The translations under genes were made by a program, and so were the position numbers. Positions 1 to 53,286 of a stretch of DNA of 53,286 nucleotides are shown here, piece by piece; positions within the stretch are counted from its first letter, which is position 1, and every line of letters begins with the position of its first letter. The notes below the pieces were generated by a model. The model had not been told where the DNA came from. It did no database searches and saw only the letters and a list, made by a program, of their open reading frames with translations. This DNA is from Patescibacteria group bacterium (GTDB taxonomy: Bacteria; Patescibacteriota; Minisyncoccia; Phycocordibacterales; UBA918), in contig JAIELQ010000015.1 of assembly GCA_019752815.1 (NCBI GenBank), positions 1 through 53,286 of the forward strand, in the 5' to 3' direction.

Positions 1-103
1 GGAGTTCCTTAATCATAGCCTGCGCCGTTGCCGGGTTTTGCCAAAAGTCAGCTGCCAACATGGCAGTTTCAATTTCGGTAATGCGGGAATTAGTTTCTGA
101 CAT
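1..103 (-). CDS. prfB: Peptide chain release factor 2 (PCRF domain), 5' part only; runs off window
   Basis: Manual translation MSETNSRITEIETAMLAADFWQNPATAQAMIKEL matches the RF2 N-terminal M..PDFW.D...AQ..MKEL pattern; TATACT box 9 nt upstream of ATG. Confidence 0.75.
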   Translation of the reverse strand, partial: MSETNSRITEIETAMLAADFWQNPATAQAMIKEL

Positions 104-120
104 TTCACGCGTAGTATACC

Positions 121-157
121 AAAAAAAGCGGGTGGGCAGAATTTTTGCCACCCGCTT
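121..157 (-). terminator. Intrinsic terminator after GNAT-like ORF
   Basis: AAGCGGGTGG/CCACCCGCTT stem followed by T-run on minus strand. Confidence 0.7.
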
Positions 158-168
158 CACTTTTTGAC

Positions 169-699
169 TTAACGACGGACATATTGCACCGCCGGATGTA
201 CCTTATATCCAATGTCCGTAAACTGACTATCATCATTACGACCTGAGGTATCTGTTGCAGTAAAGGAAAGTTTCCGATACTCTTCCCATTTTTCATTACA
301 GGCCTCCTCCAGCATTTCAACCACTAACGATCCAAGTCCGAGCTCGCGGCGAGACGATTCAATAACCAGATTACGGACACTCACGACAGCTTGACCAGCT
401 GGAAACGTTAATGAAGCCTGAACTGAGGCTGCTAGTTGATCTCGCTCAAAACAACACAGCAACAACTCATGTGGCCTTCTGGCTAACTTGATGAGTTCAG
501 ATAACGTAATGCCGCCAAATTCTGGACATACATTTTTCATCAAACTCGTGTACTGAATAATAAAAGCTTGAATTGGTAACTCACCTATGTCAAACAGGGT
601 TGTTTGTATCCAATTACAAACATCAACGCAACGATACTCACGCTTTTTATTAGTTACCAAACGGTACGAAGAACTCATGGTGCGATTCTCCCTAGGCAA
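169..699 (-). CDS. Putative GNAT-fold acetyltransferase-like protein (start uncertain)
   Basis: VRNLVIESSRRELGLGSLVVEMLEEAC resembles the GNAT acetyl-CoA motif A; F..IGY near the C-terminus. Confidence 0.45.
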   Translation of the reverse strand: MPRENRTMSSSYRLVTNKKREYRCVDVCNWIQTTLFDIGELPIQAFIIQYTSLMKNVCPEFGGITLSELIKLARRPHELLLCCFERDQLAASVQASLTFPAGQAVVSVRNLVIESSRRELGLGSLVVEMLEEACNEKWEEYRKLSFTATDTSGRNDDSQFTDIGYKVHPAVQYVRR

Positions 700-761
700 T
701 CTGCACTAATAATAACTCTTAATTTACATATAAAGTTACAGAAATATTTTAATTAAACGTA

Positions 762-958
762 TTTGAGCCATCAAACAGAATCGGTCACGAATCACTAAGT
801 AGGTTATTTGCCTTCGGCTCATAACCTACTAAGTGTTCTTGACCACGTCTCAACTGTCGCAAAGCGACATGTTTCTGACTTTCGATTCTGTACGAAAGCT
901 GCGCAGGCAGCTTTCTTTGATGGCAAACAAAAAACCCTAAAAAGGGTTTTTTGTTTTG
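762..958 (-). repeat. tRNA-Thr 3' trailer element: hairpin, split inverted 3'-end copy (881-924), hairpins, direct 3'-end copy (762-783)
   Basis: 22-bp exact direct repeat 762-783 = 955-976; inverted copy TTCGATTCTGT[25 nt hairpin]TTGATGGC. Confidence 0.9.
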
Positions 959-1233
959 AGCCATCAAACAGAATCGAACTGTTGACCTTCGCCTTCGCTT
1001 ACACCTCAGTTTATAAAAAGTAATATCTGAGGACTAGACTGTATATCACACATACTGCATTTACAGTGAAGTGCCCCTTGTCAGTCGTTCGGGCCCCACG
1101 TAGGTGGTGCCACGGTCTTAACCATACTTTGGTCTTTAACCGTTATTCGGGATTCGATGGAAAATTTCTTATCCAAAGGGCAAAGTCATTGCGACTTACC
1201 ATGGCGATGCTCTACCAACTGAGCTATGATGGC
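959..1233 (-). tRNA. trnT: tRNA-Thr(GGU), exons 1198-1233 and 959-995, split by a group I intron
   Basis: Joined exons fold as a full cloverleaf: GCCATCA/TGATGGC acceptor, TCGCC-ATGGTAA-GGCGA anticodon arm, AACAG-TTCGATT-CTGTT T arm. Confidence 0.93.
996..1197 (-). ncRNA. Group I intron (202 nt, no ORF) at tRNA position 36/37
   Basis: Exon ends in U, intron ends in G; P1 GGU|AAGUC-loop-GACUU-U-GCC with U.G at the splice site; P7 GACUG/CAGUC; P9 CCUCAG/CUGAGG. Confidence 0.88.
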
Positions 1234-1345
1234 TTAAATCAAAGGGTGCCTATAGTTTGCCGCGGACACCCTTTGACTTCTAACTCCTGCAGCACACAGG
1301 TTTCGAAGCACGAACATAGTAGCAAACTAAATCTATATCGCAAAA

Positions 1346-1615
1346 TTACTTATTATTCTGCCTTAAAAATTCCTTTAATTCATCTATTTGTCTGAGTATA
1401 TCTACCTTTGCTACTTGCCAATTCCCTTTTGCTATTTCACCCTCATCACCTTGTATAATTTTCTGCACATCTGCAACCACAGTCTCGAGTTGCCCCAATT
1501 TAATCGCAGCAATCCTCACGGCGTTATCTAGTAACCCTTGATCAACTAATGATTGTAATTCTGCAACAGAAACATCCTCAGATAAATCAAACGGTGTAGG
1601 TGGTTTTTCAGACAT
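1346..1615 (-). CDS. Hypothetical protein (89 aa)
   Basis: Clean ORF starting 1 nt after the stop of the upstream DUF2238-like gene. Confidence 0.65.
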   Translation of the reverse strand: MSEKPPTPFDLSEDVSVAELQSLVDQGLLDNAVRIAAIKLGQLETVVADVQKIIQGDEGEIAKGNWQVAKVDILRQIDELKEFLRQNNK

Positions 1616-1616
1616 A

Positions 1617-2222
1617 TTATTTATGTAACCTTCGTACTACAAACAAAATGCCGAGCGCAAGGACCGCTCCGCTGAAGTTAAAAATTAAATCGAGCATGGC
1701 GTTTTCATAGCCACCAACGCCGTTTTCTTCTAGCGTGACCGCAATTAAAAATTCCATAATTTCATTGAGACCACTGATTCCTAATGAAATCATTGCGGCA
1801 GCAAGACCAACCAAGAATACATGTCCGGTGACTTTCAGTGGAACCCGCAGCGTATGATGTGCCATCAGGGCTACCAATCCATAGAGATACGCATGCACTA
1901 CCTGATCGTACTTTAGAATGTAAAAATCTCCGCCATAATCCAAGAAGGGATAGATGCGGTGGGCAAATAATACATGATCTCCAATTTGCACCGCCCCACC
2001 CGCCACGTGCATTAATCCCCAAATAGAGAGAAGCCACAGCATCCAAATTGGAAATTGTGTTGCTCTCAGTGTAGCGAACACACCAGCAAAAATCGCGACA
2101 ATCACTGCCACATAGATAACAAATTCATTATTGAGGTCACGCAAAAAATAGATACCGCCGGCAATTAAATAGACAGCTGAAAATCCGATAATGTACCAGT
2201 GTTGTTTAGATAATGCCGACAT
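1617..2222 (-). CDS. DUF2238/YjdF-like inner membrane protein
   Basis: Multiple TM helices with H..GG, YDQVVH and NEIMEF motifs. Confidence 0.75.
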   Translation of the reverse strand: MSALSKQHWYIIGFSAVYLIAGGIYFLRDLNNEFVIYVAVIVAIFAGVFATLRATQFPIWMLWLLSIWGLMHVAGGAVQIGDHVLFAHRIYPFLDYGGDFYILKYDQVVHAYLYGLVALMAHHTLRVPLKVTGHVFLVGLAAAMISLGISGLNEIMEFLIAVTLEENGVGGYENAMLDLIFNFSGAVLALGILFVVRRLHK

Positions 2223-2263
2223 ATGATTAAAGTGATTGTAATGACATTATTTTATCACGCGAT

Positions 2264-3784
2264 TTAGTAATCGCGGGCCCCCTCACCTCCCAGGCCGTAT
2301 CTCATAAGGGCTTCTTCGCGCGCCTGCTTATGTTCAATAATGGGAACACTTGGCGCATTCAGACTAAACGCGCCATCACTTCGTAACCACCTCTCTTGAT
2401 AGGCTCCTGAAGCATCATAATTTTTTGCTTGTAATTCAGCGTTAAAAATGCGAATTGGTTTAGGGTCGGCACCAACTGACGCTCCCCACTGCCAGCCACC
2501 ATTATTTGATGCTTCATCCAGGTCAATTAACACTGCTCTAAAATATTCCTGTCCCCAACGCCAATCCACACCAAAGTTCTTGGTTAAGATGCTCGCCACA
2601 ATCATGCGCGAGCGATTATGCATCCAACCGGTTTCTGCTAGTTGTTTCATAGCCGCGTCCACAATTGAATATCCAGTTTCTCCTTTCATCCAGGCAAGAA
2701 AACGAGCCTGTGCAGTTTCAGTATCGACCCACTGTATTGTCCCCTGAAACTTCTTTTGAAATTCAGTGTCCATCAAATCAGGACGATGGAATAGTTGGTA
2801 CCGGTAGAACTCGCGCCAGATGAGTTCCGAAATATAGGTTAGTGCCCCCTCACTCACCCGGGTTGAGAACGGGTTATCAAATGATTCGTCAAAGTGTTTT
2901 TGCATCATCTGCATCAACGTGCGGGCAGAGACCAACCCCCAGGCGAGCGCCAGACTCATTTTTGAAGTCTTCCCAGTATAGGCAGTGCGAGTCTCGTCAT
3001 GATTGGCCGCATCTAGTTCTAATGAATCACGGTTTTTCTTATAGGCATCGAGGTCGCCAGATTTTAAGTAGTCTGCAAAACGTTTCAGGGCTTCGGCTTC
3101 GGTAGTGTACCAACCAGCCATGTTTTGTAGAGGTATGAGCTCAGCCAAATCAAGCGTGGTTCCGGCGATAGTAAGTAAACGTTTTTTACTAAAAGTTTCA
3201 AAAATAGCTCCTGTGGTATTAGACAAAAGGTTTGGAAGAGCGGGTATTTCTTTGCTGGAAAGATATGATAATTCCTGAATCGGTTGAAAGGTAGGTTGGG
3301 GTTTATACGTAATAAATCGTGCCCAGACATTTTTCTTAAACGGGGTGAATACACTATATAAATTACCTTCTCCAGAACGAGTGTCTTTAGGAACTGACAA
3401 GGCGTCTTCAAGGACAGTGACGTTTACTCCAGCGTTTTGCAACTTAGTAATTTGTTTGTAGAAATCGATATACACATCATCATTTACAAATACCGTGAGT
3501 TGGTATTTTTTACCTAGTTCAATAAGGTATTGGGCGCCTTTCCCTGTCACAATCGCAAATTGTTCAAACTGTGAAGCAAATTGTGGCAACGCTTCAGAGA
3601 GGAACCAGCGTGACGGGCAACCAAATTGGAAAGCTGGGTCACCAGCCGTCATATAGTCTTCTAGAATAAAGAGTGGGAGGAAGGCAGTTTTATGTTCTAC
3701 TGCATATGATGATGCAGCGAGCAAGGCAGGGTTGTCGGCGAGGCGGAGGTCCCGGCGGGACCAGTAGATGGTGAGTGGGGGCAT
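2264..3784 (-). CDS. phrB: Deoxyribodipyrimidine (CPD) photolyase
   Basis: W.RRDLRL.DNPAL N-terminus; ELIWREFY, TGY.IVDAAM, GWMHNR.RM, D.D.ASNNGGWQW FAD-domain motifs. Confidence 0.95.
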   Translation of the reverse strand: MPPLTIYWSRRDLRLADNPALLAASSYAVEHKTAFLPLFILEDYMTAGDPAFQFGCPSRWFLSEALPQFASQFEQFAIVTGKGAQYLIELGKKYQLTVFVNDDVYIDFYKQITKLQNAGVNVTVLEDALSVPKDTRSGEGNLYSVFTPFKKNVWARFITYKPQPTFQPIQELSYLSSKEIPALPNLLSNTTGAIFETFSKKRLLTIAGTTLDLAELIPLQNMAGWYTTEAEALKRFADYLKSGDLDAYKKNRDSLELDAANHDETRTAYTGKTSKMSLALAWGLVSARTLMQMMQKHFDESFDNPFSTRVSEGALTYISELIWREFYRYQLFHRPDLMDTEFQKKFQGTIQWVDTETAQARFLAWMKGETGYSIVDAAMKQLAETGWMHNRSRMIVASILTKNFGVDWRWGQEYFRAVLIDLDEASNNGGWQWGASVGADPKPIRIFNAELQAKNYDASGAYQERWLRSDGAFSLNAPSVPIIEHKQAREEALMRYGLGGEGARDY

Positions 3785-3816
3785 GGGTGTAAGTGTAGCA
3801 GAAGATAGGAAATGTT

Positions 3817-4216
3817 GGGAGTGAGGGGATTCGGTGATGGATAATTTTAAGGCTCTTTATGGTCACGAATCACTAAGTAAACTAACGCGATGGGATTCGG
3901 TCACAAATAATTTCTTACAGAAATTTTCGCGACCCCGGCGCACTTGTGGCAAAGCCACAGCGTTTACGCCTTTCGAATCCCACCAGAAAGCGCACAGGCG
4001 CTTTCTTTCGCTCGCGCAAATGAAAAAGCCCCGAAGGGCTCTTTCATTTGCGCGAGCGATGGGATTCGAACTCTACGAGTTCAGTACCCCAATTGGCTGG
4101 ATTGGTGCGCTGCGCTTCCAATCCAGCTCAATTGGGCTTCGAATCCCAGCAAAATGTGTCCCACACATTTTGCCGTCGCTCGCACAAAAAAAACGGCTGA
4201 TGCCGTTCTTTTTTTG
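3817..4216 (-). repeat. Two tandem tRNA-Asp 3' trailer units plus decayed remnants
   Basis: Direct copies at 4049-4071, 3886-3898 and decayed 3817-3833; split inverted copies at 4138-4183 and 3972-4018. Confidence 0.9.
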
Positions 4217-4290
4217 CGCGAGCGATGGGATTCGAACCCACGGCCTCTTCCGTGACAGGGAAGCGCTCTAACCAGCTGAGCTACGCCCGC
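4217..4290 (-). tRNA. trnD: tRNA-Asp(GUC)
   Basis: Cloverleaf; anticodon arm CTTCC-CTGTCAC-GGAAG; discriminator G. Confidence 0.97.
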
Positions 4291-4366
4291 AATTCTTCAC
4301 TATTACCCAGGTAATAGGTGGCAAGAGTATATACACTTTTAGTTAAAAGGGCAATATCCTGCGTTG

Positions 4367-4440
4367 TGTCGAGGGCGGGCTTCGATCCCGCGACCTCCGC
4401 GTTATGAGTGCGGTGCTACTACCGGCTGAGCTACCTCGAC
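4367..4440 (-). tRNA. trnM: tRNA with CAU anticodon, most likely elongator Met
   Basis: GTCGAGG/CCTCGAC acceptor fully paired; loop CTCATAA; T-loop ATCGAAG. Ile2 cannot be excluded from sequence alone. Confidence 0.85.
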
Positions 4441-4487
4441 AAGGGTAAGTCGCGACAGAATAACACTATTAACTCACTCCATCAACC

Positions 4488-5168
4488 CTAGTTTTGAGTA
4501 GCCAATACAGCTTCAGCTTTTTGAATATCTTCTGGATAGCCAATTGGTAACCACAAATTCTGTTCTACCACCGCCATTGGATATTTTTCTACTGACGCCT
4601 GAATCATATTGGTATGATAGAGCTCACCATTGGTTTCTATCGTTGGGGCATATTCAAAAATATGTTTATCCAGCACAAATACTCCGGTTGAAGCCAGGTT
4701 CGATGGAGCATGTGTAGGCTTTTCAACAAACTCCCCTACCGTACCATCAGGGTTGCGCACCACAATTCCAAATCGCTCTGGAGTATTGGTTTGATACGCC
4801 AACATTGAACGAGTATATGAAATTGCTCTGGCTAAATCTTCTTTCCCGTGAATATCATCTGCAAACATATAGAGGAACCGGCCCTTGATTAAATCTTTAC
4901 ATAACCATAGCGCATGCCCTGTACCTTTTTGTTCCTCTTGATGAACATACGTGACTTTTCGTCCCATATATTCCTCACCACAGTGAGCTCGTATTTGTTC
5001 TTCGAGATAACCAGTCACAATAATCAATTCATCTACAGAGCTTGGGAGTCGTTCGACTATATGATCAAGTAACGGTTTCCCTGCCACCATCACCAATGGC
5101 TTCGGGCAACTTTCTGTTAATGGTCGTAACCTTGTTCCCTTCCCAGCAGCTAAAATGACACATTGCAT
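4488..5168 (-). CDS. Sugar-phosphate nucleotidyltransferase (NTP_transferase family)
   Basis: MQCVILAAGKGTRLRPLT..PKPL signature, EQKGTGHAL, FGIV, VEKP; start moved to the Met before VILAAG. Confidence 0.92.
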   Translation of the reverse strand: MQCVILAAGKGTRLRPLTESCPKPLVMVAGKPLLDHIVERLPSSVDELIIVTGYLEEQIRAHCGEEYMGRKVTYVHQEEQKGTGHALWLCKDLIKGRFLYMFADDIHGKEDLARAISYTRSMLAYQTNTPERFGIVVRNPDGTVGEFVEKPTHAPSNLASTGVFVLDKHIFEYAPTIETNGELYHTNMIQASVEKYPMAVVEQNLWLPIGYPEDIQKAEAVLATQN

Positions 5169-5245
5169 AGGTTTGTAGTATACCACTACCAATTCTAAAT
5201 AGACAAAATCCAAATTCAGTGTATACTTTTGAAGTTGCATTTTAT

Positions 5246-5550
5246 AGCGGGTTAGAGGAGAGGTACCTCGGGAGGCTCAATTAGGGCTCATCCACAGAAA
5301 TGTGAAATGGAATCCTTGCCAAATTCGGTGAAACCTTCGTTTGCTTGCAAATTGAGAACATGGCAATACCGAGCCAAGCCTTTAATAATTAATTACTAAA
5401 GGAAGGTGTAGAGACTAGATGGTAAGTATCTGACTTTGCGCAGGCAAAAAGATAAAGGTATAGTCCAGACCCCAAATCTATTTATAGAGTAGCGAAAGCT
5501 ATAGTGGTATGCATAACCTCCAGACTCCGGTTCGATTCCGGAACCCGCAA
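5246..5550 (+). tRNA. trnfM: Initiator-type tRNA-fMet(CAU), exons 5246-5277 and 5512-5550, split by a group I intron
   Basis: Joined exons give an A1xA72 mismatch, GCGGGT/ACCCGC acceptor, GGAGG-CTCATAA-CCTCC anticodon arm and A73. Confidence 0.88.
5278..5511 (+). ncRNA. Group I intron (234 nt, no ORF) at tRNA position 33/34
   Basis: P/Q/R/S-like elements AAATTCGGTGAAACC, AATACCGAGCCAAGC, GTAGAGACTAGA, AAGGTATAGTCC; U before and G at the splice sites. Confidence 0.92.
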
Positions 5551-5750
5551 CAATATGAAAAAGCTCCGGCAATTGCCGGAGCTTTTTCATATTGTTGCGG
5601 GTTAGAACGTGCACTGCTGCACGTTCGTCCGGAATCGAACGACCGCAGTGATGTCGTTAGACGAACGAGGTGGGGTCGACAGCACTTACTATAATTGGAA
5701 CGAAGTGAACAATTTTAGTTAGTGACTGGTGACTCGGTTCCGAAACCCAC
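5551..5750 (+). repeat. tRNA-fMet 3' trailer element
   Basis: Perfect 62-bp palindrome 5542-5603; split inverted copy 5595-5640; shared motif 5716-5733; decayed direct copy 5736-5750. Confidence 0.88.
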
Positions 5751-5761
5751 CGACCAACCTT

Positions 5762-6400
5762 CTAATGATGCCCTCCTCCCCCTTCCCCAACCCCCAATTC
5801 CTTAAATACACGCTCATACTGCATAATCGTCTCGCGAGCAATTCTCTGCGTTAAAACAAAATCCGCGCCAGCATGGGCGATTTGATTACGGACCTTGTGC
5901 GCTTGCCAGGCATCATCTATCGAACGAAGGGTGTCGGGGGAAATACTTTTAAGACGATCACCCAAGGTTGGGCCGGCATACCCCTGGCGTTTTAAGGTGT
6001 CATCTAAAATAATATCGGCTTCAATAATTGCTAACTTCCAGTCATTAGGATTTTCGGAGTCTAGGTGTGCTTGTAATTCGGCAAATTTATCAGACTTAAT
6101 ACCACCCGACATTTTCATGGCATATGCTTCTTCTTGGGCATGCACTAAATCATGTTCAATATCTTGGTACTTTTCAGCTTGGATAGACGCGTAAATATAT
6201 AAAGCTAAAAATATAAATGAACAAATGTAGGCAATAATGACATACACTGACCACGTACTATTCAAAAAACCAAGTAATCCGTCTTGGCTAAATCCAGCAA
6301 ATAAACCGTCACTACCAAAAATAGCTCGTAGCAACGGAGTTAGAAAATCGAAACCAACGACTTCTAGTCTTGTAGTTGTAGCAGTAATGGTGTCTTCCAT
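5762..6400 (-). CDS. Conserved hypothetical membrane-anchored protein
   Basis: One TM segment then WKLAIIEADIILDD.L...G.TLGDRLK...AH.VRN.IAH; 6 nt downstream of gatA. Confidence 0.8.
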   Translation of the reverse strand: MEDTITATTTRLEVVGFDFLTPLLRAIFGSDGLFAGFSQDGLLGFLNSTWSVYVIIAYICSFIFLALYIYASIQAEKYQDIEHDLVHAQEEAYAMKMSGGIKSDKFAELQAHLDSENPNDWKLAIIEADIILDDTLKRQGYAGPTLGDRLKSISPDTLRSIDDAWQAHKVRNQIAHAGADFVLTQRIARETIMQYERVFKELGVGEGGGGHH

Positions 6401-6406
6401 AAATTG

Positions 6407-7822
6407 TTATAGGGTTGAGTCGTAGGTTTTTTTACCAATATCAAAGAGACGTGAGTCTCCACCATGTGGTCCTATATATTGTACCCCAACCGGAAGTGGT
6501 ACACCGTCGCGCTCCACAGTCCCCATCGGTACTGAGAGCGCCGGAACGCCCGTAAGGTTTACAGGGACGGTAAAGATATCTTGAGAATACATCGAAAGCG
6601 GATCGCTTTGTGCCCCCACCACAAACGCCGGCGTTGGTGCCGTTGGAGTTACGATACAATCTACAGTTTTAAATACCTCAGCCAACTCTTCTCGCATTTT
6701 AGTGCGCACTAATTCTGCTTTACCATAGTAGGCATCATAATACCCAGAAGACAGTACGTAGGTACCCAGGAGAATGCGGCGCTTAACTTCAGCTCCAAAG
6801 CCCGCGGCCCGACTATTTTCATACACCGCGAGTAGATTATCCCCCGGAGCACTCAATCCATACCGGATACCGTCAAAGCGCGCCAAGTTTGATGATACTT
6901 CCGCCGGCATCACAATGTAGTAGGCTGCCAAACCTGCCTCAAACATTGGTAGTTCTATATCTACAACAGTATGTCCAACTGCAGTCAACTCCACGAGTTT
7001 TGCCTCAAATTGAGCCAGCACATCAGCGTCAACACCCGACGCAAAAAATGATCGTGGCACGCCAAATGTATATGTTTCTTTGACTGGTACGTTAGGATAC
7101 GTATCTTCTGCAATAGTCGTTGCATCAGCCGGATCAAGACCAGACATTATTTCATGCACCAGCTCAGCATCAGCTACGGTATTAGTCAGTGGACCAGCCT
7201 GATCAAGTGACGAACCCATTGCAATCAGCCCATACCGCGAAACCGCACCGTAGGTTGGCTTAAATCCAACAACTCCACAGTAACTAGCGGGCTGACGCAC
7301 TGAACCACCCGTATCAGTTCCAATCGCTACCGGAACAGCACCCATAGCCACCGCCGCCGCTGAACCACCCGAAGAACCTCCCGGAACGCGCGTTACATCG
7401 AGGGGGTTTTTTGTGGGACCAAACGCAGAGTTTTCCGTCGAGCCACCCATCGCAAATTCATCCATGTTGGTGGCTCCGATGATAATCGCCCCGGCTTCTT
7501 TGAGTCGAGTTACGATAGTTGCATCATACGTAGCTATGTAATTTTCTAGAATCTTTGATGACGCAGTCGCTTTTTTACCCTGCAGTAAAATATTATTTTT
7601 AAGTGCTACCGGGATACCCAAGAGTGCCGGCGCAAGAGCGCCTTGCTCAGCATACTGTGCGGTGGCTATTTTAGCTTGTTCGATTGCCTCGGCTTTATAC
7701 GTATCTAGAAAAGCATTGACGGCAGTATCTTTGTCTGCAATCACTGAAAAAACCTGCTCCATGTATGCGGTAGGAGTAAGCGTACCCGCGATAAATTGCG
7801 TCCGTAATTGGGTGATATTCAT
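6407..7822 (-). CDS. gatA: Asp/Glu-tRNA amidotransferase subunit A
   Basis: Amidase signature GGSSGGSAAAVA, GTDTGGSVRQPA, EVKRRILLGT. Confidence 0.98.
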   Translation of the reverse strand: MNITQLRTQFIAGTLTPTAYMEQVFSVIADKDTAVNAFLDTYKAEAIEQAKIATAQYAEQGALAPALLGIPVALKNNILLQGKKATASSKILENYIATYDATIVTRLKEAGAIIIGATNMDEFAMGGSTENSAFGPTKNPLDVTRVPGGSSGGSAAAVAMGAVPVAIGTDTGGSVRQPASYCGVVGFKPTYGAVSRYGLIAMGSSLDQAGPLTNTVADAELVHEIMSGLDPADATTIAEDTYPNVPVKETYTFGVPRSFFASGVDADVLAQFEAKLVELTAVGHTVVDIELPMFEAGLAAYYIVMPAEVSSNLARFDGIRYGLSAPGDNLLAVYENSRAAGFGAEVKRRILLGTYVLSSGYYDAYYGKAELVRTKMREELAEVFKTVDCIVTPTAPTPAFVVGAQSDPLSMYSQDIFTVPVNLTGVPALSVPMGTVERDGVPLPVGVQYIGPHGGDSRLFDIGKKTYDSTL

Positions 7823-7826
7823 ACGA

Positions 7827-8117
7827 TTACTCTTGTTTAAGAATCTTTTTTACCGCCAAGAATTGTCCACTTGTCTTTGGCATAGAAGCTAACATGGCGT
7901 CTGTATATTGACCCAGTGTATTGATAACCTCATCGGTACGCAACACATTGAAACGTACTCCGAGCGATTTCGTATCCCGAGTGGCCTCAGCTATGTTTTT
8001 TACCGCACTCACGTACTCCAAAATAGAGTCTATCTCAGCATTAAATACCTCCACTTCTTGTTCAGAGAGGGCAATTCGGGACAAATTACCCAATGTGCGG
8101 ATTTCTTCTTTTGTCAT
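7827..8117 (-). CDS. gatC: Asp/Glu-tRNA amidotransferase subunit C
   Basis: I..L..LSRI.L...E......I..IL.YV pattern, NVLR.D and F.AVKKIL; directly upstream of gatA. Confidence 0.92.
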   Translation of the reverse strand: MTKEEIRTLGNLSRIALSEQEVEVFNAEIDSILEYVSAVKNIAEATRDTKSLGVRFNVLRTDEVINTLGQYTDAMLASMPKTSGQFLAVKKILKQE

Positions 8118-8140
8118 AATGACCGCATCATACCATAAAA

Positions 8141-10759
<2,619 letters not shown>

Positions 10760-10779
<20 letters not shown>

Positions 10780-11365
10780 TAAATAAGTAACTCACGGCTT
10801 CGACACGTTGACCAGAAATTAAAGAGCCGGTGCGCCATGTCACTGTTGAGGTCACTTTTATTTCTCGGACAGTACCTGTAGCGGGCGTACGTTCCATTCT
10901 TACCACCCGGGTGTACGGCGTAATGGTATTACCGGAGACAGAGTGTTGATAGCTTGAACGGTCATTATCACTACTAGAAGTGAGATACAGGCGACAGTTA
11001 CTTACTGTCCCGCACGTCACCGGAGTGGCAAGTGTCGTACCATCTCCAATGTTAAGTCCACACCCATCAGCAGTAAAACAATCTGAGTAGTCTGATAAAA
11101 AATCACTCATTGGATTTGTACCACTACCCCCACCAAGCTTATCTTCAAAATCCTCCAACACTAAATCATCGCGCCCCTTTTGCGCTAGCTCAATACCCTC
11201 TTGGGCTAGAAACCAAGCGTTTATTTGTTCAGTGGCAAAGTTAGTACTACTAATGGACCGGGAAATAATTTGTAATGGTCCAACAATAACTAAAAGCAAG
11301 ATGGTAATTGCTACCAATACCTCAACTAAACTAAAACCTGACTGTTGTTTTGTATTTGGCATCAT
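10760..11365 (-). CDS. Minor type IV pilin (PilV-like)
   Basis: Class III signal GFSLVEVLVA. Confidence 0.85.
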
Positions 11366-11970
11366 ATATCTAATTCCCGTTGCGTTACAGTAGTTTGCAA
11401 GGTGGTGGTCGCTCCATTTTCGTCACGAGCTTCTAACACTATAGTCACTGTTGGTTGATTTATATCTGTCCCAGTTCCTAAACGATCTGAACCAGTGACA
11501 AAAAATTCGGCATTAGTTACCGTAATACCATCAGACACAATTGACTGCGGTGTTCCGTTACCAACCTTGCGCATAATTGTATTGGTCGCACTACTAGTGT
11601 CAAAATAATACGCAATCCGTCTATTACTCGCTCCTGAGGTTACACTGGTACCTGCTTCGATAAATGACAGTCCATCACTGCCTCCTGCACAGTCCCGCAC
11701 CGTCGAGGTCGATACTTGTGTAGGATCATCGAGCACTGACCGAGTATTACAATAGTAGTTTGTACCTGTTCTGATTTCACGCGTCATACTATCGAGCACA
11801 AAGGTCAAGGTCGTGATAACTGACTGTTCTCCTTGAACACTTTTACTCGCTCCAATAAGTGACAAGAACGCCCCGACCGCAATCGTCACCACAATGGTAA
11901 ACAGGGAGAGTGCCACGAGCATCTCAATCAGTGTAAAGCCGGTATTTTGTTGTTGTGGTCGATTAAGCAT
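11362..11970 (-). CDS. Minor type IV pilin (PilW/PulJ-like)
   Basis: GFTLIEMLVA prepilin motif. Confidence 0.85.
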   Translation of the reverse strand: MLNRPQQQNTGFTLIEMLVALSLFTIVVTIAVGAFLSLIGASKSVQGEQSVITTLTFVLDSMTREIRTGTNYYCNTRSVLDDPTQVSTSTVRDCAGGSDGLSFIEAGTSVTSGASNRRIAYYFDTSSATNTIMRKVGNGTPQSIVSDGITVTNAEFFVTGSDRLGTGTDINQPTVTIVLEARDENGATTTLQTTVTQRELDI

Positions 11971-11971
11971 A

Positions 11972-12616
11972 TTATTTTACCGAAATCTGACCGGTACTGG
12001 TTATTTCTACTAAACGAAATGGTACATTAGTATAACCACTGTCATCCTTGGGGGAAACTTTTAAGTACACTGGTCCTGAAAAATATCCACCAGAAGAATC
12101 CTTAAATAATGCATCAAAATTTGGTCGCACAAAGGTTACTGAGAGTGTGTCTTCGAGCGGATTGTCGTTACTATCGACAATTTCCCTAATCACAAACCGA
12201 TTATCGAGGGTGCCAATACCACCAGGGAGTGTGTGATCAGCGCTATCATACCGACCGAGGTTACTACCACTGTTACTGTCATCTCGAAACAGACGGTACT
12301 GACCGTTACCCGGTTCTGATCCGATATCAAAATAAATACCATACTGATTACTATTGCTGGCTGACTCTTTATTACCTGACACTGCCAGCAATTGAGCCTG
12401 CCGTAGTGAAAAGGCCACTTCGTAGGCTTGATTCCGCAACAGAAGCGCATTATTAAATGAACGGTTTTTAACTAAAATGACCGTTGAAACTAACGTCATG
12501 ATACTAATACTCACCATTAATTCCACCAGACCAAATCCCCGACTCTGTCGGAACGTGTACGATTTTTTAAAATGAATTTTAGATTTAAAGAGCATAACTA
12601 AACCACAAGAGCACAT
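11972..12616 (-). CDS. Minor type IV pilin (FimT/GspH-like); start may be downstream
   Basis: GFGLVELMVS prepilin motif; LRQAQLLA. Confidence 0.82.
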   Translation of the reverse strand: MCSCGLVMLFKSKIHFKKSYTFRQSRGFGLVELMVSISIMTLVSTVILVKNRSFNNALLLRNQAYEVAFSLRQAQLLAVSGNKESASNSNQYGIYFDIGSEPGNGQYRLFRDDSNSGSNLGRYDSADHTLPGGIGTLDNRFVIREIVDSNDNPLEDTLSVTFVRPNFDALFKDSSGGYFSGPVYLKVSPKDDSGYTNVPFRLVEITSTGQISVK

Positions 12617-13445
12617 CTACTCCACCCATAAATACCAAGAGGAAACCAATAATGAGAAATGGTGCAAAAGGAACTTCACTTTTAATTGTAAGGGTATGGT
12701 TGGCAGAGCGGAAGCCGAGTTGTCCCCTATTGCCATATTTTTGCCACAGTAAAATTATCACACTGATAAATGCGCCAATCCAGAACGAGAGCGCAATCAT
12801 CGAAAATACACCGCTTATCCCAATCATAAACGCCAAAGGAATAGCGAGTTTGGCATCACCAAACCCCAACCACTTGCCGTCTGAATACCACCACAACCCC
12901 GCAAAAAACAAAAACGCCAGGAGAGCGGCTGCTACATTCCAGATTACACCCAGATAATCCTCAGACACATACACCCCATACCCTACATATACTAATGCCA
13001 AGAGACTTAAAAATACTACGAACGCATTTGGGATTATAAAATGTGCCAAATCATACACAGAAATAACTACTAATGTCGCCATCAATACCAGAAGTAGCGG
13101 CCAGAGATAGACATCAGAAAAAACTTGTACAACCCACAAAAATAATATCCCCGTTGTTAACTCTACCCAAAAATAGCGACTCGGAATCAGGGCGCTACAC
13201 GATCGACAGCGTCCGAGTAAACCCAAGTATGAAAATAACGGAAACAATTCATAAAACCGCAACGGTGTTCGGCACGATAAACAGTGTGAGGAACCAGCGA
13301 GTGATTTACCGGTGTGAAAACGGTAGATATAGACATTAAGGAAACTACCGATAATGAGACCAAAAATAAATACCACCGTGGCAACAAAATAAGGCGGCAT
13401 GAGCACAATCGTTTCGATCATAGTGGTATTAAGTATATCATCCAA
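12585..13445 (-). CDS. pilD: Prepilin peptidase / N-methyltransferase (A24 family)
   Basis: GSFLNV.IYR, SHC..C...L..YEL.P.FSY..L.GRC..C, GFGD.KL, PFAPFL. Confidence 0.95.
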   Translation of the reverse strand: MDDILNTTMIETIVLMPPYFVATVVFIFGLIIGSFLNVYIYRFHTGKSLAGSSHCLSCRTPLRFYELFPLFSYLGLLGRCRSCSALIPSRYFWVELTTGILFLWVVQVFSDVYLWPLLLVLMATLVVISVYDLAHFIIPNAFVVFLSLLALVYVGYGVYVSEDYLGVIWNVAAALLAFLFFAGLWWYSDGKWLGFGDAKLAIPLAFMIGISGVFSMIALSFWIGAFISVIILLWQKYGNRGQLGFRSANHTLTIKSEVPFAPFLIIGFLLVFMGGVDVLLWFSYAL

Positions 13446-13544
13446 TATCTAGAAACATATTGTAAATCTCACTACTATTGTTTGCGTACACAACAAAAAA
13501 ACGCCGATAGGCGCTTTTTTGAATATTTATCTGAACTTTAAATA

Positions 13545-14012
13545 TTAACCACAAGTAACATCTGTAGTGGTTGTAAGTCCTCCAGCTTGTTGTCCACTGT
13601 AGCCTGTACTATCAGCACAGAAATATGCTCCTCCGTTAGCATTGTTCATAGGAGCAGCAATAGCCCACGCTGATTGACTATCATTACATGACGCAGCAGT
13701 AAGTGTAGTAATCGCACCGTCTGTAACAACTAAGTCTGAATCGGCACTCTGATCAGCAATTGCAGTACGAAGTTGTGCTGTACTGGTTGCACCTGTACCT
13801 GAACAAACAGTGTCGTATGAACTAGCACCAACGTAAATGATTTCAGCTTGAGCTTTCATACTGTTAATACTTCCTTTTGCAGAAGCGTCAGCTCCACTGG
13901 TACGTGCACTACCAAGTGACGCGAGTACTGTTGCAGCGAGAATACCGATGATGGCAATAACCACCAAGAGTTCGATGAGGGTAAACCCTCGTTCTAGAGT
14001 TCTTTTAAACAT
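13545..14012 (-). CDS. pilA: Major type IV pilin candidate (start moved to MFKRTL; longer ORF from 14063)
   Basis: [23 protein letters not shown]; C-terminal CADSTG typical of CPR pilins. Confidence 0.85.
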
Positions 14013-14226
14013 GAGTTTAGTTTTATTTTTATAATTATTGAAAGGTTTTTTTGATTCAGACATAAGCTTGCTGCCTCAATCACAGTTCAAAAGTCTACGT
14101 TGTACGTGACCTTCCTCTATTATACGAGGTATTTACTAGCGCATTTCCCCCCGTGTGGACAACTATGTACTGGTTGAATAAAAAATAACAATGTGGCAAT
14201 TTCTTTTCATAAAATGCTTTAGATAC

Positions 14227-14301
14227 AAGGCGGGCAAGGAAAAGTTTATGAGCCGTACTTTTCGTACGGTGAATAAACTTTTACCGCAGTCCGAACGCAG
14301 T
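14227..14301. repeat. REP-like palindromic element with GTAC core
   Basis: AAAAGTTTAT-GAG-CCGTAC-TTTTC-GTACGG-TGA-ATAAACTTTT hairpin; same skeleton at 27153-27218. Confidence 0.6.
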
Positions 14302-14326
14302 AGATGAAGTATTTTTGGAAAGAAAC

Positions 14327-15535
14327 CTAGAAATTGTTGGTGATAGAATAAATCGGCATCAGTACTGAAGCGAGTAGAGTCCCCACCCCAAGACCCAACA
14401 AAACAATCATCGTCGGTTCAATCAAGCCAATCAACGTATCTACGGCGTTGTTTACTTCACGTCGATAAAATACTGCGAGCGTTCCTACAATCTCACCGAG
14501 ACTTCCTGTTTCTTCACCCACTTTAATCATTTGAGCGAGTACTCCCGGAATTTCTGGGTATTGGGATATAGCATCGGCAAATGAACGTCCGGCTTTTACA
14601 TCAGACAGTGCCGCCTCAATAATTTCTTTGTATACCGTATTTCCTACCACATCAGCAGTCACCTCGAGCGCCTGCACAATTGAAATACCACTCGTGAGCA
14701 TAGTAGAGAGGTTGTCACAAAAGCGCATAAGAATGAGTTTGCGTTGTAAATTACCCATGTACGGTAATGAAATGAGAAATTCATCATAGGCACGACGACC
14801 GACGGGAGTTTTAATAAACTGCCATAAACCAATCAGTGCTCCTGACAACAAAACCAGAATTATTCCGATATAGTCAACCAAAAAACTCGACAGTCCAATA
14901 ACAATTACAGTGTAAATTGGGAGCTCACCACCAGCATCAATCAAAATTTGCGCCACTTTTGGAATAACCATTGTAAGCATCAACCCCATTACAATAAAGA
15001 AGATACTGATCACGAATGCCGGGTATACGAGAGCATTTTTTGCCTTGGAGGTAACCTCGTACGAACGGTCCAAATAATCAGCTAGATAGTTAAAAGATTT
15101 TTCAAGCGAACCTGACTCTTCTCCGGCTCGAACTAAGTTCACGTAAAACGATGAAAATACCGTCGGGTGTGAAGCGAGGGCCCGTGCGATTGAACTCCCT
15201 CCTTGCAGTTCCTCCACAATTTGGTTCAAAATATTTTGCAGGTAGGGATTTTCAATTTCAGCAGATAATAACCTAAAAATACGTAATGGTGACACGTGCG
15301 CTTGAAACAGAGTAGCGATTTGACGTGACAAGATAACAATCTCTTTGTTAGAAACTCCTTGAAAAAAATTTAACTCGATGTTAAAAAGACTCTTTTTTTC
15401 CTCAACCGGATCAATTGAAATTACCGTGTAGCCACGCTTTTGCACCGCGGCAATTGCCGCGTCAACGGTACTCGCATCAACGGTACCTTCACGTTGAGCA
15501 TTAACACTATCGATGGCGACGTAATTGAATAACAT
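14327..15535 (-). CDS. pilC: Type IV pilus platform protein (T2SS F family)
   Basis: Two T2SSF domains; AGEESGSL, VGEETGSL, IEP.MIV.LG. Confidence 0.95.
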   Translation of the reverse strand: MLFNYVAIDSVNAQREGTVDASTVDAAIAAVQKRGYTVISIDPVEEKKSLFNIELNFFQGVSNKEIVILSRQIATLFQAHVSPLRIFRLLSAEIENPYLQNILNQIVEELQGGSSIARALASHPTVFSSFYVNLVRAGEESGSLEKSFNYLADYLDRSYEVTSKAKNALVYPAFVISIFFIVMGLMLTMVIPKVAQILIDAGGELPIYTVIVIGLSSFLVDYIGIILVLLSGALIGLWQFIKTPVGRRAYDEFLISLPYMGNLQRKLILMRFCDNLSTMLTSGISIVQALEVTADVVGNTVYKEIIEAALSDVKAGRSFADAISQYPEIPGVLAQMIKVGEETGSLGEIVGTLAVFYRREVNNAVDTLIGLIEPTMIVLLGLGVGTLLASVLMPIYSITNNF

Positions 15536-15537
15536 AA

Positions 15538-16605
15538 TTAGATAAGGCGTTCGAGGCCTTTTGGATTAACCGCGTAGCGAAACGCGTTTTCGACAGTTAT
15601 ATCTCCTTGTTGCACCAGCTGTGCCAACGAACGGTTCATATCAATCATTCCCTGCTCAAGTCCGGTTTCAATTACTGAATAGATTTCATGAGTTCTTTTT
15701 TCACGAATCAAGTTACTGACCGCTGAGTTATTAACCAACAATTCATAGGCAGGAACTAGACCACCAGAAATACGCGGGATTAGTCGCTGAGAAAACACCC
15801 CCATCAAAGACGCTGATAGCTGGACCCGAATTTGGTCCTGCTGATTACCAGGAAACGAGTCGATAATACGGTTAATTGTCTGCGCAGCATCGTTGGTGTG
15901 AAGGGTCGAGTACACAACGTGTCCCGTTTCTGCAGCTGTTACTGCCATAGAAATGGTTGCTGGATTTCTCATTTCCCCCACCAAGATCACATCCACATCC
16001 TGTCGAAATACCGCGTTAAGGGCCGTTTCATAACTGGCGGTATCAATACCTACTTCTCGTTGATCAATCATTGCCTTTTGTGGCGTATAAATGTATTCAA
16101 TTGGGTCTTCAATCGTCACAATGTGATCAGCTCGTTTTTGATTAATACGATTAACCATAGCAGCGAGTGTCGTTGATTTACCTTGCCCAACTGGTCCCAC
16201 ACAGAGGAAAAATCCTTGTGGCTTTTCAGTGAAACTCTCAAGGATAGGCGGCAAATTTAGTTCTTCTAAAGTGAGAATGACATTAGGAATCAAACGCAGA
16301 GCAATCGCTAAACGGCCCTTCTGAAAAAAGGCGTTACCGCGAAAACGAACCCCCTCTTCATTTTCATAGGAAAAGTCTACTTCATCACGTTTTTTTAAAC
16401 GTTCATAGAACTCGGGTCGCATCATCGCCTGAGCAAAACTCGCTACATCAACGTCAGTCAAAATGGGCTTACGGACTAGTGGAATCAAAGATGAATTAAC
16501 ACGTAGTGTTGGATGATTATCGACTGCCAAGTGCAAATCAGATGCCCGTTCACTAATAACGGTCTGGATAAGTAAATGTAATTCTTTTTTGTAGTCTACG
16601 GCCAT
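15538..16605 (-). CDS. pilT: Twitching/retraction ATPase
   Basis: ASDLHL, GPVGQGKSTT, TIEDPIEY, QREVG.DT, AAETGH.V.STLHTN. Confidence 0.95.
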   Translation of the reverse strand: MAVDYKKELHLLIQTVISERASDLHLAVDNHPTLRVNSSLIPLVRKPILTDVDVASFAQAMMRPEFYERLKKRDEVDFSYENEEGVRFRGNAFFQKGRLAIALRLIPNVILTLEELNLPPILESFTEKPQGFFLCVGPVGQGKSTTLAAMVNRINQKRADHIVTIEDPIEYIYTPQKAMIDQREVGIDTASYETALNAVFRQDVDVILVGEMRNPATISMAVTAAETGHVVYSTLHTNDAAQTINRIIDSFPGNQQDQIRVQLSASLMGVFSQRLIPRISGGLVPAYELLVNNSAVSNLIREKRTHEIYSVIETGLEQGMIDMNRSLAQLVQQGDITVENAFRYAVNPKGLERLI

Positions 16606-16620
16606 AATAAATTGTGTGTC

Positions 16621-16998
16621 TTACTGTTTACTCATTATTTCTTCCACCTTTTTTACCACTTCACTTGGTACTGATTGGGCTTTGATAATGTATCCGATTG
16701 CACCCGCATCAGTAGCCTCTTCGATATCTTGATCTTGACCTTGATTTGATAACACGATTCGTTTCATTGAAAGTTCCGGCATTGAATTTTTTAGTTCAGT
16801 CAGTAACTCTACGCCCGTCATTCCCGGCATAATCATATCAACCAGCATCAAATCAAAATCTTGGACCGTTTCAAGGATCCGTAAGGCATCAGCGGCATGG
16901 ATAGCCGGGGTTACATCATGTCCACATTCCAAAAACTTTGTGGAATACATGTCCCGCAAAAATGTATCATCATCAACTAGTAGTATTTTCATTACCAT
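16621..16998 (-). CDS. Stand-alone CheY-like response regulator receiver
   Basis: ILLVDDD, D-MIMPGMTG phosphoacceptor, LSN, YIIK. Confidence 0.92.
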   Translation of the reverse strand: MVMKILLVDDDTFLRDMYSTKFLECGHDVTPAIHAADALRILETVQDFDLMLVDMIMPGMTGVELLTELKNSMPELSMKRIVLSNQGQDQDIEEATDAGAIGYIIKAQSVPSEVVKKVEEIMSKQ

Positions 16999-18808
16999 TT
17001 ATTATACCGCTAGTTTCAGATGGAAGTACGGTGTTATCGACAAGCATGTTCATATCATCGTCGACCGCTTCTTCGATGCCAATTTTCGTTCCAAACATAT
17101 TCATTTCTTCATATGGGATTTTGTGCTCTAGAGCTTTGATGATGGCATCTTCTTTCATGGTCATAAAGCCATGTTTACGAGCCTCATTGTACATTTCTTC
17201 TTCTGAGGCATTTTTTAGAATCATTTCTTGAATCTCTTCATTAACCTCAAGCACCTCCATAATAGCCATCCGACCCCGCATACCGGTTGCACAACCTGGG
17301 CTCGGCTCTGGGTGCACAATAGTAGCACCGGTAGGGATACGGTTTTTGTATTTTTCAGGCAGCGTCTTAAACGCGTCATCCATCATATACTTCATACTCT
17401 TGGGAACAATCTCTTCTCTTCCAGTGCCCTCTTTTACTTTACGGGCGAGTCGCTGCGCTATAGCCAGTTTGAGAGTCGGTGCAATCAGGTACGGATCGAC
17501 ACCCATATCAATTAACCGAGGAATTACACCGATAGCGTTATTCGTGTGAATGGTTGATAACACGAGGTGTCCGGTTAAGGCTGCCTGGATCGCCAGCTGC
17601 GCTGTTTCTTTATCACGGATTTCTCCCACCATAATAATATCTGGATCTTGACGTAGCGCAGCACGAAGTCCCGCTGCAAACGTGTAGCCAATTTCCGGCC
17701 GCATTTGTGACTGACTGACACCTGCAATATCGTATTCCACCGGATCTTCAAGTGACAGCACGTTTTTAGACGTCTTATCGAGAGCTGACAACATGGCGTA
17801 CAAGGTGGTTGATTTACCTGAACCAGTTGGACCAGAAATCAAAATAATACCGTAGGGCTCGGTAAGCATCCGTTTAATTGATTGCAAAAGATGCCCCGTC
17901 ACTCCTACATCTTCAAGCGTACGTACACCCTTTTCATTATCCAAAATACGCATTACTACTTTTTCACCATGGCTAGTTGGTAGAATAGAAACACGAAAGT
18001 CAATTTTTCGACCATCAAATGTAGCTGAGAAACGACCATCTTGAGGTTTACGACGCTCATCCAAACGCATCGAGGTTAAAATTTTAATGCGGGCCGCCAC
18101 CGCCATTTGCACCCCCTTAGGAAGCTCTAGACTTGTCGCCAACACACCGTCTACCCGAAATCGCACGACGACTTTTTTCTCACCTGGCTCTATATGAATA
18201 TCAGAGGCCTTACCATCAACGGCGTACCGCAAAATTGTTGCTACAATTTTTGTAACGGGGGCATCTTCTTTAATATGTTCAAAATTTGCCTCTTCCCCTT
18301 CTTCGCCCTCCGCACTATTTTTAGCAATTTCCGTATCGAGTTCTGTCTCCAGTGACACCAACGCATCGGTCACTTCACCTTTGAGGTTGGAGTAGAATTC
18401 CTGAGCCTTTACAATATCAGCCATCAACATAAACACCATCTTGTATGGGATATTATGTTTAGTACTGATAAAGTTTAGCGCTTCACGAATTTGCAGATCA
18501 TCTGGATCATTAACCCCCACGACCAACACATCATCAGTAATCTGCAGTGGCACAATGTGGTAGTGCAACGCAGAATCTTCAGGAATATATGACAGGACTT
18601 CAGCGGTAATTTCAAAACCTTCGGTAATTTCAAACGCTGGTACCTGAAAGTATTCAGCTGACGCAGTGCGAATTACAGCTGCCTCAATCCCACTTTGTAA
18701 AAGAGCTTCCTCAACTGGTTTGCCGTCCACAGAAACAAGCTCATTTATCTTTGCCAACACCTCATCGGTGATAAGGCCTCGTTCTTGTAAGAGCAGTAGT
18801 ACACTCAT
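16973..18808 (-). CDS. pilB: Type IV pilus assembly ATPase (GspE/PulE family)
   Basis: ASDIHIEP, ERRKPQDGRF, GPTGSGKSTTLY, LRQDPDIIMVGEIRD. Confidence 0.95.
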   Translation of the reverse strand: MSVLLLLQERGLITDEVLAKINELVSVDGKPVEEALLQSGIEAAVIRTASAEYFQVPAFEITEGFEITAEVLSYIPEDSALHYHIVPLQITDDVLVVGVNDPDDLQIREALNFISTKHNIPYKMVFMLMADIVKAQEFYSNLKGEVTDALVSLETELDTEIAKNSAEGEEGEEANFEHIKEDAPVTKIVATILRYAVDGKASDIHIEPGEKKVVVRFRVDGVLATSLELPKGVQMAVAARIKILTSMRLDERRKPQDGRFSATFDGRKIDFRVSILPTSHGEKVVMRILDNEKGVRTLEDVGVTGHLLQSIKRMLTEPYGIILISGPTGSGKSTTLYAMLSALDKTSKNVLSLEDPVEYDIAGVSQSQMRPEIGYTFAAGLRAALRQDPDIIMVGEIRDKETAQLAIQAALTGHLVLSTIHTNNAIGVIPRLIDMGVDPYLIAPTLKLAIAQRLARKVKEGTGREEIVPKSMKYMMDDAFKTLPEKYKNRIPTGATIVHPEPSPGCATGMRGRMAIMEVLEVNEEIQEMILKNASEEEMYNEARKHGFMTMKEDAIIKALEHKIPYEEMNMFGTKIGIEEAVDDDMNMLVDNTVLPSETSGIINGNENTTS

Positions 18809-18815
18809 ACTAAAA

Positions 18816-19145
18816 TTATTCTTGTGGATCTTGAGGGACAGTTTCTCCTATTGCTGATTGTTCACCAAAAAGATCATTGCGACCAAGGGCCTGATTTGGT
18901 ACGGGAGTACTAAACGAACGAAGGCTCGTAAAGGTAGCATCCATAAAGAAAGCTTGATCTATCGTAATCTGTTGCAGCTTGTTGCTACGTTCAATAAATG
19001 ACTGTGTTTTTTGAATAAGTTCCGCTCGTATCGCTGAGTTAGCACTCATGTCCGCTGAACTACCATCTGAACGAGTCATATAATACGCAAAACCTGCACA
19101 CGCGATACAGATAATTATAACGAGAATATTTTTAAGTGAAGACAT
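18816..19145 (-). CDS. Small membrane-anchored T4P accessory protein (PilP position)
   Basis: N-terminal TM, GRNDLF motif, located between pilO-like and pilB. Confidence 0.65.
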   Translation of the reverse strand: MSSLKNILVIIICIACAGFAYYMTRSDGSSADMSANSAIRAELIQKTQSFIERSNKLQQITIDQAFFMDATFTSLRSFSTPVPNQALGRNDLFGEQSAIGETVPQDPQE

Positions 19146-19146
19146 A

Positions 19147-19725
19147 TTATGATTGTGTTATCTCTTCTGCGGCCGCAGACAGCGTAAAGGCGGTAAGACT
19201 GATATCGACTTTAACCAAACCTTCGGCAGTATCAGTAATTTTTATATTAGATACCTGGAGCAAATAATCATTTGCTGCCAATTGAGCAAGGACTGATTTT
19301 ACTTGCTGGTAGTCAGCTTCAAAACCAGCTGAAAAATAATGCTCGGTGACTGACCCGTACTCGCTTGGTGAATCCTCGTCAACTTCCTGATCAGAATTAC
19401 TACCTTGATAAGCAATATCATACTCAGTGATTGATTGAGCTTCGATAATTGTCCCCATATCTTTTAGGATCGATATTTCATCTATCTTGCTCGGCATAAA
19501 GCGAGCTAGTGCTTGGATATCTTGTGGTGCAACGGCATCTATTGCAGAAATTTTCGCCCTCAGACTTTCATTAACTTGGGAAACATTTTGTGTTTCTATT
19601 TCATAACTAGTAATTAAGTCCTGAGTATCCCGAATAGACGATATCTTTGGCTGAATGTACATCACAACAATTGCTACAGCAATAGCAATCATTCCTATCT
19701 GGGTTACAAGAGAAAATTTACTCAT
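19147..19725 (-). CDS. pilO: PilO-like alignment protein
   Basis: N-terminal TM, coiled coil, ferredoxin-like C-terminus; follows pilM and pilN-like. Confidence 0.7.
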   Translation of the reverse strand: MSKFSLVTQIGMIAIAVAIVVMYIQPKISSIRDTQDLITSYEIETQNVSQVNESLRAKISAIDAVAPQDIQALARFMPSKIDEISILKDMGTIIEAQSITEYDIAYQGSNSDQEVDEDSPSEYGSVTEHYFSAGFEADYQQVKSVLAQLAANDYLLQVSNIKITDTAEGLVKVDISLTAFTLSAAAEEITQS

Positions 19726-20447
19726 ATATTAGTATTAGATACGGCACCTTCAGTTTCTGTAGTGTCCGATGATGAAGTCTCAGCAGTGTCAACAGTATCA
19801 TTCATTACTGGCGACACTTCGGTTACTTGCTGACTAACCGGTGAATATACAATGTCTGCTGCAGCCACCTGGAACCCAACTTTAAATTCAACCACTCTCG
19901 TATCAGCACTAGAGACAGTTTCTCCCGCTAAAATAGGCATAGTAAGTTTTACGTCAGAAAAAACTGGACTATTTATGATTTCATCAGCATCGAAGGCAGC
20001 ACGCTGGAACAATGCTCCATCAAATTTTTCTGTCGACATCTGCCCTGATACTGAAATAGTAGATTTATCAACCCGAGTAATATCCATACTCTTAAATACT
20101 ACCGTTTGAGCTGTTGCAGATTCAATTCTTCTGAGTAAGTCTTCAATTGATACGTGAGAGGACAGCAGATTTTTTGTGATCGTGAGCCGATCGTTAAATT
20201 CAGTTACTCGCTTAAGGTCTTCTTCTTTGAAACTTTCAATGGCTTGATCTAAATTTATCACTGCTTTGTTAAATTGGTTTTGTGTGTGTCGTTCATAAAT
20301 AAAGACTGCAGCAGACGCCAGCGGAGCAGACACAAAAAGTGCGTAGCTGATTATCGAAATAAGTACGAAGTTATTTTTTCGAACTACAGTAGGTTTTTTA
20401 CCTATTCCCCGCTTTGGGATAAAAGAACTTGATGGTGACTCGGGCAT
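19722..20447 (-). CDS. pilN: PilN-like alignment protein
   Basis: SSFIPK N-terminus, TM and coiled coil; directly after pilM. Confidence 0.65.
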   Translation of the reverse strand: MPESPSSSFIPKRGIGKKPTVVRKNNFVLISIISYALFVSAPLASAAVFIYERHTQNQFNKAVINLDQAIESFKEEDLKRVTEFNDRLTITKNLLSSHVSIEDLLRRIESATAQTVVFKSMDITRVDKSTISVSGQMSTEKFDGALFQRAAFDADEIINSPVFSDVKLTMPILAGETVSSADTRVVEFKVGFQVAAADIVYSPVSQQVTEVSPVMNDTVDTAETSSSDTTETEGAVSNTNI

Positions 20448-20499
20448 GAGAATATTATATGTCAGTTTTAACGATATTTATTTTATTACTGTGGACAGG

Positions 20500-21591
20500 T
20501 TATTCAAACGATCGTAACGCTGCACCCAGAGCCACTGCAAATGTTGATCCAATTCTATTCATTGTATCTTCCATAAACGCTGGATACGCCACTCGATTAA
20601 ATGGCAAGGCCATCGTGACCGGGCGAGATAATACCGTACTCACAAAATTAGCAAAGCCTGGGAACGCCGATGCCCCACCGACCAAATATATCGCTCCTAC
20701 TTGAACTCCAATTTTTCGCTCATATTCCTCTATTACTTGTTTAAACTCCTTGATTGCTCTATCGTACGCAACTTGATGTATTTTTTGGAATTGTGGAAAT
20801 TGTTCATCAGTACTGACTATTGTGCGCTTGCGCAATTCGGCTTCTTCAAACGTACACCCAAGTTCTGTAGCCATTTTTTCAGTAAAAATTGCACCTCCTG
20901 CTCGTACGCGATACATTCGTTGCAGTAAGCCATTACGAACTATATATAACTTGGTTGACGTAGCACCAACATCAATAATGGCACAGTCAGATTCCTCTTG
21001 CTCATATAAACCTCGAATGGCACTAAAGCATTCAATTTCGATAGGAGTGTTTGGCAGCTCAACGGTACCCATCAGACCATTAAAACGAGCAAGGGCGTCA
21101 TTTTGAATGGCCGCAAGAAGAACATCTCGGGTAGTAACTTCAGCCTCACTATTACTATCAACCTCTGCCCAATCAAGCGTCACTTCGCCAATTGGAATCG
21201 GAATATACTTACGTGCCTCCACCCGCACCCGACTCGAAATATCTTCAGTGGCTGTCGCTTGCATGGACATAATAGTCACAAAACTTGAGGAGAGCGGCAT
21301 TGCAAACACTGCTTGTTTGGCATGAACAGCGGATTCACGCAATATATCAACCAGTGCCTGACGTTCAATGTTAGCAGGCAAAACGACAGACTGTCCGACG
21401 GGACTTTCGTCAGCGTATGGACCAAGCTCAAGTTCACCGTACGTTGTCAGGGTAAGTACATCATTACGATTTTGTAGCTCAACAACTTTTATTGAAGATG
21501 AGCCAATATCGATACCAACTACTTTGCCACTATGAGCATTTTGCTGACTAACGTTTTTACTCACTGATTTAAACATTTTGAACAGAGCCAT
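20500..21591 (-). CDS. pilM: Type IV pilus assembly protein PilM (actin-like)
   Basis: VGIDIGSSSIKVVEL, EARKYIP, IDVGA..T, LVGG.S. Confidence 0.95.
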   Translation of the reverse strand: MALFKMFKSVSKNVSQQNAHSGKVVGIDIGSSSIKVVELQNRNDVLTLTTYGELELGPYADESPVGQSVVLPANIERQALVDILRESAVHAKQAVFAMPLSSSFVTIMSMQATATEDISSRVRVEARKYIPIPIGEVTLDWAEVDSNSEAEVTTRDVLLAAIQNDALARFNGLMGTVELPNTPIEIECFSAIRGLYEQEESDCAIIDVGATSTKLYIVRNGLLQRMYRVRAGGAIFTEKMATELGCTFEEAELRKRTIVSTDEQFPQFQKIHQVAYDRAIKEFKQVIEEYERKIGVQVGAIYLVGGASAFPGFANFVSTVLSRPVTMALPFNRVAYPAFMEDTMNRIGSTFAVALGAALRSFE

Positions 21592-21633
21592 GATTACAAA
21601 ATCATATCACATCCTTATCGTATACTAATAGAG

Positions 21634-22257
21634 ATGCTATACCCGTTTCAACATATTTTTGATTTTATTTTTCCACCAACAGATCATGAACTTTTATTGC
21701 GTACGGTTACCCCACAAAGATTTATCACGTGGTATCGACCGAACACCAGTCACACCATAGTCTATCTTAGTGAGTATCATCTCACCGAAGTACAAGCAGC
21801 AATCGCCGCCTGCAAATTTGAACATAATTATCATGCCGCCAAATTACTCGGAGCTTTGGTTCATACTCACCTACTAACACTCCCAAAGAAAAAGACGTTA
21901 CTGATTCCCACCCCCCTTAGTGTAAAGCGACAGCGAAAACGGATGTTTAATCAAGTCGAACGGGTTCTACACGCTGTTGGCACATTGCCGTTCCACACTC
22001 AGATTAATACCAATTTACTAACTCGTACCATTCATACCGCCCCACAAACGTCTCTCTCGCGTACAGCGCGCTTAACAAACATACGAGGAGCATTTGCAGT
22101 TACTGAGAAAAATCTAAACTGTTTGCATGGCATTGAGAGAATCATTATTTGTGACGATGTACTGACTACTGGAGCAACACTCGTGGCGGCAAAGGAGACA
22201 CTCCTACCGTATATTTCAAATAAAATTGAGGTTATTTGTATGTCGTGGACACATTAG
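21634..22257 (+). CDS. comF: ComF-family phosphoribosyltransferase-fold competence protein
   Basis: KF, P.PLS..R...R.FNQ, Q....R..R..N..GAF, DDVLTTGAT. Confidence 0.88.
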   Translation: MLYPFQHIFDFIFPPTDHELLLRTVTPQRFITWYRPNTSHTIVYLSEYHLTEVQAAIAACKFEHNYHAAKLLGALVHTHLLTLPKKKTLLIPTPLSVKRQRKRMFNQVERVLHAVGTLPFHTQINTNLLTRTIHTAPQTSLSRTARLTNIRGAFAVTEKNLNCLHGIERIIICDDVLTTGATLVAAKETLLPYISNKIEVICMSWTH

Positions 22258-22259
22258 GT

Positions 22260-22483
22260 GGAAGATGTGAGATTCGGTCACCAGTCACTAACTATAATTT
22301 ATCGCTAAGCTCAAATTCTAGTAAGTACTGTCGACCCGAGAAACAGTGTCTATACACTGTTTCTCCGTCTGTCGCTAAAGCGACATGACTCCGACCTTCG
22401 AATCTCAACGTAAAGCGCGCAGGCGCTTTACTCATCTTCCGCCCAATAAAATAACCGCCTTTAAGGGCGGTATTTTATACGGG
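22260..22483 (-). repeat. tRNA-Ser(ACU) 3' trailer element
   Basis: Direct copy 22260-22276 = 22485-22501; split inverted copy 22397-22444; hairpins at 22276-22336, 22338-22365, 22370-22385, 22445-22480. Confidence 0.9.
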
Positions 22484-22570
22484 CGGAAGATGTGAGATTC
22501 GAACTCACGGGCCACTTTCGCAGCCGACAGTTTAGTAAACTGTTGATTTAAACCACTCATCCAATCTTCC
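22484..22570 (-). tRNA. trnS: tRNA-Ser with ACU anticodon (class II, long variable arm)
   Basis: GGAAGAT/ATCTTCC acceptor, G73, ACAGT-TTACTAA-ACTGT anticodon arm, GGCTGC-GAAA-GTGGCC variable arm, GTGAG-TTCGAAT-CTCAC T arm. Confidence 0.9.
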
Positions 22571-22688
22571 ATACAGTTCGTTTTACTCACATGGAAGCCG
22601 CTTGCGCGGTTCATTGGAGTCGTGGTCGGTACTTTGTACCAGTACAGTCTGCAACTGTGCAGACTGTACCCATTTCATCCAATCTTCC
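22571..22688 (-). repeat. 5' leader element of tRNA-Ser(ACU) with direct and split inverted copies of the tRNA 5' end
   Basis: 22675-22688 = 22557-22570 (14 nt); GGAAG[15 nt hairpin]ATTGGA at 22593-22618; perfect 12-bp stem 22642-22669. Confidence 0.75.
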
Positions 22689-22783
22689 AGAAGTCACTCT
22701 TCTGTGTTCGACAGTATAGACTAAAGAAGCTTTGTTTTCAAATAATTGTCTGGCATGAGATAATGTGACATCTCACACTCCCT

Positions 22784-24268
22784 ATGCACGCAACTTTAAA
22801 ACAGTATTTCGGCTACGATACCTTTCGTCCACTCCAAGAAGACATCATTAAAAATGTGCTCGAAAAAAAAGATTGTGTGGTACTGATGCCTACCGGCGGA
22901 GGTAAATCGCTTTGTTTTCAATTACCAGCATTACTTCAAGACGGAATTACGATCGTGATTTCACCACTGATTTCATTAATGAAAGATCAAGTAGACGCCC
23001 TATTAGGCGTCGGCATCAATGCCGCTATGATCAATAGCAGTATGACCGCGAGTGAAATTACCACCATTATCGAACAAACCCAAACCGGGTACATTAAAAT
23101 TTTATACATCGCACCAGAACGCCTGGCCCTTAGTTCATTTGAAAGCTTACTGCACACCCTACCAATCAGTTTATTTGCTATTGACGAAGCGCACTGTATT
23201 TCTGAATGGGGGCATGATTTTAGACCGGAGTATCGTAATCTAAAATTCTTACGCAACAAGTTCCCCACTATTCCCATTATTGCCCTTACCGCCACCGCAA
23301 CCGCTAAAGTGCGAGCGGACATTGTCCGCCTACTCGATTTGCCCGCTCCTCAAATTTTTACATCAAGTTTTAATCGTCCAAATCTGAGCTACGAAGTATT
23401 ACCTAAAAAAGATTCCTTTAAAACAATTGTTTCTCTCCTTGATTCATACACACAAGAAAGTGTAATTATTTATTGCTTTTCCCGCAAAGATACCGAGAGT
23501 CTGGCGGAAAAACTAAATAGCTACGGACATAAAGCAGCTACGTACCATGCCGGACTATCAGCCGACCGCAGACGAGAGAATCAAGAGAAATTTATTCGTG
23601 ATGAAGTACATATTATGGTCGCTACCATTGCCTTTGGTATGGGCATTGATAAGCCAGATGTCAGACTAGTCATTCATCACAGTCTCCCTAAATCAGTCGA
23701 GGGTTATTATCAGGAAACAGGTCGGGCTGGTCGCGACGGATTACCGTCACGGTGTGTACTGTTGTATTCAGCGGCCGATAAATTCAAACATGAATTCTTT
23801 ATTCGCCAAATGGCCGAGAGTGACGAGAAAATGCACGTACAAAACAATCTTAATCAATCAGTTGAATATGGCACACTCGCGAGCTGTCGTCGAAAATTTT
23901 TACTCAAATATTTTAACGAAGACTACGAGGTTGCCAACTGTAGTGGCTGTGATCGCTGTGTTGCCCCACCCCCACTTCAATCGGTAAAATCAATCCCCAA
24001 AAACTTCACCAACCCATCACCTCAGTTAGCCGATACCATTAACTACAACACTGATTTGTTTGAAGTTTTGCGGCAAGTACGAACGGCAGAAGCAACCAGA
24101 CTAGGTGTGCCCGCCTATATTGTCTTTGGCGACAAGACGCTGCGCGAACTTGCACTGTATCAACCACAAACTGACGCCGCGTTTCTGCGCATTAATGGCG
24201 TGGGTGAGAAAAAATTAACCCAGTTTGGTGCAGTGTTTATGGAAGCTATTAAAAATTACTCATCGTAA
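22784..24268 (+). CDS. recQ: RecQ DNA helicase (helicase + Zn + HRDC)
   Basis: MPTGGGKSLCFQ, DEAHCISEWGHDFRP, QETGRAGRDG, CRR..LL.YF..C..CDRC, HRDC. Confidence 0.95.
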   Translation: MHATLKQYFGYDTFRPLQEDIIKNVLEKKDCVVLMPTGGGKSLCFQLPALLQDGITIVISPLISLMKDQVDALLGVGINAAMINSSMTASEITTIIEQTQTGYIKILYIAPERLALSSFESLLHTLPISLFAIDEAHCISEWGHDFRPEYRNLKFLRNKFPTIPIIALTATATAKVRADIVRLLDLPAPQIFTSSFNRPNLSYEVLPKKDSFKTIVSLLDSYTQESVIIYCFSRKDTESLAEKLNSYGHKAATYHAGLSADRRRENQEKFIRDEVHIMVATIAFGMGIDKPDVRLVIHHSLPKSVEGYYQETGRAGRDGLPSRCVLLYSAADKFKHEFFIRQMAESDEKMHVQNNLNQSVEYGTLASCRRKFLLKYFNEDYEVANCSGCDRCVAPPPLQSVKSIPKNFTNPSPQLADTINYNTDLFEVLRQVRTAEATRLGVPAYIVFGDKTLRELALYQPQTDAAFLRINGVGEKKLTQFGAVFMEAIKNYSS

Positions 24269-24270
24269 CT

Positions 24271-24483
24271 ATGAAAAAAATTATTCAAAAAACTAATCGG
24301 GCTTTTTCAGTACCATCACTCGATAAAAAATCTGCCAAATCTCGCACCAGCGCCAGTAACCGTTCCTCGTTCGCCATTGAAAACATTTTGTTTACCGAAG
24401 AAGATCTGCTAGAAAAAACCAAAAAAATTAATCCGAAAAAAACTGGTGGACGTACCTTTACCAAAGATGAACCCGGTAACTAA
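24271..24483 (+). CDS. Hypothetical Lys-rich protein (70 aa), doubtful
   Basis: ORF starts 2 nt after the recQ stop and fills the gap to the convergent gene; no motif. Confidence 0.35.
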   Translation: MKKIIQKTNRAFSVPSLDKKSAKSRTSASNRSSFAIENILFTEEDLLEKTKKINPKKTGGRTFTKDEPGN

Positions 24484-24493
24484 CGCATCTTAT

Positions 24494-25414
24494 TTACCGA
24501 CCCACTTCGATCACCACGTTCCCTTTTTTCATGCCACTATCTACATACGTGTGTGCTGCTACCATTTCCTCAAGTGGGTATATTCGATCAATTACCGGTC
24601 GATATTTGCCCGCTTCATACAACTCACGAAGATACTGGAGCTGGGAAACTCTTTCCGCGGCCGTTTCCAACCCCCCGACTGTTTTATAAACACCACCCTC
24701 TTTTAGTAAATGTTTGCACTGCTTTTTGGTTGTTTTGCCTACCGCATCAAATACAATATCGAATTTTTCTGGCAGTTTTGTAAAATCATCCTTTGTATAT
24801 ACAAGAATTGAATCCGCTCCGAGAGAGGTGACTAAATCCACTCCAGCTTCACCACACACTGCCGTCACATTTGCACCATGTGATTTGGCTATTTGCACTG
24901 CTGCCGTACCAACCGCACCAGAAGCACCGTAGATAAGAATCTGTGGTTGCGAACAACTTTTAATTCCGGCCGCTTCCAAAAAATAAATTGCCGTAGCTCC
25001 CCCAAATACAATGGCGGCCGCTTCATTAAACGAAGCATTTTTTGGCTTGAGCTCCATCGTGCTATTTTCTTTTAAGACTGCATATTCAGCGTGTCCACCA
25101 AACCGAAACCCGGTGAGCGCAAACACTTCATCGCCCACCTTCCATTTTGCAACCTTACTCCCTACTGACTCGATTACTCCTGATAGCACCACTCCTAATA
25201 TCGGCTGGCGTGGTTTTCTAAAACCCAACACCATACGCATCACAATACGCAAAAACCCTGGTACTACGAGTCCGCGAGTACGGACATCACCTGAGTTAAC
25301 GGCACTGGCCATTACTTTTATTAAAACTTGAGTATCAGTAATAGTGGGTTTCGGAACATCAACTAGTTTTAAAACCTCAGGACCGCCATAGTTTGTACAA
25401 ATGATTGCTTTCAT
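24494..25414 (-). CDS. MDR-family NAD(P)-dependent oxidoreductase (quinone reductase-like)
   Basis: MKAIICT.YGGPEVL, SAVNSGD, LIYGASGAVG..AVQIAK, PVIDR.YPL; start moved to MKAII. Confidence 0.92.
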   Translation of the reverse strand: MKAIICTNYGGPEVLKLVDVPKPTITDTQVLIKVMASAVNSGDVRTRGLVVPGFLRIVMRMVLGFRKPRQPILGVVLSGVIESVGSKVAKWKVGDEVFALTGFRFGGHAEYAVLKENSTMELKPKNASFNEAAAIVFGGATAIYFLEAAGIKSCSQPQILIYGASGAVGTAAVQIAKSHGANVTAVCGEAGVDLVTSLGADSILVYTKDDFTKLPEKFDIVFDAVGKTTKKQCKHLLKEGGVYKTVGGLETAAERVSQLQYLRELYEAGKYRPVIDRIYPLEEMVAAHTYVDSGMKKGNVVIEVGR

Positions 25415-25443
25415 GTCAAAAAAAATATAGAAATATTGTAGCA

Positions 25444-25619
25444 CGGGCGGAGAAGAGAGGATTCGAAACTTACAGTTTCGGTACACCCTTCATATCGTAC
25501 TCGCTATCGCTCCGTGCGATATATTCAGGGTTTTCGAATCCCTACACAAGAGACGTTTAGTCTCTTGCTCCTTTTCCGCCCAATAAAATAACCGCCCGTA
25601 AGGCGGTATTTTATACGGG
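25444..25619 (-). repeat. tRNA-Ser(GCU) 3' trailer element
   Basis: Decayed direct copy 25444-25467 (20/24 matches); split inverted copy 25533-25581; hairpin 25582-25616. Confidence 0.88.
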
Positions 25620-25706
25620 CGGAAAAGGAGGGATTCGAACCCTCGAGGGATTTTACTCCCTACTTCCTTAGCAAGGAAGGACGATCAACCACTCTGACAC
25701 TTTTCC
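25620..25706 (-). tRNA. trnS: tRNA-Ser(GCU)
   Basis: GGAAAAG/CTTTTCC acceptor, G73, CTTCC-TTGCTAA-GGAAG anticodon arm, long variable arm. Confidence 0.95.
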
Positions 25707-25772
25707 TGTCACTTCAATACTGAAGTAAAATGAGCATACCAGAAAAATCAAAATCTTCAAAAATATGATACG

Positions 25773-27086
25773 ATGCTCGTCATATATATGAACAAACAAA
25801 CTACTTTTTATCATATCCTCGGGAACAACCTGCTCGCGGGTATCACCAACAACCTCGTCTGGTTTGCGCTCACATTCTGGGTCTATATTGAGACACAATC
25901 GGTACTGGCAACGTCCTGGATAGCGGGCACGTTCGCCATTGCGGGGGTATTTGGTGGTTTTATCTTTGGACCGATCGTCGACCGCGAACGAAAAAAGTCA
26001 GCCCTGATACAATCGAGCATCATGTCACTTATTGCCTATAGTATTGGTGCTCTCATTTATTTTTCATACCCAGAAACCACCTGGCAGGAACCATTTTCAC
26101 CAATCTTATGGACACTCATTGTGGTCCTGATGCTGGGAGTGGTAGCAAACAATCTACGGATGATTGCCCAATCAACAATTGTCACTATGCTCTTTGACGA
26201 TAATCGTGACAAGGCCAATGGACTGGTTGGTGCCTCTATGGGTCTTTCATTTGCGATTACCTCAGTTTTTAGTGGGCTCATCATCGGATTTTTCGGGATG
26301 GGAACGGCAATTGTCGTCGCAATAATCGCCACCCTCGTTGCCCTCCTGCACCTTGTATTCATTGCGTTGCCCGAGAAAGAAATTGTGCATTTAGAAGACA
26401 AGCCAAAACGCATCGACATCAAAGGTTCGTATATTCTGGCGGCGGCTGTTCCGGGACTAATCGGTATCATTATTTTTAATACCTTTAATAACTTCCTCGG
26501 TGGGGTCTTTATGGCTCTCATGGACCCCTACGGACTATCGCTCGTATCTGTTCAAACCTGGGGACTCTTGTGGGGAGCAGTGAGTGTAGCCAGTATCGGT
26601 GGGAGTATTTATGTCAGTATGCGTGGTGTGGGTAAACACCCCATGCGACTGATTATGATACTCAATATCGTCATGTGGGCAGTATGTCTCATCTTCCCCC
26701 TGCAACCACTAGTATCGCTACTACTTATTGGAATGCTCACGTGGATGATTTTCTTTCCCGTTATTGAAGCAGCTGAACAAACAGTGATGCAGTCGGTAGT
26801 TCCCTTTGAACAGCAGGGGCGAGTATTCGGTTTTGCCCAAAGCATCGAAAATATGGCCACACCAGTTACCACCTTTATGATTGGACCAATTGCTTCATTC
26901 ATATTTATACCATTTATGACCACCGGAAGTGGCGCTGCCTTAATCGGTAACTGGTTTGGTGCAGGGGCTGACCGAGGAATGGCCCTCGTATTTATCCTCG
27001 CTGGGTTCTTGGGTATCATCGCGACACTGATAGCCTGGGGATCACGTTCATACAAACTGCTATCGGGACACTACCAAAAAGCGTAA
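25773..27086 (+). CDS. MFS transporter (DHA3/macrolide efflux-like)
   Basis: About 12 TM helices, GPIVDR..KK motif A, Q..VP.EQQGRVFG. Confidence 0.9.
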   Translation: MLVIYMNKQTTFYHILGNNLLAGITNNLVWFALTFWVYIETQSVLATSWIAGTFAIAGVFGGFIFGPIVDRERKKSALIQSSIMSLIAYSIGALIYFSYPETTWQEPFSPILWTLIVVLMLGVVANNLRMIAQSTIVTMLFDDNRDKANGLVGASMGLSFAITSVFSGLIIGFFGMGTAIVVAIIATLVALLHLVFIALPEKEIVHLEDKPKRIDIKGSYILAAAVPGLIGIIIFNTFNNFLGGVFMALMDPYGLSLVSVQTWGLLWGAVSVASIGGSIYVSMRGVGKHPMRLIMILNIVMWAVCLIFPLQPLVSLLLIGMLTWMIFFPVIEAAEQTVMQSVVPFEQQGRVFGFAQSIENMATPVTTFMIGPIASFIFIPFMTTGSGAALIGNWFGAGADRGMALVFILAGFLGIIATLIAWGSRSYKLLSGHYQKA

Positions 27087-27152
27087 CTCTCACTACAAAT
27101 CGTGCCAACTTCCTGATTACTCCAAAAGACTTCATAAATTGGATGAGGTTCG

Positions 27153-27218
27153 AGGCGCGGCAAGCGTATAAGAGGAGACGTACTTATTGTACGTTGACGA
27201 ATATAGGCGCTGACGCAA
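27153..27218. repeat. REP-like palindromic element with GTAC core between convergent genes
   Basis: AGGCGCGGCAAG..GAG-ACGTAC-TTATT-GTACGT-TGA..ACGCA, same skeleton as 14227-14301. Confidence 0.6.
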
Positions 27219-27245
27219 CAAAGAAACTCGCCGATTTTGGAGTCT

Positions 27246-28502
27246 TTATCTAATGACGCTGGCTACTGCTTTCACTAATCCCGGAGTCATCACCGGTGGA
27301 ATAACATTTTCAGCTGTTGGATTTTTAACTAAACTGGCAATTTTCTTGGCAGCAGCTAATTTCATATCAACGGTAATGGCTCGGACATTAAGATCAAGCG
27401 CACCCCGGAACACACCCGGGAAAGCGAGCGAGTTATTTACCTGATTAGCATAATCACTACGTCCAGTAGCGACCACTGCTGCCCCAGCCCGTTTAGCATC
27501 TTCGGGCATTATTTCTGGAATCGGGTTGGCAAGCGCAAACACAATTGCGGCGCCCGCCATTTTTTCAATATGAGCGGGGGCAATTGTTCCCGGTCCTGAG
27601 ACACCCACAATTACATCAGCACCTGTCACCACACTCATCACATCGCCCATTAATTTTTCTGGGTTAGTCGTGCTTGCAAGTTCTTTTTTATAGCCTGTGA
27701 GATCCGGACGTCCAGCATAAATTGCGCCTTTGCTGTCGGTCACAATAATCTGACTGATGCCCGCTTTTTGTAACATCAGGGTCACTGCTCGTCCGGCGGC
27801 ACCAGCCCCCACAATCACCACCTTGAGCGATTCAAGTTTTTTACCAACTACTTTGCTCGCATTAATGAGTCCTGCTAACACCACAATCGCTGTCCCGTGC
27901 TGATCATCATGCATCACCGGAATGTCGAGTTCTTTTTTCAAACGTTCTTCGATGATAAAACAATTGGGCGCTGAGATATCTTCGAGATTAACCCCCCCGA
28001 ATGTTGGTGCAATAGCTTTTACAATTTTAATGATCTCTTCTGGGTCTTGGGTATCAAGCACGATTGGAAACGCATCAACCCCCGCCATTTCTTTAAAAAT
28101 GGCACACTTCCCCTCCATGACTGGCAGTGCTGCCAGTGCGCCGAGATTACCCAAACCAAGCACCGCTGAGCCGTCAGAGATTACCGCTACGGTATTTTTC
28201 TTAATAGTATATTCTCGCGCTTCTTTTGGATGCTTTGCAATATAAGAAGACACGGCACCTACACCCGGACTGTACATCGTACTCCAATCATCACGGGTTT
28301 CGAGTTTGCCTTTACTGACCACTGACAATTTCCCTTTAAGTTTTTTATGCAGTGCGAGCGCCAATTTGTTATAGTCTTTTTTCTTAGCGGCTGGTGTCAC
28401 TTTTTTTGCCGGGACTTTAGATAAAGTTTTTTTAGGCACCGCCTTGGTAACTTTTTCTTTTTTTACAACTTTTTTAGCGACTGTTTTTTTCTGATTTGGC
28501 AT
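27246..28502 (-). CDS. NAD(P)-dependent malic enzyme (short bacterial type) with Lys-rich N-terminal tail
   Basis: YSPGVG, DGSAVLGLGNLG, VMEGK, NLEDISAP.CF, HDDQHGTAIV, ALANP.PEI.P. Confidence 0.95.
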   Translation of the reverse strand: MPNQKKTVAKKVVKKEKVTKAVPKKTLSKVPAKKVTPAAKKKDYNKLALALHKKLKGKLSVVSKGKLETRDDWSTMYSPGVGAVSSYIAKHPKEAREYTIKKNTVAVISDGSAVLGLGNLGALAALPVMEGKCAIFKEMAGVDAFPIVLDTQDPEEIIKIVKAIAPTFGGVNLEDISAPNCFIIEERLKKELDIPVMHDDQHGTAIVVLAGLINASKVVGKKLESLKVVIVGAGAAGRAVTLMLQKAGISQIIVTDSKGAIYAGRPDLTGYKKELASTTNPEKLMGDVMSVVTGADVIVGVSGPGTIAPAHIEKMAGAAIVFALANPIPEIMPEDAKRAGAAVVATGRSDYANQVNNSLAFPGVFRGALDLNVRAITVDMKLAAAKKIASLVKNPTAENVIPPVMTPGLVKAVASVIR

Positions 28503-28591
28503 GACAATAAAATTTATACCAAATTATAGCAGATATGAAAAAACTCGCTTAAAGCGAGAATTGGAGTTTACATAAAAATATAAGTCAGGTA

Positions 28592-28621
28592 GCAGTGCAA
28601 AGGTTTTCACCTTTGCACTGC
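28592..28621. terminator. Stable hairpin, likely terminator
   Basis: GCAGTGCAAAGG/CCTTTGCACTGC perfect 12-bp stem. Confidence 0.55.
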
Positions 28622-28969
28622 CGACTGAGACTGGTCTTGCGGACTTACACAGACGTATTCGTCCGCTGCCAATTCATCCACCTCAAAAGCAAGGGTTTCG
28701 GGTGGTGTGAATTGGCAGAAAGAACAGTCGAATACTTCATTCTGTACCTCTTTGAGTGTTTCGTTTCAACGTGGATTTTACTCCACCGATGACCTGGCCA
28801 CGCCCCTTGCGTGCCAAATTTATAGTACGCCTGGTTTTTTAAATTGTCAAAATAATTTAGGTGCAAACTAACATTGGCAAAAGAAAAGACTCGAGTGTCA
28901 TTTCTTTTTTTAAGAAAGACAAACGAGTCTATGAATGGAGGGGCACCGGGGCGCCCCTCCCCTGTATTG

Positions 28970-29365
28970 TCACGACGGCAACGGTTGTGCCGACATGTTG
29001 TTCGGAGTCAGCGCGTGGCCGGCCGAGGTCGCCAGCTTCGAAACGGCATGACTGGCGCGACTCGAGATAGACATGATGAGCGCCCAGACAGCCAGCAGCA
29101 TCACAACAATGGTCGAGGGCGAGCCATGGCGACCCCCAGCGCCCAGGCCATCGGCCCGCGAGACGTGTCCATGTCCGGTCACGCGATGATCAGTGGCGTC
29201 CGCGACGGATGCCAGCATCAGTTTCAGCCTGGGTACGGTGTCTGATGCGACAACCAGCACGATGGCCAGCACTGCGAGCAGAATCGCCAACCCTGGCGAG
29301 AACGCGACGGCGCATAGGGCGGTTGCCCCCAGCGCCCCAACAAGCAGAATCTTCTTCATCGGAAT
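28970..29365 (-). CDS. Hypothetical membrane protein, GC-richer than flanks (start at MKKILL)
   Basis: GGGGA SD-like sequence before ATG, hydrophobic segments, hairpin GGAGGGGC/GCCCCTCC just downstream. Confidence 0.5.
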   Translation of the reverse strand: MPMKKILLVGALGATALCAVAFSPGLAILLAVLAIVLVVASDTVPRLKLMLASVADATDHRVTGHGHVSRADGLGAGGRHGSPSTIVVMLLAVWALIMSISSRASHAVSKLATSAGHALTPNNMSAQPLPS

Positions 29366-29511
29366 AATCCCCCTCAAGAACATGGACCGCATCATCGCGA
29401 CCAATCCTGTAAATATATAAAAAAGTCTTTTGCTTGTAAAGCAGCCAGAACGAAAAAGACCACCACGCCAATACAGCAGCCGTACTGTATAATCTATATA
29501 CCTCTACCGTT

Positions 29512-31710
29512 ATGAAACCCACCGACCTCCTCACTGCCCATTTTCGGGTTGATGCCCCGCACCAAAAAGCACTCAAGAAACTTGGTATCGCTACGGTAGC
29601 TGATTTGCTAATGCACCTCCCCGCCCGGTACGAAGATGTGTCGGATATTCAGTCAGTCGGCGGTCTACAAAAAGACCAAGAGGCCATAGTGTTCGGACAA
29701 CTGTCAGGACTAAAGTTACGCAAAGCCTGGAAAAGTAAACGGCCCATAGCCGAAGGGTATATCGAAGACGGTTCCGCCAAAATTAAAATCATGTGGTTTA
29801 ACCAGCCCTACCTCGCAAAAATGTATAGCGACGGGATGTACGTAAAATTGGTGGGAAAAGTAACCGGCAGCGACGGCAAACTGTATATCGCTAATCCCGA
29901 GGTCGAAAAATTGGATGCCCTACCGATTGACCGGCACGATAGTATTTTCAAAGGGACTGACGCGAACATGGACGAGACCATTTATCCGGTGTATCGCGAA
30001 ACCAAGGGAGTAACGAGTAAGTGGTTTTACCACACGGCCCTGAAATGTTTTGAAGCGGGTGTGCTCGAGACCATGACTGACCCTATTCCCCTATCGATAC
30101 TCGAGAAATACAAACTACCAGTTTTAAAAACAGCACTCGTCTGGATTCATTCCCCAAAAAAAGCAGAGCATGCGCAAAGTGCACGAAAGCGATTTGCCTT
30201 TGAAGAAGTATTTTATATCCAAACCCAAAAAGCGATTGACCGAGCTATGGTATCGGCTGCTTCAACGTATCAAGTAAACACTGATCCAAAGCATCTCAAA
30301 CAGTTCACTGACCGTTTTCCGTTTGAATTAACCGAGGCGCAAACGACCTCAATTGCCTCCATCATTGATAGCTTTACCAAAAACCACGCCATGTCGCGGT
30401 TGCTCGAAGGTGATGTAGGCAGTGGTAAGACCGCCGTAGCTGCGACCACTGCCTACGCGGTAGCTACCAGTCGTCCACCCGAAGGGATAAAAAGTGAGAG
30501 CGGTAAAGTAAGCGACCTTGCATTCGGTAACCTCCAGGTAGCGTACATGGCACCCACTGAAATTCTAGCCAAACAACACTTTGAATCGTTTATTGAATAT
30601 TTCAAACACCTACCGATTAACATCGGACTCATTACTGGTTCCGGCTGTCAAAAGTTCCCTAGCAAAAGCAACCCAAATAAGCCGACCCCAATTTCACGGG
30701 CTCAGTTACTAAAATGGGTGAAAAATGGCGAGGTACCGATTTTGATTGGGACCCATGCCCTCATTTATAAGAGTGTAGAATTTAAACATCTTGCCTACGT
30801 CATTATCGACGAACAACACCGCTTTGGAACCAATCAGCGTAAACAGCTGGCCAAAAAAGATGCCCGGATGCCGCACCTACTGTCGATGACCGCCACCCCT
30901 ATTCCTCGTACGCTCGCACTCACTATTTATGGAGATCTTGATATCACCTTGCTCGATCAAATGCCAGCCGGACGAAAACCAATTATTACGGAAATCATCG
31001 GACCGGGACAATCAGCCAAAATGTATGAACATGTACGCAGCGAACTACAATCGGGTCGCCAAGCGTACGTCATCTGCCCACGCATCGAAGAACCTGACCC
31101 CGACAAACAAACTGCCCTGCAGCTAAAGTCTGTGGTGGCGGAAGCCAAACGATTAGCCACTACTGAATTTCGTGATTACACCATCGGCGTGATGCACGGC
31201 AAAATGACGCCAGCTGATAAAGACAAAGTAATGAAGGAATTTGCCGAACACCAACTGGATATTCTCGTGGCTACTTCGGTGGTGGAAGTTGGGGTAAATG
31301 TACCGAACGCCACAAACATTATTATTGAAGGTGCTGAACGGTTTGGATTGTCGCAACTTCACCAACTCCGCGGACGCGTCGTGCGCGGTACCCACCAACC
31401 ATACTGCTTTGCGGTTACCGATAGTAAAGGTGACAAAACCAAAGAACGGCTCAAAGCGCTCGTGACTGCTAAAAATGGATTTGAACTCGCCGAACACGAT
31501 TTGAATTTCCGTGGCTCGGGAGAACTCTATGGTCAAAAACAATCTGGACTATCGGACCTCGGAATGGAAGCAATAAAAAATTTAAAATTGGTTGAAGCCG
31601 CCCGAACTGAAGCTCAGCATCTGGTCGCAACTCCTCCTCATATCGCTAAAGACTTCCCACTGATTGCCGAGCGAGTGGCGAAACTGGGCGAGAGTTTACA
31701 TATGGAATAA
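29512..31710 (+). CDS. recG: ATP-dependent DNA helicase RecG
   Basis: P.RYED wedge domain, LEGDVGSGKT, MAPTEILAKQH, IDEQHRFG, MTATPIPRTL, LHQLRGRV. Confidence 0.97.
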   Translation: MKPTDLLTAHFRVDAPHQKALKKLGIATVADLLMHLPARYEDVSDIQSVGGLQKDQEAIVFGQLSGLKLRKAWKSKRPIAEGYIEDGSAKIKIMWFNQPYLAKMYSDGMYVKLVGKVTGSDGKLYIANPEVEKLDALPIDRHDSIFKGTDANMDETIYPVYRETKGVTSKWFYHTALKCFEAGVLETMTDPIPLSILEKYKLPVLKTALVWIHSPKKAEHAQSARKRFAFEEVFYIQTQKAIDRAMVSAASTYQVNTDPKHLKQFTDRFPFELTEAQTTSIASIIDSFTKNHAMSRLLEGDVGSGKTAVAATTAYAVATSRPPEGIKSESGKVSDLAFGNLQVAYMAPTEILAKQHFESFIEYFKHLPINIGLITGSGCQKFPSKSNPNKPTPISRAQLLKWVKNGEVPILIGTHALIYKSVEFKHLAYVIIDEQHRFGTNQRKQLAKKDARMPHLLSMTATPIPRTLALTIYGDLDITLLDQMPAGRKPIITEIIGPGQSAKMYEHVRSELQSGRQAYVICPRIEEPDPDKQTALQLKSVVAEAKRLATTEFRDYTIGVMHGKMTPADKDKVMKEFAEHQLDILVATSVVEVGVNVPNATNIIIEGAERFGLSQLHQLRGRVVRGTHQPYCFAVTDSKGDKTKERLKALVTAKNGFELAEHDLNFRGSGELYGQKQSGLSDLGMEAIKNLKLVEAARTEAQHLVATPPHIAKDFPLIAERVAKLGESLHME

Positions 31711-32049
31711 CTATACTAGCGCTTTACGATATAAGATTGAAGTACAAAATATAAGCGCTGTGATGATCATTGCAAAAATGCAGACACCTAAAAGTGGGTG
31801 CGTGGTTGGTTGCTCCAAATTAAAAGTATCTACCACCGTTAGTAACGAAATTACTGTAATGCCGAAGCTGTAGAGAGAGTCTAAAATTATAATTACCAAA
31901 CCCCGAGCGCTCCACAGATACACCCTGGATACTTCGGTACGCAACCTTTTACCTCTTTCTAAAAAATTAATTACTTGATATGGAATAAACACTAGAAAAA
32001 TCGCAATAAATACAAAGTAACTTACGTAGGCGGATATCATATAGATCAC
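31711..32049 (-). CDS. Hypothetical membrane protein (112 aa)
   Basis: Three hydrophobic segments; converges exactly on the recG stop. Confidence 0.6.
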   Translation of the reverse strand: MIYMISAYVSYFVFIAIFLVFIPYQVINFLERGKRLRTEVSRVYLWSARGLVIIILDSLYSFGITVISLLTVVDTFNLEQPTTHPLLGVCIFAMIITALIFCTSILYRKALV

Positions 32050-32097
32050 ATAATAACATTACCTCTTAATCTAGATTAATCACCACCCCACAGAAAA

Positions 32098-32120
32098 CGA
32101 CCCCTCATATGGAGGGGTCG
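32098..32120 (-). terminator. Intrinsic terminator
   Basis: CGACCCCTC/GAGGGGTCG stem followed by TTTTC on minus strand. Confidence 0.65.
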
Positions 32121-32169
32121 GAGCATATGCTCAAAAGAGTTGGGGCGAGTGTCTGCCTATTAAATAGCA

Positions 32170-32440
32170 AAAAGGCCAACTCAGGGAGCTGGCCTTTTAA
32201 GGTTCTTGGTAGACTCAGCACCAAAAGAGCGAAGGGCTGCTACCGAGATACTGGATCACCTCCTTTCGACCGGACAATGGCCAGAATATGACGATTGCGC
32301 GGCAGTCCTCACAAATCAAAACGTGGTGGATGTCCGTCAGAATTGGACGGATTCACGCACTCGAAGGCGACGGAACGTTTGACTGAAGTTTTTGAAGATG
32401 ACCTCCTGCAAAGGACTGGAGCAAACGCTGCTTCCAGTTA
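32170..32440 (-). ncRNA. Candidate structured ncRNA containing a 17-nt complement of the 16S rRNA 3' end
   Basis: GAAAGGAGGTGATCCAG at 32251-32267 (minus); hairpins ACTGGA/TCCAGT and TCCGTC/GACGGA; terminator AAAAGGCCA/TGGCCTTTT at 32170-32198; boundaries uncertain. Confidence 0.45.
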
Positions 32441-32552
32441 CTAGTAAACACCCAAACTAATATCTTGGCAAGACAACCGAGGTGACATTGACGCGTTGGG
32501 CGTTTTTTATATCGTTAGAGAAACAAGTTCATTTCTAAACCAGGGGGACCAG

Positions 32553-32747
32553 ATGCATCAACAAGTCGCTGAACTTCGAGAAGTCAAACCACAGAACATG
32601 GTACATGGTTTTGATATCGAAGTGATTCGCCATGACGAGAACTTGCTACAGGGCCAGGTACACGCTGAATTTTTTGTAACTGTTTTGTGCAAATTAATGT
32701 ACTGTGCGATGGCACAAACCCAGATTACCCACAACCAAATGCTCTAA
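32553..32747 (+). CDS. Hypothetical small protein (from MHQQVA)
   Basis: GGGGG SD-like sequence before ATG; no recognisable motif. Confidence 0.35.
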   Translation: MHQQVAELREVKPQNMVHGFDIEVIRHDENLLQGQVHAEFFVTVLCKLMYCAMAQTQITHNQML

Positions 32748-32986
32748 CGTTGCTAGTGACCCGATATGCTTACGCGCATGAATAAGTAGGTATCTCCCTC
32801 AATTCTAATATCGCGATGATCATTCTAAAATGGTACGAGATACTACACGCGGTGGGTGTATTTGAAATCAAAGAAGATGACGTCACTAGCCCGGTGTTAA
32901 TCATCTGGATAAAAAACACCCGAACAGATACTACGTTCACGGCTGTGTATAGACTGGCCACAAAAGTGAATCGGATACATTGAAGC

Positions 32987-33013
32987 AAACGCGGGCTAAG
33001 TAAGCCCGCGTTT
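32987..33013 (+). terminator. Intrinsic terminator
   Basis: AAACGCGGGCT/AGCCCGCGTTT stem with T-run. Confidence 0.65.
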
Positions 33014-33078
33014 TCATATTTAAAACATAAAATCCATTAATTCGACAGTACCTGCATATCGACTTATACTACAGTCCT

Positions 33079-33711
33079 ATGACAACAATAATTGAAAATT
33101 TGAAATGGCGATACGCCACCAAAGGGTTTGATACGAGCAAAGAATTACCCGCTGCGGATTTAGACTATATCTTAGAAGCAGGACGAATGAGCGCGACCTC
33201 ATTTGGATTGCAACCGTTTAAAATTGTAATGGTAACAGATGAAGCAAAGAAGCAAACTCTCATGGGTCATGCCTGGAACCAGGCACATGTCGGTGAAAAT
33301 AGTGCCTTGATTATTCTCGCTGCGCGCACTGATGTGGATGAAGCGATGATCGCAGACTACACCGCTCGCATTGAAGCCACTCGCGGACTACCTGCTGGAG
33401 CGGTTGATGGATACAAGGACATGATGGTAGGTAGTCTCACGAGTCGACCGATTGAACACCGCACCATCTGGGCACAAAAGCAATGTTATATCGCCCTTGG
33501 TACCATGATGATGGCCGCGGCTGAACGTGGTGTTGACAGTTGCCCAATGGAAGGCTTTTCAAGTGAAGGTTTTGACGAAGTACTAGGACTCACAGCACAC
33601 AACCTGACAGCGAGTGTTATTCTACCTGTTGGCTATCACGCCGAAAGTGACGCGACGCAACATTACGCTAAAGTTCGTCGCACTGCTGAAGACATGATTG
33701 TGCGGATGTAA
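33079..33711 (+). CDS. Nitroreductase-family NAD(P)H oxidoreductase
   Basis: WRYATK.FD, SATSFGLQP, W..KQ.YIALG, DSCPMEGF, GY. Confidence 0.93.
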   Translation: MTTIIENLKWRYATKGFDTSKELPAADLDYILEAGRMSATSFGLQPFKIVMVTDEAKKQTLMGHAWNQAHVGENSALIILAARTDVDEAMIADYTARIEATRGLPAGAVDGYKDMMVGSLTSRPIEHRTIWAQKQCYIALGTMMMAAAERGVDSCPMEGFSSEGFDEVLGLTAHNLTASVILPVGYHAESDATQHYAKVRRTAEDMIVRM

Positions 33712-33731
33712 GTTAAAATACAGTAATTGAG

Positions 33732-33766
33732 AAACGGGCGGAGCAATTAATTGCCCCGCCCGTTTT
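33732..33766. terminator. Bidirectional terminator
   Basis: AAACGGGCGG/CCGCCCGTTT stem between convergent genes. Confidence 0.7.
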
Positions 33767-34142
33767 ATGCAATTTCGCTTAGGTCATACACGGTGTACCC
33801 TGCCCAGCGCAGTTCTTTTACCAAAAGTGGCAAGCTATCTGAGATGGCAAGCACCACCTCCCCATACACCGCCGCGAACCACGGCACTTGTACATCTCCG
33901 CTAAACTGGGATTTCCAAAATGCTTTTTCAGAATTAAAGAGTGTTCGAACCTCAACTCTTTTTTGCGATCTTTCAGACGGACTTTTTGGCAACGCCTGCT
34001 GCCGCCAAGATTCGATGATTGCTGTCACAGAAGTCGTAGAAAGACGATCTTTCATAATGTGCTCCCGCTGGTTACTAACTGTTTCTAGTACCAGTATGAC
34101 ACAACTACCAGAAAAAACCTCGCGTTGTACAGAGAGGTCCAA
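33765..34142 (-). CDS. Hypothetical protein (start uncertain)
   Basis: ORF ends at the shared terminator; no motif. Confidence 0.45.
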   Translation of the reverse strand: MDLSVQREVFSGSCVILVLETVSNQREHIMKDRLSTTSVTAIIESWRQQALPKSPSERSQKRVEVRTLFNSEKAFWKSQFSGDVQVPWFAAVYGEVVLAISDSLPLLVKELRWAGYTVYDLSEIA

Positions 34143-34262
34143 ATACTGTATACCCTGCCCTAAATTATTGGGTGTCTTGTAGATACATTACGTATTAAAA
34201 AACCATGTATCGTAATCCGTATTTTGCAAAATGAGTTAGGGCGGGGTATAGTTTTAGCCTAT

Positions 34263-34335
34263 CCATCCATAGCTCAGTTGGTAGAGCGTTCGTCTTATAC
34301 ACGGATGGTCCTTGGTTCGAATCCAAGTGGATGGA
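34263..34335 (+). tRNA. trnI: tRNA-Ile(UAU)
   Basis: CCATCCA/TGGATGG acceptor, TTCGT-CTTATAC-ACGGA anticodon arm (anticodon TAT), CTTGG-TTCGAAT-CCAAG T arm, A73. Confidence 0.92.
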
Positions 34336-34338
34336 CAT

Positions 34339-34998
34339 TTATACTGAATATTTAGTTCTTAAATATTTAATACCCTCTAGGACATATTCATACGTATCTC
34401 GTTCATGGTAAATAACCGAACATGTACCATGCGAAAACATTCCTTTGTAACTTTTGCTTTTTGAAGAAGTTGTTTTTTGATACGATTTATAATAATTTGT
34501 CATTGGAACACCGGTGATTTTTGACCAATATTTTTTGAGCTCTGCTTCATTTTGATCAGTGTATAAATGTAATTTAATCTTTAGACTATTAGGTGTAATT
34601 TTAAATTTGTATAACCAATCCACAAAGCATTTAATTATTGCAGGATCAGTATTTGTTAACGCAATAGAATATTCTGCACTTTTAGTACCTTCGCCCCAAT
34701 ACAAGTAAAATCCAGCTACAAATTCTGGGTCTTTTGAATTTTCTATATCGAAAGCTACTTTTTGGTAAACTGATTTTCTGCGAGCGTCTTTTTTATTTTG
34801 TTTCGTAATTCTATTTTTTTCTATTCGTATCTCACTGTTACTTTGTAATTCAGAAATTCTTTTATCTGAAAGCGGTAAATCTTTGAGCCATCCACTTAAG
34901 GTACTTTTACTAATACCTAATTCAGCTTTAATCATCGAATAACTATGACCTTTAGATCTCAAATTACGAGCTTTTTCTTTTTCAATTGAACGTGCCAT
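34339..34998 (-). CDS. HTH + LAGLIDADG-like domain protein, AT-rich, convergent on tRNA-Ile
   Basis: N-terminal HTH (G.SYS.I..ELGISKSTLS.W) and GFYLYWGEG.K..L.NTDP motif. Confidence 0.7.
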   Translation of the reverse strand: MARSIEKEKARNLRSKGHSYSMIKAELGISKSTLSGWLKDLPLSDKRISELQSNSEIRIEKNRITKQNKKDARRKSVYQKVAFDIENSKDPEFVAGFYLYWGEGTKSAEYSIALTNTDPAIIKCFVDWLYKFKITPNSLKIKLHLYTDQNEAELKKYWSKITGVPMTNYYKSYQKTTSSKSKSYKGMFSHGTCSVIYHERDTYEYVLEGIKYLRTKYSV

Positions 34999-35110
34999 AT
35001 TAATTATATACTTGGCGTTCCCTGGTTCAGTTAATTATACACCTAACTATGAGATTTGTTTGTTTCTATCCCCGTAATAGAACCCTAACCAATCCGGCCT
35101 GAGTGATACA

Positions 35111-36634
35111 ATGAATAAAATGTTTAGTTTTGTTCGTCAACATCATGTACTCACGGGAGGCATTGTTATAGCTATGTTAGCTGGAAGTTATTTTGTATAC
35201 GAGAGAATTAATCGCGACCCACTTGAAGGGCTAGTCACTACGACTATAGAACGTGGGACCGTTGAGAAATTGGTTTCGGTCTCAGGTATAACAAAAGCTC
35301 GAAATACGGCCGAGCTGGGATTTCCATCCCCAGGTACGGTCTCAAAAGTGTACGTACGCGAAGGCGACACTGTTGTGGGAGGAACAATACTAGCAACCTT
35401 GGGAGCAGATGAACTTGTAGCGGCGCGGGCGAGCGCACTTGCGGACCTTGCAGTGGCACAAGCAGATAGAGCTGAATTAGTCACCGGTGACACAATTACA
35501 GAACGAGATATCACCGAGACCAAAGTAGCCATCGCAGAAGCAGAACTAAAACGTATTGAAGAGACGCAGGCAGTTCTGATTGCTAATGCCAAACGGGCCC
35601 TACGTTCCGGAACACCAATTGCTCGCAGTGAGGATGCAGACGAGTCGGCTCCTGCCCCGACTATTTCTGGAACCTATCGCTGCGAGAAAGAAGGTTCGTA
35701 CATCCTCACGGTGTACCGTTCTGGAGCAGATTCAGGTTACTCAATGCGCATTACCGGACTGGAAACTGGCAGTGCAAGCGTATCGACTGACCAACCAACT
35801 CCCTTTGGAACTTGTGGTTTATTTGCACTATTCACTGATGGTGCACAGTATAGTAACTCGGTTTGGACCGTAACAATTCCCAATACCACCGGGGAAAGCT
35901 ACACCATTAACAAAAATGCCTTGGCGGCAGCTGAAAATACAGCCCGCACCAGTATTGCCGCAGCCAAACAAGCACTTACTCTAGCGCAACAAGAACAAGC
36001 TTCGATCAATGCTGCACCTCGGAGCGAAGCCCTAGCGAGAGCTAACGCCCGCATCAATAAAGCCAGCGCCACCATCGCCCAAATTGATGCTCAAATTGGC
36101 GACCGAGCAATTATCGCACCATTTAGCGGCACTGTGACTAAAGTTGACATTGTCGCAGGAGAAACTACCGGCACCCTTCCCCTCTTTACATTACTCTCTA
36201 CCGACGATATCGAATTGAAGGCCCGTATTCCTGAAATTGACATTACAACAATCACCACAGGGCAATCTGCCCGCATCATATTTGACGCTGAGCCATCCAC
36301 ACCACTTTCGGGCGTTGTAACCTATATTTCGCCACTGCCAACTGAAATTGATGGAGTGAGCTATTTTGAAATTACCATCATCTTAAACACCAGACCAGAC
36401 TGGCTCCGTTCTGGATTAAATGCTGATATTGATATCATTACTGAGTTTACCGAAAATTTGTTACGTATACCAAAACGGTATCTTGTCGAAAATAGCGAGG
36501 GAGCGTTTATTCGAGTGTTGCAAGACTCACAAATTGCCACATCTTCTGTACTCAAAGAATACGAAGGGAACGACGGTTGGGTAGGTATTACCGGTGTTGG
36601 CGTTACCGAAGGAATGGTAATTGTAAATCCGTAG
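35111..36634 (+). CDS. Efflux periplasmic adaptor subunit (HlyD/MacA-like)
   Basis: N-terminal TM, G.V..V.V.EGD.V lipoyl half, coiled coil, APFSG.V. Confidence 0.88.
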   Translation: MNKMFSFVRQHHVLTGGIVIAMLAGSYFVYERINRDPLEGLVTTTIERGTVEKLVSVSGITKARNTAELGFPSPGTVSKVYVREGDTVVGGTILATLGADELVAARASALADLAVAQADRAELVTGDTITERDITETKVAIAEAELKRIEETQAVLIANAKRALRSGTPIARSEDADESAPAPTISGTYRCEKEGSYILTVYRSGADSGYSMRITGLETGSASVSTDQPTPFGTCGLFALFTDGAQYSNSVWTVTIPNTTGESYTINKNALAAAENTARTSIAAAKQALTLAQQEQASINAAPRSEALARANARINKASATIAQIDAQIGDRAIIAPFSGTVTKVDIVAGETTGTLPLFTLLSTDDIELKARIPEIDITTITTGQSARIIFDAEPSTPLSGVVTYISPLPTEIDGVSYFEITIILNTRPDWLRSGLNADIDIITEFTENLLRIPKRYLVENSEGAFIRVLQDSQIATSSVLKEYEGNDGWVGITGVGVTEGMVIVNP

Positions 36635-36638
36635 AACT

Positions 36639-37886
36639 ATGAACATATTTCGGATTGGATTATTGCTTGGAATTCGACAAATACAACGAGCCAGTATTTG
36701 GACAAACATCTTAATTGTGTTTGTTATGGCATTAACATTCCTTAATCTTATTGCCGTATCCGGAATTCTCGTGGGACTGATTGTAGGATCTGAGCGCGCT
36801 CTCCAAGAAAAATCACTTGGCGATATCATTGTAACTACCAAAGATAACGAGACCACTATCATTGACACTCCCGCCTTTACACGAGTGCTCGACAGCATCC
36901 CCGAAATACAAGACTATACCGTTCGCTTTAAAGAAGGGGCTCAAGTTGAAGCAAACTACAAAACACGACGTGATTTAAGTCAGGATAAAAATGTTATTTC
37001 AGGGAGCATTGTAGGTATTGACCCCATCAAAGAAGATGCAGTAACTGGGCTATCAACCACGGTTGTTGAGGGTGAGTATCTCGACACTAGTGAAGATGGC
37101 TATCTGCTACTAGGAGCACTTACCCTAGATAGATACACCGCGGGATTTGCTGATATCACCGGTTCACTTGAAAATATCTATCCAGGCGACACAGTTCGAG
37201 TAACGATTGGACAAAATACGAAAGAGTTTTTTGTTAAAGGAATCATTAATGCTAAGGCAGGTGAAGTGTCTCGCTCGATATATATACCTGAGCGTGAATT
37301 GCGACGTCTCGGTAATCGCGTGACGCAAGATGCTGAAGAAATAGCCATTCGCCTGCAAGCAAATACTGACGCAACGATGGTAAAAAATGCCCTGATTAAT
37401 TCAGGACTGGCTGAACAAGCTAAAATCAGAACTTTTAACGAGGCTTTACCTAAATTCTTAGTAGATATCAAAAACACCTTTAATGTACTGGGCACCTTTA
37501 TCGGTTCTATTGGAATTATTGTTGCTTCTATCACCATATTCATTATTATCTTCATTAACGCGCTAGCTCGCCGGCGGTTCATTGGTATTTTAAAAGGTAT
37601 CGGAATTGACCGGACCGCTATTGAAATTGCGTATGTAATTCAAGCTGGTGTCTATGCACTTGCTGGCTCACTAATTGGAGTAGTTATCACCTACGCTATT
37701 CTCATTCCCTACTTTGATGCTAACCCGATTAATTTTCCGTTTAGTGATGGTATTTTAGTCGCTGAACCAATTGGCACTCTTGTTCGCTTCATCACACTAT
37801 TTATCATTACCCTGCTTGCTGGATACATCCCCGCCTGGATGATTGCGCGCGGGAATACGCTTAATGCTATTTTAGGAAGAAAATAA
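36639..37886 (+). CDS. ABC transporter permease (MacB/FtsX-like)
   Basis: TM - large extracellular domain - 3 TM; RR.IGILK.IG. Confidence 0.88.
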   Translation: MNIFRIGLLLGIRQIQRASIWTNILIVFVMALTFLNLIAVSGILVGLIVGSERALQEKSLGDIIVTTKDNETTIIDTPAFTRVLDSIPEIQDYTVRFKEGAQVEANYKTRRDLSQDKNVISGSIVGIDPIKEDAVTGLSTTVVEGEYLDTSEDGYLLLGALTLDRYTAGFADITGSLENIYPGDTVRVTIGQNTKEFFVKGIINAKAGEVSRSIYIPERELRRLGNRVTQDAEEIAIRLQANTDATMVKNALINSGLAEQAKIRTFNEALPKFLVDIKNTFNVLGTFIGSIGIIVASITIFIIIFINALARRRFIGILKGIGIDRTAIEIAYVIQAGVYALAGSLIGVVITYAILIPYFDANPINFPFSDGILVAEPIGTLVRFITLFIITLLAGYIPAWMIARGNTLNAILGRK

Positions 37887-37891
37887 TCACC

Positions 37892-38599
37892 ATGTCACAA
37901 ACATCAACACCTATCATCACCGCAGTCGGGATTACCAAATCATTTGGTTCGGGTGATTTGTTTACGACTATCCTCAAGGGTATCGATGTGACAATTATGC
38001 AGGGAGAATTTGTCGCCATTATGGGTAAATCAGGCGCTGGTAAATCTACACTCATGTACCAACTCTCGGTCCTCGATGAACCAACAAGTGGAACTCTCAC
38101 CATTGCAGGTGAATCAATTGAGCGCAAAAATGAACAAGAGCGAACACAGTTTCGCTTGCAAACTCTCGGGTACGTGTTCCAGGACTATGCGCTCGTACCA
38201 GATCTCAACGCCGAAGAAAATGTAATGATACCGCTCGTGATGCGGGGCATGAATTGGACTGAGGCAAAAACAGTCGCTCAAGCCGCTATTGCTGCAGTCG
38301 GGTTACCGACCAAATACAAAAATCTCCCGAGCGAACTCTCAGGTGGAGAACAGCAACGAATTGCGGTCGCACGCGCCGTAGCTGGCAAGCCAAAAATTCT
38401 GTTTGCAGATGAACCCACCGCTAACCTTGATAGTTTTTCAAGTCAGCAGGTTATTGATTTAATTACGTCCTTGAATCGTGATTTTGGCCAAACCATTGTG
38501 ATGGTAACGCACGAACGAGAATACGCCCTCGGCTGTAACCGTATCATTCACATGGAAGACGGGCTAATCATTCGTGAGGAAATACTGAAACCAATGTAA
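37892..38599 (+). CDS. ABC transporter ATP-binding protein (LolD/MacB-like)
   Basis: GKSGAGKST, LSGGEQQRIAVARA, DEPTANLD, VTHE. Confidence 0.96.
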   Translation: MSQTSTPIITAVGITKSFGSGDLFTTILKGIDVTIMQGEFVAIMGKSGAGKSTLMYQLSVLDEPTSGTLTIAGESIERKNEQERTQFRLQTLGYVFQDYALVPDLNAEENVMIPLVMRGMNWTEAKTVAQAAIAAVGLPTKYKNLPSELSGGEQQRIAVARAVAGKPKILFADEPTANLDSFSSQQVIDLITSLNRDFGQTIVMVTHEREYALGCNRIIHMEDGLIIREEILKPM

Positions 38600-38615
38600 C
38601 ATCACTAATGCAATC

Positions 38616-38647
38616 AAAAAATCGTCGGCACTAAGCCGACGATTTTT
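38616..38647. terminator. Bidirectional terminator
   Basis: AAAAAATCGTCGGC/GCCGACGATTTTT. Confidence 0.75.
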
Positions 38648-38661
38648 ACTGTTGTGTAGTT

Positions 38662-40776
38662 CTATTTTGAAGCGTGTAGTACCGCAGTTGGATCCGCGAC
38701 TGCCTCATCGAGGTCACGCTGTTTCTTGTACGCGTCGTTAATCATCACTCCCTCTTGTTTGAGTAATGCTTCATACTCTTCCCGTTCAAGTGTCTCCACT
38801 TCAGCTAAACGAATAGAAATGTTATCGAGGGCGGTGCGGTATTTGGTCAAAATCTCACGTGCTTTCTCCATTCCGTCGTGAATAATTTTATTTACTTCAT
38901 CATCAATGGCTTTGGCGATTTGTGGTGAGAATCCACGGTCTTCACTCATACCACCACCAAGCATCCGACCCCCCGTTCCCTCGTACGCGATTGGACCGAG
39001 CGTATCGCTCATTCCCCATTTCGTTACCATATCGCGTGCTAGGTTGGCGACTACCTGCAAGTCATTACTTGGACCAGTTGTCAGGTCGTCAAACACCATT
39101 TGTTCAGTGACATACCCCCCGAGTGTCATCGCGATGTCATCGAGGAATTCTTTTTTCGAATGCATCTTGCGGTCTTCATCTGGAAGTTTCAGAGTATATC
39201 CGGCTGCCCGACCACGAGAAATAACAGAAATCTTTTGGACTGGGTCAGCGTACGGCAGGACTGAGGCCACAAGAGCGTGCCCTACTTCGTGGTAGGCAGT
39301 AACTAATTTCTCGCGCTTACTGAGTACATGACTCTTGCGTTCTGGACCGAGCATTACTTTTTCAATCGAGCGAATCAAATCAAATTGACCAACTTTTTTG
39401 CGCAATTCACGGGCAGCCAAAATTGCTCCTTCGTTCATCAGTGAATACAAATCTGCTCCTGAAAATCCTGGGGTTCGTTGCGCAATAATGTCGAGATTTA
39501 CATCCTCTTGGAGTGGCTTCTTGCGAGCATGTACTTCGAGAATTGCCTTGCGGTCATGACGGTCTGGCAAATCAATCGTCACTCGCCGATCAAACCGCCC
39601 CGGACGAAGCAACGCAGGATCTAGCACATCAGGACGGTTGGTCGCCGCCATCACAATTACCTTGGCATTAGGTTCAAACCCATCCATCTCAACGAGAATT
39701 TGGTTAAGGGTTTGTTCTCGTTCGTCGTTTCCGCCACCGACACCGGTGCCACGCACCCGACCCACGGCATCAATTTCATCGACGAAAATAATAGACGGCG
39801 CTGACTTCTTGGCCATTTGGAATAAATCACGCACTCGTGACGCACCCACACCCACAAACATTTCCACGAACTCAGAACCAGAAATACTGAAAAATGGAAC
39901 ACCGGCTTCCCCGGCTACGGCACGGGCGAGCAAGGTCTTCCCCGTTCCGGGTGCGCCCATCATCATCACACCCTTTGGAATCTCTGCTCCGATATCGAGA
40001 AACTTTTTCGGATTCTTAAGGAAGTCGACGATTTCTTCGAGCTCTTGTTTTGCTTCTTTGGCACCAGCTACGTCTTTAAAGGTGACCTTTTTGCTGGAAT
40101 CATTTGGATCAATCATCCGTGCTTTACTACTGCCAAACGACAGAGCCTGCATCCCCGCTCCTTTTACTGAACGAGTTAAAAACCAAATGATAATACCCAG
40201 GAACAAAAGCGGGAACAGAAACGGTGCAAACTGTGATAACCAGTACCCAAAACCAGTTTCGCGCTGCACATCAATGGTGATTGAAGCGAGCTGTTCCGCT
40301 GATACACCGAGATTTGTCAGGGAGTCAGAGACTGAGGCGTCGGTTTCGCGTTTTGCTTCACCTTTGTTGCGCGTTTCATCACGATACGACACTTCAAGCA
40401 TCGCTCCGCGAACGATAATTTCTTTGACTTCGTTATTCTTTACCTGCCCCACTACATCCGAGATAGTGAGTTCTTCTGGAGGAACACTGGTATCAGTGAG
40501 ATACGAAAACGCCATGGTAATAAATACCAACAGGAGTACTGTCGACAACATATTGTTCCAAAAATTGCCTGGACCAACCGGCATGTTTTTACCAACCTTG
40601 CGTAGCTTCTCACCGGCTGAGTCTTTCTTTTTTGTGTTTTGGTCAACTGGCTTTTCCTCAGGAACTTTTGGAGCTTCCACCCCTGGCATCACCTCATTTT
40701 GGGAGGTATTTTCTTCGGGTAATTTGTTTTTTTCTGTTTCTGACATAGTACGGTCATTATACAGAAAACGAGTCAT
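38662..40776 (-). CDS. ftsH: ATP-dependent zinc metalloprotease FtsH (start probably 40746)
   Basis: Two TMs, [27 protein letters not shown] Zn motif. Confidence 0.98.
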
Positions 40777-40861
40777 TTTGCTAATTATTTGACTTGCCCA
40801 GCCCTTGTTACATTTGCAGTAAAATTACAATTATCTGTTTACGGAGTAGCTAGGGCGGGGT

Positions 40862-41326
40862 ATGATGAGCCACACAGACATGAGTAACTACGCCCAAAAC
40901 AAAAAAGCCCATTTTGACTACGAAATTCTCGAAACCTTCGAGGCGGGATTAGTATTGCTCGGAACCGAGGTTAAATCCATCCGAGCCGGCCGGGTCAAGC
41001 TCGACGGAGCACACATTGTAGTTCGAGGCGGTGAAGCCTATTTGGTAAATAGCAGTATTGCCGCCTTCCAGCCCATTAACACCCCCAAAAGCTATGACCC
41101 GGAACGAGTCCGCAAGCTACTCCTTTCCCAAAAACAACTGACCCTGCTCCACCGTCAGACCGAGCAGTCTCATTTGACAGCTATTCCTTTATCGTTGTAT
41201 AGTAAAGGAAGCAAAATTAAGCTCAGTTTAGCAATTGCGCGCGGCAAAAAGAAAGCCGATAAACGCGAAAGTCTAAAGGAGCGCGATGTCAAACGTGACA
41301 TCGACCGTACCTTAAAATCACAATAA
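40862..41326 (+). CDS. smpB: SsrA-binding protein
   Basis: NKKA.FDY.I....EAG.VL.G.EVKSIR, RKLLL, GKKK.DKRE. Confidence 0.97.
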   Translation: MMSHTDMSNYAQNKKAHFDYEILETFEAGLVLLGTEVKSIRAGRVKLDGAHIVVRGGEAYLVNSSIAAFQPINTPKSYDPERVRKLLLSQKQLTLLHRQTEQSHLTAIPLSLYSKGSKIKLSLAIARGKKKADKRESLKERDVKRDIDRTLKSQ

Positions 41327-41381
41327 ACTTAGTTACAGGAAGGTGGTTCAATGAGGGACCCCATAAAAGAAACAGCGTGCA

Positions 41382-41702
41382 ATGTCACGCAAACGAACGA
41401 GGAAAAAGATGACAGGTATTTATGATGCGCTTCAGGAAGCGGTACCGCAGCTACAGAATATCGGTTCATTCAATCCGAAAAAACTCGATCCGGAATGGAA
41501 GGACTGGCTCATGCGAGCTGAACGTGTCTACATCGACACGTTCGCAGGGGACTTCAAGCTTTTTTTCGGGGCCGTCGCCACAGTGTACAAAAACGCACTG
41601 GACGAAGAGACCGATCCTGAACAAGACATCCAAGACTGGATAATGGCCGAGATTGCAGTGCTCGAAGCAAAAAGCCTCAAAGCTCGGATCCAGACACAAT
41701 GA
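41382..41702 (+). CDS. Hypothetical protein
   Basis: 106-aa ORF followed by hairpin GTGCGGACGA/TCGTCCGCAC (41711-41734). Confidence 0.55.
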   Translation: MSRKRTRKKMTGIYDALQEAVPQLQNIGSFNPKKLDPEWKDWLMRAERVYIDTFAGDFKLFFGAVATVYKNALDEETDPEQDIQDWIMAEIAVLEAKSLKARIQTQ

Positions 41703-41793
41703 CAAAAATAGTGCGGACGACTTATCGTCCGCACCACCTTTCTGTAACTAAGTTGGAAAAGTTGTAAATCAATCAACAAACGAGGGAAAATAC

Positions 41794-41988
41794 ATGGCTG
41801 ATTATGGCATGGGTGGCTGCTTTACTGCAGTTGACTGGATAAAGGTGACGGGAAAAGAAGGTCTCAAAACTCTTAAGTCAGAGGACCTGGCTCTGCTTCG
41901 CGAACAAGGCATCATCAACCAAGACGGTGAGATCGAACCCGATCGATTGACACTTGCTCTGATGGAGAACAATCATGTTCCCCAGTAA
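41794..41988 (+). CDS. Hypothetical small protein
   Basis: GAGGG SD-like sequence; overlaps the next ORF by 14 nt. Confidence 0.5.
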   Translation: MADYGMGGCFTAVDWIKVTGKEGLKTLKSEDLALLREQGIINQDGEIEPDRLTLALMENNHVPQ

Positions 41989-42187
41989 CTGGTTCGAGAC
42001 CATTCTTTCACTACTCCTTGTCTTGGCTACGGGTATTTTGATCAGATATCTCCGCCGTCAAGACGAAAAAGTTGTAGTCGATGAGGAAATCAACTACAGT
42101 TCAGGTACCGAACTTGGACCGGCCAAGGCCGAGTCCAGACCCAAAGACTTTGGCACTGCCAAAGACCATCCGCACCACCGGTCGTAA
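41975..42187 (+). CDS. Hypothetical small single-TM protein
   Basis: GGAG upstream, one TM helix, followed by hairpin 42193-42218. Confidence 0.5.
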   Translation: MFPSNWFETILSLLLVLATGILIRYLRRQDEKVVVDEEINYSSGTELGPAKAESRPKDFGTAKDHPHHRS

Positions 42188-42314
42188 AAATCGTAACGGC
42201 GCGTCAGCGCGCCGTTACCTCCCCTATCGTTTATTGAAAGAATCACCCCTAACGTGCGTCATACTATATGACGCCGTTCCCAATTAGGATTTGATGACGT
42301 ATCGAATCATAATT

Positions 42315-42705
42315 GGGGATGCTAGGCATCGACGGTTAGTCTATCCCGGATGTGCAGTGTCGAACATGGCAACCAATTCGTTAAAAGGTTCCATCTGTAT
42401 TTGCAAACAAAGCAATACCAAGTCCTTACGCTAACGCGTTTGGATTCGCTCCCGCCCTCGCGTAACCGCGATTCGTGCCGGAGTGATGCAGCAGTGTTAA
42501 ACGCCTCATACGGCACTGTTGTAAAATAGCCACGGGGCTGTGGGTAGGTGTGCCGTTGTCGCACCGACTCAAGCTTGTAACAACTCGAGTCACTATTGTT
42601 TTGTCTATTCTATAGATAGTGATTTTAAACCAAAGGATAAACTACGCACTGTAGAAGCATCCGGTATACCTAATTCGGACTCGGGTTCAATTCTCGACAT
42701 CTCCA
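42315..42705 (+). ncRNA. ssrA: tmRNA; tag ANKAIPSPYANAFGFAPALA (42403-42465)
   Basis: 5' GGGGATG pairs with 3' CATCTCC-A (G.U at 3:70); TCGGG-TTCAATT-CTCGA T arm; tag ORF ending ALA-stop; about 1 kb from smpB. Confidence 0.93.
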
Positions 42706-42825
42706 CTGATATAGAAATATATGGAACTTTAGAACTGCTTTATAGCAGTTCTTTTGTTAGTACAACTTCACCCTCCCTAATAGCCATCATTTACATTTTG
42801 AGACTTATGTAATAGTATAAGTTAC

Positions 42826-43443
42826 ATGAAAATAAATAGCGGCCATGGGGGCGGGCATGCTTCTCGAGATGTGTTTAATAATCCAGAAATTTTTGTAGAT
42901 AAATTTGATGGTCCAGATCGCGATGAATGGCAGAAGCCGGACGAAGTCATCAGATCATTTAAACTCCGAGATGACTCTATCGTCGTTGATATTGGTGCTG
43001 GTACGGGATACTTCTCTGTTCGCTTAGCTGAGCAGGTAAGAAACGGCAAAGTTATTTGCTTCGAGCAGGCTTCGAAGATGGCCGAACACCTTCAGAACCG
43101 TGTCCGTGACTTAGGACTTACGAATGTTGAAGTGCGTTCTGATGGAACAGACGGGGTCTTTCTCCTGGAAAAACAGGCGGATGTAATCTTCTCCGTCGAC
43201 GTGTATCACCATATCCAGGATCCAAAGCGTTTTTTTGCAGAAGTTGCACAGAACCTTTCAACTGGCGGAGTGCTCGTTGTTATTGATCGTACGGAAGAGA
43301 AAATAGAAGGTCAGCCCACAGGCCATCGAGTTCCAGCAGAAAAAGTAATTGAGGAGATGAGAGTGGCAGGTTTTGAACTTGTAGAAAAATTAGACTTCTT
43401 ACTACCTGTTCAGTACTATTTATCCTTTAAGCGTACACAGTAA
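42826..43443 (+). CDS. Class I SAM-dependent methyltransferase
   Basis: R..WQKPDEV, VVDIGAGTGYFS, D.YHHI, GG.LV.ID. Confidence 0.9.
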   Translation: MKINSGHGGGHASRDVFNNPEIFVDKFDGPDRDEWQKPDEVIRSFKLRDDSIVVDIGAGTGYFSVRLAEQVRNGKVICFEQASKMAEHLQNRVRDLGLTNVEVRSDGTDGVFLLEKQADVIFSVDVYHHIQDPKRFFAEVAQNLSTGGVLVVIDRTEEKIEGQPTGHRVPAEKVIEEMRVAGFELVEKLDFLLPVQYYLSFKRTQ

Positions 43444-43448
43444 GTATC

Positions 43449-43883
43449 ATGAAAAAGAGCAGTAAGTTTTCCGATGTCCTCCACATACTTTTACATATAG
43501 CTGACTCTCCGACAACGGTGACGTCAGAGAAGTTAGCGAAAGCCATGCAGACCAATCCTGTAGTGGTGCGAAGAATGATGGCCGGACTAAGGGAAAACGG
43601 CCTGGTACGCTCCGACAAGGGACACAGTGGCGGCTGGTTTCTTTCTTGTGACCTGGATAAAGTAACTCTGTTTGATGTATATGAGGCCGTAGAGTCACCG
43701 ACTCTTCTTGCCATCGGCAATCGTAATGAAAATTCTGTCTGTCAGTTGGAAAAAGCAGTTACCGCAACAACTCAGAAGGCATTCATAGATGCTGAGACGC
43801 TACTTTTGAAAAAATTCAAAGACATCACCCTCGCAAAACTCCACATGAGTATTAAGAAAGATGCTCACAATCATACGCACTAG
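43449..43883 (+). CDS. Rrf2-family transcriptional regulator
   Basis: TSE.LA....TNPVVVRR.M..L...GLV.S..G..GG, TL.DVY.AV. Confidence 0.93.
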   Translation: MKKSSKFSDVLHILLHIADSPTTVTSEKLAKAMQTNPVVVRRMMAGLRENGLVRSDKGHSGGWFLSCDLDKVTLFDVYEAVESPTLLAIGNRNENSVCQLEKAVTATTQKAFIDAETLLLKKFKDITLAKLHMSIKKDAHNHTH

Positions 43884-44221
43884 AGAGGAGATTGTAAATT
43901 GGTATTTTAATTTCGCACATTCGGTTTAAGTCCGCTAACTTTTGTATAGTTATTCTGGCTACCACAAATCAACAACCTTAAGGAAATTCGAACACTCCAT
44001 TTCTATCAAACAGTGTTTAACTTGAGTCAAACTGCTTCACTGGTAAAAACAGTAACGCCCTCAGGGGTGTATTTTTCGGTGGAGATGTGAGTGAAGTACC
44101 TACATACTAACGATAAGAGTTGCTGCCAGTAGACGGATTATTATATGTAATTTTACAGATATAACCTCGACCGCTATACTATACCCATGAATGAACAAGC
44201 CCCCAAATTAAGCAGCCCGAC

Positions 44222-44638
44222 GTGTTTAAGTCACTCACCAGACTTACCCATCCCGACCGATGGATGAACGAAGGCTTGAGTGACACCACACTGAAAATGA
44301 TAACCAATACCAGCTCGGCCTTTAATCTTATTAAAGCTTACCAGCAGAAGTACAGCCAACTCCCCCAGGAATGGGGTAGCGACGATTATCGCCTGGCACA
44401 ATTTGCCTTCATCAAAGATACGGATGGTATGATCACTAAAAAAGAGGGTTTGGTATTTGCAAACCCGAGTGACTTTATTGCGGAACTACGAAAGTTCTAT
44501 GACCTAGCTGATGTTCAGACCGCTGCAGAAAAAAGAAAAGCTGAACTGCAAGCACTCATCGCCAGTCGTATGCCCACTACCCCACCACCCGAACCACCAC
44601 CAAAACCATCTTCATCACCGTTTAAATTTAGAAAATAA
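44222..44638 (+). CDS. Hypothetical protein with HPD motif; N-terminus possibly frameshifted (ATG at 44187)
   Basis: 138-aa ORF from GTG, Pro-rich tail, terminator at 44641-44667. Confidence 0.55.
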   Translation: MFKSLTRLTHPDRWMNEGLSDTTLKMITNTSSAFNLIKAYQQKYSQLPQEWGSDDYRLAQFAFIKDTDGMITKKEGLVFANPSDFIAELRKFYDLADVQTAAEKRKAELQALIASRMPTTPPPEPPPKPSSSPFKFRK

Positions 44639-44640
44639 GG

Positions 44641-44667
44641 AAACCGGCAACAAGATGTTGCCGGTTT
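44641..44667. terminator. Bidirectional terminator
   Basis: AAACCGGCAACA/TGTTGCCGGTTT. Confidence 0.75.
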
Positions 44668-44688
44668 TGTCTTCTGGGGATTGGTCGA

Positions 44689-45072
44689 TCAGTAATATTC
44701 TTCCAACCACCAATCCGCGACCCCGTAGGTGGAACAGGCTTCTCGTCCATTGCCGCCCGTCACACAGACCCGGGCGTAGTTGTCATTGCCGCAGACGGAA
44801 TCCACCCTCCAGTTGACAGGATTGTCGCCGTTGCTCGCAATCACCTGACGCATCGTGGCGTACGAAGCACCCTTGCGATCACACCAGCCCCCGACACCGT
44901 AGAACTCCACGGTGAATCCTTCGTCGTAGTCATTGAGGACCAGAAATTCTGACCCTCCTTCATTGTTGTCAAAAGCCCAGTCGCCATAGTACCACTCATC
45001 GTGGTCCGCCGAAGCGGCAGTGGCACAAAGTGCCAGGGAAAGTGCCGTAGCAAGAAACGTTTTCAACTTCAT
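44689..45072 (-). CDS. Hypothetical secreted Cys-containing protein
   Basis: GAGGAG SD, signal peptide MKLKTFLATALSLALCATAASA, four Cys in the mature part. Confidence 0.7.
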   Translation of the reverse strand: MKLKTFLATALSLALCATAASADHDEWYYGDWAFDNNEGGSEFLVLNDYDEGFTVEFYGVGGWCDRKGASYATMRQVIASNGDNPVNWRVDSVCGNDNYARVCVTGGNGREACSTYGVADWWLEEYY

Positions 45073-45188
45073 GGTTACCTCTCCTCGGTTGAACCTTTCA
45101 AATGCTACTATCATACTATTTTTTGTCAATAGACGTAGAAAGTCGCGACCAGGGGGGTCGCGACTGAAGTATCTTTTGGGTTTGGGAA

Positions 45189-45938
45189 CTAGCGCAAATT
45201 TTGTACGAGCCAGGTGAGCATCTCGAGCTGGACTTTTTTCTTGCCATGCTCAGCTTCGACGTTGACGTACGGCTGTCCCCGTCTCAAGCTGTACACCGAC
45301 AACGATCCGTCATCGGTAACCACACCTGACTGCAAAACTACATTGAACCCGTCTTTTTTTGCCTCCAAAAACACGGATTCTTCAGTTGTGAAGAAGAAGT
45401 CATCAGGATCTAACGTTGGTACCTGATGAACCTCCGCTGCATCACTACTGTATTGACTTCCCGGCAGGTAACTCACAAGCGAGTAGTTGCCGTTAGTGTT
45501 ATTGTGCAACGCAACGATTGGTCGACGGCCGATTTCGACCAAAATGATTTTGGCCAACGCACGAACCGCGGCAGCTGCTTCGGGTGCCGAACCACCACGC
45601 AGGGTTTTCTTGATTCCCTGCGGGGTAAAAATGCGGTTAGGGTCGAATTGGTAGGTCTGCCCTTTGAGCATGAATTTCACATTCCGCTCACCGCTATGCC
45701 GCAAAATGATGAGCATGCCGCCGCTGGTCGGCAAAAGCTTTTTGGCAGTGGCTATCGCAGTCGCCTCGTTTTCGTGAAGTACAACGAACACCGGACCACG
45801 ACCACTGCTGATGACTTCGAGCTCAACCTTCGTTTCGCCGAGATACATCTCTTTGATTGAAGGCTTGACCGTATCTGATACAGCGGTAGAGCTGATAGCG
45901 ACCAAGGCCATCAGTAGAATGATTGCTTTGCGAAACAT
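45189..45938 (-). CDS. Secreted putative Zn-hydrolase, M14/desuccinylase-like fold
   Basis: Signal peptide; LHENE, DPNRIF, ALHNN and NVEA motifs in M14-like spacing. Confidence 0.6.
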   Translation of the reverse strand: MFRKAIILLMALVAISSTAVSDTVKPSIKEMYLGETKVELEVISSGRGPVFVVLHENEATAIATAKKLLPTSGGMLIILRHSGERNVKFMLKGQTYQFDPNRIFTPQGIKKTLRGGSAPEAAAAVRALAKIILVEIGRRPIVALHNNTNGNYSLVSYLPGSQYSSDAAEVHQVPTLDPDDFFFTTEESVFLEAKKDGFNVVLQSGVVTDDGSLSVYSLRRGQPYVNVEAEHGKKKVQLEMLTWLVQNLR

Positions 45939-46083
45939 ATCTCGTCTCCAGGTGCTTTTGTGCGGCTTTTTGCAACACAATTCTGGTTTGGAAAATACCA
46001 CACAAATGTATAAAAATCAATAGTACCCAAAACTACCCCGTTTACACCTTACTTATAAATCGGTCACTTGTTTTATATACATA

Positions 46084-46113
46084 AAACTACCGGCACGAAT
46101 GTGCCGGTAGTTT
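46084..46113. terminator. Intrinsic terminator after anti-sigma gene
   Basis: AAACTACCGGCAC/GTGCCGGTAGTTT. Confidence 0.7.
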
Positions 46114-46136
46114 GTAGTTTCATTTTCTGCGGCGTA

Positions 46137-47246
46137 TTAGAGTCCTAGGTTTACCCCACTACTAACTGAGGCGTCGGTCGATGCATCAATTGCTTCTCCA
46201 TCAACTGAACCGTTTACGTTGGTGTCGATATTTACACTGGCCCCAGATGCTGAACCATTACTGTCAGAAGTACCATTTCCGTCTCCCCGATCGATAATCA
46301 TTGGATCGATTGAGAAATCTATGTCGGTAATCATGCCGGTGTTACTGTCAATTTCAACTTGTCCTAGGGTAGATAATTTTGATTCTACCTCACCAACAAG
46401 TTCAGCTGCTTGGTCAAGGGTGGCGCGGGCATCAGCTTCGGCCTGGGCGTAGGCTTCGACAGTTAATTTTGTCGCCGTTTCAAGTTTGGTATTGAGATCG
46501 GCTAGCACTTTCGCCTCAATCTCAGTTTTATTTTCGACCATCACTTTTGCAAGTGCTTCGGTACGAGCAGTCATATCAGCCCGGTAAGCGTTGATATCGT
46601 AGAGACCGGTTGCTAAATCTGACGCCATCATTTTGGCGGCTACTTCTGTTGGCATTTCGGCAGCGAGCTTGGTATCAAGACTTGTGGTGCCTACAAAATT
46701 CTGGAGAGCAAGGGCAATTTTTGCCTTCGTTTCAAGTTTTACGTCTGCACTACTGTTTTCGGCAGCAGCTTCCGCGCGTTTTGCCTGGGCTGTAATGTTG
46801 GCCACTACTGTTGATTCAGTGTCGGCAGTTAGTCGTCCTTTTGCTTGTAACTTTTGAGCTTCTTCGAGACGTTCTTCAAGCAGGTTGGCTTGGAGTTTGG
46901 CTTCACTATCTACACTCACGGCTAATGCTTCACGGACATTTTCGTTAACACCAGTTTTCACAGGATAGAGAAAATCACCCGGCATTGAACCTTGAGCAGC
47001 GAGGGATGTTCCCCCACCTATCATCACTGCGAGTAAAATTACTAATGGCATAGAGGCAAATTTAAATGAGAATAATGAAGTACCATTTGGTACTACACCT
47101 ATAGAACGACTGGCTTCATCTGTTCTTACACTATGAAACGCCGCGTACTCGTGAAGATTATTTTGAATCCGCGCACGCGAAGCATCAGACAGTTTTATGT
47201 CTTTGAGTTTCGCTACGTATTCTGTTGTTTTTATTTCAGGATTCAT
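46137..47246 (-). CDS. Putative anti-sigma factor with DUF5667-like domain
   Basis: TM then A..S.PGD.LYPVK...E.V; ATGA-coupled to the ECF sigma gene. Confidence 0.75.
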   Translation of the reverse strand: MNPEIKTTEYVAKLKDIKLSDASRARIQNNLHEYAAFHSVRTDEASRSIGVVPNGTSLFSFKFASMPLVILLAVMIGGGTSLAAQGSMPGDFLYPVKTGVNENVREALAVSVDSEAKLQANLLEERLEEAQKLQAKGRLTADTESTVVANITAQAKRAEAAAENSSADVKLETKAKIALALQNFVGTTSLDTKLAAEMPTEVAAKMMASDLATGLYDINAYRADMTARTEALAKVMVENKTEIEAKVLADLNTKLETATKLTVEAYAQAEADARATLDQAAELVGEVESKLSTLGQVEIDSNTGMITDIDFSIDPMIIDRGDGNGTSDSNGSASGASVNIDTNVNGSVDGEAIDASTDASVSSGVNLGL

Positions 47247-47740
47247 AAATGTAAAATTGTCTGCAAACGTTTGGTAGCCCGATTGAGGCGAACCGATATC
47301 ACGTTGGCCGATTCATTGAGTATAACGGCAATATCTCGCGGGTCGAGACCATCTACATAGCGCATAACCATTACCTCCCGATCATTTTCTTCGAGTTGCG
47401 TCAGCGCGTCAATAACTTCAGCCTGCTCAGCTAACATTTGTGGTCCAGCACTTTTTTCAACCGGATCATAACCAAGTGCAATCTGATCGTCGAGCGAATC
47501 TGATTTTTTCTTTTTATACCAATCCTTTGCCAAATTGTTTGCAATGGTATACAGGAGTGCCCGCGGATTCTGTATCTCCTTTCCGTCTTTGAGATACCCC
47601 CAGTACCGCATAAAGACTTCCTGGGTTAAATCTTCAGCCAATTCAACATTAGAAACTTTTACGATACAAAAACGAAAAATAGCGTCGCCATATTTGGCAA
47701 AATCTTCGTCAAACACTGTTACTTGGGTGTTCTGATTCAT
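47243..47740 (-). CDS. ECF (sigma-70 group 4) RNA polymerase sigma factor
   Basis: AEDLTQEVF, LYTIA.N...D, region 4 HTH EIA.IL...ISVRL.RA; start moved to MNQNT. Confidence 0.92.
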   Translation of the reverse strand: MNQNTQVTVFDEDFAKYGDAIFRFCIVKVSNVELAEDLTQEVFMRYWGYLKDGKEIQNPRALLYTIANNLAKDWYKKKKSDSLDDQIALGYDPVEKSAGPQMLAEQAEVIDALTQLEENDREVMVMRYVDGLDPRDIAVILNESANVISVRLNRATKRLQTILHL

Positions 47741-47902
47741 AAAACGACCGATACGTATTACTCTTACATCTAAACGCTCTCTATGCAACATATGGTATAC
47801 CCATCGATTCAATAGCCACAGATTATCTGCTAAAATAGTCACAGAACAGCGAATGTTGGTTTAATTATACTAATTCTTATTACTACCTAAAAAATCCATA
47901 TC

Positions 47903-48574
47903 ATGGAAGAAACAAAAAAGTGTAAAGCGTGTTTACAAGACATCCCTAAGGGTGCAAAAAAGTGCCCCCATTGTACTGCTGATCAACGTTCCTGGTTTGC
48001 TCGTCACCCTATCCTTACTGTACTCATTGTAATATTCGGCCTACCAATTGTCTTGGCGAGTATTGGCAGCAGTACCTCAGACACAGAAACTCCAACTAAC
48101 AATACGAGCACATCAAATCCAACGCCTAACGAACCGGGAGCCACAATCCCAACCAACGCCTGGAAGTACGAAACAAAAACTGACGAATTCTCTGGAGATA
48201 CACAATCTTTTGCGACACTTATTTCAAGTAACGAACTGGAGTTTGAATTTCCGTATAACGATGGGTCACGATTTGTACTGATTATCAGAAATCAAAATGA
48301 TGGCAAAGGTGAAGAAGTTATTCTCAAAGCTGACAAAGGTCAATTTCTCACCTACGATGAAAGTATCAAAGTCCGATTTGACGAAGGTGAACCGGTCACA
48401 TACAACATCACGGGTACAGACGACGGGAGTGCCGATGTGGCTTTTATCAAAAATCCAGCCGGATTTATTGCCAATCTAAAAACTAGCTCTGCTATTAAAA
48501 TCGAGGCTCCATTTTACCAAGCTGGCAGAAAAGTAATATACTTTGATACTCTCGGGTACAAGGGTCTAGAATAA
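47903..48574 (+). CDS. Zinc-ribbon + TM + extracellular domain hypothetical protein
   Basis: CKAC..CPHC, TM, Thr/Asn/Pro linker, WKY....DE..G domain. Confidence 0.8.
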   Translation: MEETKKCKACLQDIPKGAKKCPHCTADQRSWFARHPILTVLIVIFGLPIVLASIGSSTSDTETPTNNTSTSNPTPNEPGATIPTNAWKYETKTDEFSGDTQSFATLISSNELEFEFPYNDGSRFVLIIRNQNDGKGEEVILKADKGQFLTYDESIKVRFDEGEPVTYNITGTDDGSADVAFIKNPAGFIANLKTSSAIKIEAPFYQAGRKVIYFDTLGYKGLE

Positions 48575-48591
48575 CTTTTTAGTTTCAAGCC

Positions 48592-48631
48592 AAACAAAAA
48601 CCATTGCAGGAAACTGCCATGGTTTTTGTTT
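48592..48631. terminator. Bidirectional terminator
   Basis: AAACAAAAACCAT/ATGGTTTTTGTTT with inner GCAG-GAAA-CTGC. Confidence 0.65.
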
Positions 48632-48676
48632 TTGCTACATTTTTTGACATCTGTACTCAGACTCACGGCCATACAC

Positions 48677-49156
48677 TTAGACATTCACGGCAGTATGAAT
48701 GAGCGACTCAGTCAGGACCTTGCTATAGGCATCAAGATCTAACGCCACCTCCGACATTGAAGCATACTGACTGTCTGATTCAATAAATTCAGCAATCGCA
48801 TCTTGGATGACGTCACGAGATCGCTCCGTAGTCTGTAGACCTTCTTGTGTTTCGAGCGGAATGAGCGTCGCGAAATATTCGTCAAACGCATCACGCAGTT
48901 TAACCCGAACAGTCATTTCTTCAGTAATTGAGAAATTACTTGAATCGTAGTGCGAAGTTGCTTCATCGATGGCATCCAAGAAATTAACCGTTACTATATC
49001 AAGGTTCTTAAAATTAGTATCACGCATAGTTTTTTGATTAGGGGACGCAGGCAATTGGCCATGCTCAGAACTAAACACCTGTGGTGTAACGTACGTCATA
49101 CCAAGGATGAGCACAACTACGCCAATACGCATCAGTAATGTAAGAGATTGAATCAT
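48677..49156 (-). CDS. Hypothetical protein with N-terminal TM/signal
   Basis: 159-aa ORF with hydrophobic N-terminus. Confidence 0.6.
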   Translation of the reverse strand: MIQSLTLLMRIGVVVLILGMTYVTPQVFSSEHGQLPASPNQKTMRDTNFKNLDIVTVNFLDAIDEATSHYDSSNFSITEEMTVRVKLRDAFDEYFATLIPLETQEGLQTTERSRDVIQDAIAEFIESDSQYASMSEVALDLDAYSKVLTESLIHTAVNV

Positions 49157-49421
49157 ACATGTTCATAAGTAATTACTTCGAATATATACTGCTCCAACCA
49201 TCTGTACCTTCTAGCTATAAACTTCAACTACCGAAATCGACTGTCCACGAGAAAGTGAAATGCGCCCTTGGTATACATACATTGACGAATTACCGCCACT
49301 TAGCTTTGAACCATAGCCATTTGCACCTTGAGAAAAAGTTTCCATATATGTTAGGTAAAGTTACGTTGTCTGATAAATCAATGTTGTACAAACATCATCG
49401 TTCTACACTTTGAGACTTTTG

Positions 49422-49676
49422 TTAGCTGGCACCACGGAGCATTTGCACTGCCCAAATAGCAATGACGGACCCTACTATCGCTACGGCAAAACTATAAAAG
49501 TTAAAACCTGTAACGGGAGCAGCACCAAAGAAACTGAATACCAATCCCCCAATTATTGCTCCGATAATACCGATAACAATATTGAGGAATACGCCTTGTG
49601 AAGCGTCAGTTCCCATAATCATTGATCCAGTCCAACCTGCGAGTCCTCCCAGTATAATCCATGAAATTATTCCCAT
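49422..49676 (-). CDS. GlsB/YeaQ/YmgE (transglycosylase-associated) membrane protein
   Basis: MGIISWIILGGLAGW, NIVIGIIGAIIGG; start moved to MGII. Confidence 0.92.
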   Translation of the reverse strand: MGIISWIILGGLAGWTGSMIMGTDASQGVFLNIVIGIIGAIIGGLVFSFFGAAPVTGFNFYSFAVAIVGSVIAIWAVQMLRGAS

Positions 49677-50139
49677 ATGATTTTTATTACAATTTAATAA
49701 AAGAACTAATAATTTTTGTACTTGGCAGCGCGCGACGACAAAACTGATTTCACTGCAGCAGCGAACCCCGCTACTATTTATATAATAAGAATTATAAAAT
49801 AATTTGTCAAAAGATAATAACAAATATTTTTGTACGTACCCTTCCTAACTTTTTATATGTGGTGCTATACAAGCGTCTACGAGGAGATTTGACATGACCA
49901 CAAAATTGTCTATTAACATTTTTGTTATTAATTCTTTACAAAAGTAATTTCAGATGATATCTTTAATGAGGAGAGTCTAGTTCGTTATCTCCAGTTTCTA
50001 TTAAAGAGGGGGACAAAAAATGGGCGCTTAAGCACCACACATGCCGATACCTAGTTTGATGACTTTCCTACTTTGAAAATACCTTGCGGTCCCGTTGGGA
50101 CAGACCGAGGTTGTAGGGGTTAGCAGTCTATGTATTGGG

Positions 50140-50166
50140 AAAGGGCGCGAGATTCTCGCGCCCTTT
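50140..50166. terminator. Bidirectional terminator
   Basis: AAAGGGCGCGAG/CTCGCGCCCTTT. Confidence 0.75.
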
Positions 50167-50180
50167 TGTCTTTTTAGTAG

Positions 50181-50915
50181 TTAGGAGAGGGTTTTCCAGA
50201 CTGTGTCGTACATCAGCCGCATCGTTTTAGCAATATCAGCATTTGTTATACTCACACCCACAATTTGATCCTTAGTAGAAGCAAATGAAACGGTATCGTT
50301 ATAAATATACATATCTGCTCCAAACGGATATTCTTCTTCTTTAACTCGACGAATTTGCTGTGGTGGAACTGAGGGGATATCGTCACCACTCTTTTTGTAC
50401 AATAACCGAGATTCAATTTTTTTACTTGCTCGTTTGTTACTAAAAGCCATCATTTCATCCTCGGAGAAAATTTTTGCCATACTATCAAAAGAAAAAGCCG
50501 CCAGCATACTTTTTGCTCCTGAATCCAAAATGCTGTTGCGCATTGAAACCAACCCTGCTTTACCCTCAAATACGCGAACAACTGGCCTGTCAATGGAACT
50601 ACCAAAAATCTTAAGTAATTCCGGTACTAGTTGACTGACTTCTGCTTCTTGAATAACGATCTGTTGTTTTCGCTGTTCTAAAATACGAGAAAGGTTGTTG
50701 GGCGATTCGGCGGCAAAAAAAGTTTTTTTACCTCGTTTAAAGGTTGAGACCAGACCATATTCAGACAAAGACTTAATTTGCACGTAGGTGGTTGAACGAT
50801 TGAGTTTTGATGATTTCGCTAGTTGGTCGGCAGTCGCTTCGCCACCTTGCAAGAGAGTGAGGTACACTTCGGCTTCTTTTTGTGTGAGTCCAAATTCAAC
50901 GAGTTTTTTAGTCAT
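50181..50915 (-). CDS. TrmB-family HTH transcriptional regulator
   Basis: L..FGL..KEA.VYL.LL, HTH, GLV....G....F.A..P..L, EG..G. Confidence 0.88.
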   Translation of the reverse strand: MTKKLVEFGLTQKEAEVYLTLLQGGEATADQLAKSSKLNRSTTYVQIKSLSEYGLVSTFKRGKKTFFAAESPNNLSRILEQRKQQIVIQEAEVSQLVPELLKIFGSSIDRPVVRVFEGKAGLVSMRNSILDSGAKSMLAAFSFDSMAKIFSEDEMMAFSNKRASKKIESRLLYKKSGDDIPSVPPQQIRRVKEEEYPFGADMYIYNDTVSFASTKDQIVGVSITNADIAKTMRLMYDTVWKTLS

Positions 50916-51054
50916 AGAGAAAAATTATATCGTTATAGTACCACGACATTGTGCAATTTCAAGGAATATTCACGTCCACATAACTTATGGTGAGCATGCC
51001 AAAATAATTACCGAGCACTTGCACTTTGTGGCCATTCAATGAAAACGTAAGTAT

Positions 51055-51088
51055 AAAAAAGCCGCATGACCAAAAATAGTCATGCGGC
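51055..51088 (-). terminator. Intrinsic terminator after PurA-like gene
   Basis: GCCGCATGAC/GTCATGCGGC with T6 on minus strand. Confidence 0.75.
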
Positions 51089-51112
51089 ACAGTCATCACA
51101 AAGAACTGAAGT

Positions 51113-52519
51113 TCACGCCACCATATGGAGGCGTTTGGTACTCCGTTTGTCGGCAGCAGTCTTGCCGTACGAAGTAATTGTTACCGGAAGGTCAAGCATC
51201 ATGCCAACAAACTCGGCATATGCCTCGCCCGTGTGCGACACCGATTGGTAGACCGGAGTAGCTTTGGTGACAATTTCCCCGAGAAGTTCCTGGTAGGTGA
51301 GATCCTCGAGGTCGGTTTTTGGCTTGAATGATTTGATGAAGACAAAGCCCGGTTCACGGACAGTCTCATCAAGCACCACAGCCAACCGAGCCCGGAGCGA
51401 GAGCTCTCCCTCCCCCAAGCGATAGTGGGTCACGACTTTTTTCTCTGGTAGCGTCGCCCACCGATCGAGGTGCGTGAGCACCACCGCGTCAGTGCCTGCT
51501 GAGACCGTCAGTGCGTACCGGGTTAGTGGCAGATCGAGCCAGCCAACCCGGAATTCACGTTGCCAAACTCCGAAGTGATTGTGGGAATCAGGCAAAGCAG
51601 TCGTGAGCGCCGAGCTTTCGCTCGGGAACGGTCCCGGACCATGCCGGGTACTGTACGCCCGGACGACACCGTACCGGGTAACGGACCCCTGGTACATCAG
51701 TTCACGCAGGAGCGTGTTGGCATTGTCATTGGTAGTCGTGCTCCAGGTGGTGTAGGGATGGAAACCATGCCACTCGTCAATCAAGATACCCTGTGCCCCT
51801 TCGAAAATGAGGGGAGACGTCGCCGATAGGCGTCGCAAGGTAGCCATGGTTCCCAGGGTGCACGAACGCATCAAGGTCACCATCGTTTGGGCAATCAGAC
51901 GCGGCATCGCCGGATCAGTAATCACGCGCAGTTCGTCACGAAGCAAGTTGTTGTGTGACAGAACTGCAAAGTAAGGAGCGAACTCAGCGTACTTCAGAGC
52001 CTGCTGCTTGTGTAGTTTCTGCGTCAAGACAGCAACGTCACGCAGGTCAACCGCATACACAGCCTGCTCCGGAAATGCAAGCATGTCAGCCATTGTTTCA
52101 CCGATGCCCATGCCCACACTTCCGTGGCGACCATCTCCACGCAATGCTTCGCGCAGGCGGTTGGCGGCCTTCTGAAACGGCGTAACGGTGAGAGCTGCCT
52201 CATCGACCGTCACCAGTGACAGAGGACTCCCAACCCCGAGTCGCATCAGACCTTCGGCTTCACGCATCAAAGCGTAAGGATCGAAGAGTACGAAGCGTGA
52301 GAGGTAGGTGCGGGTTCCCGGAACCAGCGTGCCACTGCCGAATTGAGAAAACGTGTGGTGACGACCATCGGTTGTGTGCACATTGTGCGCCGCTTGGGCC
52401 CCGCCGTTGAAGCGAACCACAGTGGCACCATTGATCTGCCGTGCCAAGAAGTCGACCGTGGTCCCCTTCCCCGCATCACCAAACCCCAGGTCAGTTACGA
52501 TTGAAGCGAACATGTTCAT
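51113..52519 (-). CDS. Divergent adenylosuccinate-synthetase-like protein
   Basis: GDAGKG, RFNGGAQAAH, FEGAQG, TRHG.GPFP, GWLD present; canonical TTGRxRR loop absent; AAGGAG SD. Confidence 0.88.
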   Translation of the reverse strand: MNMFASIVTDLGFGDAGKGTTVDFLARQINGATVVRFNGGAQAAHNVHTTDGRHHTFSQFGSGTLVPGTRTYLSRFVLFDPYALMREAEGLMRLGVGSPLSLVTVDEAALTVTPFQKAANRLREALRGDGRHGSVGMGIGETMADMLAFPEQAVYAVDLRDVAVLTQKLHKQQALKYAEFAPYFAVLSHNNLLRDELRVITDPAMPRLIAQTMVTLMRSCTLGTMATLRRLSATSPLIFEGAQGILIDEWHGFHPYTTWSTTTNDNANTLLRELMYQGSVTRYGVVRAYSTRHGPGPFPSESSALTTALPDSHNHFGVWQREFRVGWLDLPLTRYALTVSAGTDAVVLTHLDRWATLPEKKVVTHYRLGEGELSLRARLAVVLDETVREPGFVFIKSFKPKTDLEDLTYQELLGEIVTKATPVYQSVSHTGEAYAEFVGMMLDLPVTITSYGKTAADKRSTKRLHMVA

Positions 52520-52547
52520 ACTCCTTGGTAGATGGTTGAATTAAGAA

Positions 52548-52578
52548 AACGGCGGCATCACTTCGTGATGCCGCCGTT
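52548..52578 (-). terminator. Terminator-like hairpin between vWA-like and PurA-like genes
   Basis: AACGGCGGCATCAC/GTGATGCCGCCGTT followed by TTCTT on minus strand. Confidence 0.65.
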
Positions 52579-52602
52579 ATGAGTATGTGCCCGTGGGTCG
52601 AG

Positions 52603-53286
52603 TCAGACTCGAGACACCCCACCGGTACCGCCTGACCGTCGGGAAAGTTTCCCGCCAGACTGGCCAGCTTTCGGCACGATGGATGAACCACCGACCGGCA
52701 CCAGCGCGTTGCGAACCGTTGCAGCAGCGGACCCAGAGAGTCCGATATCAGCCACGACCCGGTCAGCGTCGTAGGCGTTTTCCATCATGTGCACGATGCC
52801 TGCGATGACTTCGCACACCAGACTGGAATCTTCGACCGAGATCAGGCGTTCACCGAGAAGCTTCCGCCACCGTTCATGGATGGCGGCGTCGTTCCGGTAG
52901 CTGCCATCCTCGGCAAAGAGGTGGAAGATTTCCCAGCGCTCGCTTGCACGAGCGATGAGACTTTCGACGGTCTCGTCTTCGGCACCCTTGATACCAAAGA
53001 TGGCCGAGACCTCAGCGGCCGACACCGTAGGCCAGGGAGCTTCGTCACCCATGGTGAAGAAGTAGCCCTTCTTGCCCCGGCGCTCGAAGGCGTCGGTCGC
53101 GGTGTGGTCAGCGGCAAAGCGGTACGCCAAGGCGTACGACTCCTTCGACTGACCGCCGCCACCACCTTCGAGGATGATGCTCCGCAAGTGTTCGTCGAAC
53201 GCGTTGCTCGATTCGAACTGACCAACCTGAAACGGGTACCGGTCAGTGTTCGCGTCGCCCACCGCACCAACGAGAACCTGCGGGTC
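52603..53286 (-). CDS. vWA-like protein, 3' part (start outside window)
   Basis: In-frame to window edge: DPQVLVGAVGDA..DRYPFQVGQFES, EGGGGGQ..ESY.LA, KKGYFFT.GDE. Confidence 0.7.
   Translation of the reverse strand, partial: DPQVLVGAVGDANTDRYPFQVGQFESSNAFDEHLRSIILEGGGGGQSKESYALAYRFAADHTATDAFERRGKKGYFFTMGDEAPWPTVSAAEVSAIFGIKGAEDETVESLIARASERWEIFHLFAEDGSYRNDAAIHERWRKLLGERLISVEDSSLVCEVIAGIVHMMENAYDADRVVADIGLSGSAAATVRNALVPVGGSSIVPKAGQSGGKLSRRSGGTGGVSRV

What the first reader, a model, noticed from the sequence alone, without database searches (positions are those of the whole stretch)
783..870. Shared non-tRNA core (GGTCAC hairpin + TGTCGC-AAA-GCGACA hairpin) links trailers at different tRNAs
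Seen: the junction next to the direct copy reads GATTC|GGTCAC at Thr (783), Asp (3899) and Ser(ACU) (22276), and decayed at fMet. GGTCACGAATCACTAAGTA is identical at 783-801 and 3861-3879. GTCACCAGTCACTAACTA is identical at 22277-22294 and (reverse) 5716-5733. This opens a long hairpin closed by GACC, followed by a TGTCGC/GCGACA or TGTGGC/GCCACA hairpin. A second subtype (Asp proximal, Ser(GCU)) has a GTAC-containing hairpin instead. Inference: one element family of two subtypes spread between tRNA loci, and this core is the likely protein-binding or cleavage site.
Basis: partly seen in the sequence, partly recalled or inferred. Interest (0 to 1): 0.65.

Follow-up and report, generated by a model that had tools for sequence, protein, structure and literature searches.

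The report
Gene-less hairpin elements at gene ends
The shared GGTCAC hairpin is the conserved end of a family of tiny (about 120-200 base), protein-less mobile DNA elements that insert into the last bases of tRNA genes and a few essential protein genes in ultra-small Patescibacteria, each bringing a spare copy of the gene end it displaces; I found no description of them, and the enzyme that moves them is unknown.

Summary
The motif GGTCACNNNTCACTAA occurs 10 times in the 1.04-Mb genome. Every copy lies within about 400 nt downstream of a tRNA gene and antisense to it.

The motif is one arm of a 62-nt imperfect hairpin (hp3) that ends a modular, gene-less unit. Read in the sense of the gene, the unit runs:
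- the gene's own 3' end (x);
- a terminator hairpin;
- an inverted copy of x (x'), split or preceded by a small hairpin H;
- hairpin hp2;
- hairpin hp3, or a second "GTAC" core type;
- then the displaced older copy of x.

About 46 cores exist in this genome, and 67% lie just after tRNAs (1% expected). More than 160 copies occur in over 100 contigs of Kaiserbacteria/Paceibacteria MAGs. They also sit at tmRNA, ftsZ, rplB, rplL, rplE and rpsI.

Four results argue for a mobile element:
- Insertion is polymorphic between species.
- One unit is 95% identical between genomes whose flanking ftsZ is 75% identical.
- Units carry synonymous "surrogate" gene ends.

I read these as miniature integrative cassettes recombined as folded single strands by an unidentified trans-acting enzyme. 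I found no published description.

The parts
762..783 (-). Displaced direct copy of the tRNA-Thr(GGU) 3' end, from the T-loop to the discriminator plus 3 nt. It is identical to 955-976.
783..844 (-). hp3: the conserved imperfect terminal hairpin of core type A. It reads GGTCAC...GACC on the + strand, and the functional reading is the - (tRNA-sense) strand. The junction with the displaced copy lies at its base.
845..879 (-). hp2: a hairpin with a conserved base and internal loop and a variable apical stem, here TGTCGC-AAA-GCGACA.
880..893 (-). x' (t'): a 12-14-nt inverted copy of the T-loop and 3' T-stem strand. It spans the insertion junction and is the guide-like segment.
894..915 (-). H: a 9-bp hairpin with a covarying stem and a conserved CTGC loop on the sense strand (GCAG on +).
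916..925 (-). a': an inverted copy of the acceptor 3' strand of tRNA-Thr.
926..956 (-). A: a terminator-like hairpin brought by the unit, placed directly after the tRNA.
958..1233 (-). tRNA-Thr(GGU) with a 202-nt intron. Its 3' end (x) is the left arm of the unit's long hairpin.
3861..3898 (-). Remnant of a third, oldest Asp unit: the 3' arm of hp3 (3861-3886) plus a partial tRNA-Asp end copy (3887-3898). It is absent from relative G061.
3899..4048 (-). Distal tRNA-Asp unit with a short variant of core A: hp3 variant 3899-3934, hp2 3935-3970, t' 3971-3984, H 3985-4006, a' 4007-4018, A 4019-4048. It is orthologous to the single unit of G061.
4049..4071 (-). Middle copy of the tRNA-Asp 3' end. 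It is the x of the distal unit, displaced by the proximal unit.
4072..4215 (-). Proximal tRNA-Asp unit, core type B (GTAC type): core 4072-4137, t' 4138-4149, H 4150-4172, a' 4173-4184, A 4185-4215. This is an insertion relative to G061.
5552..5752 (+). tRNA-fMet unit, core type A, on the + strand: A 5552-5590, a' 5591-5603, H 5604-5627, t' 5628-5640, hp2 5641-5671, hp3 5672-5734, decayed displaced copy 5735-5752.
22255..22480 (-). tRNA-Ser(ACU) unit, core type A: displaced copy ~22255-22275, hp3 22276-22337, extra hairpin 22338-22365, hp2 22366-22396, t' 22397-22408, H 22409-22432, a' 22433-22444, A 22445-22480.
25443..25617 (-). tRNA-Ser(GCU) unit, core type B variant: displaced copy ~25443-25467, core ~25468-25532, t' 25533-25545, H 25546-25569, a' 25570-25582, A 25583-25617.

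Best explanation
The GGTCAC hairpin is the terminal recognition structure (hp3) of a family of miniature, protein-less, site-specific integrative cassettes.

Structure of a unit, read in the sense of the host gene:
- x, a copy of the last 5-40 nt of the target gene. After insertion this copy becomes the functional gene end (a 'surrogate').
- A terminator hairpin, or simply the stop codon as the loop.
- x', an inverted copy of x that spans the insertion point. It is usually split or preceded by hairpin H.
- A conserved core: hp2 plus hp3 (type A), or a long hairpin plus a GTA-loop mini-hairpin (type B).
- The older gene end follows immediately, pushed downstream.

New units enter next to the gene, so tandem arrays grow like integron arrays. 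Some cassettes carry cargo genes.

Inferred mechanism. The unit acts as a folded single strand of gene-sense polarity. In a circular intermediate x' pairs with x, so a duplex copy of the target abuts the conserved hairpins. A trans-acting host enzyme exchanges strands at the base of hp3 (...GTGACC|x). For tRNAs this is after C56 of the T-loop or after position 72; for ftsZ it is between the Ala and Val codons of WGA|VPAF. Target choice would be set by the x/x' sequence rather than by the protein.

The enzyme is unidentified. The only recombinase found in nearly every carrier genome is the single Xer-like tyrosine recombinase.

Shown: the architecture, orientation, mobility, horizontal transfer, surrogate ends, and single-strand structural selection. 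Inferred: the circular folded intermediate, the guide role of x', and the enzyme.
For: Association and orientation.
- In the own genome 31 of 46 cores lie within 500 nt downstream of a tRNA on the same strand, against 1% expected.
- In 117 contigs of other Patescibacteria MAGs, 110 of 164 hp3 copies lie downstream of a tRNA or tmRNA on the same strand and 1 on the opposite strand; the median distance is 133 nt.

Mobility.
- The coreB unit at tRNA-Asp is a precise extra insertion relative to G061, which keeps only the distal unit.
- The paralogous tRNA-Thr-prfB locus on contig C3 has no unit.
- ftsZ in L138 is an empty site.

Horizontal transfer.
- The ftsZ units of L091 and L106 are 95.2% identical (159/167). 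The upstream ftsZ coding sequence is 75.4% identical and the downstream sequence 43%.

Surrogate gene ends.
- The resident and displaced ftsZ ends both encode VPAFLRRSKLK but differ at up to 10 synonymous sites, including AGC/TCA serine.
- The three rplE ends encode LPLVAKAE, VPLVAKTE and LPIVAKAE.
- The surrogate end travels with the unit, while the displaced end is genome-specific.

Single-strand structure.
- In hp3, 97.6% of cells pair on the sense strand and 92.3% on the antisense strand. Ten of 22 pairs show compensatory changes, and 0 of 500 shuffles reach the observed value.
- There are 85 G.T pairs against 9 A.C pairs.
- Invariant features are the G7.T61 wobble, the mismatches A8/G60, T16/T51 and G21/A46, and the bulged A56.
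- The Thr unit folds at -67.4 kcal/mol with z = -13.5.

x' matches its own (left) x.
- Among cases with 2 or fewer mismatches to either copy, the count is 8 left, 0 right and 1 tie; overall it is 50 left against 19 right.
- There is a compensatory x/x' change, GTGCC/GGCAC against GTTCC/GGAAC.

Cargo.
- Cargo cassettes at tRNA-Asn are bounded by tRNA-end copies, each preceded by degenerate cores.

Enzymes.
- One Xer-like tyrosine recombinase was found in 38 of 41 genomes.
- RT, TnpB and IS110 are rare or absent.
Against: - No enzyme has been tied to the elements. Xer is universal, so its presence is uninformative, and Xer normally needs a dif-like site, which I did not find in hp3.
- How x and x' are re-made for each of 30 or more different targets is unexplained. 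An inverted copy of up to 38 nt of coding sequence implies a templated copying step that ordinary site-specific recombination does not provide.
- The sense-strand bias fits an RNA as well as single-stranded DNA.
- The units show no bias with respect to the replication strand (25 against 21). The lagging-strand-template route used by IS608 and attC is therefore not supported.
Confidence: 0.5

Rival explanations
1. The units are non-autonomous IS200/IS605-like or REP-like elements. A Y1 HUH transposase (RAYT-like), acting in trans, would move them as single-stranded DNA by peel-and-paste, with x' serving as an extended guide for the cleavage site.
For: - The structure is strand-specific: imperfect hairpins with invariant mismatches and a bulge, strict orientation, and guide-like complementarity across the junction.
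- A RAYT-like HUH gene is present in the own genome (C1:193353-194003) and in 17 of 25 congeners.
Against: - Each RAYT-like gene is flanked by its own palindromes, which differ from genome to genome and none of which resembles hp3. hp3 itself is conserved across the class.
- No Y1 gene was found in G010 (9 copies) or G019 (17 copies).
- The own genome's flanking palindrome occurs only at that gene.
- There is no left-end hairpin resembling hp3.
- There is no replication-strand bias.
Confidence: 0.1
2. The conserved structure works as RNA. The unit would be read through from the strong upstream gene, giving a structured trailer RNA. Two roles are possible:
- a guide RNA for an unknown recombinase or nuclease, in the manner of bridge RNAs or omega-RNAs, with x' or the downstream x as the guide;
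- a mobile intermediate that is copied back into DNA.
For: - The bias in G.U pairs and mismatches favours the sense strand.
- GNRA-type GGGA loops occur in several type-B H hairpins.
- The targets are highly expressed genes, and orientation is always sense.
- The guide-like segment has a constant length of 12-14 nt between two hairpins.
Against: - Each unit begins with its own terminator hairpin, which would limit read-through.
- Reverse transcriptase is present in only 6 of 25 congeners. TnpB and IS110 are essentially absent.
- No Rfam family matches, even at E up to 5.
- No expression data could be obtained.
Confidence: 0.12
3. The units are not mobile as such. They would be scars, joined attL and attR ends, left by internal deletion of larger integrase-bearing islands that target the same genes. 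That would make them comparable to cis-mobilisable elements (CIMEs).
For: - Large islands do integrate at the same tRNAs. A 20.4-kb segment lies between tRNA-Ala(tgc) and a displaced tRNA end on C2.
- Cargo-bearing cassettes occur at tRNA-Asn.
- The direct repeats running from the T-loop to the 3' end are the classical att signature. This last point rests on my own knowledge of tRNA-targeting integrases, not on a tool result.
Against: - There are about 46 units of two uniform core types in 1 Mb, and hundreds across the class, all sharing one compact architecture and none containing an integrase fragment.
- A near-identical 167-nt unit occurs in two distant genomes with no larger element attached.
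- The right junction of the 20-kb island carries no core.
- Covariation shows selection on the hairpins themselves.
Confidence: 0.08
4. No dedicated enzyme is involved. Units would spread by DNA uptake and homology-facilitated recombination, using the conserved gene as one anchor and the short x repeat as the other. Template switching at the terminator hairpin (quasipalindrome correction) would create and maintain x'.
For: - x' must arise by templated copying, because it is a perfect inverted copy of up to 38 nt of coding sequence.
- x/x' changes are compensatory.
- In L091 the first 12 nt of the resident and displaced ftsZ ends are identical, which is compatible with a crossover inside x.
Against: - The right junction is at exactly the same base in every genome and for many different tRNAs (..GTGACC|GA.., after C56).
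- x' matches the left copy right up to the junction even where the left and right copies differ, as in L106.
- The homology available on the tRNA side is only about 50 nt, and the ftsZ flanks are 75% identical, which is poor for RecA.
- This model does not explain the strongly conserved, covarying core hairpins.
Confidence: 0.1

Closest known systems
Integron gene cassettes and their attC sites (folded single-stranded recombination sites)
   Same: - The cassettes have no recombinase of their own.
- The topology is the same: [x ... x' core]|[next x]. The start of each cassette is complementary to a box just before the structured site, as with R'/R''.
- The site is an imperfect hairpin with conserved unpaired bases and a covarying stem, and one strand is the active one.
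- New cassettes enter at the proximal primary site, and arrays include cassettes with and without ORFs.
   Different: - There is no IntI-type integrase. The only tyrosine recombinase is Xer-like.
- The primary site is the 3' end of a tRNA or essential gene, not attI.
- The outer stem is 10-40 nt long, specific to the target, and carries a working replacement of the gene end.
- The structured strand is the gene-sense strand.
- The core sequence is strongly conserved rather than only its structure.
Integrative elements that target gene 3' ends and carry a replacement end (P4-type islands in tRNA genes; e14 and phage 21 in icd). This comparison rests on my own knowledge of the literature.
   Same: - The direct repeats run from the T-loop to the 3' end of the tRNA.
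- The element-borne surrogate end differs from the displaced native end mostly at synonymous sites.
- Tandem arrays occur at one tRNA.
   Different: - Those elements are several kb long and encode their own tyrosine integrase and arm-type sites.
- These units are 120-200 nt, encode nothing, consist of three or four hairpins, and contain an inverted copy of the target.
IMEX elements such as CTX phage, which hijack host XerCD through a folded single-stranded attP hairpin. This comparison rests on my own knowledge of the literature.
   Same: - There is no recombinase of their own, and a host Xer enzyme is the candidate catalyst.
- The recombination site is made by folding one strand so that two inverted segments form a duplex copy of the chromosomal target.
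- Tandem integration occurs.
   Different: - IMEX elements integrate at dif. These units integrate at 30 or more different gene ends, each matched by its own x/x'.
- No dif-like sequence was recognised in the core.
REP/BIME/REPIN repeats with RAYT transposases, and IS200/IS605-derived palindrome-associated elements
   Same: - They are short, imperfect, strand-specific hairpins just after genes, present in high copy number with no coding capacity.
- HUH (RAYT-like) genes are present in many carrier genomes.
   Different: - REPs carry no copy of the neighbouring gene end, are not site-specific, and flank their cognate RAYT gene.
- Here the RAYT-like genes have other flanking palindromes.
- These units insert at one exact base of conserved genes.
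IS110/IS1111 bridge-RNA recombination and IS605 TnpB omega-RNA (programmable, base-pairing target choice)
   Same: - A constant-length segment (x', 12-14 nt) lies between structured hairpins.
- It is complementary to the target across the insertion point and is customised for each target.
   Different: - IS110 recombinases and TnpB are absent from the own genome and from nearly all carriers.
- The complementarity here is to the same strand of the target and is also satisfied in cis.

Membership tests
Integron cassette / attC | An IntI-type integron integrase is encoded in the genome or next to the array. | tested here: not met
   There is a single tyrosine recombinase per genome. Its best matches are XerC/XerD/XerA models at 163-183 bits, and the integron-integrase model scores only 70 bits against a cutoff of 265. 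There is no recombinase in the tRNA-Asn array.
Integron cassette / attC | An imperfect palindromic site that folds as a single strand, with conserved unpaired bases and structure-based conservation. | tested here: met
   hp3 shows 10 of 22 pairs with compensatory changes, invariant mismatches and a bulged A, and a strand asymmetry of 97.6% against 92.3% paired.
Integron cassette / attC | Conserved R''/R' boxes (RYYYAAC / GTTRRRY) with the crossover in GTT. | tested here: not met
   The outer boxes are the target-specific x/x'. The junctions are ..GTGACC|GAxTC..GTGACC|ACA and ..GTGACC|NGTNCC.
Integrase-driven tRNA-integrating island (P4-like), or its deletion derivative (CIME) | Direct repeats made of the tRNA 3' end flank the element. 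| tested here: met
   Copies running from the T-loop to the discriminator flank the units at Thr, Asp, Ser, Gln, Phe, Pro, Leu, Lys and others.
Integrase-driven tRNA-integrating island (P4-like), or its deletion derivative (CIME) | A cognate integrase encoded by an autonomous family member that shares the same ends. | tested here: not met
   No unit or cargo cassette encodes a recombinase. The 20-kb island at tRNA-Ala(tgc) lacks the core at its junction. There were 0 hits in 2.9 million viral contigs.
REP/REPIN-RAYT system | The repeats flank the single-copy RAYT gene and match its cognate hairpin. | tested here: not met
   The RAYT-like genes of 20 loci are flanked by other, genome-specific palindromes. 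The own-genome palindrome is confined to that gene.
IS200/IS605-derived non-autonomous element (PATE) | A Y1 HUH transposase is present wherever the elements are numerous, and similar subterminal hairpins sit at both ends. | tested here: not met
   No Y1 hit was found in G010 or G019, which hold 9 and 17 copies. The left end has no hp3-like hairpin.
MITE (TIR transposon derivative) | Terminal inverted repeats common to all copies, plus a short target-site duplication of fixed length. | tested here: not met
   The inverted segments are copies of each target and differ between loci. The repeat length varies from about 3 nt to 40 nt with the target, and the two repeat copies can differ at many synonymous sites.
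IMEX (Xer-dependent integrative element) | Integration at the chromosomal dif site through a dif-like attP. | tested here: not met
   The targets are the 3' ends of tRNA, tmRNA, ftsZ and ribosomal protein genes. dif itself was not identified.
Known structured RNA families (Rfam 15) | A match to a curated covariance model. | tested here: not met
   Nothing beyond tRNA, tmRNA and a group I intron matched at the gathering thresholds. Only chance-level matches appeared at E up to 5 over window 700-4300.

The most novel reading that the evidence does not exclude
A new kind of programmable DNA insertion. A conserved, still unidentified Patescibacterial enzyme would recognise the hp2/hp3/H hairpin scaffold of a 150-nt single-stranded cassette. 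It would use the adjacent 12-14-nt x' segment, base-paired across the cleavage point, to choose the target. Any conserved gene end could then be colonised, provided the cassette also carries a surrogate copy of that end. Re-targeting would involve a templated fold-back copying step that writes both x and x'. This would be a protein-plus-structured-DNA (or RNA) guide system unrelated to IS110, TnpB/IscB, integron or Cas enzymes.
Probability: 0.3. Interest if true: 0.92.

Novelty: new variant of a known kind. Interest (0 to 1): 0.8.

Why it matters
These elements are among the smallest site-specific integrative elements I know of. They have colonised about half of the tRNA genes, and several essential genes, of a 1-Mb genome, and they are spread across a whole class of uncultivated bacteria.

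- They show that a gene end can be swapped for a foreign, synonymous copy by a 150-nt passenger with no genes.
- The matched x/x' arms point to target choice by base pairing rather than by protein-DNA recognition. If the enzyme is found, it could be a compact, re-programmable insertion system.
- The elements supply terminators to tRNA genes and build cassette arrays. They also create long hairpins that overlap tRNA 3' halves and stop codons, so they probably affect gene expression and genome plasticity in Patescibacteria.
- In practice, they confound tRNA and terminator annotation and break MAG assemblies at tRNA loci.

Tried and rejected
- Known RNA families: none matched.
- Literature: three full-text searches returned nothing that describes these elements. 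A fourth query was malformed.
- Enzyme by phyletic pattern over 41 genomes:
  - the tyrosine recombinase is universal and therefore uninformative;
  - Y1 HUH is partial and mismatched;
  - RT is rare;
  - TnpB is absent;
  - IS110 is absent.
  - Serine recombinases, Cas1 and LAGLIDADG were not profiled.
- Phage or plasmid carriers: there were 0 hits in viral contigs.
- Whole-trailer strand asymmetry by minimum free energy was inconclusive. The pair-level G.T against A.C count resolved it.
- Replication-strand bias as a test of the lagging-template single-strand route: none, 25 against 21.
- A link between the mini units and the serine-integrase island at tRNA-Ala(tgc): rejected. The island lies between the tRNA and an older unit, and its own junction lacks a core.
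- The idea that a' is a copy of the tRNA's 5' acceptor strand, making the unit a tRNA pseudogene: rejected. a' complements the 3' strand exactly where the tRNA itself has a G.U pair, at Asp position 4/69.
- The automatic left-against-right x' comparison is noisy. Only the subset with few mismatches is used.
Full report
**Context.** The window is contig C7 of a 1.04-Mb, 22-contig, 44% GC genome. The genome has a tmRNA, group I introns in tRNA genes and very few mobile-element enzymes. Records that carry the same motif are Kaiserbacteria, Paceibacteria, Nomurabacteria, Yonathbacteria and Parcubacteria MAGs. The organism is therefore a Patescibacterium (CPR) of the Paceibacteria class.

**1.
- GGTCACNNNTCACTAA with up to 1 mismatch occurs 4 times in the window against 0.05 expected.
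- It occurs 10 times exactly in the genome. Each copy lies within about 400 nt downstream of a tRNA gene and on the opposite strand.
- The junction at Thr reads GAATC|GGTCAC rather than GATTC, a small slip.
- The second 'GTAC' subtype is real and has 24 copies in the genome.

**2. Anatomy.** Downstream of about 25 of the 43 tRNA/tmRNA genes the same order recurs. Read in the tRNA sense it is:
- the tRNA;
- a terminator-like hairpin A;
- an inverted copy of the acceptor 3' strand (a');
- a 9-bp hairpin H, with a variable, covarying stem and, in type A units, a conserved CTGC loop;
- an inverted copy of the T-loop and 3' T-stem (t', 12-14 nt);
- a core;
- a direct copy of the tRNA 3' end, starting in the T-loop.

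Core type A consists of two hairpins. Core type B is a long bulged hairpin followed by ..GTACTGAA.. and a mini-hairpin with a GTA loop.

The sense strand of the Thr unit folds as three adjacent structures. The first is a three-way junction: x/t', a/a' capped by A, and H. The other two are hp2 and hp3. The fold has a free energy of -67.4 kcal/mol and z = -13.5.

A second insertion mode exists for type A. There the junction is ..GTGACC|ACA.., after tRNA position 72, and x' complements the last 5 nt of the tRNA plus the first 7 nt of the unit.

**3. The family is not restricted to tRNAs.**
- hp3 copies also follow rpsI and rplE and an orphan tRNA-Gln 3' fragment in this genome.
- In 117 contigs from other MAGs, 110 of 164 copies follow a tRNA or tmRNA on the same strand and 1 lies on the opposite strand.
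- Of the remaining 53 copies, at least 18 sit on the 3' ends of five genes: ftsZ (10), rplB (4), rplL (2), rpsI and rplE. The other upstream ORFs were not identified.
- In the own genome 31 of 46 cores lie within 500 nt downstream of a tRNA, against 1% expected.
- At protein genes the hairpin loop contains the stop codon, and the stem is made of the last codons and their inverted copy, up to 38 nt at ftsZ.

**4. The units are mobile and move horizontally.**
- Relative G061 has a single unit after tRNA-Asp, orthologous to the window's distal unit. The window's proximal type B unit is a precise extra insertion of [A a' H t' core + tRNA-end copy] next to the tRNA.
- The paralogous tRNA-Thr-prfB locus on C3 has neither a unit nor an intron.
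- The ftsZ-trxB intergenic region of L138 is an empty site. Filled sites in a dozen genomes all have the junction at WGA|VPAFLRRSKLK*.
- The ftsZ units of L091 and L106 are 95.2% identical over 167 nt. The upstream ftsZ coding sequence is 75.4% identical, and the downstream sequence is unalignable at 43%.
- hp3 is present in 24 of 25 genomes of the genus, at 1-20 copies, and in 3 of 16 other genera of the order.

**5. Units carry a surrogate gene end.**
- At ftsZ, the end joined to the gene and the displaced end behind the core both encode VPAFLRRSKLK but differ at up to 10 synonymous positions, including AGC/TCA serine codons.
- The end joined to the gene is nearly the same in L091 and L106, so it travels with the unit. 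The displaced ends are genome-specific.
- The three rplE ends on C20 encode LPLVAKAE*, VPLVAKTE* and LPIVAKAE*.
- This is the logic of integrative elements that rebuild the gene they interrupt.
- x' matches the unit's own (left) copy. Among clean cases the count is 8 left, 0 right and 1 tie. One x/x' difference between L091 and L106 is compensatory.
- The resulting topology, [x ... x' core]|[next x], is the same as that of integron cassettes.
- At tRNA-Asn (C1), ORF-bearing segments are bounded by tRNA-end copies at +4673 and +6028. Each copy is preceded by degenerate core remnants. None of the six ORFs looks like a recombinase by eye; they were not scanned against family libraries.

**6. The core is selected as a folded single strand of gene-sense polarity.** The evidence comes from an alignment of 65 distinct hp3 copies.
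- 10 of 22 pairs show compensatory changes on both sides.
- 97.6% of cells pair on the sense strand, 92.3% on the antisense strand, and 23-47% when partners are slid. None of 500 shuffles reaches the observed value.
- G.T pairs outnumber A.C pairs 85 to 9, or 27 to 9 without the invariant G7.T61.
- The mismatches A8/G60, T16/T51 and G21/A46 and the bulged A56 are nearly invariant.
- Covariation excludes a simple double-stranded inverted-repeat operator.

**7. The enzyme was not found.** The census covered 41 genomes.
- One Xer-like tyrosine recombinase was found in 38 of the 41 genomes. The own copy is at C1:166983-167495 and scores below the XerC/XerD equivalog cutoffs.
- RAYT-like Y1 HUH genes were found in 26 of 41 genomes, but in neither G010 nor G019, which carry many units.
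- Each RAYT-like gene is flanked by its own genome-specific palindromes, unlike hp3.
- RT was found in 10 of 41 genomes, TnpB in 1 and IS110 in 2.
- No viral contig carries the motif.
- The 20.4 kb between tRNA-Ala(tgc) and a displaced tRNA end on C2 is a separate island inserted in front of an older unit. It is not an autonomous relative.
- There is no replication-strand bias, 25 against 21.
- Read-based tests were impossible.

**8. Interpretation.**
- What is shown: a class-wide family of miniature, gene-less cassettes. They insert in one orientation at one exact base of conserved gene 3' ends. They bring a surrogate end and a terminator, stack in arrays, move between species, and have cores under selection as sense-strand hairpins.
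- What is inferred: the cassette recombines as a folded single strand. In that form x' pairs with x, so a duplex copy of the target abuts hp3, where strands are exchanged. This is the strategy of attC sites and of CTX phage. The catalyst would be a trans-acting host enzyme, and x/x' rather than the protein would set the target.
- The main gap is how x and x' are rewritten for each of 30 or more targets. A perfect inverted copy of coding sequence implies a templated fold-back step.
- The rivals are HUH peel-and-paste, an RNA guide or RNA intermediate, scars of larger islands, and enzyme-free recombination. Each explains part of the evidence and each has specific evidence against it.

**9. Novelty.** I found no matching Rfam family and no description in three full-text searches. 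The elements combine features of integron cassettes, tRNA-integrating islands and REP-like repeats, but they fail the defining tests of each. I file them as a new variant of known kinds: site-specific integrative elements and folded-hairpin recombination sites. There is a realistic chance (about 0.3) that the mechanism is a new guide-directed one.

Noticed in passing
window 958-1233 (-) and 5246-5551 (+): tRNA-Thr(GGU) carries a 202-nt intron, and initiator-like tRNA-Met(CAU) carries a 234-nt group I intron (RF00028, 67.8 bits). The Thr intron did not reach any Rfam threshold. A second, intron-less tRNA-Thr(GGU) lies on contig C3 (82473-82546).
   Followed up: partly
window 22481-22571 (-) and 34263-34336 (+): ARAGORN calls two unusual anticodons, tRNA-Ser(ACU) and tRNA-Ile(UAU). 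Both pass the Rfam tRNA model.
   Followed up: no
window 1-3790 versus genome C3:82473-85669: The first 3.8 kb of the window (prfB start, tRNA-Thr, photolyase-like gene) has a syntenic paralogue at the end of contig C3, about 76% identical. That copy lacks the unit, the intron and the ORF at 169-699. It could be a real duplication or a second strain in the bin (contamination 2.1%).
   Followed up: partly
window 169-699 (-): A 169-176-aa ORF with a borderline GNAT acetyltransferase match (20.6 bits, cutoff 20.7) sits between the displaced tRNA-Thr end and prfB. It is absent from the C3 paralogue and may be cassette cargo.
   Followed up: partly
genome C1:193353-194003 and loci L197-L213: RAYT-like Y1 HUH genes of 200-245 aa are each bracketed by a different, genome-specific perfect palindrome, for example TCTTAGGGGTTTAACCCCTAAGA here. 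In the own genome and in G007 the gene lies about 5-6 kb from rpsI. This looks like a separate, domesticated REP/RAYT-like system with very few repeats.
   Followed up: partly
genome C6:6970-7090; C17:13950-14100; loci L016, L049: Composite cores: a type B module (H with a GGGA loop, a long hairpin and a GTA mini-hairpin) is nested inside the 5' base of the type A hp3, at GGG|TCGA. That sequence resembles a T-loop, and the same composite recurs in several genomes.
   Followed up: partly
genome C2:163400-183960: About 20.4 kb separates tRNA-Ala(tgc) from a displaced copy of its 3' end, which is preceded by a complete a'-H-t'-hp2-hp3 module. Just upstream of that module lies a decayed tRNA-Ala end carrying a nested end-mode unit. 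The 20-kb segment appears to be a separate island inserted later.
   Followed up: partly
genome C2:127130-127550: An orphan array: a tRNA-Gln 3' fragment with no tRNA body, followed by one type B and one type A unit. The type B unit is nearly identical to the second unit behind tRNA-Gln(UUG) on C3.
   Followed up: no
genome C22:117-176, C4:37414-37473, C2:124603-124662, C14:17982-18039: A third group of type-B-like cores (ATTGAG..GCCAATGAGTGGACAG..CTGTAAG..) lies away from tRNAs. It is probably the stop-codon-anchored repeat family noted earlier for this genome.
   Followed up: no

What the first reader, a model, noticed from the sequence alone, without database searches (positions are those of the whole stretch)
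32170..32440. Extended anti-16S sequence with no start codon inside a terminated, structured RNA
Seen: the minus strand carries GAAAGGAGGTGATCCAG (32251-32267), complementary over 17 nt to the conserved 16S rRNA 3' terminus (CTGGATCACCTCCTTTC). No ATG/GTG/TTG follows at initiation spacing. Two hairpins lie upstream, and two tandem terminators downstream (32170-32198, 32098-32120). The surroundings are not 16S sequence. Inference: in a genome whose core genes appear SD-less, this could be a 30S-binding, sequestering or rRNA-processing sRNA, or drive a non-AUG small peptide (ATC-initiated ISVAALRSFGAESTKNLKRPAP).
Basis: partly seen in the sequence, partly recalled or inferred. Interest (0 to 1): 0.7.

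Follow-up and report, generated by a model that had tools for sequence, protein, structure and literature searches.

The report
Small RNA with a masked super-Shine-Dalgarno
In a Patescibacteria (CPR) genome whose genes lack ribosome-binding sites, this is a separately transcribed, abundant small RNA of about 275 nt that carries a 17-base perfect match to the ribosome's mRNA-docking tail plus an imperfect internal copy of that tail that can cover it, so it probably works by docking ribosomal small subunits, though its function is untested.

Summary
GAAAGGAGGTGATCCAG lies on the minus strand at 32267-32251, is far beyond chance, has no start codon at initiation spacing, and is followed by two intrinsic terminators. 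It is not a 16S fragment.

It sits inside a roughly 275-nt small-RNA gene (about 32439-32167, minus strand). The gene has its own promoter and a 5' hairpin that covaries across seven Patescibacteria homologues. In a wastewater metatranscriptome, the only two full-length contig matches across 20 kb of the window are this RNA and tmRNA.

All homologues share one plan:
- a 5' hairpin;
- a YCUUU motif;
- an AGGAG;
- an imperfect mimic of the 16S 3' tail that can pair with the downstream super-SD;
- in five relatives, a 16-23-codon ORF of non-conserved sequence that starts right after the mimic and stops 1-2 nt before the super-SD;
- 3' hairpins and a terminator.

In the window that stop is CGA, so the ORF reads through.

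The only Rfam lead is a sub-threshold match to CC2171, an alphaproteobacterial sRNA of unknown function with the same motif and also an internal tail mimic.

Binding to 30S is inferred, not shown. The ATC-peptide idea is not supported.

The parts
32466..32471 (-). -35 box TTGCCA of the RNA's promoter
   Evidence: TTGCCA/TTGTCA/TTGCAT/TTGCGA sits 17 nt before TTTACT in all seven homologues, and conservation begins here.
32443..32448 (-). -10 box TTTACT, inside the conserved GGGTGTTTACTAGT; predicted start of the RNA about 32439-32436
   Evidence: Invariant in seven homologues. The transcription start is inferred, not mapped. The X6 RNA-seq contig runs up to 32450.
32416..32437 (-). 5' hairpin P1 (CUGGAAGC-AGCGUUU-GCUCCAG)
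   Evidence: The inner four pairs are paired in 7/7 homologues with 3-5 pair types each. The G.U pairs fit only the minus strand.
32409..32415 (-). YCUUU motif (UCCUUUG)
   Evidence: Present after P1 in six of seven homologues. It can pair with the GAAAGG half of the super-SD or with the AGGAG just downstream.
32394..32407 (-). AGGAG plus 16S-tail mimic 'a' (AGGAGGUCAUCUUC)
   Evidence: Occupies the same position as GAUCACCUC, GGAUCACCACCUU and GGUCACCCCUU in relatives. By my hand alignment it gives 10 contiguous pairs (3 of them G.U) with the super-SD (sequences).
32363..32371 (-). Second tail-like segment GUCGCCUUC
   Evidence: Partner of the super-SD in the minimum-energy fold and the best duplex, -13.3 kcal/mol.
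32332..32350 (-).
   Evidence: Present in the minimum-energy and centroid folds. Lies in about 85 nt that the relatives lack.
32215..32319 (-). Short ORF (TTG, 34 codons) preceded by AUCCACCAC (32331-32323). Codon 18 (CGA) takes the place of the UGA/UAG stop that ends the 16-23-codon ORF in relatives
   Evidence: Alignment with L123 GACGGAGGUCACCACCUUG.
32270..32302 (-).
32251..32267 (-). Super-SD GAAAGGAGGUGAUCCAG, followed by UAUCUC
   Evidence: The core AGG(A/G)GGU(G/A)AUC is conserved in all homologues. Predicted duplex with a canonical 16S tail is -23.5 kcal/mol.
32208..32244 (-). 3' hairpin GGUAGCAGC..GCUGAGUCUACC
   Evidence: Its sequence is not conserved in relatives.
32170..32198 (-). 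Intrinsic terminator 1
   Evidence: 13-bp stem plus T run. Every homologue has a terminator at this position.
32098..32120 (-). Intrinsic terminator 2 (back-up)
32488..32515 (+). Divergent promoter (TTGACG-16-TATCGT) of the neighbouring plus-strand gene
   Evidence: Conserved in L121 and L122.
32553..32985 (+). Pseudogene of a 144-aa lineage-specific protein that often sits next to the RNA
   Evidence: tblastn against the L122 protein matches frame 1 at 32562-32678, then frame 3 at 32642-32980 with in-frame stops.

Best explanation
This is a stand-alone small-RNA gene of about 275 nt on the minus strand, from about 32439 to 32167, belonging to a Patescibacteria family that is not in Rfam. Shown: it has its own promoter, a covarying 5' hairpin and intrinsic terminators, and it appears in a metatranscriptome at about the depth of tmRNA. 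Its conserved core consists only of ribosome-docking signals. These are an AGGAG, an imperfect copy of the 16S 3' tail, a short ORF of non-conserved sequence that begins right after that copy and (in relatives) stops 1-2 nt before the second signal, and a 12-17-nt 'super-SD' with no usable start codon behind it. Inferred mechanism: in the resting RNA the tail copy pairs with the super-SD (-11 to -16 kcal/mol), which hides both the super-SD and the short ORF's ribosome-binding site. The true 16S tail pairs much more strongly (about -23.5 kcal/mol), so a 30S subunit, or a ribosome finishing the short ORF, can displace the copy and stay docked on the super-SD without initiating. The RNA would then act as a translation-gated 30S-docking RNA: either a decoy/sensor for free subunits or a ribosome-protected stable RNA. 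In the window copy the stop before the super-SD is lost (CGA) and about 85 nt are inserted, so it is a variant of the plan and may be partly decayed.
For: The motif is real and non-random. Seven homologues share promoter, P1, YCUUU, AGGAG plus mimic, super-SD and terminator, in different contexts: the recG-nitroreductase gap, or next to pyrB. P1 covaries and its G.U pairs fit only this strand. The short ORF starts at RNA position 51-55, has 16-23 codons and stops 1-2 nt before AGGNGG in five homologues, with unrelated peptides. The minimum-energy folds pair the super-SD with the upstream mimic in five of seven homologues (L121, L122, L126, L131, L136); in the window it pairs with a second tail-like segment and in L123 with YCUUU. 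Duplexes are stronger than in shuffles in every case, 3-88 of 500 shuffles reaching the observed value, and in six of seven (all but the window) lie beside the ORF start. No start codon follows at SD spacing in the window, L121, L122, L123 or L131; L126 has UUG and L136 GUG at that spacing, heading short unrelated ORFs. In RNA-seq run X6, the only full-length contigs over window 26000-45900 are this RNA (32256-32450, 0 differences, depth 20.8) and tmRNA (depth 19.9). Run X11 has a contig at 32210-32357. Window genes lack SD sequences. CC2171-type RNAs carry the same motif and an internal CUGGAUCnnnGCCUC partner.
Against: Nothing shows 30S binding. The genome's own 16S 3' end was not seen. The mimic:super-SD helix rests on conserved complementarity and one-sided changes, not on compensatory changes, because the super-SD hardly varies; per-sequence shuffle tests are weak for the window and L122. 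Only seven related sequences were available. RNA-seq evidence comes from unstranded contigs, and the X6 contig starts about 11 nt upstream of the predicted start. The window and L136 lack the short ORF in its typical form. The RNA is absent from this locus in several close relatives (L124, L134, L138-L145), so it is not essential there.
Confidence: 0.5

Rival explanations
1. The super-SD is only a stabiliser, as with STAB-SD. A bound 30S shields the RNA from nucleases, and the RNA's actual job (for example base-pairing through its 3' part) lies elsewhere.
For: GAAAGGAGG without a start codon is exactly the STAB-SD sequence described for Bacillus thuringiensis cryIIIA (my own knowledge; reviewed in PMC4113751, found but not read). 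The RNA is abundant.
Against: The 3' part is not conserved among homologues, while the SD and tail-like parts are. The motif lies 100-175 nt from the 5' end, behind a 5' hairpin that could already protect that end. No coding gene follows before the terminator.
Confidence: 0.2
2. It is a tiny mRNA. The point is to translate the short ORF, or a former two-cistron pair, and the super-SD is the ribosome-binding site of a second mini-ORF that is being lost.
For: An AGGAG plus start codon plus open frame is conserved in five homologues. L136 and the CC2171 RNAs have GUG 7 nt after the motif, and L126 has UUG. Stop-plus-SD junctions are ordinary in phages.
Against: The peptides share no sequence and differ in length. 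The frames after the motif are broken by indels between close relatives L121 and L126. Five of seven homologues have no start codon after the motif.
Confidence: 0.15
3. It is a protein decoy. The helix between the tail mimic and the super-SD imitates the 16S 3' tail, or the SD:anti-SD duplex, and titrates a protein that recognises it (for example Era, KsgA/RsmA, YbeY, bS21 or a tail-cutting toxin).
For: Both strands of an SD:anti-SD-like duplex are conserved within one RNA, here and in CC2171. The locus is a variable spot that carries RelB antitoxin genes in relatives. A lineage-specific protein gene is often divergent from the RNA.
Against: No candidate protein was identified. The neighbouring 144-aa protein has no family or fold match and is missing in three of seven loci. 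This rival is purely inferential.
Confidence: 0.1
4. It is not an RNA gene of its own: a 16S gene fragment, a plus-strand 5' leader of the neighbouring gene, an attachment site, or chance.
For: The plus strand reads exactly like a 16S 3' end. A plus-strand gene lies next to it.
Against: No rRNA model matches. The identity to 16S ends after 17 nt. The plus-strand gene has its own promoter between itself and the element, and is absent in L123, L126 and L136. T-run terminators and G.U pairs fit the minus strand. Chance expectation is negligible.
Confidence: 0.03

Closest known systems
Rfam RF01867, Caulobacter sRNA CC2171 (Alphaproteobacteria; function unknown, expression shown by Northern blot in Methylorubrum, bioRxiv 10.1101/2022.01.24.477521)
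   Same: Shares UCGAAAGGAGGUGAUCCAGU.UCU (one position differs: A in the window for G in the consensus), a structured body and an intrinsic terminator. CC2171-type RNAs also carry an imperfect internal 16S-tail copy, (A/C)CUGGAUCnnnGCCUC, that can pair with the motif. Homologue L136 has the CC2171-type CCAGUGUCUCA.
   Different: The score is 29.2 bits against a gathering score of 75, and the middle of the model is deleted. Other Patescibacteria homologues do not hit the model at all. In CC2171 the motif is about 8-10 nt from the 5' end, is followed by GUG, and has the mimic downstream. Here the motif is about 175 nt in, the mimic is upstream, a short ORF lies between them, and no start codon follows.
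STAB-SD 5' mRNA stabiliser of Bacillus thuringiensis cryIIIA (my own knowledge; reviewed in PMC4113751, found but not read)
   Same: A GAAAGGAGG-type perfect SD that is not used for initiation and is thought to act by pairing with the 16S 3' end.
   Different: STAB-SD sits in the 5' UTR of a long protein-coding mRNA in an SD-using Firmicute. Here there is no downstream gene before the terminator, the genome is SD-poor, and the SD is masked by an internal tail mimic.
SD-dependent autoregulation of rpsU (bS21) in SD-less Bacteroidetes (PMC7797042 appeared; the details are from my own knowledge)
   Same: An isolated strong SD in a lineage that otherwise does not use SD sequences, implying a special use for the conserved anti-SD.
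   Different: There the SD drives a real gene (rpsU). Here it drives no ORF.
Fold-back masking of ribosome-binding sites (type I toxin mRNAs, IS10 transposase mRNA; my own knowledge)
   Same: An upstream anti-SD-like segment pairs over a long distance with an SD and hides it.
   Different: Those systems control a functional protein. Here the ORF peptide is not conserved or hydrophobic, no antisense RNA is seen, and the masked SD has no start codon.

Membership tests
Rfam RF01867 CC2171 | Covariance-model score at or above the gathering score (75 bits) | tested here: not met
   29.2 bits, E=0.0012. Only the 5' 26 nt and the terminator align. No hit in six homologous loci at E<=1.
Rfam RF01867 CC2171 | 5' motif GAAAGGAGGUGAUCCAGUGUCUC | tested here: met
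   One position differs (A in the window for G in the consensus).
Rfam RF01867 CC2171 | Motif within about 10 nt of the transcript's 5' end and followed by GUG at 7 nt | tested here: not met
   The motif is about 175 nt from the predicted start, and GUA stands in place of GUG.
Rfam RF01867 CC2171 | Internal imperfect 16S-tail copy able to pair with the motif | tested here: met
   Present, but upstream instead of downstream.
STAB-SD stabiliser | Perfect SD with no start codon at initiation spacing | tested here: met
STAB-SD stabiliser | Located in the 5' UTR of a protein-coding mRNA that it stabilises | tested here: not met
   Terminators follow after about 55 nt, and the gene beyond them differs between homologues.
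STAB-SD stabiliser | Stability depends on pairing with the 16S 3' end | not testable with these tools
   Needs half-life measurements with motif mutants.
16S rRNA gene or fragment | Match to an SSU rRNA model beyond the terminal 17 nt | tested here: not met
   No SSU hit at gathering or at E<=10. The flanks differ from helix 45.
Leader-peptide attenuator | A conserved downstream gene in the same orientation, controlled by the terminator | tested here: not met
   Downstream lies a small membrane-like ORF in the window, pyrB with its own promoter in L121, and the convergent recG end in L122, L126, L131 and L136.
Type I toxin-antitoxin mRNA | Conserved small hydrophobic toxin ORF plus an antisense RNA | tested here: not met
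   The peptides are unrelated and not hydrophobic. No antisense partner was looked for beyond promoter and terminator scans.

The most novel reading that the evidence does not exclude
'Super-SD' RNAs form a widespread, unrecognised class. It would include this Patescibacteria family, CC2171 in Alphaproteobacteria, look-alikes in Burkholderiales and Phycisphaerales, and start-less 3'-UTR modules on phage-like contigs. Their function would be to dock the 16S 3' tail of 30S subunits without initiating, gated by an internal tail mimic. In SD-less lineages such RNAs would be one reason the anti-SD stays conserved.
Probability: 0.2. Interest if true: 0.85.

Novelty: new variant of a known kind. Interest (0 to 1): 0.6.

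Why it matters
Many bacterial lineages, including this one, barely use Shine-Dalgarno sequences yet are generally thought to keep the anti-SD tail on 16S rRNA. An abundant small RNA whose only conserved content is a perfect docking site for that tail, plus a weaker internal copy of the tail, points to a dedicated non-initiation use of the SD:anti-SD interaction, such as subunit sensing, sequestration or ribosome-mediated RNA protection. It also gives a concrete, testable idea for CC2171, an sRNA catalogued since 2008 with no known function, in tractable hosts such as Caulobacter and Methylorubrum.

Tried and rejected
- **Alternative genetic code (UGA as sense):** considered because the frame through the motif ends at TGA. 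Rejected because long table-11 ORFs such as the 732-aa recG are intact.
- **Plus-strand leader of the neighbouring gene:** rejected. That gene has its own promoter, is absent in three homologues, and the G.U pairs and T runs fit the minus strand.
- **Literature:** no paper in the searched library describes the motif as an sRNA feature. CrfA/SisA in Caulobacter are unrelated.
- **Metagenome-contig scan with a promoter-plus-AGGAG pattern:** gave only one true homologue, L126.
- **Neighbour-gene clustering around CC2171 loci:** no shared neighbour across the loci; the largest clusters cover at most 22 of 120, and the ORFs are noisy in high-GC DNA.
- **Neighbouring 144-aa protein:** no Pfam, NCBIfam or PADLOC match, only 6 homologues, an AF2 model with pLDDT 71.6, and no PDB fold match.
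- **Raw-read RNA runs X12 and X13:** no reads at about 1% sampling.
- **Covariance model of the 5' module:** abandoned because MAFFT misplaced the stem columns. P1 pairs were tabulated by hand instead.
- **All 12 contig look-ups are used:** five RecG relatives showed no copy at this locus.

Full report
**1. Observation**

The minus strand reads GAAAGGAGGTGATCCAG at 32267-32251; the plus strand reads CTGGATCACCTCCTTTC, the canonical bacterial 16S 3' end. It is the only match in the window even with three mismatches allowed, where shuffles give 0.09.

No ATG, GTG or TTG lies 4-12 nt after GGAGG. Two minus-strand intrinsic terminators follow, at 32198-32170 and 32120-32098. Two hairpins precede the motif, at 32350-32332 and 32302-32270. 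No rRNA model matches.

Of 42 likely genes in the window, almost none has an SD, and many have a TATAAT-like box directly before the ATG. GGAGG is not avoided inside genes: 43 copies on the minus strand. The genome's own 16S is not in the window.

**2. Organism and locus**

RecG (29512-31710) has relatives at 80-95% identity labelled Patescibacteria or Paceibacteria.

In syntenic contigs the recG-nitroreductase gap is variable:
- 89 bp in L124;
- a RelB antitoxin gene in L134 and L140;
- an ATP-grasp-like gene in L123;
- 1.37 kb in the window.

A tRNA-Ile(UAU) gene lies close by.

**3. Homologues and strand**

Copies of the element occur in L121 (next to pyrB), L122, L123, L126, L131-133 and L136.

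On the minus-strand sense all of them share:
- TTGCCA-like, 17 nt, then TTTACT;
- a 5' hairpin P1;
- YCUUU (all but L136);
- AGGAG (weaker in L131 and L136);
- a segment resembling the 16S tail;
- a variable stretch;
- AGG(A/G)GGU(G/A)AUC;
- hairpins and a T-run terminator.

The inner four pairs of P1 are paired in 7/7 sequences with 3-5 pair types each. Its G.U pairs would be A.C mismatches on the other strand.

A plus-strand gene for a 144-aa protein is divergent from the RNA in the window, L121, L122 and L131. It has its own promoter (TTGACG-16-TATxxx) between itself and the RNA. It is missing in L123, L126 and L136. In the window it is a pseudogene, with a frameshift and in-frame stops. 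The RNA is therefore an independent gene.

**4. Expression**

In a wastewater metatranscriptome (run X6), only two full-length contigs match window 26000-45900. One is a 195-nt contig identical to 32256-32450 at depth 20.8. The other is the tmRNA at depth 19.9. No protein-coding gene is covered.

A freshwater RNA-seq run (X11) has a 151-nt contig over 32210-32357, the deepest of its matches in the span.

Contigs carry no strand information. The X6 contig begins about 11 nt upstream of the predicted start.

**5. Anatomy**

In L121, L122, L123, L126 and L131 a start codon sits at RNA position 51-55, immediately after the tail-like segment and 7-10 nt after the AGGAG (AAAGGA in L131). It opens a 16-23-codon frame that stops (UGA or UAG) 1-2 nt before AGGNGG. 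The peptides are unrelated.

In the window the homologous frame starts at TTG 32319. Its 18th codon is CGA where relatives have UGA, and it runs on to 32215. The window also carries about 85 extra nucleotides with two hairpins.

The tail-like segments are:

| Homologue | Tail-like segment |
|---|---|
| L121 | GAUCACCUC |
| L131 | GGAUCACCACCUU |
| L123 | GGUCACCACCUU |
| L126 | GGUCACCCCUU |
| L122 | GAUCACACCCC |
| L136 | AACCUCC |
| window | GGUCAUCUUC and GUCGCCUUC |

These segments pair with the super-SD in the minimum-energy folds of five of the seven RNAs; the window uses GUCGCCUUC and L123 uses YCUUU instead. Best-duplex energies are -11 to -16 kcal/mol, against -8 to -12.5 for shuffles (3-88 of 500 shuffles reach the observed value). 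In six of seven (all but the window) the best duplex lies next to the ORF start. The same super-SD pairs with a canonical 16S tail at -23.5 kcal/mol.

The helix is supported by conserved complementarity and wobble-compatible changes. It is not supported by compensatory changes, because the super-SD barely varies.

Sequence after the super-SD is not conserved as protein, and five of seven homologues have no start codon there.

**6. Mechanism (inferred)**

The conserved core consists only of SD-like and anti-SD-like elements, and the 3' part varies. The most economical reading is a switch in which the internal tail copy masks both the short ORF's ribosome-binding site and the super-SD. The real 16S tail wins the competition, leaving a 30S docked without initiation. 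Translation of the short ORF, which ends at the super-SD, would open the helix and deliver a subunit to it.

Whether the outcome is subunit sequestration or sensing, or simply ribosome-mediated protection of the RNA as in STAB-SD, cannot be decided here.

**7. Comparison with known families**

The only Rfam lead is RF01867 CC2171 at 29.2 bits against a gathering score of 75, driven by the 26-nt motif and the terminator. Other Patescibacteria copies do not hit it.

Nearly all are Alphaproteobacteria, with a few from Burkholderiales, Phycisphaerales and other groups. In those the motif lies just after a promoter, is followed by GUG, and in many loci has a partner (A/C)CUGGAUCnnnGCCUC about 36-40 nt downstream.

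CC2171 has no known function (bioRxiv 10.1101/2022.01.24.477521). The window RNA works on the same visible principle but fails the membership test. I file it as a new variant.

**8. Verdict**

The element is a real, conserved and expressed small RNA. The ribosome-binding idea is plausible and now sharper, but untested. The ATC-peptide idea is not supported.

Noticed in passing
L146-L194 (IMG/VR contigs), e.g. L151 motif 5627-5610 (minus strand), L158 6412-6395 (minus strand), L181 4730-4713 (minus strand), L166, L192, L148: On phage-like contigs, TGAAAGGAGGTGATC often has no start codon behind it: 28 of 36 distinct sites. Of those 28, 16 follow an open frame of at least 50 codons, 11 are followed by (A)TATCT as in the window, and 11 have a T5 run within about 95 nt. 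This looks like an 'ORF stop, super-SD, hairpin, terminator' 3'-UTR module.
   Followed up: partly
L001-L120: CC2171-type RNAs carry an internal imperfect 16S-tail copy, (A/C)CUGGAUCnnnGCCUC, about 36-40 nt after the motif. The motif also occurs in Burkholderiales (L021, L027, L098, L119) and Phycisphaerales (L019, L087), outside the family's usual Alphaproteobacteria.
   Followed up: partly
window 5239-5551 (+): The group I intron (Rfam 5268-5487, 67.8 bits) appears to interrupt a tRNA gene. A tRNA-like 5' half (GCGGGTTAGAGG...) and 3' half (...CCGGTTCGATTCCGGAACCCGCA) flank it, and ARAGORN did not call this tRNA.
   Followed up: partly
window 32553-32985 (+): Pseudogene (frameshift plus in-frame stops) of a 144-aa all-beta protein known from only 6 sequences. 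It has no family or fold match, and it sits divergently next to the RNA in four of seven loci.
   Followed up: yes
window 31711-33078; L121-L145: The gap between recG and the nitroreductase gene, near tRNA-Ile(UAU), is a variable hotspot. In relatives it holds nothing, a RelB antitoxin gene, an ATP-grasp-like gene, or this RNA.
   Followed up: partly
window 22481-22571 (-): ARAGORN calls a tRNA-Ser with anticodon ACT, which is unusual and may be a mis-read anticodon loop.
   Followed up: no
window 51000-53000: G+C rises to 0.55-0.58 against about 0.44 elsewhere. The gene at 51113-52519 is one of the few with an SD-like AAGGAG before its ATG, so this stretch may be acquired DNA.
   Followed up: no
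window 31711-32049 (-): A 112-codon hydrophobic ORF with no family match lies directly downstream of the two terminators and abuts the recG stop.
   Followed up: no

What the first reader, a model, noticed from the sequence alone, without database searches (positions are those of the whole stretch)
34336..34998. HTH + LAGLIDADG-like ORF docked tail-to-tail on tRNA-Ile with no terminator between
Seen: an AT-rich 219-aa ORF whose stop codon lies 3 nt after the tRNA discriminator. It has an N-terminal HTH and a G.YLYWGEG helix reminiscent of LAGLIDADG. This tRNA lacks the trailer found at five other tRNAs, and the ORF occupies that position. Inference: a tRNA-end-associated selfish gene or regulator, and a candidate trans-acting factor for the trailer elements.
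Basis: inference. Interest (0 to 1): 0.55.

Follow-up and report, generated by a model that had tools for sequence, protein, structure and literature searches.

The report
Selfish nuclease gene docked on tRNA-Ile
The 219-aa gene is most likely a free-standing homing-endonuclease gene, with a DNA-binding head and a divergent LAGLIDADG nuclease core, and it belongs to a very large unannotated family in ultra-small (Patescibacteria) bacteria in which each branch sits directly against one particular tRNA gene, here tRNA-Ile(UAU).

Summary
An intact 219-aa ORF (34339-34998, minus strand, about 30% GC against 45-50% around it) ends 3 nt from the discriminator of tRNA-Ile(UAU), tail to tail, with no terminator between them. 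It has an N-terminal resolvase/Tc3-type HTH, a long linker helix and one LAGLIDADG-fold domain that keeps the catalytic-type Glu.

In 79 of 80 species genomes that encode an orthologue, the gene abuts tRNA-Ile(UAU). The usual arrangement is co-oriented, with the stop codon supplied by tRNA bases U8-A9-G10. The tail-to-tail form seen here is the minority (10 of 79).

Paralogous clades each abut another tRNA (Gly, Arg, Gln, Met, Val, or intron-split tRNAs). The window's genome has three copies, all at tRNAs.

The gene behaves as a selfish insert:
- It is patchy among congeners.
- At least nine congeners have an empty site with the same flanking genes.
- A 95%-identical genome carries a 532-bp internal deletion of it.
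- Its identity is discordant with that of its flanks.
- It is AT-rich in 78 of 80 loci.

It is still under purifying selection (dN/dS about 0.1). I found no support for a role in the tRNA "trailer" elements.

Earlier agents of this scan noted the same family on other genomes. I found no published description. Cleavage and the target site are untested.

The parts
34224..34252 (+). Promoter-like site of the tRNA (TTGCAA-17-TATAGT), ending 10 nt before the tRNA
   Evidence: Consensus scan. A similar 'ggTATAGT' lies at the same distance in other tail-to-tail and empty-site loci. This is a pattern match only.
34263..34335 (+). tRNA-Ile(UAU), 73 nt, C1-G72 acceptor pair, no encoded CCA. A resident gene and probably the only AUA decoder.
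   Evidence: ARAGORN and a hand fold. It lies at the same syntenic place in congeners with and without the ORF. No TilS was found in the genome.
34336..34338 (.). 3-nt spacer between the tRNA discriminator and the ORF's stop codon
   Evidence: Sequence. No terminator-like site.
34339..34998 (-). 219-aa ORF: free-standing HTH + single-LAGLIDADG homing-endonuclease-like gene, tRNA-Ile(UAU) clade
   Evidence: dN/dS is about 0.1 against the closest orthologue.
34873..34998 (-). N-terminal three-helix HTH (residues 1-42), resolvase/Tc3/IstA type
   Evidence: Weak Pfam HTH hits. Structural matches to 2r0q, 2x48, 1u78 and 8b4h at Z 4.9-5.5.
34738..34833 (-). Long linker helix (residues 56-87) between the HTH and the nuclease domain
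   Evidence: AlphaFold2 model, helix 56-87.
34342..34737 (-). LAGLIDADG-fold domain (residues 88-219), alpha-beta-beta-alpha-beta-beta-alpha
   Evidence: Domain model with pLDDT 92.7. The top 8 of 48,161 PDB chains are all LAGLIDADG proteins, Z 7.3-5.5. The family profile hits I-DmoI at E 8e-4.
34681..34713 (-). GFYLYWGEGTK motif (residues 96-106). E103 and K106 align with E117 and K120 of I-DmoI.
   Evidence: Invariant in 46 of 46 orthologues. E and K are at least 90% conserved across all tRNA clades. HMM alignment to I-DmoI.
34999..35110 (.). 112-nt spacer between the ORF start and the divergent HlyD-family gene. It presumably holds both promoters. No tRNA-derived fossil here.
33079..33711 (+). 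Context: nitroreductase gene, the conserved left neighbour of the tRNA
   Evidence: Pfam PF00881; synteny.
35111..37886 (+). Context: HlyD-family adaptor and FtsX-type permease genes, the conserved right neighbours. In most congeners they lie 90-400 nt from the tRNA with no ORF between.
   Evidence: Pfam; synteny and empty sites.

Best explanation
The ORF is a free-standing homing-endonuclease gene (HEG) of a large Patescibacteria family whose clades are each anchored to one tRNA gene. This one belongs to the tRNA-Ile(UAU) clade.

Shown:
- The protein combines a small HTH, a linker helix and one LAGLIDADG-fold domain that keeps the acidic residue (E103) and lysine (K106) found in the active site of I-DmoI.
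- The gene is an insertion between a resident, probably essential tRNA-Ile(UAU) and an HlyD/FtsX operon.
- It is present, absent, replaced by a distant clade member, or internally deleted in close relatives.
- It is AT-rich but under purifying selection.

Inferred:
- The protein dimerises through the LAGLIDADG helix, as single-motif enzymes do.
- It recognises DNA of the tRNA-Ile(UAU) gene in genomes that lack the HEG and makes a double-strand break. Recombinational repair from an HEG-bearing copy then carries the HEG, and probably the linked tRNA allele, into the cut chromosome.
- Sitting flush against the mature tRNA end keeps the insert harmless, because tRNA end-processing removes whatever flanks the tRNA, and it keeps the HEG tightly linked to its target.
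- In the tail-to-tail form of this window the gene needs its own promoter in the 112-nt spacer, and its transcript runs antisense into the tRNA.
For: Fold and motif:
- The profile of 46 orthologues hits I-DmoI motif 2 at E 0.003, and the profile of 49 members from all clades hits it at E 8e-4, with E-G-x-K aligned.
- Domain model with pLDDT 92.7. The eight best of 48,161 PDB chains are all LAGLIDADG proteins: TliVMA intein endonuclease Z 7.3, I-DmoI 6.2, E-DreI 5.7, PI-PkoII 5.7, I-Tsp061I 5.6, WhiA 5.5 (two entries), I-Vdi141I 5.5.

tRNA anchoring:
- 79 of 80 species genomes have tRNA-Ile(UAU) at the gene. 67 are co-oriented, 27 of them with an exact 10-nt overlap so that the stop is U8-A9-G10. 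10 are tail to tail, 8 of them within -1 to 3 nt.
- In the tree every tRNA identity forms its own clade.
- All three copies in this genome sit at tRNAs.
- Distant relatives lie in phage tRNA clusters.

Mobility:
- There are 0-6 copies per genome within one GTDB family, and the Ile type occurs in only 8 of 61 genomes.
- The order nitroreductase, tRNA-Ile, HlyD, FtsX is conserved in the genus, and nine genomes show no trace of the ORF there; a tenth (L117) keeps only a deletion remnant.
- Locus L117 is 94-95% identical in DNA to locus L004 but lacks 532 bp from inside the gene.
- L002 has the gene at 76% identity but HlyD at 42% and FtsX at 59%. G078 has HlyD at 73% and FtsX at 67% but a gene of only 43% identity, from another subclade, at the same site.
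- The gene is more AT-rich than its flanks in 78 of 80 loci.
- dN/dS is 0.09-0.11.

Precedent: phage T4 SegB is a free-standing endonuclease in a tRNA cluster that recognises a tRNA T-arm motif and drives inheritance of its gene and the neighbouring tRNAs (PMC2330249).
Against: - No nuclease activity, dimer or target site has been shown.
- No Pfam LAGLIDADG model matches, even at E up to 10.
- Foldseek ranks only poor OmpA-like matches (TM 0.41 or less), and the structural Z scores (7.3 or less) are middling.
- No HEG-less variant of this exact strain was seen in four metagenome runs. These were contigs only, which hide rare variants.
- Strong purifying selection and partial matching to host GC would also fit a gene that has acquired a host function.
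- How the HEG-linked tRNA copy would escape cutting is unknown.
- Kin are not independent, so the association of tRNA allele with HEG presence may be phylogenetic.
Confidence: 0.75

Rival explanations
1. A domesticated DNA-binding protein, analogous to WhiA. It would use the HTH and an inactive or rarely active LAGLIDADG scaffold to bind the tRNA gene and regulate its transcription or protect it, and it would be kept because it benefits the host.
For: WhiA (LAGLIDADG scaffold plus HTH) is among the structural matches at Z 5.2-5.5. dN/dS is about 0.1. The gene's GC tracks host GC across loci, which implies long residence. Each clade is strictly partnered with one tRNA.
Against: The gene is absent from most congeners that keep the same tRNA and neighbours. 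It is internally deleted in a 95%-identical genome. It is replaced by a 43%-identical clade member in the closest relative. Copy number ranges from 0 to 6 within one genus. The catalytic-type E and K are retained, unlike in WhiA.
Confidence: 0.12
2. The trans-acting enzyme for the gene-less hairpin 'trailer' elements that insert into tRNA 3' ends.
For: Both those elements and this family act at the ends of tRNA genes. Half-tRNA copies with breakpoints in the anticodon loop flank tRNA-Ile(UAU) in some related loci.
Against: Trailer-type copies occur at about 10 of 36 tRNAs examined in two congeners without any detectable family member, against about 12 of 38 here. Family clades are specific to single tRNAs, while trailers follow many tRNAs. 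This genome has only three family genes (Ile, Val, Gly), yet trailers sit at Ser, Phe, Gln, Asp, Leu, Pro and Lys tRNAs.
Confidence: 0.05
3. A now-inactive relic: a formerly mobile endonuclease gene that is stranded and will decay, with no present activity.
For: Deletion derivatives exist in relatives. No HEG-less allele was seen in the same samples.
Against: The ORF is intact at full family length. All 32 invariant residues of the orthologue alignment are present by construction of that alignment. dN/dS of about 0.1 against an 83%-identical orthologue indicates continuing selection on the protein.
Confidence: 0.08

Closest known systems
Single-motif (homodimeric) and I-DmoI-type LAGLIDADG homing endonucleases (I-CreI, I-CeuI, I-MsoI, I-DmoI, I-Tsp061I; I-ShaI of CPR rRNA introns, PMC11270868)
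   Same: The same alpha-beta-beta-alpha-beta-beta-alpha core. A helix ending in an acidic residue followed by Gly, and the E-G-x-K match to I-DmoI motif 2. AT-rich, patchy and invasive behaviour. Targeting of a highly conserved RNA gene.
   Different: Too divergent for any Pfam LAGLIDADG model. It carries an extra N-terminal HTH and a linker helix. It is not inside an intron or intein but free-standing, flush against a tRNA gene end. Cleavage has not been demonstrated.
Phage T4 SegB, and the free-standing endonucleases of T-even and T5 tRNA regions (PMC2330249)
   Same: A free-standing endonuclease gene among tRNA genes. SegB recognises a tRNA gene motif (the T arm) and spreads itself together with neighbouring tRNA genes. 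That is the mechanism proposed here, and distant relatives of this family sit in phage tRNA clusters.
   Different: SegB is a GIY-YIG enzyme in a phage. This is a LAGLIDADG-fold protein in a cellular chromosome, in one-to-one partnership with a single tRNA identity, and often shares its stop codon with the tRNA.
WhiA/DUF199 (a domesticated LAGLIDADG scaffold plus HTH; 3hyi, 8dy9)
   Same: A LAGLIDADG fold combined with an HTH DNA-binding domain. Structural matches at Z 5.2-5.5.
   Different: WhiA has two degenerate LAGLIDADG domains without catalytic acids, has its HTH at the C-terminus, and is conserved and vertically inherited. Here there is one domain with the acid kept, the HTH is at the N-terminus, and the gene is patchy and dispensable.
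Collaborative homing
   Same: One clade of the family (7 loci here) lies beside intron-split tRNA genes.
   Different: tRNA-Ile(UAU) in this window has no intron, so this member cannot work through an intron partner.

Membership tests
LAGLIDADG homing endonucleases | Alpha-beta-beta-alpha-beta-beta-alpha core fold led by the LAGLIDADG helix | tested here: met
   Domain model with pLDDT 92.7 and matching secondary-structure order. VIA-align ranks 1-8 of 48,161 chains are all LAGLIDADG proteins, Z 7.3-5.5, with 79-87 aligned residues spanning the whole domain. The Z values are middling, and Foldseek missed the fold.
LAGLIDADG homing endonucleases | Conserved acidic residue at the C-terminal end of the motif helix (the metal-binding catalytic Asp/Glu) | tested here: met
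   E103 is invariant in 46 orthologues and at least 90% conserved across all tRNA clades. It aligns with E117 of I-DmoI.
LAGLIDADG homing endonucleases | Significant match to a curated family model (Pfam PF00961, PF03161 or PF14528) | tested here: not met
   hmmscan at E up to 10 returns only weak HTH families. The only sequence link is the family profile against I-DmoI chains, E 8e-4 to 3e-3.
LAGLIDADG homing endonucleases | Site-specific double-strand cleavage leaving 4-nt 3' overhangs, and homodimer formation for single-motif enzymes | not testable with these tools
   Needs purified protein. No multimer prediction was available.
LAGLIDADG homing endonucleases | Behaviour as an invasive, dispensable insert (presence/absence at an otherwise conserved site; horizontal spread) | tested here: met
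   Empty syntenic sites in nine congeners. A 532-bp internal deletion in a 95%-identical genome. Identities discordant with the flanks. AT-rich in 78 of 80 loci.
SegB-type free-standing endonucleases of tRNA clusters | GIY-YIG catalytic domain | tested here: not met
   No GIY-YIG match. The fold is LAGLIDADG. This is an analogue in behaviour, not a member.
SegB-type free-standing endonucleases of tRNA clusters | The recognition site lies inside a tRNA gene | not testable with these tools
   The only evidence is indirect: clade-to-tRNA specificity and recurrent breakpoints in the anticodon loop of tRNA-Ile(UAU) in related loci.
WhiA/DUF199 | Two degenerate LAGLIDADG domains lacking the catalytic acids, a C-terminal HTH, and near-universal vertical conservation in its lineage | tested here: not met
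   One domain, N-terminal HTH, acid retained. Patchy distribution.

The most novel reading that the evidence does not exclude
These genes would be a distinct class of selfish element that uses tRNA end-processing (RNase P or RNase Z) the way intron- and intein-borne endonucleases use splicing. They sit in the leader or trailer of a tRNA, are removed from the mature product at no cost to the host, and cut the palindromic anticodon arm of the cognate tRNA gene in naive genomes. They would then co-convert the tRNA allele as they home, and so drive turnover of tRNA genes in Patescibacteria, including the whole-tRNA replacements seen as half-tRNA fossils. Repeated flips between the 5' and 3' docking positions would be made possible by the self-complementary acceptor stem.
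Probability: 0.3. Interest if true: 0.8.

Novelty: new variant of a known kind. Interest (0 to 1): 0.6.

Why it matters
Free-standing homing endonucleases are known mainly from phages and organelles. This family has at least 3,700 clusters at 50% identity in cellular chromosomes, with one clade per tRNA identity.

If the proposed mechanism holds, it would add a third "harmless docking" strategy beside introns and inteins. It would supply many natural LAGLIDADG-type scaffolds with an added HTH and distinct specificities. It would also explain part of the instability around tRNA genes in ultra-small bacteria.

For annotation, it gives a name and a context rule to thousands of "hypothetical" or "HTH domain" proteins.

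For this genome, it marks tRNA-Ile(UAU), apparently the only AUA decoder, as the anchor of a selfish insert.

Tried and rejected
- Pfam and NCBIfam scans of the protein gave only sub-threshold HTH or transposase-HTH hits and no LAGLIDADG model.
- phmmer against PDB with the single sequence gave nothing useful; the RecA repeats are an artefact.
- Foldseek against PDB, with the whole model and with the domain model, gave OmpA/YfiB-like rows at TM 0.41 or less and rmsd 7-8 A. I treat these as a generic alpha/beta resemblance.
- I looked for tRNA-derived fossils inside the window, upstream of the tRNA, inside the ORF and in the 34999-35110 spacer. Nothing scored above shuffled controls.
- I looked for a strain variant lacking the ORF in four public runs. 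There was no joint across it. The runs are contigs only, so this says little. The extra tRNA-matching contigs belong to a co-occurring congener.
- My first tally named tRNA-Val or tRNA-Pro as the neighbour in four loci. Re-reading showed that tRNA-Ile(UAU) is there too and is closer.
- I first read the half-tRNA fossils as footprints of endonuclease cuts.
- I rejected an IS or transposase reading: there is no DDE or other transposase domain, no terminal repeats, and the C-terminal domain is LAGLIDADG-like.
- Three full-text literature searches and one paper check found no description of tRNA-anchored HTH-LAGLIDADG genes.

Full report
**Observation.** The window holds an intact ATG-started ORF at 34339-34998 on the minus strand (219 aa). 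It also holds tRNA-Ile(UAU) on the plus strand. Folding the tRNA by hand from the sequence puts the discriminator at 34335. The stop codon's complement begins at 34339, so three bases separate the two genes, tail to tail. No terminator-like hairpin is found. The ORF is 30% GC in a window of 45% GC, and its third codon positions are 19.5% GC against 35-43% in the neighbouring genes. So the AT-richness is not only a matter of amino-acid composition. A promoter-like TTGCAA-17-TATAGT ends 10 nt before the tRNA.

**The protein.** Pfam and NCBIfam give only sub-threshold HTH hits. The family, however, is very large. There are 586 close hits of nearly constant length, 218-226 aa. There are 3,735 clusters at 50% identity with E of 1e-3 or better in a library of 1.8 billion representatives. 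An alignment of 46 orthologues has 32 invariant positions, including the whole of L-Y-W-x-E-G-T-K in the GFYLYWGEGTK motif.

AlphaFold2 on that alignment (pLDDT 88.6) gives four parts:
- a three-helix HTH (residues 1-42);
- two short helices;
- a long helix (56-87);
- an alpha-beta-beta-alpha-beta-beta-alpha domain (88-219).

The HTH matches resolvase, Tc3 and IstA DNA-binding domains (Z about 5-5.5). A model of the C-terminal domain alone, built on 49 members from all clades, has pLDDT 92.7. When it is aligned against 48,161 PDB representatives, its eight best matches are all LAGLIDADG proteins (Z 7.3 to 5.5, covering the whole domain). I-CeuI, I-MsoI, PI-PfuI, PI-SceI and I-CreI follow further down the list. 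Profile searches of PDB sequences return I-DmoI as the only coherent hit (E 3e-3 and 8e-4). They align the family's L-Y-w-g-E-G-t-K with I-DmoI's L-Y-V-A-E-G-D-K. From my own knowledge of I-DmoI, E117 is one of its two catalytic acids and K120 an active-site lysine. The family keeps both equivalents (E103, K106). Foldseek did not find the fold, and the Z scores are middling. I therefore call this a divergent LAGLIDADG-fold domain with a plausibly intact active site, not a proven nuclease.

**Link to tRNA genes.** A scan of one genome per prokaryote species returned 80 loci encoding an orthologue, all in Patescibacteria-type MAGs. In 79 of them tRNA-Ile(UAU) lies at the gene. The eightieth contig ends just past the match.
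- 67 loci are co-oriented, with the tRNA directly downstream. In 27 the overlap is exactly 10 nt, so the ORF's stop codon is the TAG formed by tRNA positions 8-10.
- 10 loci are tail to tail as in this window, 8 of them within -1 to 3 nt.
- 2 loci are divergent.

The window's own 1.04-Mb genome holds three family members and 38 detected tRNAs. The other two end 9 nt before tRNA-Val(GAC) and 13 nt before tRNA-Gly(GCC).

I cut out about 60 regions around family matches in 61 genomes of the same GTDB family. About 56 of 72 genes end within 70 nt, and mostly within 20 nt, of a co-oriented tRNA: Gly(GCC), Gly(UCC), Arg(UCG), Gln(UUG), Met(CAU) or Val(GAC). Others have tRNA-Val(UAC) or tRNA-Thr(CGU) just upstream. 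Seven of the eight that seemed to have no tRNA lie beside a group I intron, that is, an intron-split tRNA that ARAGORN misses. In a FastTree of 151 members every tRNA identity is one clade or, for Gly(GCC), two clades. The Ile(UAU) clade has 88 rows with support 98. Four distant relatives on phage-classified contigs also sit in tRNA clusters, one of them 6 nt before tRNA-Val(UAC).

**The gene is a dispensable, moving insert.**
- Within the GTDB family, genomes carry 0 to 6 copies. Only 8 of 61 have the Ile type.
- Within the genus, the order nitroreductase, tRNA-Ile(UAU), HlyD-family gene, FtsX permease is conserved. The ORF lies between tRNA and HlyD only in this genome and in G078. Nine other genomes have the tRNA 90-400 nt from HlyD with nothing between, and a tenth (L117, below) keeps only a deletion remnant. 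So the tRNA is resident and the ORF is the insertion.
- G078 is the closest relative by flanks (HlyD 73%, FtsX 67%). Its gene at the same site is only 43% identical and belongs to another Ile subclade.
- Locus L002 shows the reverse: the gene is 76% identical but HlyD is 42% and FtsX 59%.
- Locus L117 is 94-95% identical in DNA to locus L004 on both sides but lacks 532 bp from the inside of the gene. It keeps only the first 27 and last 95 nt or so.
- The gene is more AT-rich than its flanks in 78 of 80 loci, by 8 points on average.
- It is not decaying where it is intact: dN/dS is about 0.1 against the 83%-identical orthologue.

This is the pattern expected of an active homing endonuclease gene that persists by recurrent spread. 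A domesticated function is not excluded.

**The tail-to-tail arrangement.** In the tree the tail-to-tail form is the rule in the window's own taxonomic family and arose at least three times. In both arrangements the 3' end of the ORF faces an acceptor-stem end. Because the two acceptor strands are complementary, the first seven bases after the ORF read the same in either case (CCATCCA here). An in-place inversion of the tRNA between its own acceptor arms would convert one form into the other. That is my inference and is untested. Two congeners do show the tRNA unit flipped relative to HlyD (L125, L127). One consequence for this locus is that the ORF cannot use the tRNA promoter. It must be transcribed from the 112-nt spacer shared with the HlyD gene, where no consensus promoter was found, and its transcript runs antisense through the tRNA.

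**Likely target.** This rests on inference only. Clade-to-tRNA specificity argues that the tRNA gene itself is recognised, as T4 SegB recognises a T-arm motif (PMC2330249).

In seven related loci the intact tRNA-Ile(UAU) is bracketed by fossil half-tRNAs. A copy of positions 1 to about 36 lies 31-78 nt upstream, a copy of positions about 34 to the end lies 12-41 nt downstream, or both are present. The breakpoints overlap by 2-4 nt in the anticodon. In L007 the fossil halves carry the CCATCCA acceptor of this window's tRNA, and the HEG abuts the fossil 3' half. So an arrangement like this window's was later interrupted there by a new tRNA copy. The anticodon arm is a natural pseudo-palindrome with TATA at its centre, which would suit a homodimeric LAGLIDADG enzyme.

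Among congeners the window's subclade is linked to one anticodon-stem allele (CGT...ACG) in 7 of 8 loci, while 9 of 11 HEG-less loci carry another allele.

There are three reasons for caution:
- These genomes are kin, so the allele association may be phylogenetic.
- The window itself has no fossils.
- Tandem 'spacer plus 3' half' units (L046), and T-loop-breakpoint copies behind many tRNAs even in genomes with no family member, point to a separate class of gene-less hairpin elements already noted in this scan.

I therefore give the anticodon-arm target about 0.3.

**The trailer idea.** Many tRNAs of this genome are followed by three things: a terminator-like hairpin, an inverted copy of their own 3' end, and a direct copy of their last 20 nt or so about 110-210 nt downstream. 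Two congeners in which the family profile finds nothing (G035, G057) show such direct copies at about 10 of 36 tRNAs examined, against about 12 of 38 here. tRNA-Gly(GCC) here has both a family gene upstream and a trailer downstream. So the family is not needed for trailers to be present, and its clade specificity does not fit a general factor.

**Comparison and novelty.** By fold and motif the protein is a divergent relative of LAGLIDADG homing endonucleases, closest in sequence to I-DmoI motif 2. It fails the curated-model test and carries an extra HTH. By behaviour it works like SegB-type free-standing endonucleases of tRNA clusters, but it has a different catalytic fold, sits in cellular chromosomes, and is in one-to-one partnership with a tRNA. 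It is not WhiA.

Three full-text searches and a check of the one paper on CPR LAGLIDADG enzymes (which does not mention tRNA) found no description of the family. Earlier agents of this scan reported the same family at other tRNAs in at least 83 other genomes. My results agree with theirs and add:
- the Ile(UAU) clade;
- the minority tail-to-tail docking;
- the syntenic empty sites;
- the within-species deletion;
- the discordant identities.

**Verdict.** The selfish-gene reading is supported, and the trailer-factor reading is not. This is a new variant of a known kind.

Noticed in passing
window 3817-4216, 22300-22480, 25450-25617; own genome generally: Many tRNAs are followed by a terminator-like hairpin, an inverted copy of their own acceptor/T-arm end, a GC hairpin, and a direct copy of their last 20 nt or so 110-210 nt downstream (12 of 38 tRNAs by a score cut-off). 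Similar copies occur in congeners that lack the HTH-LAGLIDADG family.
   Followed up: partly
L007:3560-3950, L046:3640-3960, L119:1080-1340, L125:3110-3350, also L038, L063, L120: The intact tRNA-Ile(UAU) is bracketed by fossil 5' and/or 3' half-tRNAs whose breakpoints overlap in the anticodon (positions 34-37). In L046 the 'spacer plus 3' half' unit is repeated in tandem. In L007 the fossil halves have the acceptor stem of this window's tRNA. The mechanism is unexplained.
   Followed up: partly
L121:520-660 and L124 (reverse strand, downstream of the tRNA): The fossil 3' half of an older tRNA-Ile is itself interrupted in its T arm by an insert of about 75 nt that is shared by two genomes.
   Followed up: no
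window 34263-34335 and whole genome: No TilS (TIGR02432) was found in a genome that is 99.97% complete by markers. tRNA-Ile(UAU) is therefore probably the only AUA decoder. It has an unusual C1-G72 (often C1C2) acceptor start, shared across most Paceibacteria-type loci.
   Followed up: partly
window 22481-22571: ARAGORN calls a tRNA-Ser with anticodon ACU, an anticodon that is normally avoided. A direct copy of its first 15 nt lies about 103 nt upstream.
   Followed up: no
L156, L162, L165, L168; L157, L159, L160, L167, L173: Family genes occur as tandem pairs in front of one tRNA-Gly(GCC), with the two members from different Gly clades. They also occur as neighbouring Arg(UCG)-type and Gly(GCC)-type units 0.5-1.5 kb apart. 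These look like small nests of such genes in tRNA clusters.
   Followed up: no
L149, L150, L152, L155, L161, L164, L175: One clade of the family lies divergently upstream of a group I intron (Rfam RF00028, 58-76 bits), that is, of an intron-split tRNA that ARAGORN misses. This clade is sister to the Met(CAU) clade.
   Followed up: partly
L125:3187-3261, L127:3353-3427: In two congeners the tRNA-Ile(UAU) unit is inverted relative to the HlyD/FtsX genes, with no family gene present.
   Followed up: no
L197:3001-3686, L198, L199, L200 (IMG/VR contigs of 60-340 kb): Relatives at about 30% identity sit inside tRNA clusters of large phage-classified contigs. One ends 6 nt before tRNA-Val(UAC).
   Followed up: partly

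What the first reader, a model, noticed from the sequence alone, without database searches (positions are those of the whole stretch)
51113..52519. PurA-like enzyme with a replaced amino-donor loop
Seen: the catalytic Asp (GDAGKG) and His (AQAAH) and EGAQG are kept. The aspartate-binding GxTTGRxRR loop is replaced by NHFGVWQREFR, TRVG by TRHG, and the GTP-binding TKLD by THLD. Established: the loop Thr/Arg residues bind L-aspartate in PurA, and PurZ is marked by Ser replacing the catalytic Asp, which is not the case here. Inference: a GTP-dependent ligase acting on a different amine and/or nucleotide, not de novo purine synthesis, which CPR typically lack.
Basis: partly seen in the sequence, partly recalled or inferred. 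Interest (0 to 1): 0.65.

Follow-up and report, generated by a model that had tools for sequence, protein, structure and literature searches.

The report
Re-tooled PurA-like enzyme with vWA partner
This gene encodes a relative of the AMP-making enzyme adenylosuccinate synthetase that keeps its GTP-driven catalytic core but has lost the aspartate pocket; it belongs to a widespread, undescribed gene module (vWA protein, dead kinase, ADP-ribose-sensing regulator) shared by many bacteria, plasmids and large phages, so it almost certainly does some unknown nucleotide reaction rather than purine synthesis.

Summary
The ORF lies on the minus strand (51113-52519; likely start 52513).

Across 91 family members the P-loop, Asp13, His41, Gln224 and the guanine-specifying Asp333 are kept. 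In contrast:
- Thr300, Thr301 and Arg305 are replaced by Trp, Gln and Phe, and Arg303 is deleted.
- Three of the four IMP-phosphate ligands are changed.

It is not a housekeeping AdSS:
- It scores far below the PurA and PurZ equivalog cut-offs.
- It forms a separate clade from canonical PurA.
- It coexists with canonical PurA in actinomycetes and Chloroflexota.
- The host genome has no purB.

It is not a CPR speciality. It is the last gene of a mobile cassette: J-domain pseudokinase, vWA protein, PurA-like enzyme. The cassette occurs in many phyla, on Rhodococcus plasmids and in about 200 mycobacteriophages. It usually sits beside an NrtR gene and behind NrtR-type operators. The contig end cuts the cassette here, leaving the enzyme and two thirds of the vWA gene. 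The cassette is a GC-rich island 3' of the tmRNA gene.

I found no paper that describes it, and its chemistry is unknown. My best guess is a GTP-dependent activation-and-displacement reaction tied to ADP-ribose/NAD turnover.

The parts
51113..52519 (-). PurA-like (adenylosuccinate-synthetase-fold) CDS. It is 468 aa from the first ATG; the probable true start is at 52513 (466 aa).
   Evidence: ORF and translation. PF00709 at 6.6e-61. AF2 model pLDDT 84, TM 0.72-0.81 to solved AdSS. Database homologues start at MFASIV.
52463..52486 (-). P-loop GFGDAGKG, with the catalytic Asp15 (equivalent to E. coli Asp13) and Lys18 (equivalent to Lys16).
   Evidence: G12, D13 and K16 are invariant in 91/91; G15 and G17 in 90/91.
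51533..51580 (-). Rebuilt 'aspartate loop' NHFGVWQREFRVGWLD, which replaces canonical GxTTGRxRRxGWLD.
   Evidence: T300->W, T301->Q, R303 deleted, R305->F, R306 kept.
51464..51475 (-). THLD, the guanine-specificity motif (canonical TKLD). The Asp is kept and the Lys is lost.
   Evidence: D333 equivalent in 91/91; K331->H/C/N.
52603..53286 (-). 3' two thirds (227 codons) of the vWA partner gene ('Y'), cut by the contig end. Its MIDAS motif and N-terminus lie off the contig.
   Evidence: 85% identical to residues 112-336 of the 338-aa Y of L001. Full-length Y models as a vWA/integrin I-like fold (pLDDT 88.9; Foldseek probability 1.00). Y precedes the PurA-like gene in 87/89 loci.
52548..52578 (-). 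14-bp GC-rich hairpin followed by TTTTCTT, in the 83-nt spacer between the vWA gene and the PurA-like gene. It looks like an internal terminator or attenuator.
   Evidence: The same structure, built from different sequence, is present in 14 related loci, including L001, L002, L073, L004, L006, L008 and L068.
51061..51088 (-). Intrinsic-terminator-like hairpin plus T-run, 25 nt after the PurA-like stop codon. It marks the end of the cassette and of the GC-rich stretch.
   Evidence: GC falls from 0.52-0.64 to 0.30-0.48 at about 51100.

Best explanation
The gene encodes a member of a deep, uncharacterised paralogous branch of the adenylosuccinate synthetase (PurA) superfamily.

Shown:
- It has the PurA fold, an intact GTP P-loop and the guanine-specifying Asp.
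- It keeps the catalytic Asp/His/Gln triad of PurA.
- All residues that hold L-aspartate are replaced (Trp-Gln, a one-residue deletion, and Phe).
- Three of the four ligands of the IMP 5'-phosphate are replaced, including the Arg contributed by the second subunit of the PurA dimer.
- It is the last gene of a horizontally mobile cassette: J-domain pseudokinase, then a MIDAS-bearing vWA protein, then the PurA-like gene.
- In relatives the cassette sits next to an NrtR (Nudix plus winged-helix) regulator and behind NrtR-type operators.
- In this window the contig end truncates the cassette.

Inferred:
- The enzyme still uses GTP to phosphorylate an oxygen of its substrate and then lets a nitrogen nucleophile displace the phosphate.
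- Neither substrate is the IMP/aspartate pair.
- It works as a pair with the vWA protein.
- The cassette is switched on when ADP-ribose, the product of NAD cleavage, accumulates.
- It therefore serves NAD/ADP-ribose-linked nucleotide turnover or a conflict response, not AMP biosynthesis.
For: Fold and family:
- PF00709 at 6.6e-61.
- TM 0.72-0.81 to E. coli, mouse and plant AdSS structures.

Residues (91 sequences):
- Invariant: D13, K16, H41, Q224, D333, G416.
- Changed: T300W, T301Q, R303 deleted, R305F, N38Q, T129C/V, R143H/F/Y/L, V273H, S240W.

Not an orthologue of PurA or PurZ:
- PurA equivalogs score 166 and 129 bits against cut-offs of 402 and 396. PurZ scores 35 against 300.
- The branch separating it from canonical PurA has SH-aLRT 100.
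- Canonical PurA (528-617 bits) and the PurA-like gene (187-221 bits) occur in the same three actinomycete and one Caldilineaceae genomes. A fifth genome (Chloroflexia) carries a canonical gene split in two.
- The host genome has no purB. In Patescibacteria, purB is present in 38/49 genomes with a canonical-scoring PurA and in 0/3 with only the PurA-like type.

Module:
- The vWA gene lies directly upstream in 87/89 loci and the pseudokinase in 75/89.
- The same trio occurs on Rhodococcus and Tsukamurella plasmids and in about 200 Bixzunavirus mycobacteriophages.
- The vWA fold is confirmed.
- The kinase fold is confirmed, with the HRD Asp replaced by Ala and an HPD J-domain present.

NrtR link:
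- An NrtR-like gene is adjacent in 51 of 91 loci, and a plain NUDIX gene in two more.
- NrtR is the only recurrent neighbour among 130 neighbouring ORFs.
- The palindrome TAGTGT-N7-ACACTA occurs at 3.15 per kb upstream of the cassette against 0.03 per kb elsewhere. It matches the GT-N7-AC core of NrtR operators (PMC2330246).
Against: - No activity, ligand or product has been measured for any member. The chemistry is inferred from conserved residues only.
- The roles assigned to E. coli residues are recalled from the AdSS structural literature. Here they are supported only indirectly, by PDB entry titles (R143L, K16Q and R303L mutants).
- In this genome neither an NrtR gene, nor the pseudokinase gene, nor the cassette promoter is present in the assembly. 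The regulatory link is therefore shown only in relatives.
- The actinomycete and plasmid loci lack the TAGTGT-N7-ACACTA motif.
- The two phages checked have no NAMPT/NAPRTase gene, so the NAD connection is not universal.
- A hairpin plus U-tract between the vWA and PurA-like genes could uncouple their expression.
Confidence: 0.72

Rival explanations
1. NAD+ rebuilding. The enzyme uses GTP to phosphorylate the anomeric hydroxyl of ADP-ribose (or a ribosyl phosphate). Nicotinamide or nicotinate, stacked in the new Trp/His/Phe pocket, then displaces the phosphate and regenerates NAD+. This would be a one-enzyme analogue of the phage NARP1 route, induced by ADP-ribose through NrtR. It is a specific version of the best explanation.
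For: - NrtR gene adjacency and NrtR-type operators.
- NadA, NAMPT and ADP-ribosylglycohydrolase genes lie next to the cassette in some CPR loci.
- The module is present in phages.
- New invariant aromatic and His residues (W259, H293, W319, F323) replace polar and Arg ligands.
- The chemistry (O-phosphorylation, then N-displacement) has the same form as PurA's.
Against: - Beyond NrtR itself, NAD genes are not recurrent neighbours.
- The two phages checked lack NAMPT/NAPRTase.
- It gives no role to the vWA protein or the pseudokinase.
- Retention of Asp13 and Gln224 points to a lactam-type (purine-like) acceptor rather than a sugar hydroxyl.
- There are no biochemical data.
Confidence: 0.18
2. 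Protein-nucleotide ligase. The vWA partner is itself a substrate. A conserved terminus of the vWA protein takes the place of aspartate and becomes covalently joined to the GTP-activated nucleotide. The terminus would be the N-terminal Gly amine exposed after Met removal, or the tethered C-terminal R-L tail.
For: - The vWA protein starts with MG in 77/77 loci, in 124/129 full-length database representatives and in both phages.
- It ends in R-[LIVFM] in 60/80 loci and 73/129 representatives. This follows a tail of about 25 aa that AF2 leaves at pLDDT below 50 in L001 and whose sequence differs from locus to locus.
- The gene pairing is near-obligate (87/89).
- The aspartate pocket is replaced by a Trp-Gln surface.
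Against: - In the AF2 model the first 10 residues have pLDDT about 82 and lead into packed helices, so they are not a free tail.
- Gly at position 2 is common in proteins.
- There are no mass-spectrometric data, and I know of no precedent for a PurA-fold protein ligase.
Confidence: 0.13
3. Conflict (anti-phage or counter-defence) system. The vWA protein and J-domain pseudokinase sense an invader or stress signal. The PurA-like enzyme is the effector and makes a signalling or toxic nucleotide, or depletes one.
For: - The distribution is patchy and HGT-like across phyla, plasmids and phages.
- It is rare within Patescibacteria and absent from the host's own order and class.
- It forms a GC-rich island in the variable region 3' of tmRNA.
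- The vWA-plus-kinase architecture recalls the vWA ternary and TerY-P conflict systems (PMC7159879).
Against: - PADLOC has no hit for the enzyme or the vWA protein.
- No recurrent defence genes are found nearby.
- The kinase lacks its catalytic Asp.
- Conserved chromosomal position in four related Kaiserbacteria-type genomes and regulation by a metabolic repressor look more like metabolism.
Confidence: 0.15
4. It is a divergent but genuine adenylosuccinate synthetase that supplies AMP from salvaged IMP in a reduced genome.
For: - It is the only PF00709 gene in this genome.
- The catalytic residues are kept.
- Databases annotate it as adenylosuccinate synthase.
Against: - All aspartate ligands are replaced or deleted in 87-91 of 91 members.
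- Scores are far below the equivalog cut-offs.
- There is no purB to finish the reaction.
- It coexists with canonical PurA elsewhere.
- It forms a separate clade.
Confidence: 0.03
5. The GC-rich last 2.2 kb of the contig is an assembly or binning chimera, so the gene does not belong to this genome.
For: - There is a sharp GC step at about 51100.
- GC3 is 0.63-0.71 against 0.35-0.50 for the rest of the window.
- The contig ends inside the cassette, and the remaining genes are missing from the bin.
Against: - Relatives with 65-85% identical cassettes show the same GC contrast inside contigs of 63-145 kb (L001, L002, L083). L073 shows it on a 13-kb contig.
- They also show the same order, cassette ... 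tmRNA - smpB - ftsH.
Confidence: 0.05

Closest known systems
Adenylosuccinate synthetase PurA (EC 6.3.4.4; Pfam PF00709; E. coli structures 1ADE, 1CG0-1CG4)
   Same: - Same fold (TM 0.72-0.81).
- Same P-loop, catalytic Asp13 and His41, and Gln224.
- Same guanine-specifying Asp333 and the Ser414/Gly416 motif.
- Probably the same first half-reaction, GTP-dependent phosphorylation of a substrate oxygen.
   Different: - The aspartate loop is replaced (T300W, T301Q, R303 deleted, R305F).
- Three of four IMP-phosphate ligands are changed, including the trans-subunit Arg143.
- It has an obligate vWA partner gene and no linkage to purB.
- It is an accessory, mobile gene that coexists with true PurA.
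Phage PurZ / PurZ0 (succino-amino-deoxyadenylate synthase, Z-genome synthesis; PDB 7ODX, 6FM1, 7VF6)
   Same: Another re-purposed branch of the PurA superfamily carried by phages. RefSeq even labels the mycobacteriophage copies '2-aminooxy adenylosuccinate synthetase'.
   Different: - PurZ keeps aspartate as its substrate. This family has lost the aspartate loop.
- The NCBIfam PurZ model scores 35 bits against a cut-off of 300.
- Structural similarity is lower (TMq 0.50-0.56).
- The gene partners differ: vWA and pseudokinase here.
NrtR regulons (Nudix-related, ADP-ribose-responsive repressors of NAD metabolism; Rodionov et al. 2008, PMC2330246)
   Same: An NrtR-type gene lies next to the cassette. 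Tandem 19-bp palindromes with the GT-N7-AC core lie upstream, one of them overlapping a TTGACA box.
   Different: Described NrtR regulons hold NAD synthesis or salvage genes and pentose genes. No PurA-like, vWA or pseudokinase genes are reported, and no paper in the library holds both 'NrtR' and 'adenylosuccinate'.
TerY-P triad and vWA ternary conflict systems (vWA + Ser/Thr kinase + PP2C phosphatase; Kaur et al. 2020, PMC7159879)
   Same: A MIDAS vWA protein is encoded next to a eukaryote-type kinase-fold protein in a mobile, patchily distributed cassette.
   Different: - The kinase here lacks the catalytic Asp and carries a J-domain.
- No PP2C phosphatase is present.
- The third component is a PurA-fold enzyme.
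- That paper does not mention adenylosuccinate (0 occurrences).
Phage NAD+ reconstitution pathways (NARP1: Adps + Namat; NARP2: NAMPT + NMNAT), from my own knowledge of the 2024 literature
   Same: Possible logic: phage- and host-borne genes that respond to NAD cleavage products.
   Different: The protein families are unrelated. The two module-bearing phages checked have no NAMPT/NAPRTase-family gene. Any functional analogy is untested.

Membership tests
PurA superfamily (PF00709 fold) | Significant match to the family profile over its whole length | tested here: met
   PF00709 at 206.7 bits, E 6.6e-61, profile positions 2-410 of 416.
PurA superfamily (PF00709 fold) | Three-dimensional fold of solved adenylosuccinate synthetases | tested here: met
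   AF2 model pLDDT 84.3, pTM 0.86. Foldseek E 1.5e-26, TMq 0.73-0.75, TMt 0.79-0.81 to 1IWE, 1CG3 and 1DJ2.
PurA superfamily (PF00709 fold) | P-loop GDxGKG with the catalytic Asp, plus the catalytic His of GGxNAGH | tested here: met
   D15, K18 and H45 in the window protein. D13, K16 and H41 equivalents are present in 91/91 members.
Functional adenylosuccinate synthetase (EC 6.3.4.4; NCBIfam equivalogs) | Score above the curated equivalog cut-off | tested here: not met
   NF002223 scores 165.7 against 402. TIGR00184 scores 128.6 against 395.6. NF010355 scores 126 against 445.
Functional adenylosuccinate synthetase (EC 6.3.4.4; NCBIfam equivalogs) | Aspartate-binding loop (Thr300, Thr301, Arg303, Arg305 in E. 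coli) | tested here: not met
   W, Q, deletion and F respectively, in 87-91 of 91 members. The residue roles are recalled from the AdSS structural literature.
Functional adenylosuccinate synthetase (EC 6.3.4.4; NCBIfam equivalogs) | IMP 5'-phosphate ligands (Asn38, Thr129, Thr239, Arg143 of the other subunit) | tested here: not met
   Q, C/V, T (kept) and H/F/Y/L respectively.
Functional adenylosuccinate synthetase (EC 6.3.4.4; NCBIfam equivalogs) | Adenylosuccinate lyase (purB) present in the genome to complete IMP -> AMP | tested here: not met
   No TIGR00928 match in the 99.97%-complete host genome, with 14/14 controls positive. In Patescibacteria, purB is present in 38/49 genomes with a canonical-scoring PurA.
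Functional adenylosuccinate synthetase (EC 6.3.4.4; NCBIfam equivalogs) | Catalyses IMP + Asp + GTP -> adenylosuccinate | not testable with these tools
   Needs an enzyme assay or purA complementation.
PurZ (succino-amino-deoxyadenylate synthase) | Match to NCBIfam NF038379 above its cut-off | tested here: not met
   35.5 bits against 300. TMq 0.54 to S-2L PurZ and 0.50 to PurZ0.
NrtR regulon member | Palindromic operator with GT-N7-AC core upstream of the operon | tested here: inconclusive
   Met in relatives: TAGTGT-N7-ACACTA is present in 33/73 loci and is about 100-fold enriched. In this window the promoter lies beyond the contig end.
NrtR regulon member | NrtR (Nudix + NrtR winged-helix) gene in the genome or next to the operon | tested here: inconclusive
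   An NrtR-like gene is adjacent in 51 of 91 loci, and a plain NUDIX gene in two more. No PF21906 match in the host assembly, presumably because it lies on the missing part of the cassette.
TerY-P / vWA-kinase-phosphatase conflict triads | MIDAS vWA protein | tested here: met
   DVTGSM...GDE motifs. Foldseek probability 1.00 to integrin I-domains, SpaC and Ku80 vWA. No Pfam vWA/TerY model hits it.
TerY-P / vWA-kinase-phosphatase conflict triads | Catalytically competent Ser/Thr kinase and PP2C phosphatase | tested here: not met
   Kinase fold (E 2e-12 to CK2), but the HRD Asp is Ala in the consensus. No phosphatase appears among the recurrent neighbours.
Catalogued anti-phage defence systems (PADLOC-DB 2.0) | Match of the component proteins to a defence-system model | tested here: not met
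   No hit for the PurA-like enzyme or the vWA protein. Only generic kinase models hit the pseudokinase.

The most novel reading that the evidence does not exclude
The PurA-like enzyme is a GTP-dependent protein-nucleotide ligase whose second substrate is its own vWA partner.
- After ADP-ribose-triggered induction it activates a purine- or ADP-ribose-type nucleotide with GTP.
- It then joins that nucleotide to a conserved terminus of the vWA protein.
- The terminus would be the near-invariant N-terminal Gly amine, or the R-L tail tethered by a disordered linker.
- This would create a previously unknown post-translational modification, shared by bacteria and the large phages that infect them.
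Probability: 0.12. Interest if true: 0.9.

Novelty: new variant of a known kind. Interest (0 to 1): 0.68.

Why it matters
PurA is a textbook enzyme with one known job, and the only known re-purposed branch (PurZ) led to the discovery of Z-genome biosynthesis. This is a second, larger re-purposed branch.
- The vWA partner alone has more than 1,000 clusters at 50% identity.
- The branch keeps the GTP-driven chemistry but has discarded both substrate pockets.
- It always travels with a vWA protein.
- It is wired to the ADP-ribose sensor NrtR.
- It is shared by ultra-small bacteria, soil actinomycetes, megaplasmids and about 200 mycobacteriophages.

Working out its reaction would add a new enzyme activity to nucleotide or NAD metabolism. 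It may also explain how cells and phages respond to NAD cleavage, which is now a central theme of bacterial immunity. The system is directly testable, because it occurs in cultured, tractable organisms: Rhodococcus jostii RHA1, Streptomyces and Embleya strains, and Bxz1-type phages of M. smegmatis mc2 155.

Tried and rejected
- **Genuine AdSS.** Rejected on residues, equivalog scores, paralogy and the lack of purB.
- **PurZ or PurZ0.** Rejected.
- **A CPR-specific adaptation.** Rejected. Only about 3-4 of 301 Patescibacteria genomes carry this type. The family is abundant elsewhere, and its tree mixes phyla and phages.
- **A known defence system.** No PADLOC match.
- **NrtR site in the host genome.** One perfect AGTGTA-N6-TACACT palindrome on contig 4 lies inside a long repetitive surface-protein ORF. 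I take it as chance.
- **att-type repeat of the tmRNA 3' end bounding an island.** None found in 42.3-53.3 kb.
- **NAD-salvage genes as general neighbours.** Not recurrent beyond NrtR. No NAMPT/NAPRTase in the two phages checked.
- **Literature.** Nine full-text searches found no paper describing the module. There were no hits for NrtR + adenylosuccinate or for Patescibacteria + adenylosuccinate synthetase. Phage genome announcements use only the label 'PurA-like'. I also found no open-access source listing the E. coli ligand residues.
- **My first ORF-based neighbour survey.** It failed in high-GC loci because of spurious long ORFs. I replaced it with tblastn.
Full report
**1. What is in the window**

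The ORF at 51113-52519 is on the minus strand and encodes 468 aa. Database gene calls for the identical protein start two codons later, at MFASIV (466 aa). That start sits at a better distance from the AAGGAG upstream, so the likely start is 52513.

The protein matches Pfam Adenylsucc_synt at 6.6e-61 over the whole profile. Its AlphaFold model (pLDDT 84.3) superposes on E. coli, mouse and plant adenylosuccinate synthetases with TM 0.72-0.81. It fits PurZ and PurZ0 less well, at TM 0.50-0.56.

**2. The deviations are rules of a family**

I aligned 91 family members with E. coli PurA and five other canonical PurAs.

Kept in 85-91 of 91:
- Gly12, Asp13, Gly15, Lys16 and Gly17
- His41
- Gln224
- Thr239
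- Arg306
- Asp333
- Ser414 and Gly416

Changed:
- Thr300->Trp (87)
- Thr301->Gln (91)
- Arg303 deleted (91)
- Arg305->Phe (88)
- Asn38->Gln (91)
- Thr129->Cys/Val
- Arg131->Met
- Arg143->His/Phe/Tyr/Leu
- Ser240->Trp (91)
- Val273->His (91)
- Ile126->His (91)
- Lys331->His/Cys/Asn

By my recollection of the E. coli AdSS structures:
- Thr300, Thr301, Arg303 and Arg305 hold aspartate (or hadacidin).
- Asn38, Thr129, Thr239 and Arg143 of the other subunit hold the IMP 5'-phosphate.

The PDB titles of the R143L, K16Q and R303L mutant complexes fit this, but I found no open paper to cite. The phosphotransfer machinery and guanine recognition therefore survive, while both substrate pockets are rebuilt.

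**3. It is not the housekeeping enzyme**

- NCBIfam PurA equivalogs score 166 and 129 bits against cut-offs of 402 and 396. PurZ scores 35 against 300.
- In a maximum-likelihood tree the PurA-like sequences are split from canonical PurAs by a long branch with SH-aLRT 100. The canonical set includes seven from Patescibacteria.
- Four of five free-living genomes searched carry an intact canonical PurA (528-617 bits) as well as the PurA-like gene (187-221 bits). These are Embleya, Actinacidiphila, Streptomyces and a Caldilineaceae MAG. The fifth, a Chloroflexia MAG, has the canonical gene split in two.
- The host genome (1.04 Mb, 99.97% complete) has this gene as its only PF00709 member and has no purB.
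- Among 301 Patescibacteria genomes, 49 have a canonical-scoring PurA, and 38 of those have purB. The three genomes with only a PurA-like-scoring gene have none.
- One odd low scorer (G234) sits next to purB and falls in the canonical clade. This shows the method can tell the two types apart.

**4. The gene is part of a conserved cassette**

In 89 related loci the gene directly upstream encodes a protein of about 330 aa ('Y') in 87 cases. The gene before that encodes a protein of about 340-390 aa ('X') in 75 cases.

Y:
- It has no Pfam or PDB sequence match.
- It carries DVTGSM...GDE MIDAS motifs.
- It models confidently (pLDDT 88.9) as a vWA/integrin I-like domain (Foldseek probability 1.00).

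X:
- It has an N-terminal J-domain with the HPD motif. The DnaJ Pfam model hits 23 of 42 members.
- It has a protein-kinase fold (profile E 2e-12 to CK2; the Pkinase model hits 21 of 42 members).
- The catalytic HRD Asp is Ala in the family consensus (HGAVxPxH), so it is probably a pseudokinase.

The window's ORF at 52603-53286 is the C-terminal 227 residues of Y. It is 85% identical to the L001 protein and is cut by the contig end. X is absent from the assembly.

**5. Distribution**

The family is not CPR-specific.
- One scan of species-representative genomes gave more than 520 loci. The best 80 span:
  - CPR lineages: Saccharibacteria, Kaiserbacteria, Woesebacteria and WWE3.
  - Many Chloroflexota.
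  - Actinomycetes: Streptomyces, Embleya, Actinomadura, Thermomonospora and Streptacidiphilus.
  - Other phyla: Myxococcota, Bacteroidota, Terriglobales, Binatia and Gammaproteobacteria.
- The trio is on Rhodococcus opacus/jostii megaplasmids and a Tsukamurella plasmid, followed there by a NUDIX gene.
- It is in about 200 Bixzunavirus (cluster C1) mycobacteriophages, annotated kinase / hypothetical / 'PurA-like'.
- Rhizobium phages carry the Y-enzyme pair.
- A profile of Y finds 1,076 clusters (50% identity) at E <= 1e-30 among 1.84 billion representatives.
- The tree mixes phyla. The window's protein sits in a 14-member CPR clade that is sister to an actinomycete clade. Other CPR copies group with the mycobacteriophage, and a WWE3 copy sits among Chloroflexota.
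- Within Patescibacteria it is rare, and no sampled relative in the host's order or class has it.

**6. Link to NrtR and ADP-ribose**

- An NrtR-type gene (Nudix plus NrtR winged helix) lies next to the cassette in 51 of 91 loci. These range from Streptomyces to CPR and a gammaproteobacterium. Two plasmid loci carry a plain NUDIX gene instead.
- Among 130 nearest-neighbour ORFs from 36 loci it is the only recurrent family: NUDIX 18, NrtR_WHD 16, everything else 2 or fewer.
- The 300 nt upstream of the cassette hold 69 copies of TAGTGT-N7-ACACTA with at most 2 mismatches, in 33 of 73 loci. That is 3.15 per kb against 0.03 per kb elsewhere.
- The copies usually come as two or three tandem sites, one over a TTGACA box. 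They also occur in Chloroflexota loci that have no adjacent NrtR gene.
- Rodionov et al. describe NrtR operators as 21-bp palindromes with a GT-N7-AC core that are released by ADP-ribose (PMC2330246).
- In the host genome I found no NrtR gene. The single perfect palindrome elsewhere lies inside a coding repeat. For this window the regulatory link is therefore inferred from relatives.

**7. Local setting**

- The cassette is a compositional island. GC is 0.58 against 0.44 for the rest of the window. GC3 is 0.63-0.71 against 0.35-0.50 for 14 other long ORFs.
- The GC step coincides with a terminator hairpin at 51061-51088, just after the stop codon.
- The same contrast of +11 to +18 GC points is seen in relatives on contigs of 63-145 kb (L001, L002, L083) and on the 13-kb contig of L073. 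High-GC hosts show only about +2.
- In the window, L002 and L083 the order is cassette ... tmRNA - smpB - ftsH. L001 shares the tmRNA match. The spacer is variable, roughly 2.6-8.4 kb. The window's tmRNA is at 42315-42708.

This argues against a chimeric contig. It places the cassette in the variable region 3' of ssrA, a classic island site. No att-like repeat was found.

**8. Further features of the partner**

- Y begins with Met-Gly in 77/77 distinct locus proteins, in 124/129 full-length database representatives and in both phages.
- Y ends with Arg-[Leu/Ile/Val/Phe/Met] in 60/80 locus proteins and 73/129 representatives. This follows a tail of about 25 residues that the L001 model leaves at pLDDT below 50 and whose sequence differs from locus to locus. 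The window's copy ends ...GVSRV.
- A GC-rich hairpin with a U-tract sits between Y and the enzyme gene (52548-52578). It is conserved as a structure, not as sequence, in 14 relatives.

**9. Mechanism**

Shown:
- PurA fold.
- Intact GTP and catalytic apparatus.
- Loss of both canonical substrate pockets.
- A near-obligate vWA partner.
- NrtR-type control in relatives.
- Mobility between bacteria, plasmids and phages.

Inferred: the enzyme still performs GTP-dependent O-phosphorylation followed by displacement by a nitrogen nucleophile, on substrates other than IMP and aspartate. I also infer that it acts with the vWA protein in an ADP-ribose-induced response.

The loss of the trans-subunit Arg143 suggests that the vWA protein, or its MIDAS metal, may complete the active site in place of a second PurA subunit. 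This is speculation.

Three specific versions remain open:
- NAD+ rebuilding from ADP-ribose.
- Ligation of a nucleotide to a vWA terminus.
- A conflict-system effector.

The data do not rank them strongly. A true AdSS role and an assembly artefact are unlikely.

**10. Novelty**

No paper in the searchable library describes this branch or the cassette. Public annotation calls it adenylosuccinate synthetase, 'PurA-like' or, wrongly, a PurZ-type name.

Earlier notes of this scan describe the same module in other genomes. I had already reached the module, the paralogy and the NrtR adjacency from my own calls. I took from those notes the leads to check phages and the N-terminal Gly, and I tested both.

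This window is a truncated and therefore poor exemplar of an otherwise interesting, experimentally tractable unknown.

Noticed in passing
window 42315-42708 (+), and 38662-41326: A tmRNA gene (tag ANKAIPSPYANAFGFAPALA) with smpB and ftsH beside it. The stretch from the tmRNA 3' end to the contig end (about 10.6 kb) differs in length and content between the window, L001, L002 and L083. It behaves as a variable island region, yet I saw no integrase and no repeat of the tmRNA 3' end.
   Followed up: partly
window 51113-53286 versus the rest; L001, L002, L027, L030, L073, L083: In low-GC (CPR) hosts the cassette stays 11-18 GC points richer than its flanks (GC3 0.49-0.71). This holds even between copies only 65% identical that sit at the same chromosomal position. 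Simple recent transfer followed by amelioration does not explain it.
   Followed up: partly
window 52548-52578 (-); same position in L001, L002, L004, L006-L008, L012, L013, L015, L027, L030, L043, L068, L073: A strong hairpin plus U-tract lies between the vWA gene and the PurA-like gene. It is conserved as a structure with different stem sequences. It may be an internal terminator or attenuator that sets the ratio of the two proteins.
   Followed up: partly
vWA partner proteins of L001-L090; P0127-P0276: Both ends of the vWA partner are conserved. It starts with Met-Gly (about 96-100%). It ends in Arg-Leu/Ile/Val (about 57-75%) after a tail that is disordered in the L001 model and varies in sequence between loci.
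   Followed up: partly
P0185 (581 aa, database representative of the vWA partner): This homologue carries an intein-like insert of about 250 aa between KKGY and FIIGDE, exactly at the third MIDAS loop. Inteins usually sit in functionally critical sites.
   Followed up: no
L007, L014, L020 (CPR loci): A variant cassette has an extra upstream gene of about 390-420 aa with no family match (P0125). It also has a longer vWA protein (about 480 aa) with an inserted domain that shows a weak DUF2135 signal.
   Followed up: no
L107 (Rhizobium phage RHph_TM2_3B) 896-3232: Just upstream of the phage's vWA/PurA-like pair lie a HAD hydrolase, a ComF-like PRTase_3 phosphoribosyltransferase and a NUDIX protein. 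This gene set recalls the predicted nucleoside-like metabolite clusters of Ter-associated systems.
   Followed up: no
L122 (G020:C3, a Patescibacteria genome): A still more divergent PurA-fold gene: 29% identical to the window protein and 103 bits to PF00709. No vWA or pseudokinase neighbour was detectable by tblastn. It groups with the PurA-like clade on a long branch.
   Followed up: no
RefSeq phage records NC_011272, NC_054718, NC_067270 and others: RefSeq names the mycobacteriophage copies '2-aminooxy adenylosuccinate synthetase', a PurZ-type label. The family fails the PurZ model and lacks the aspartate loop, so this looks like annotation error propagation.
   Followed up: partly
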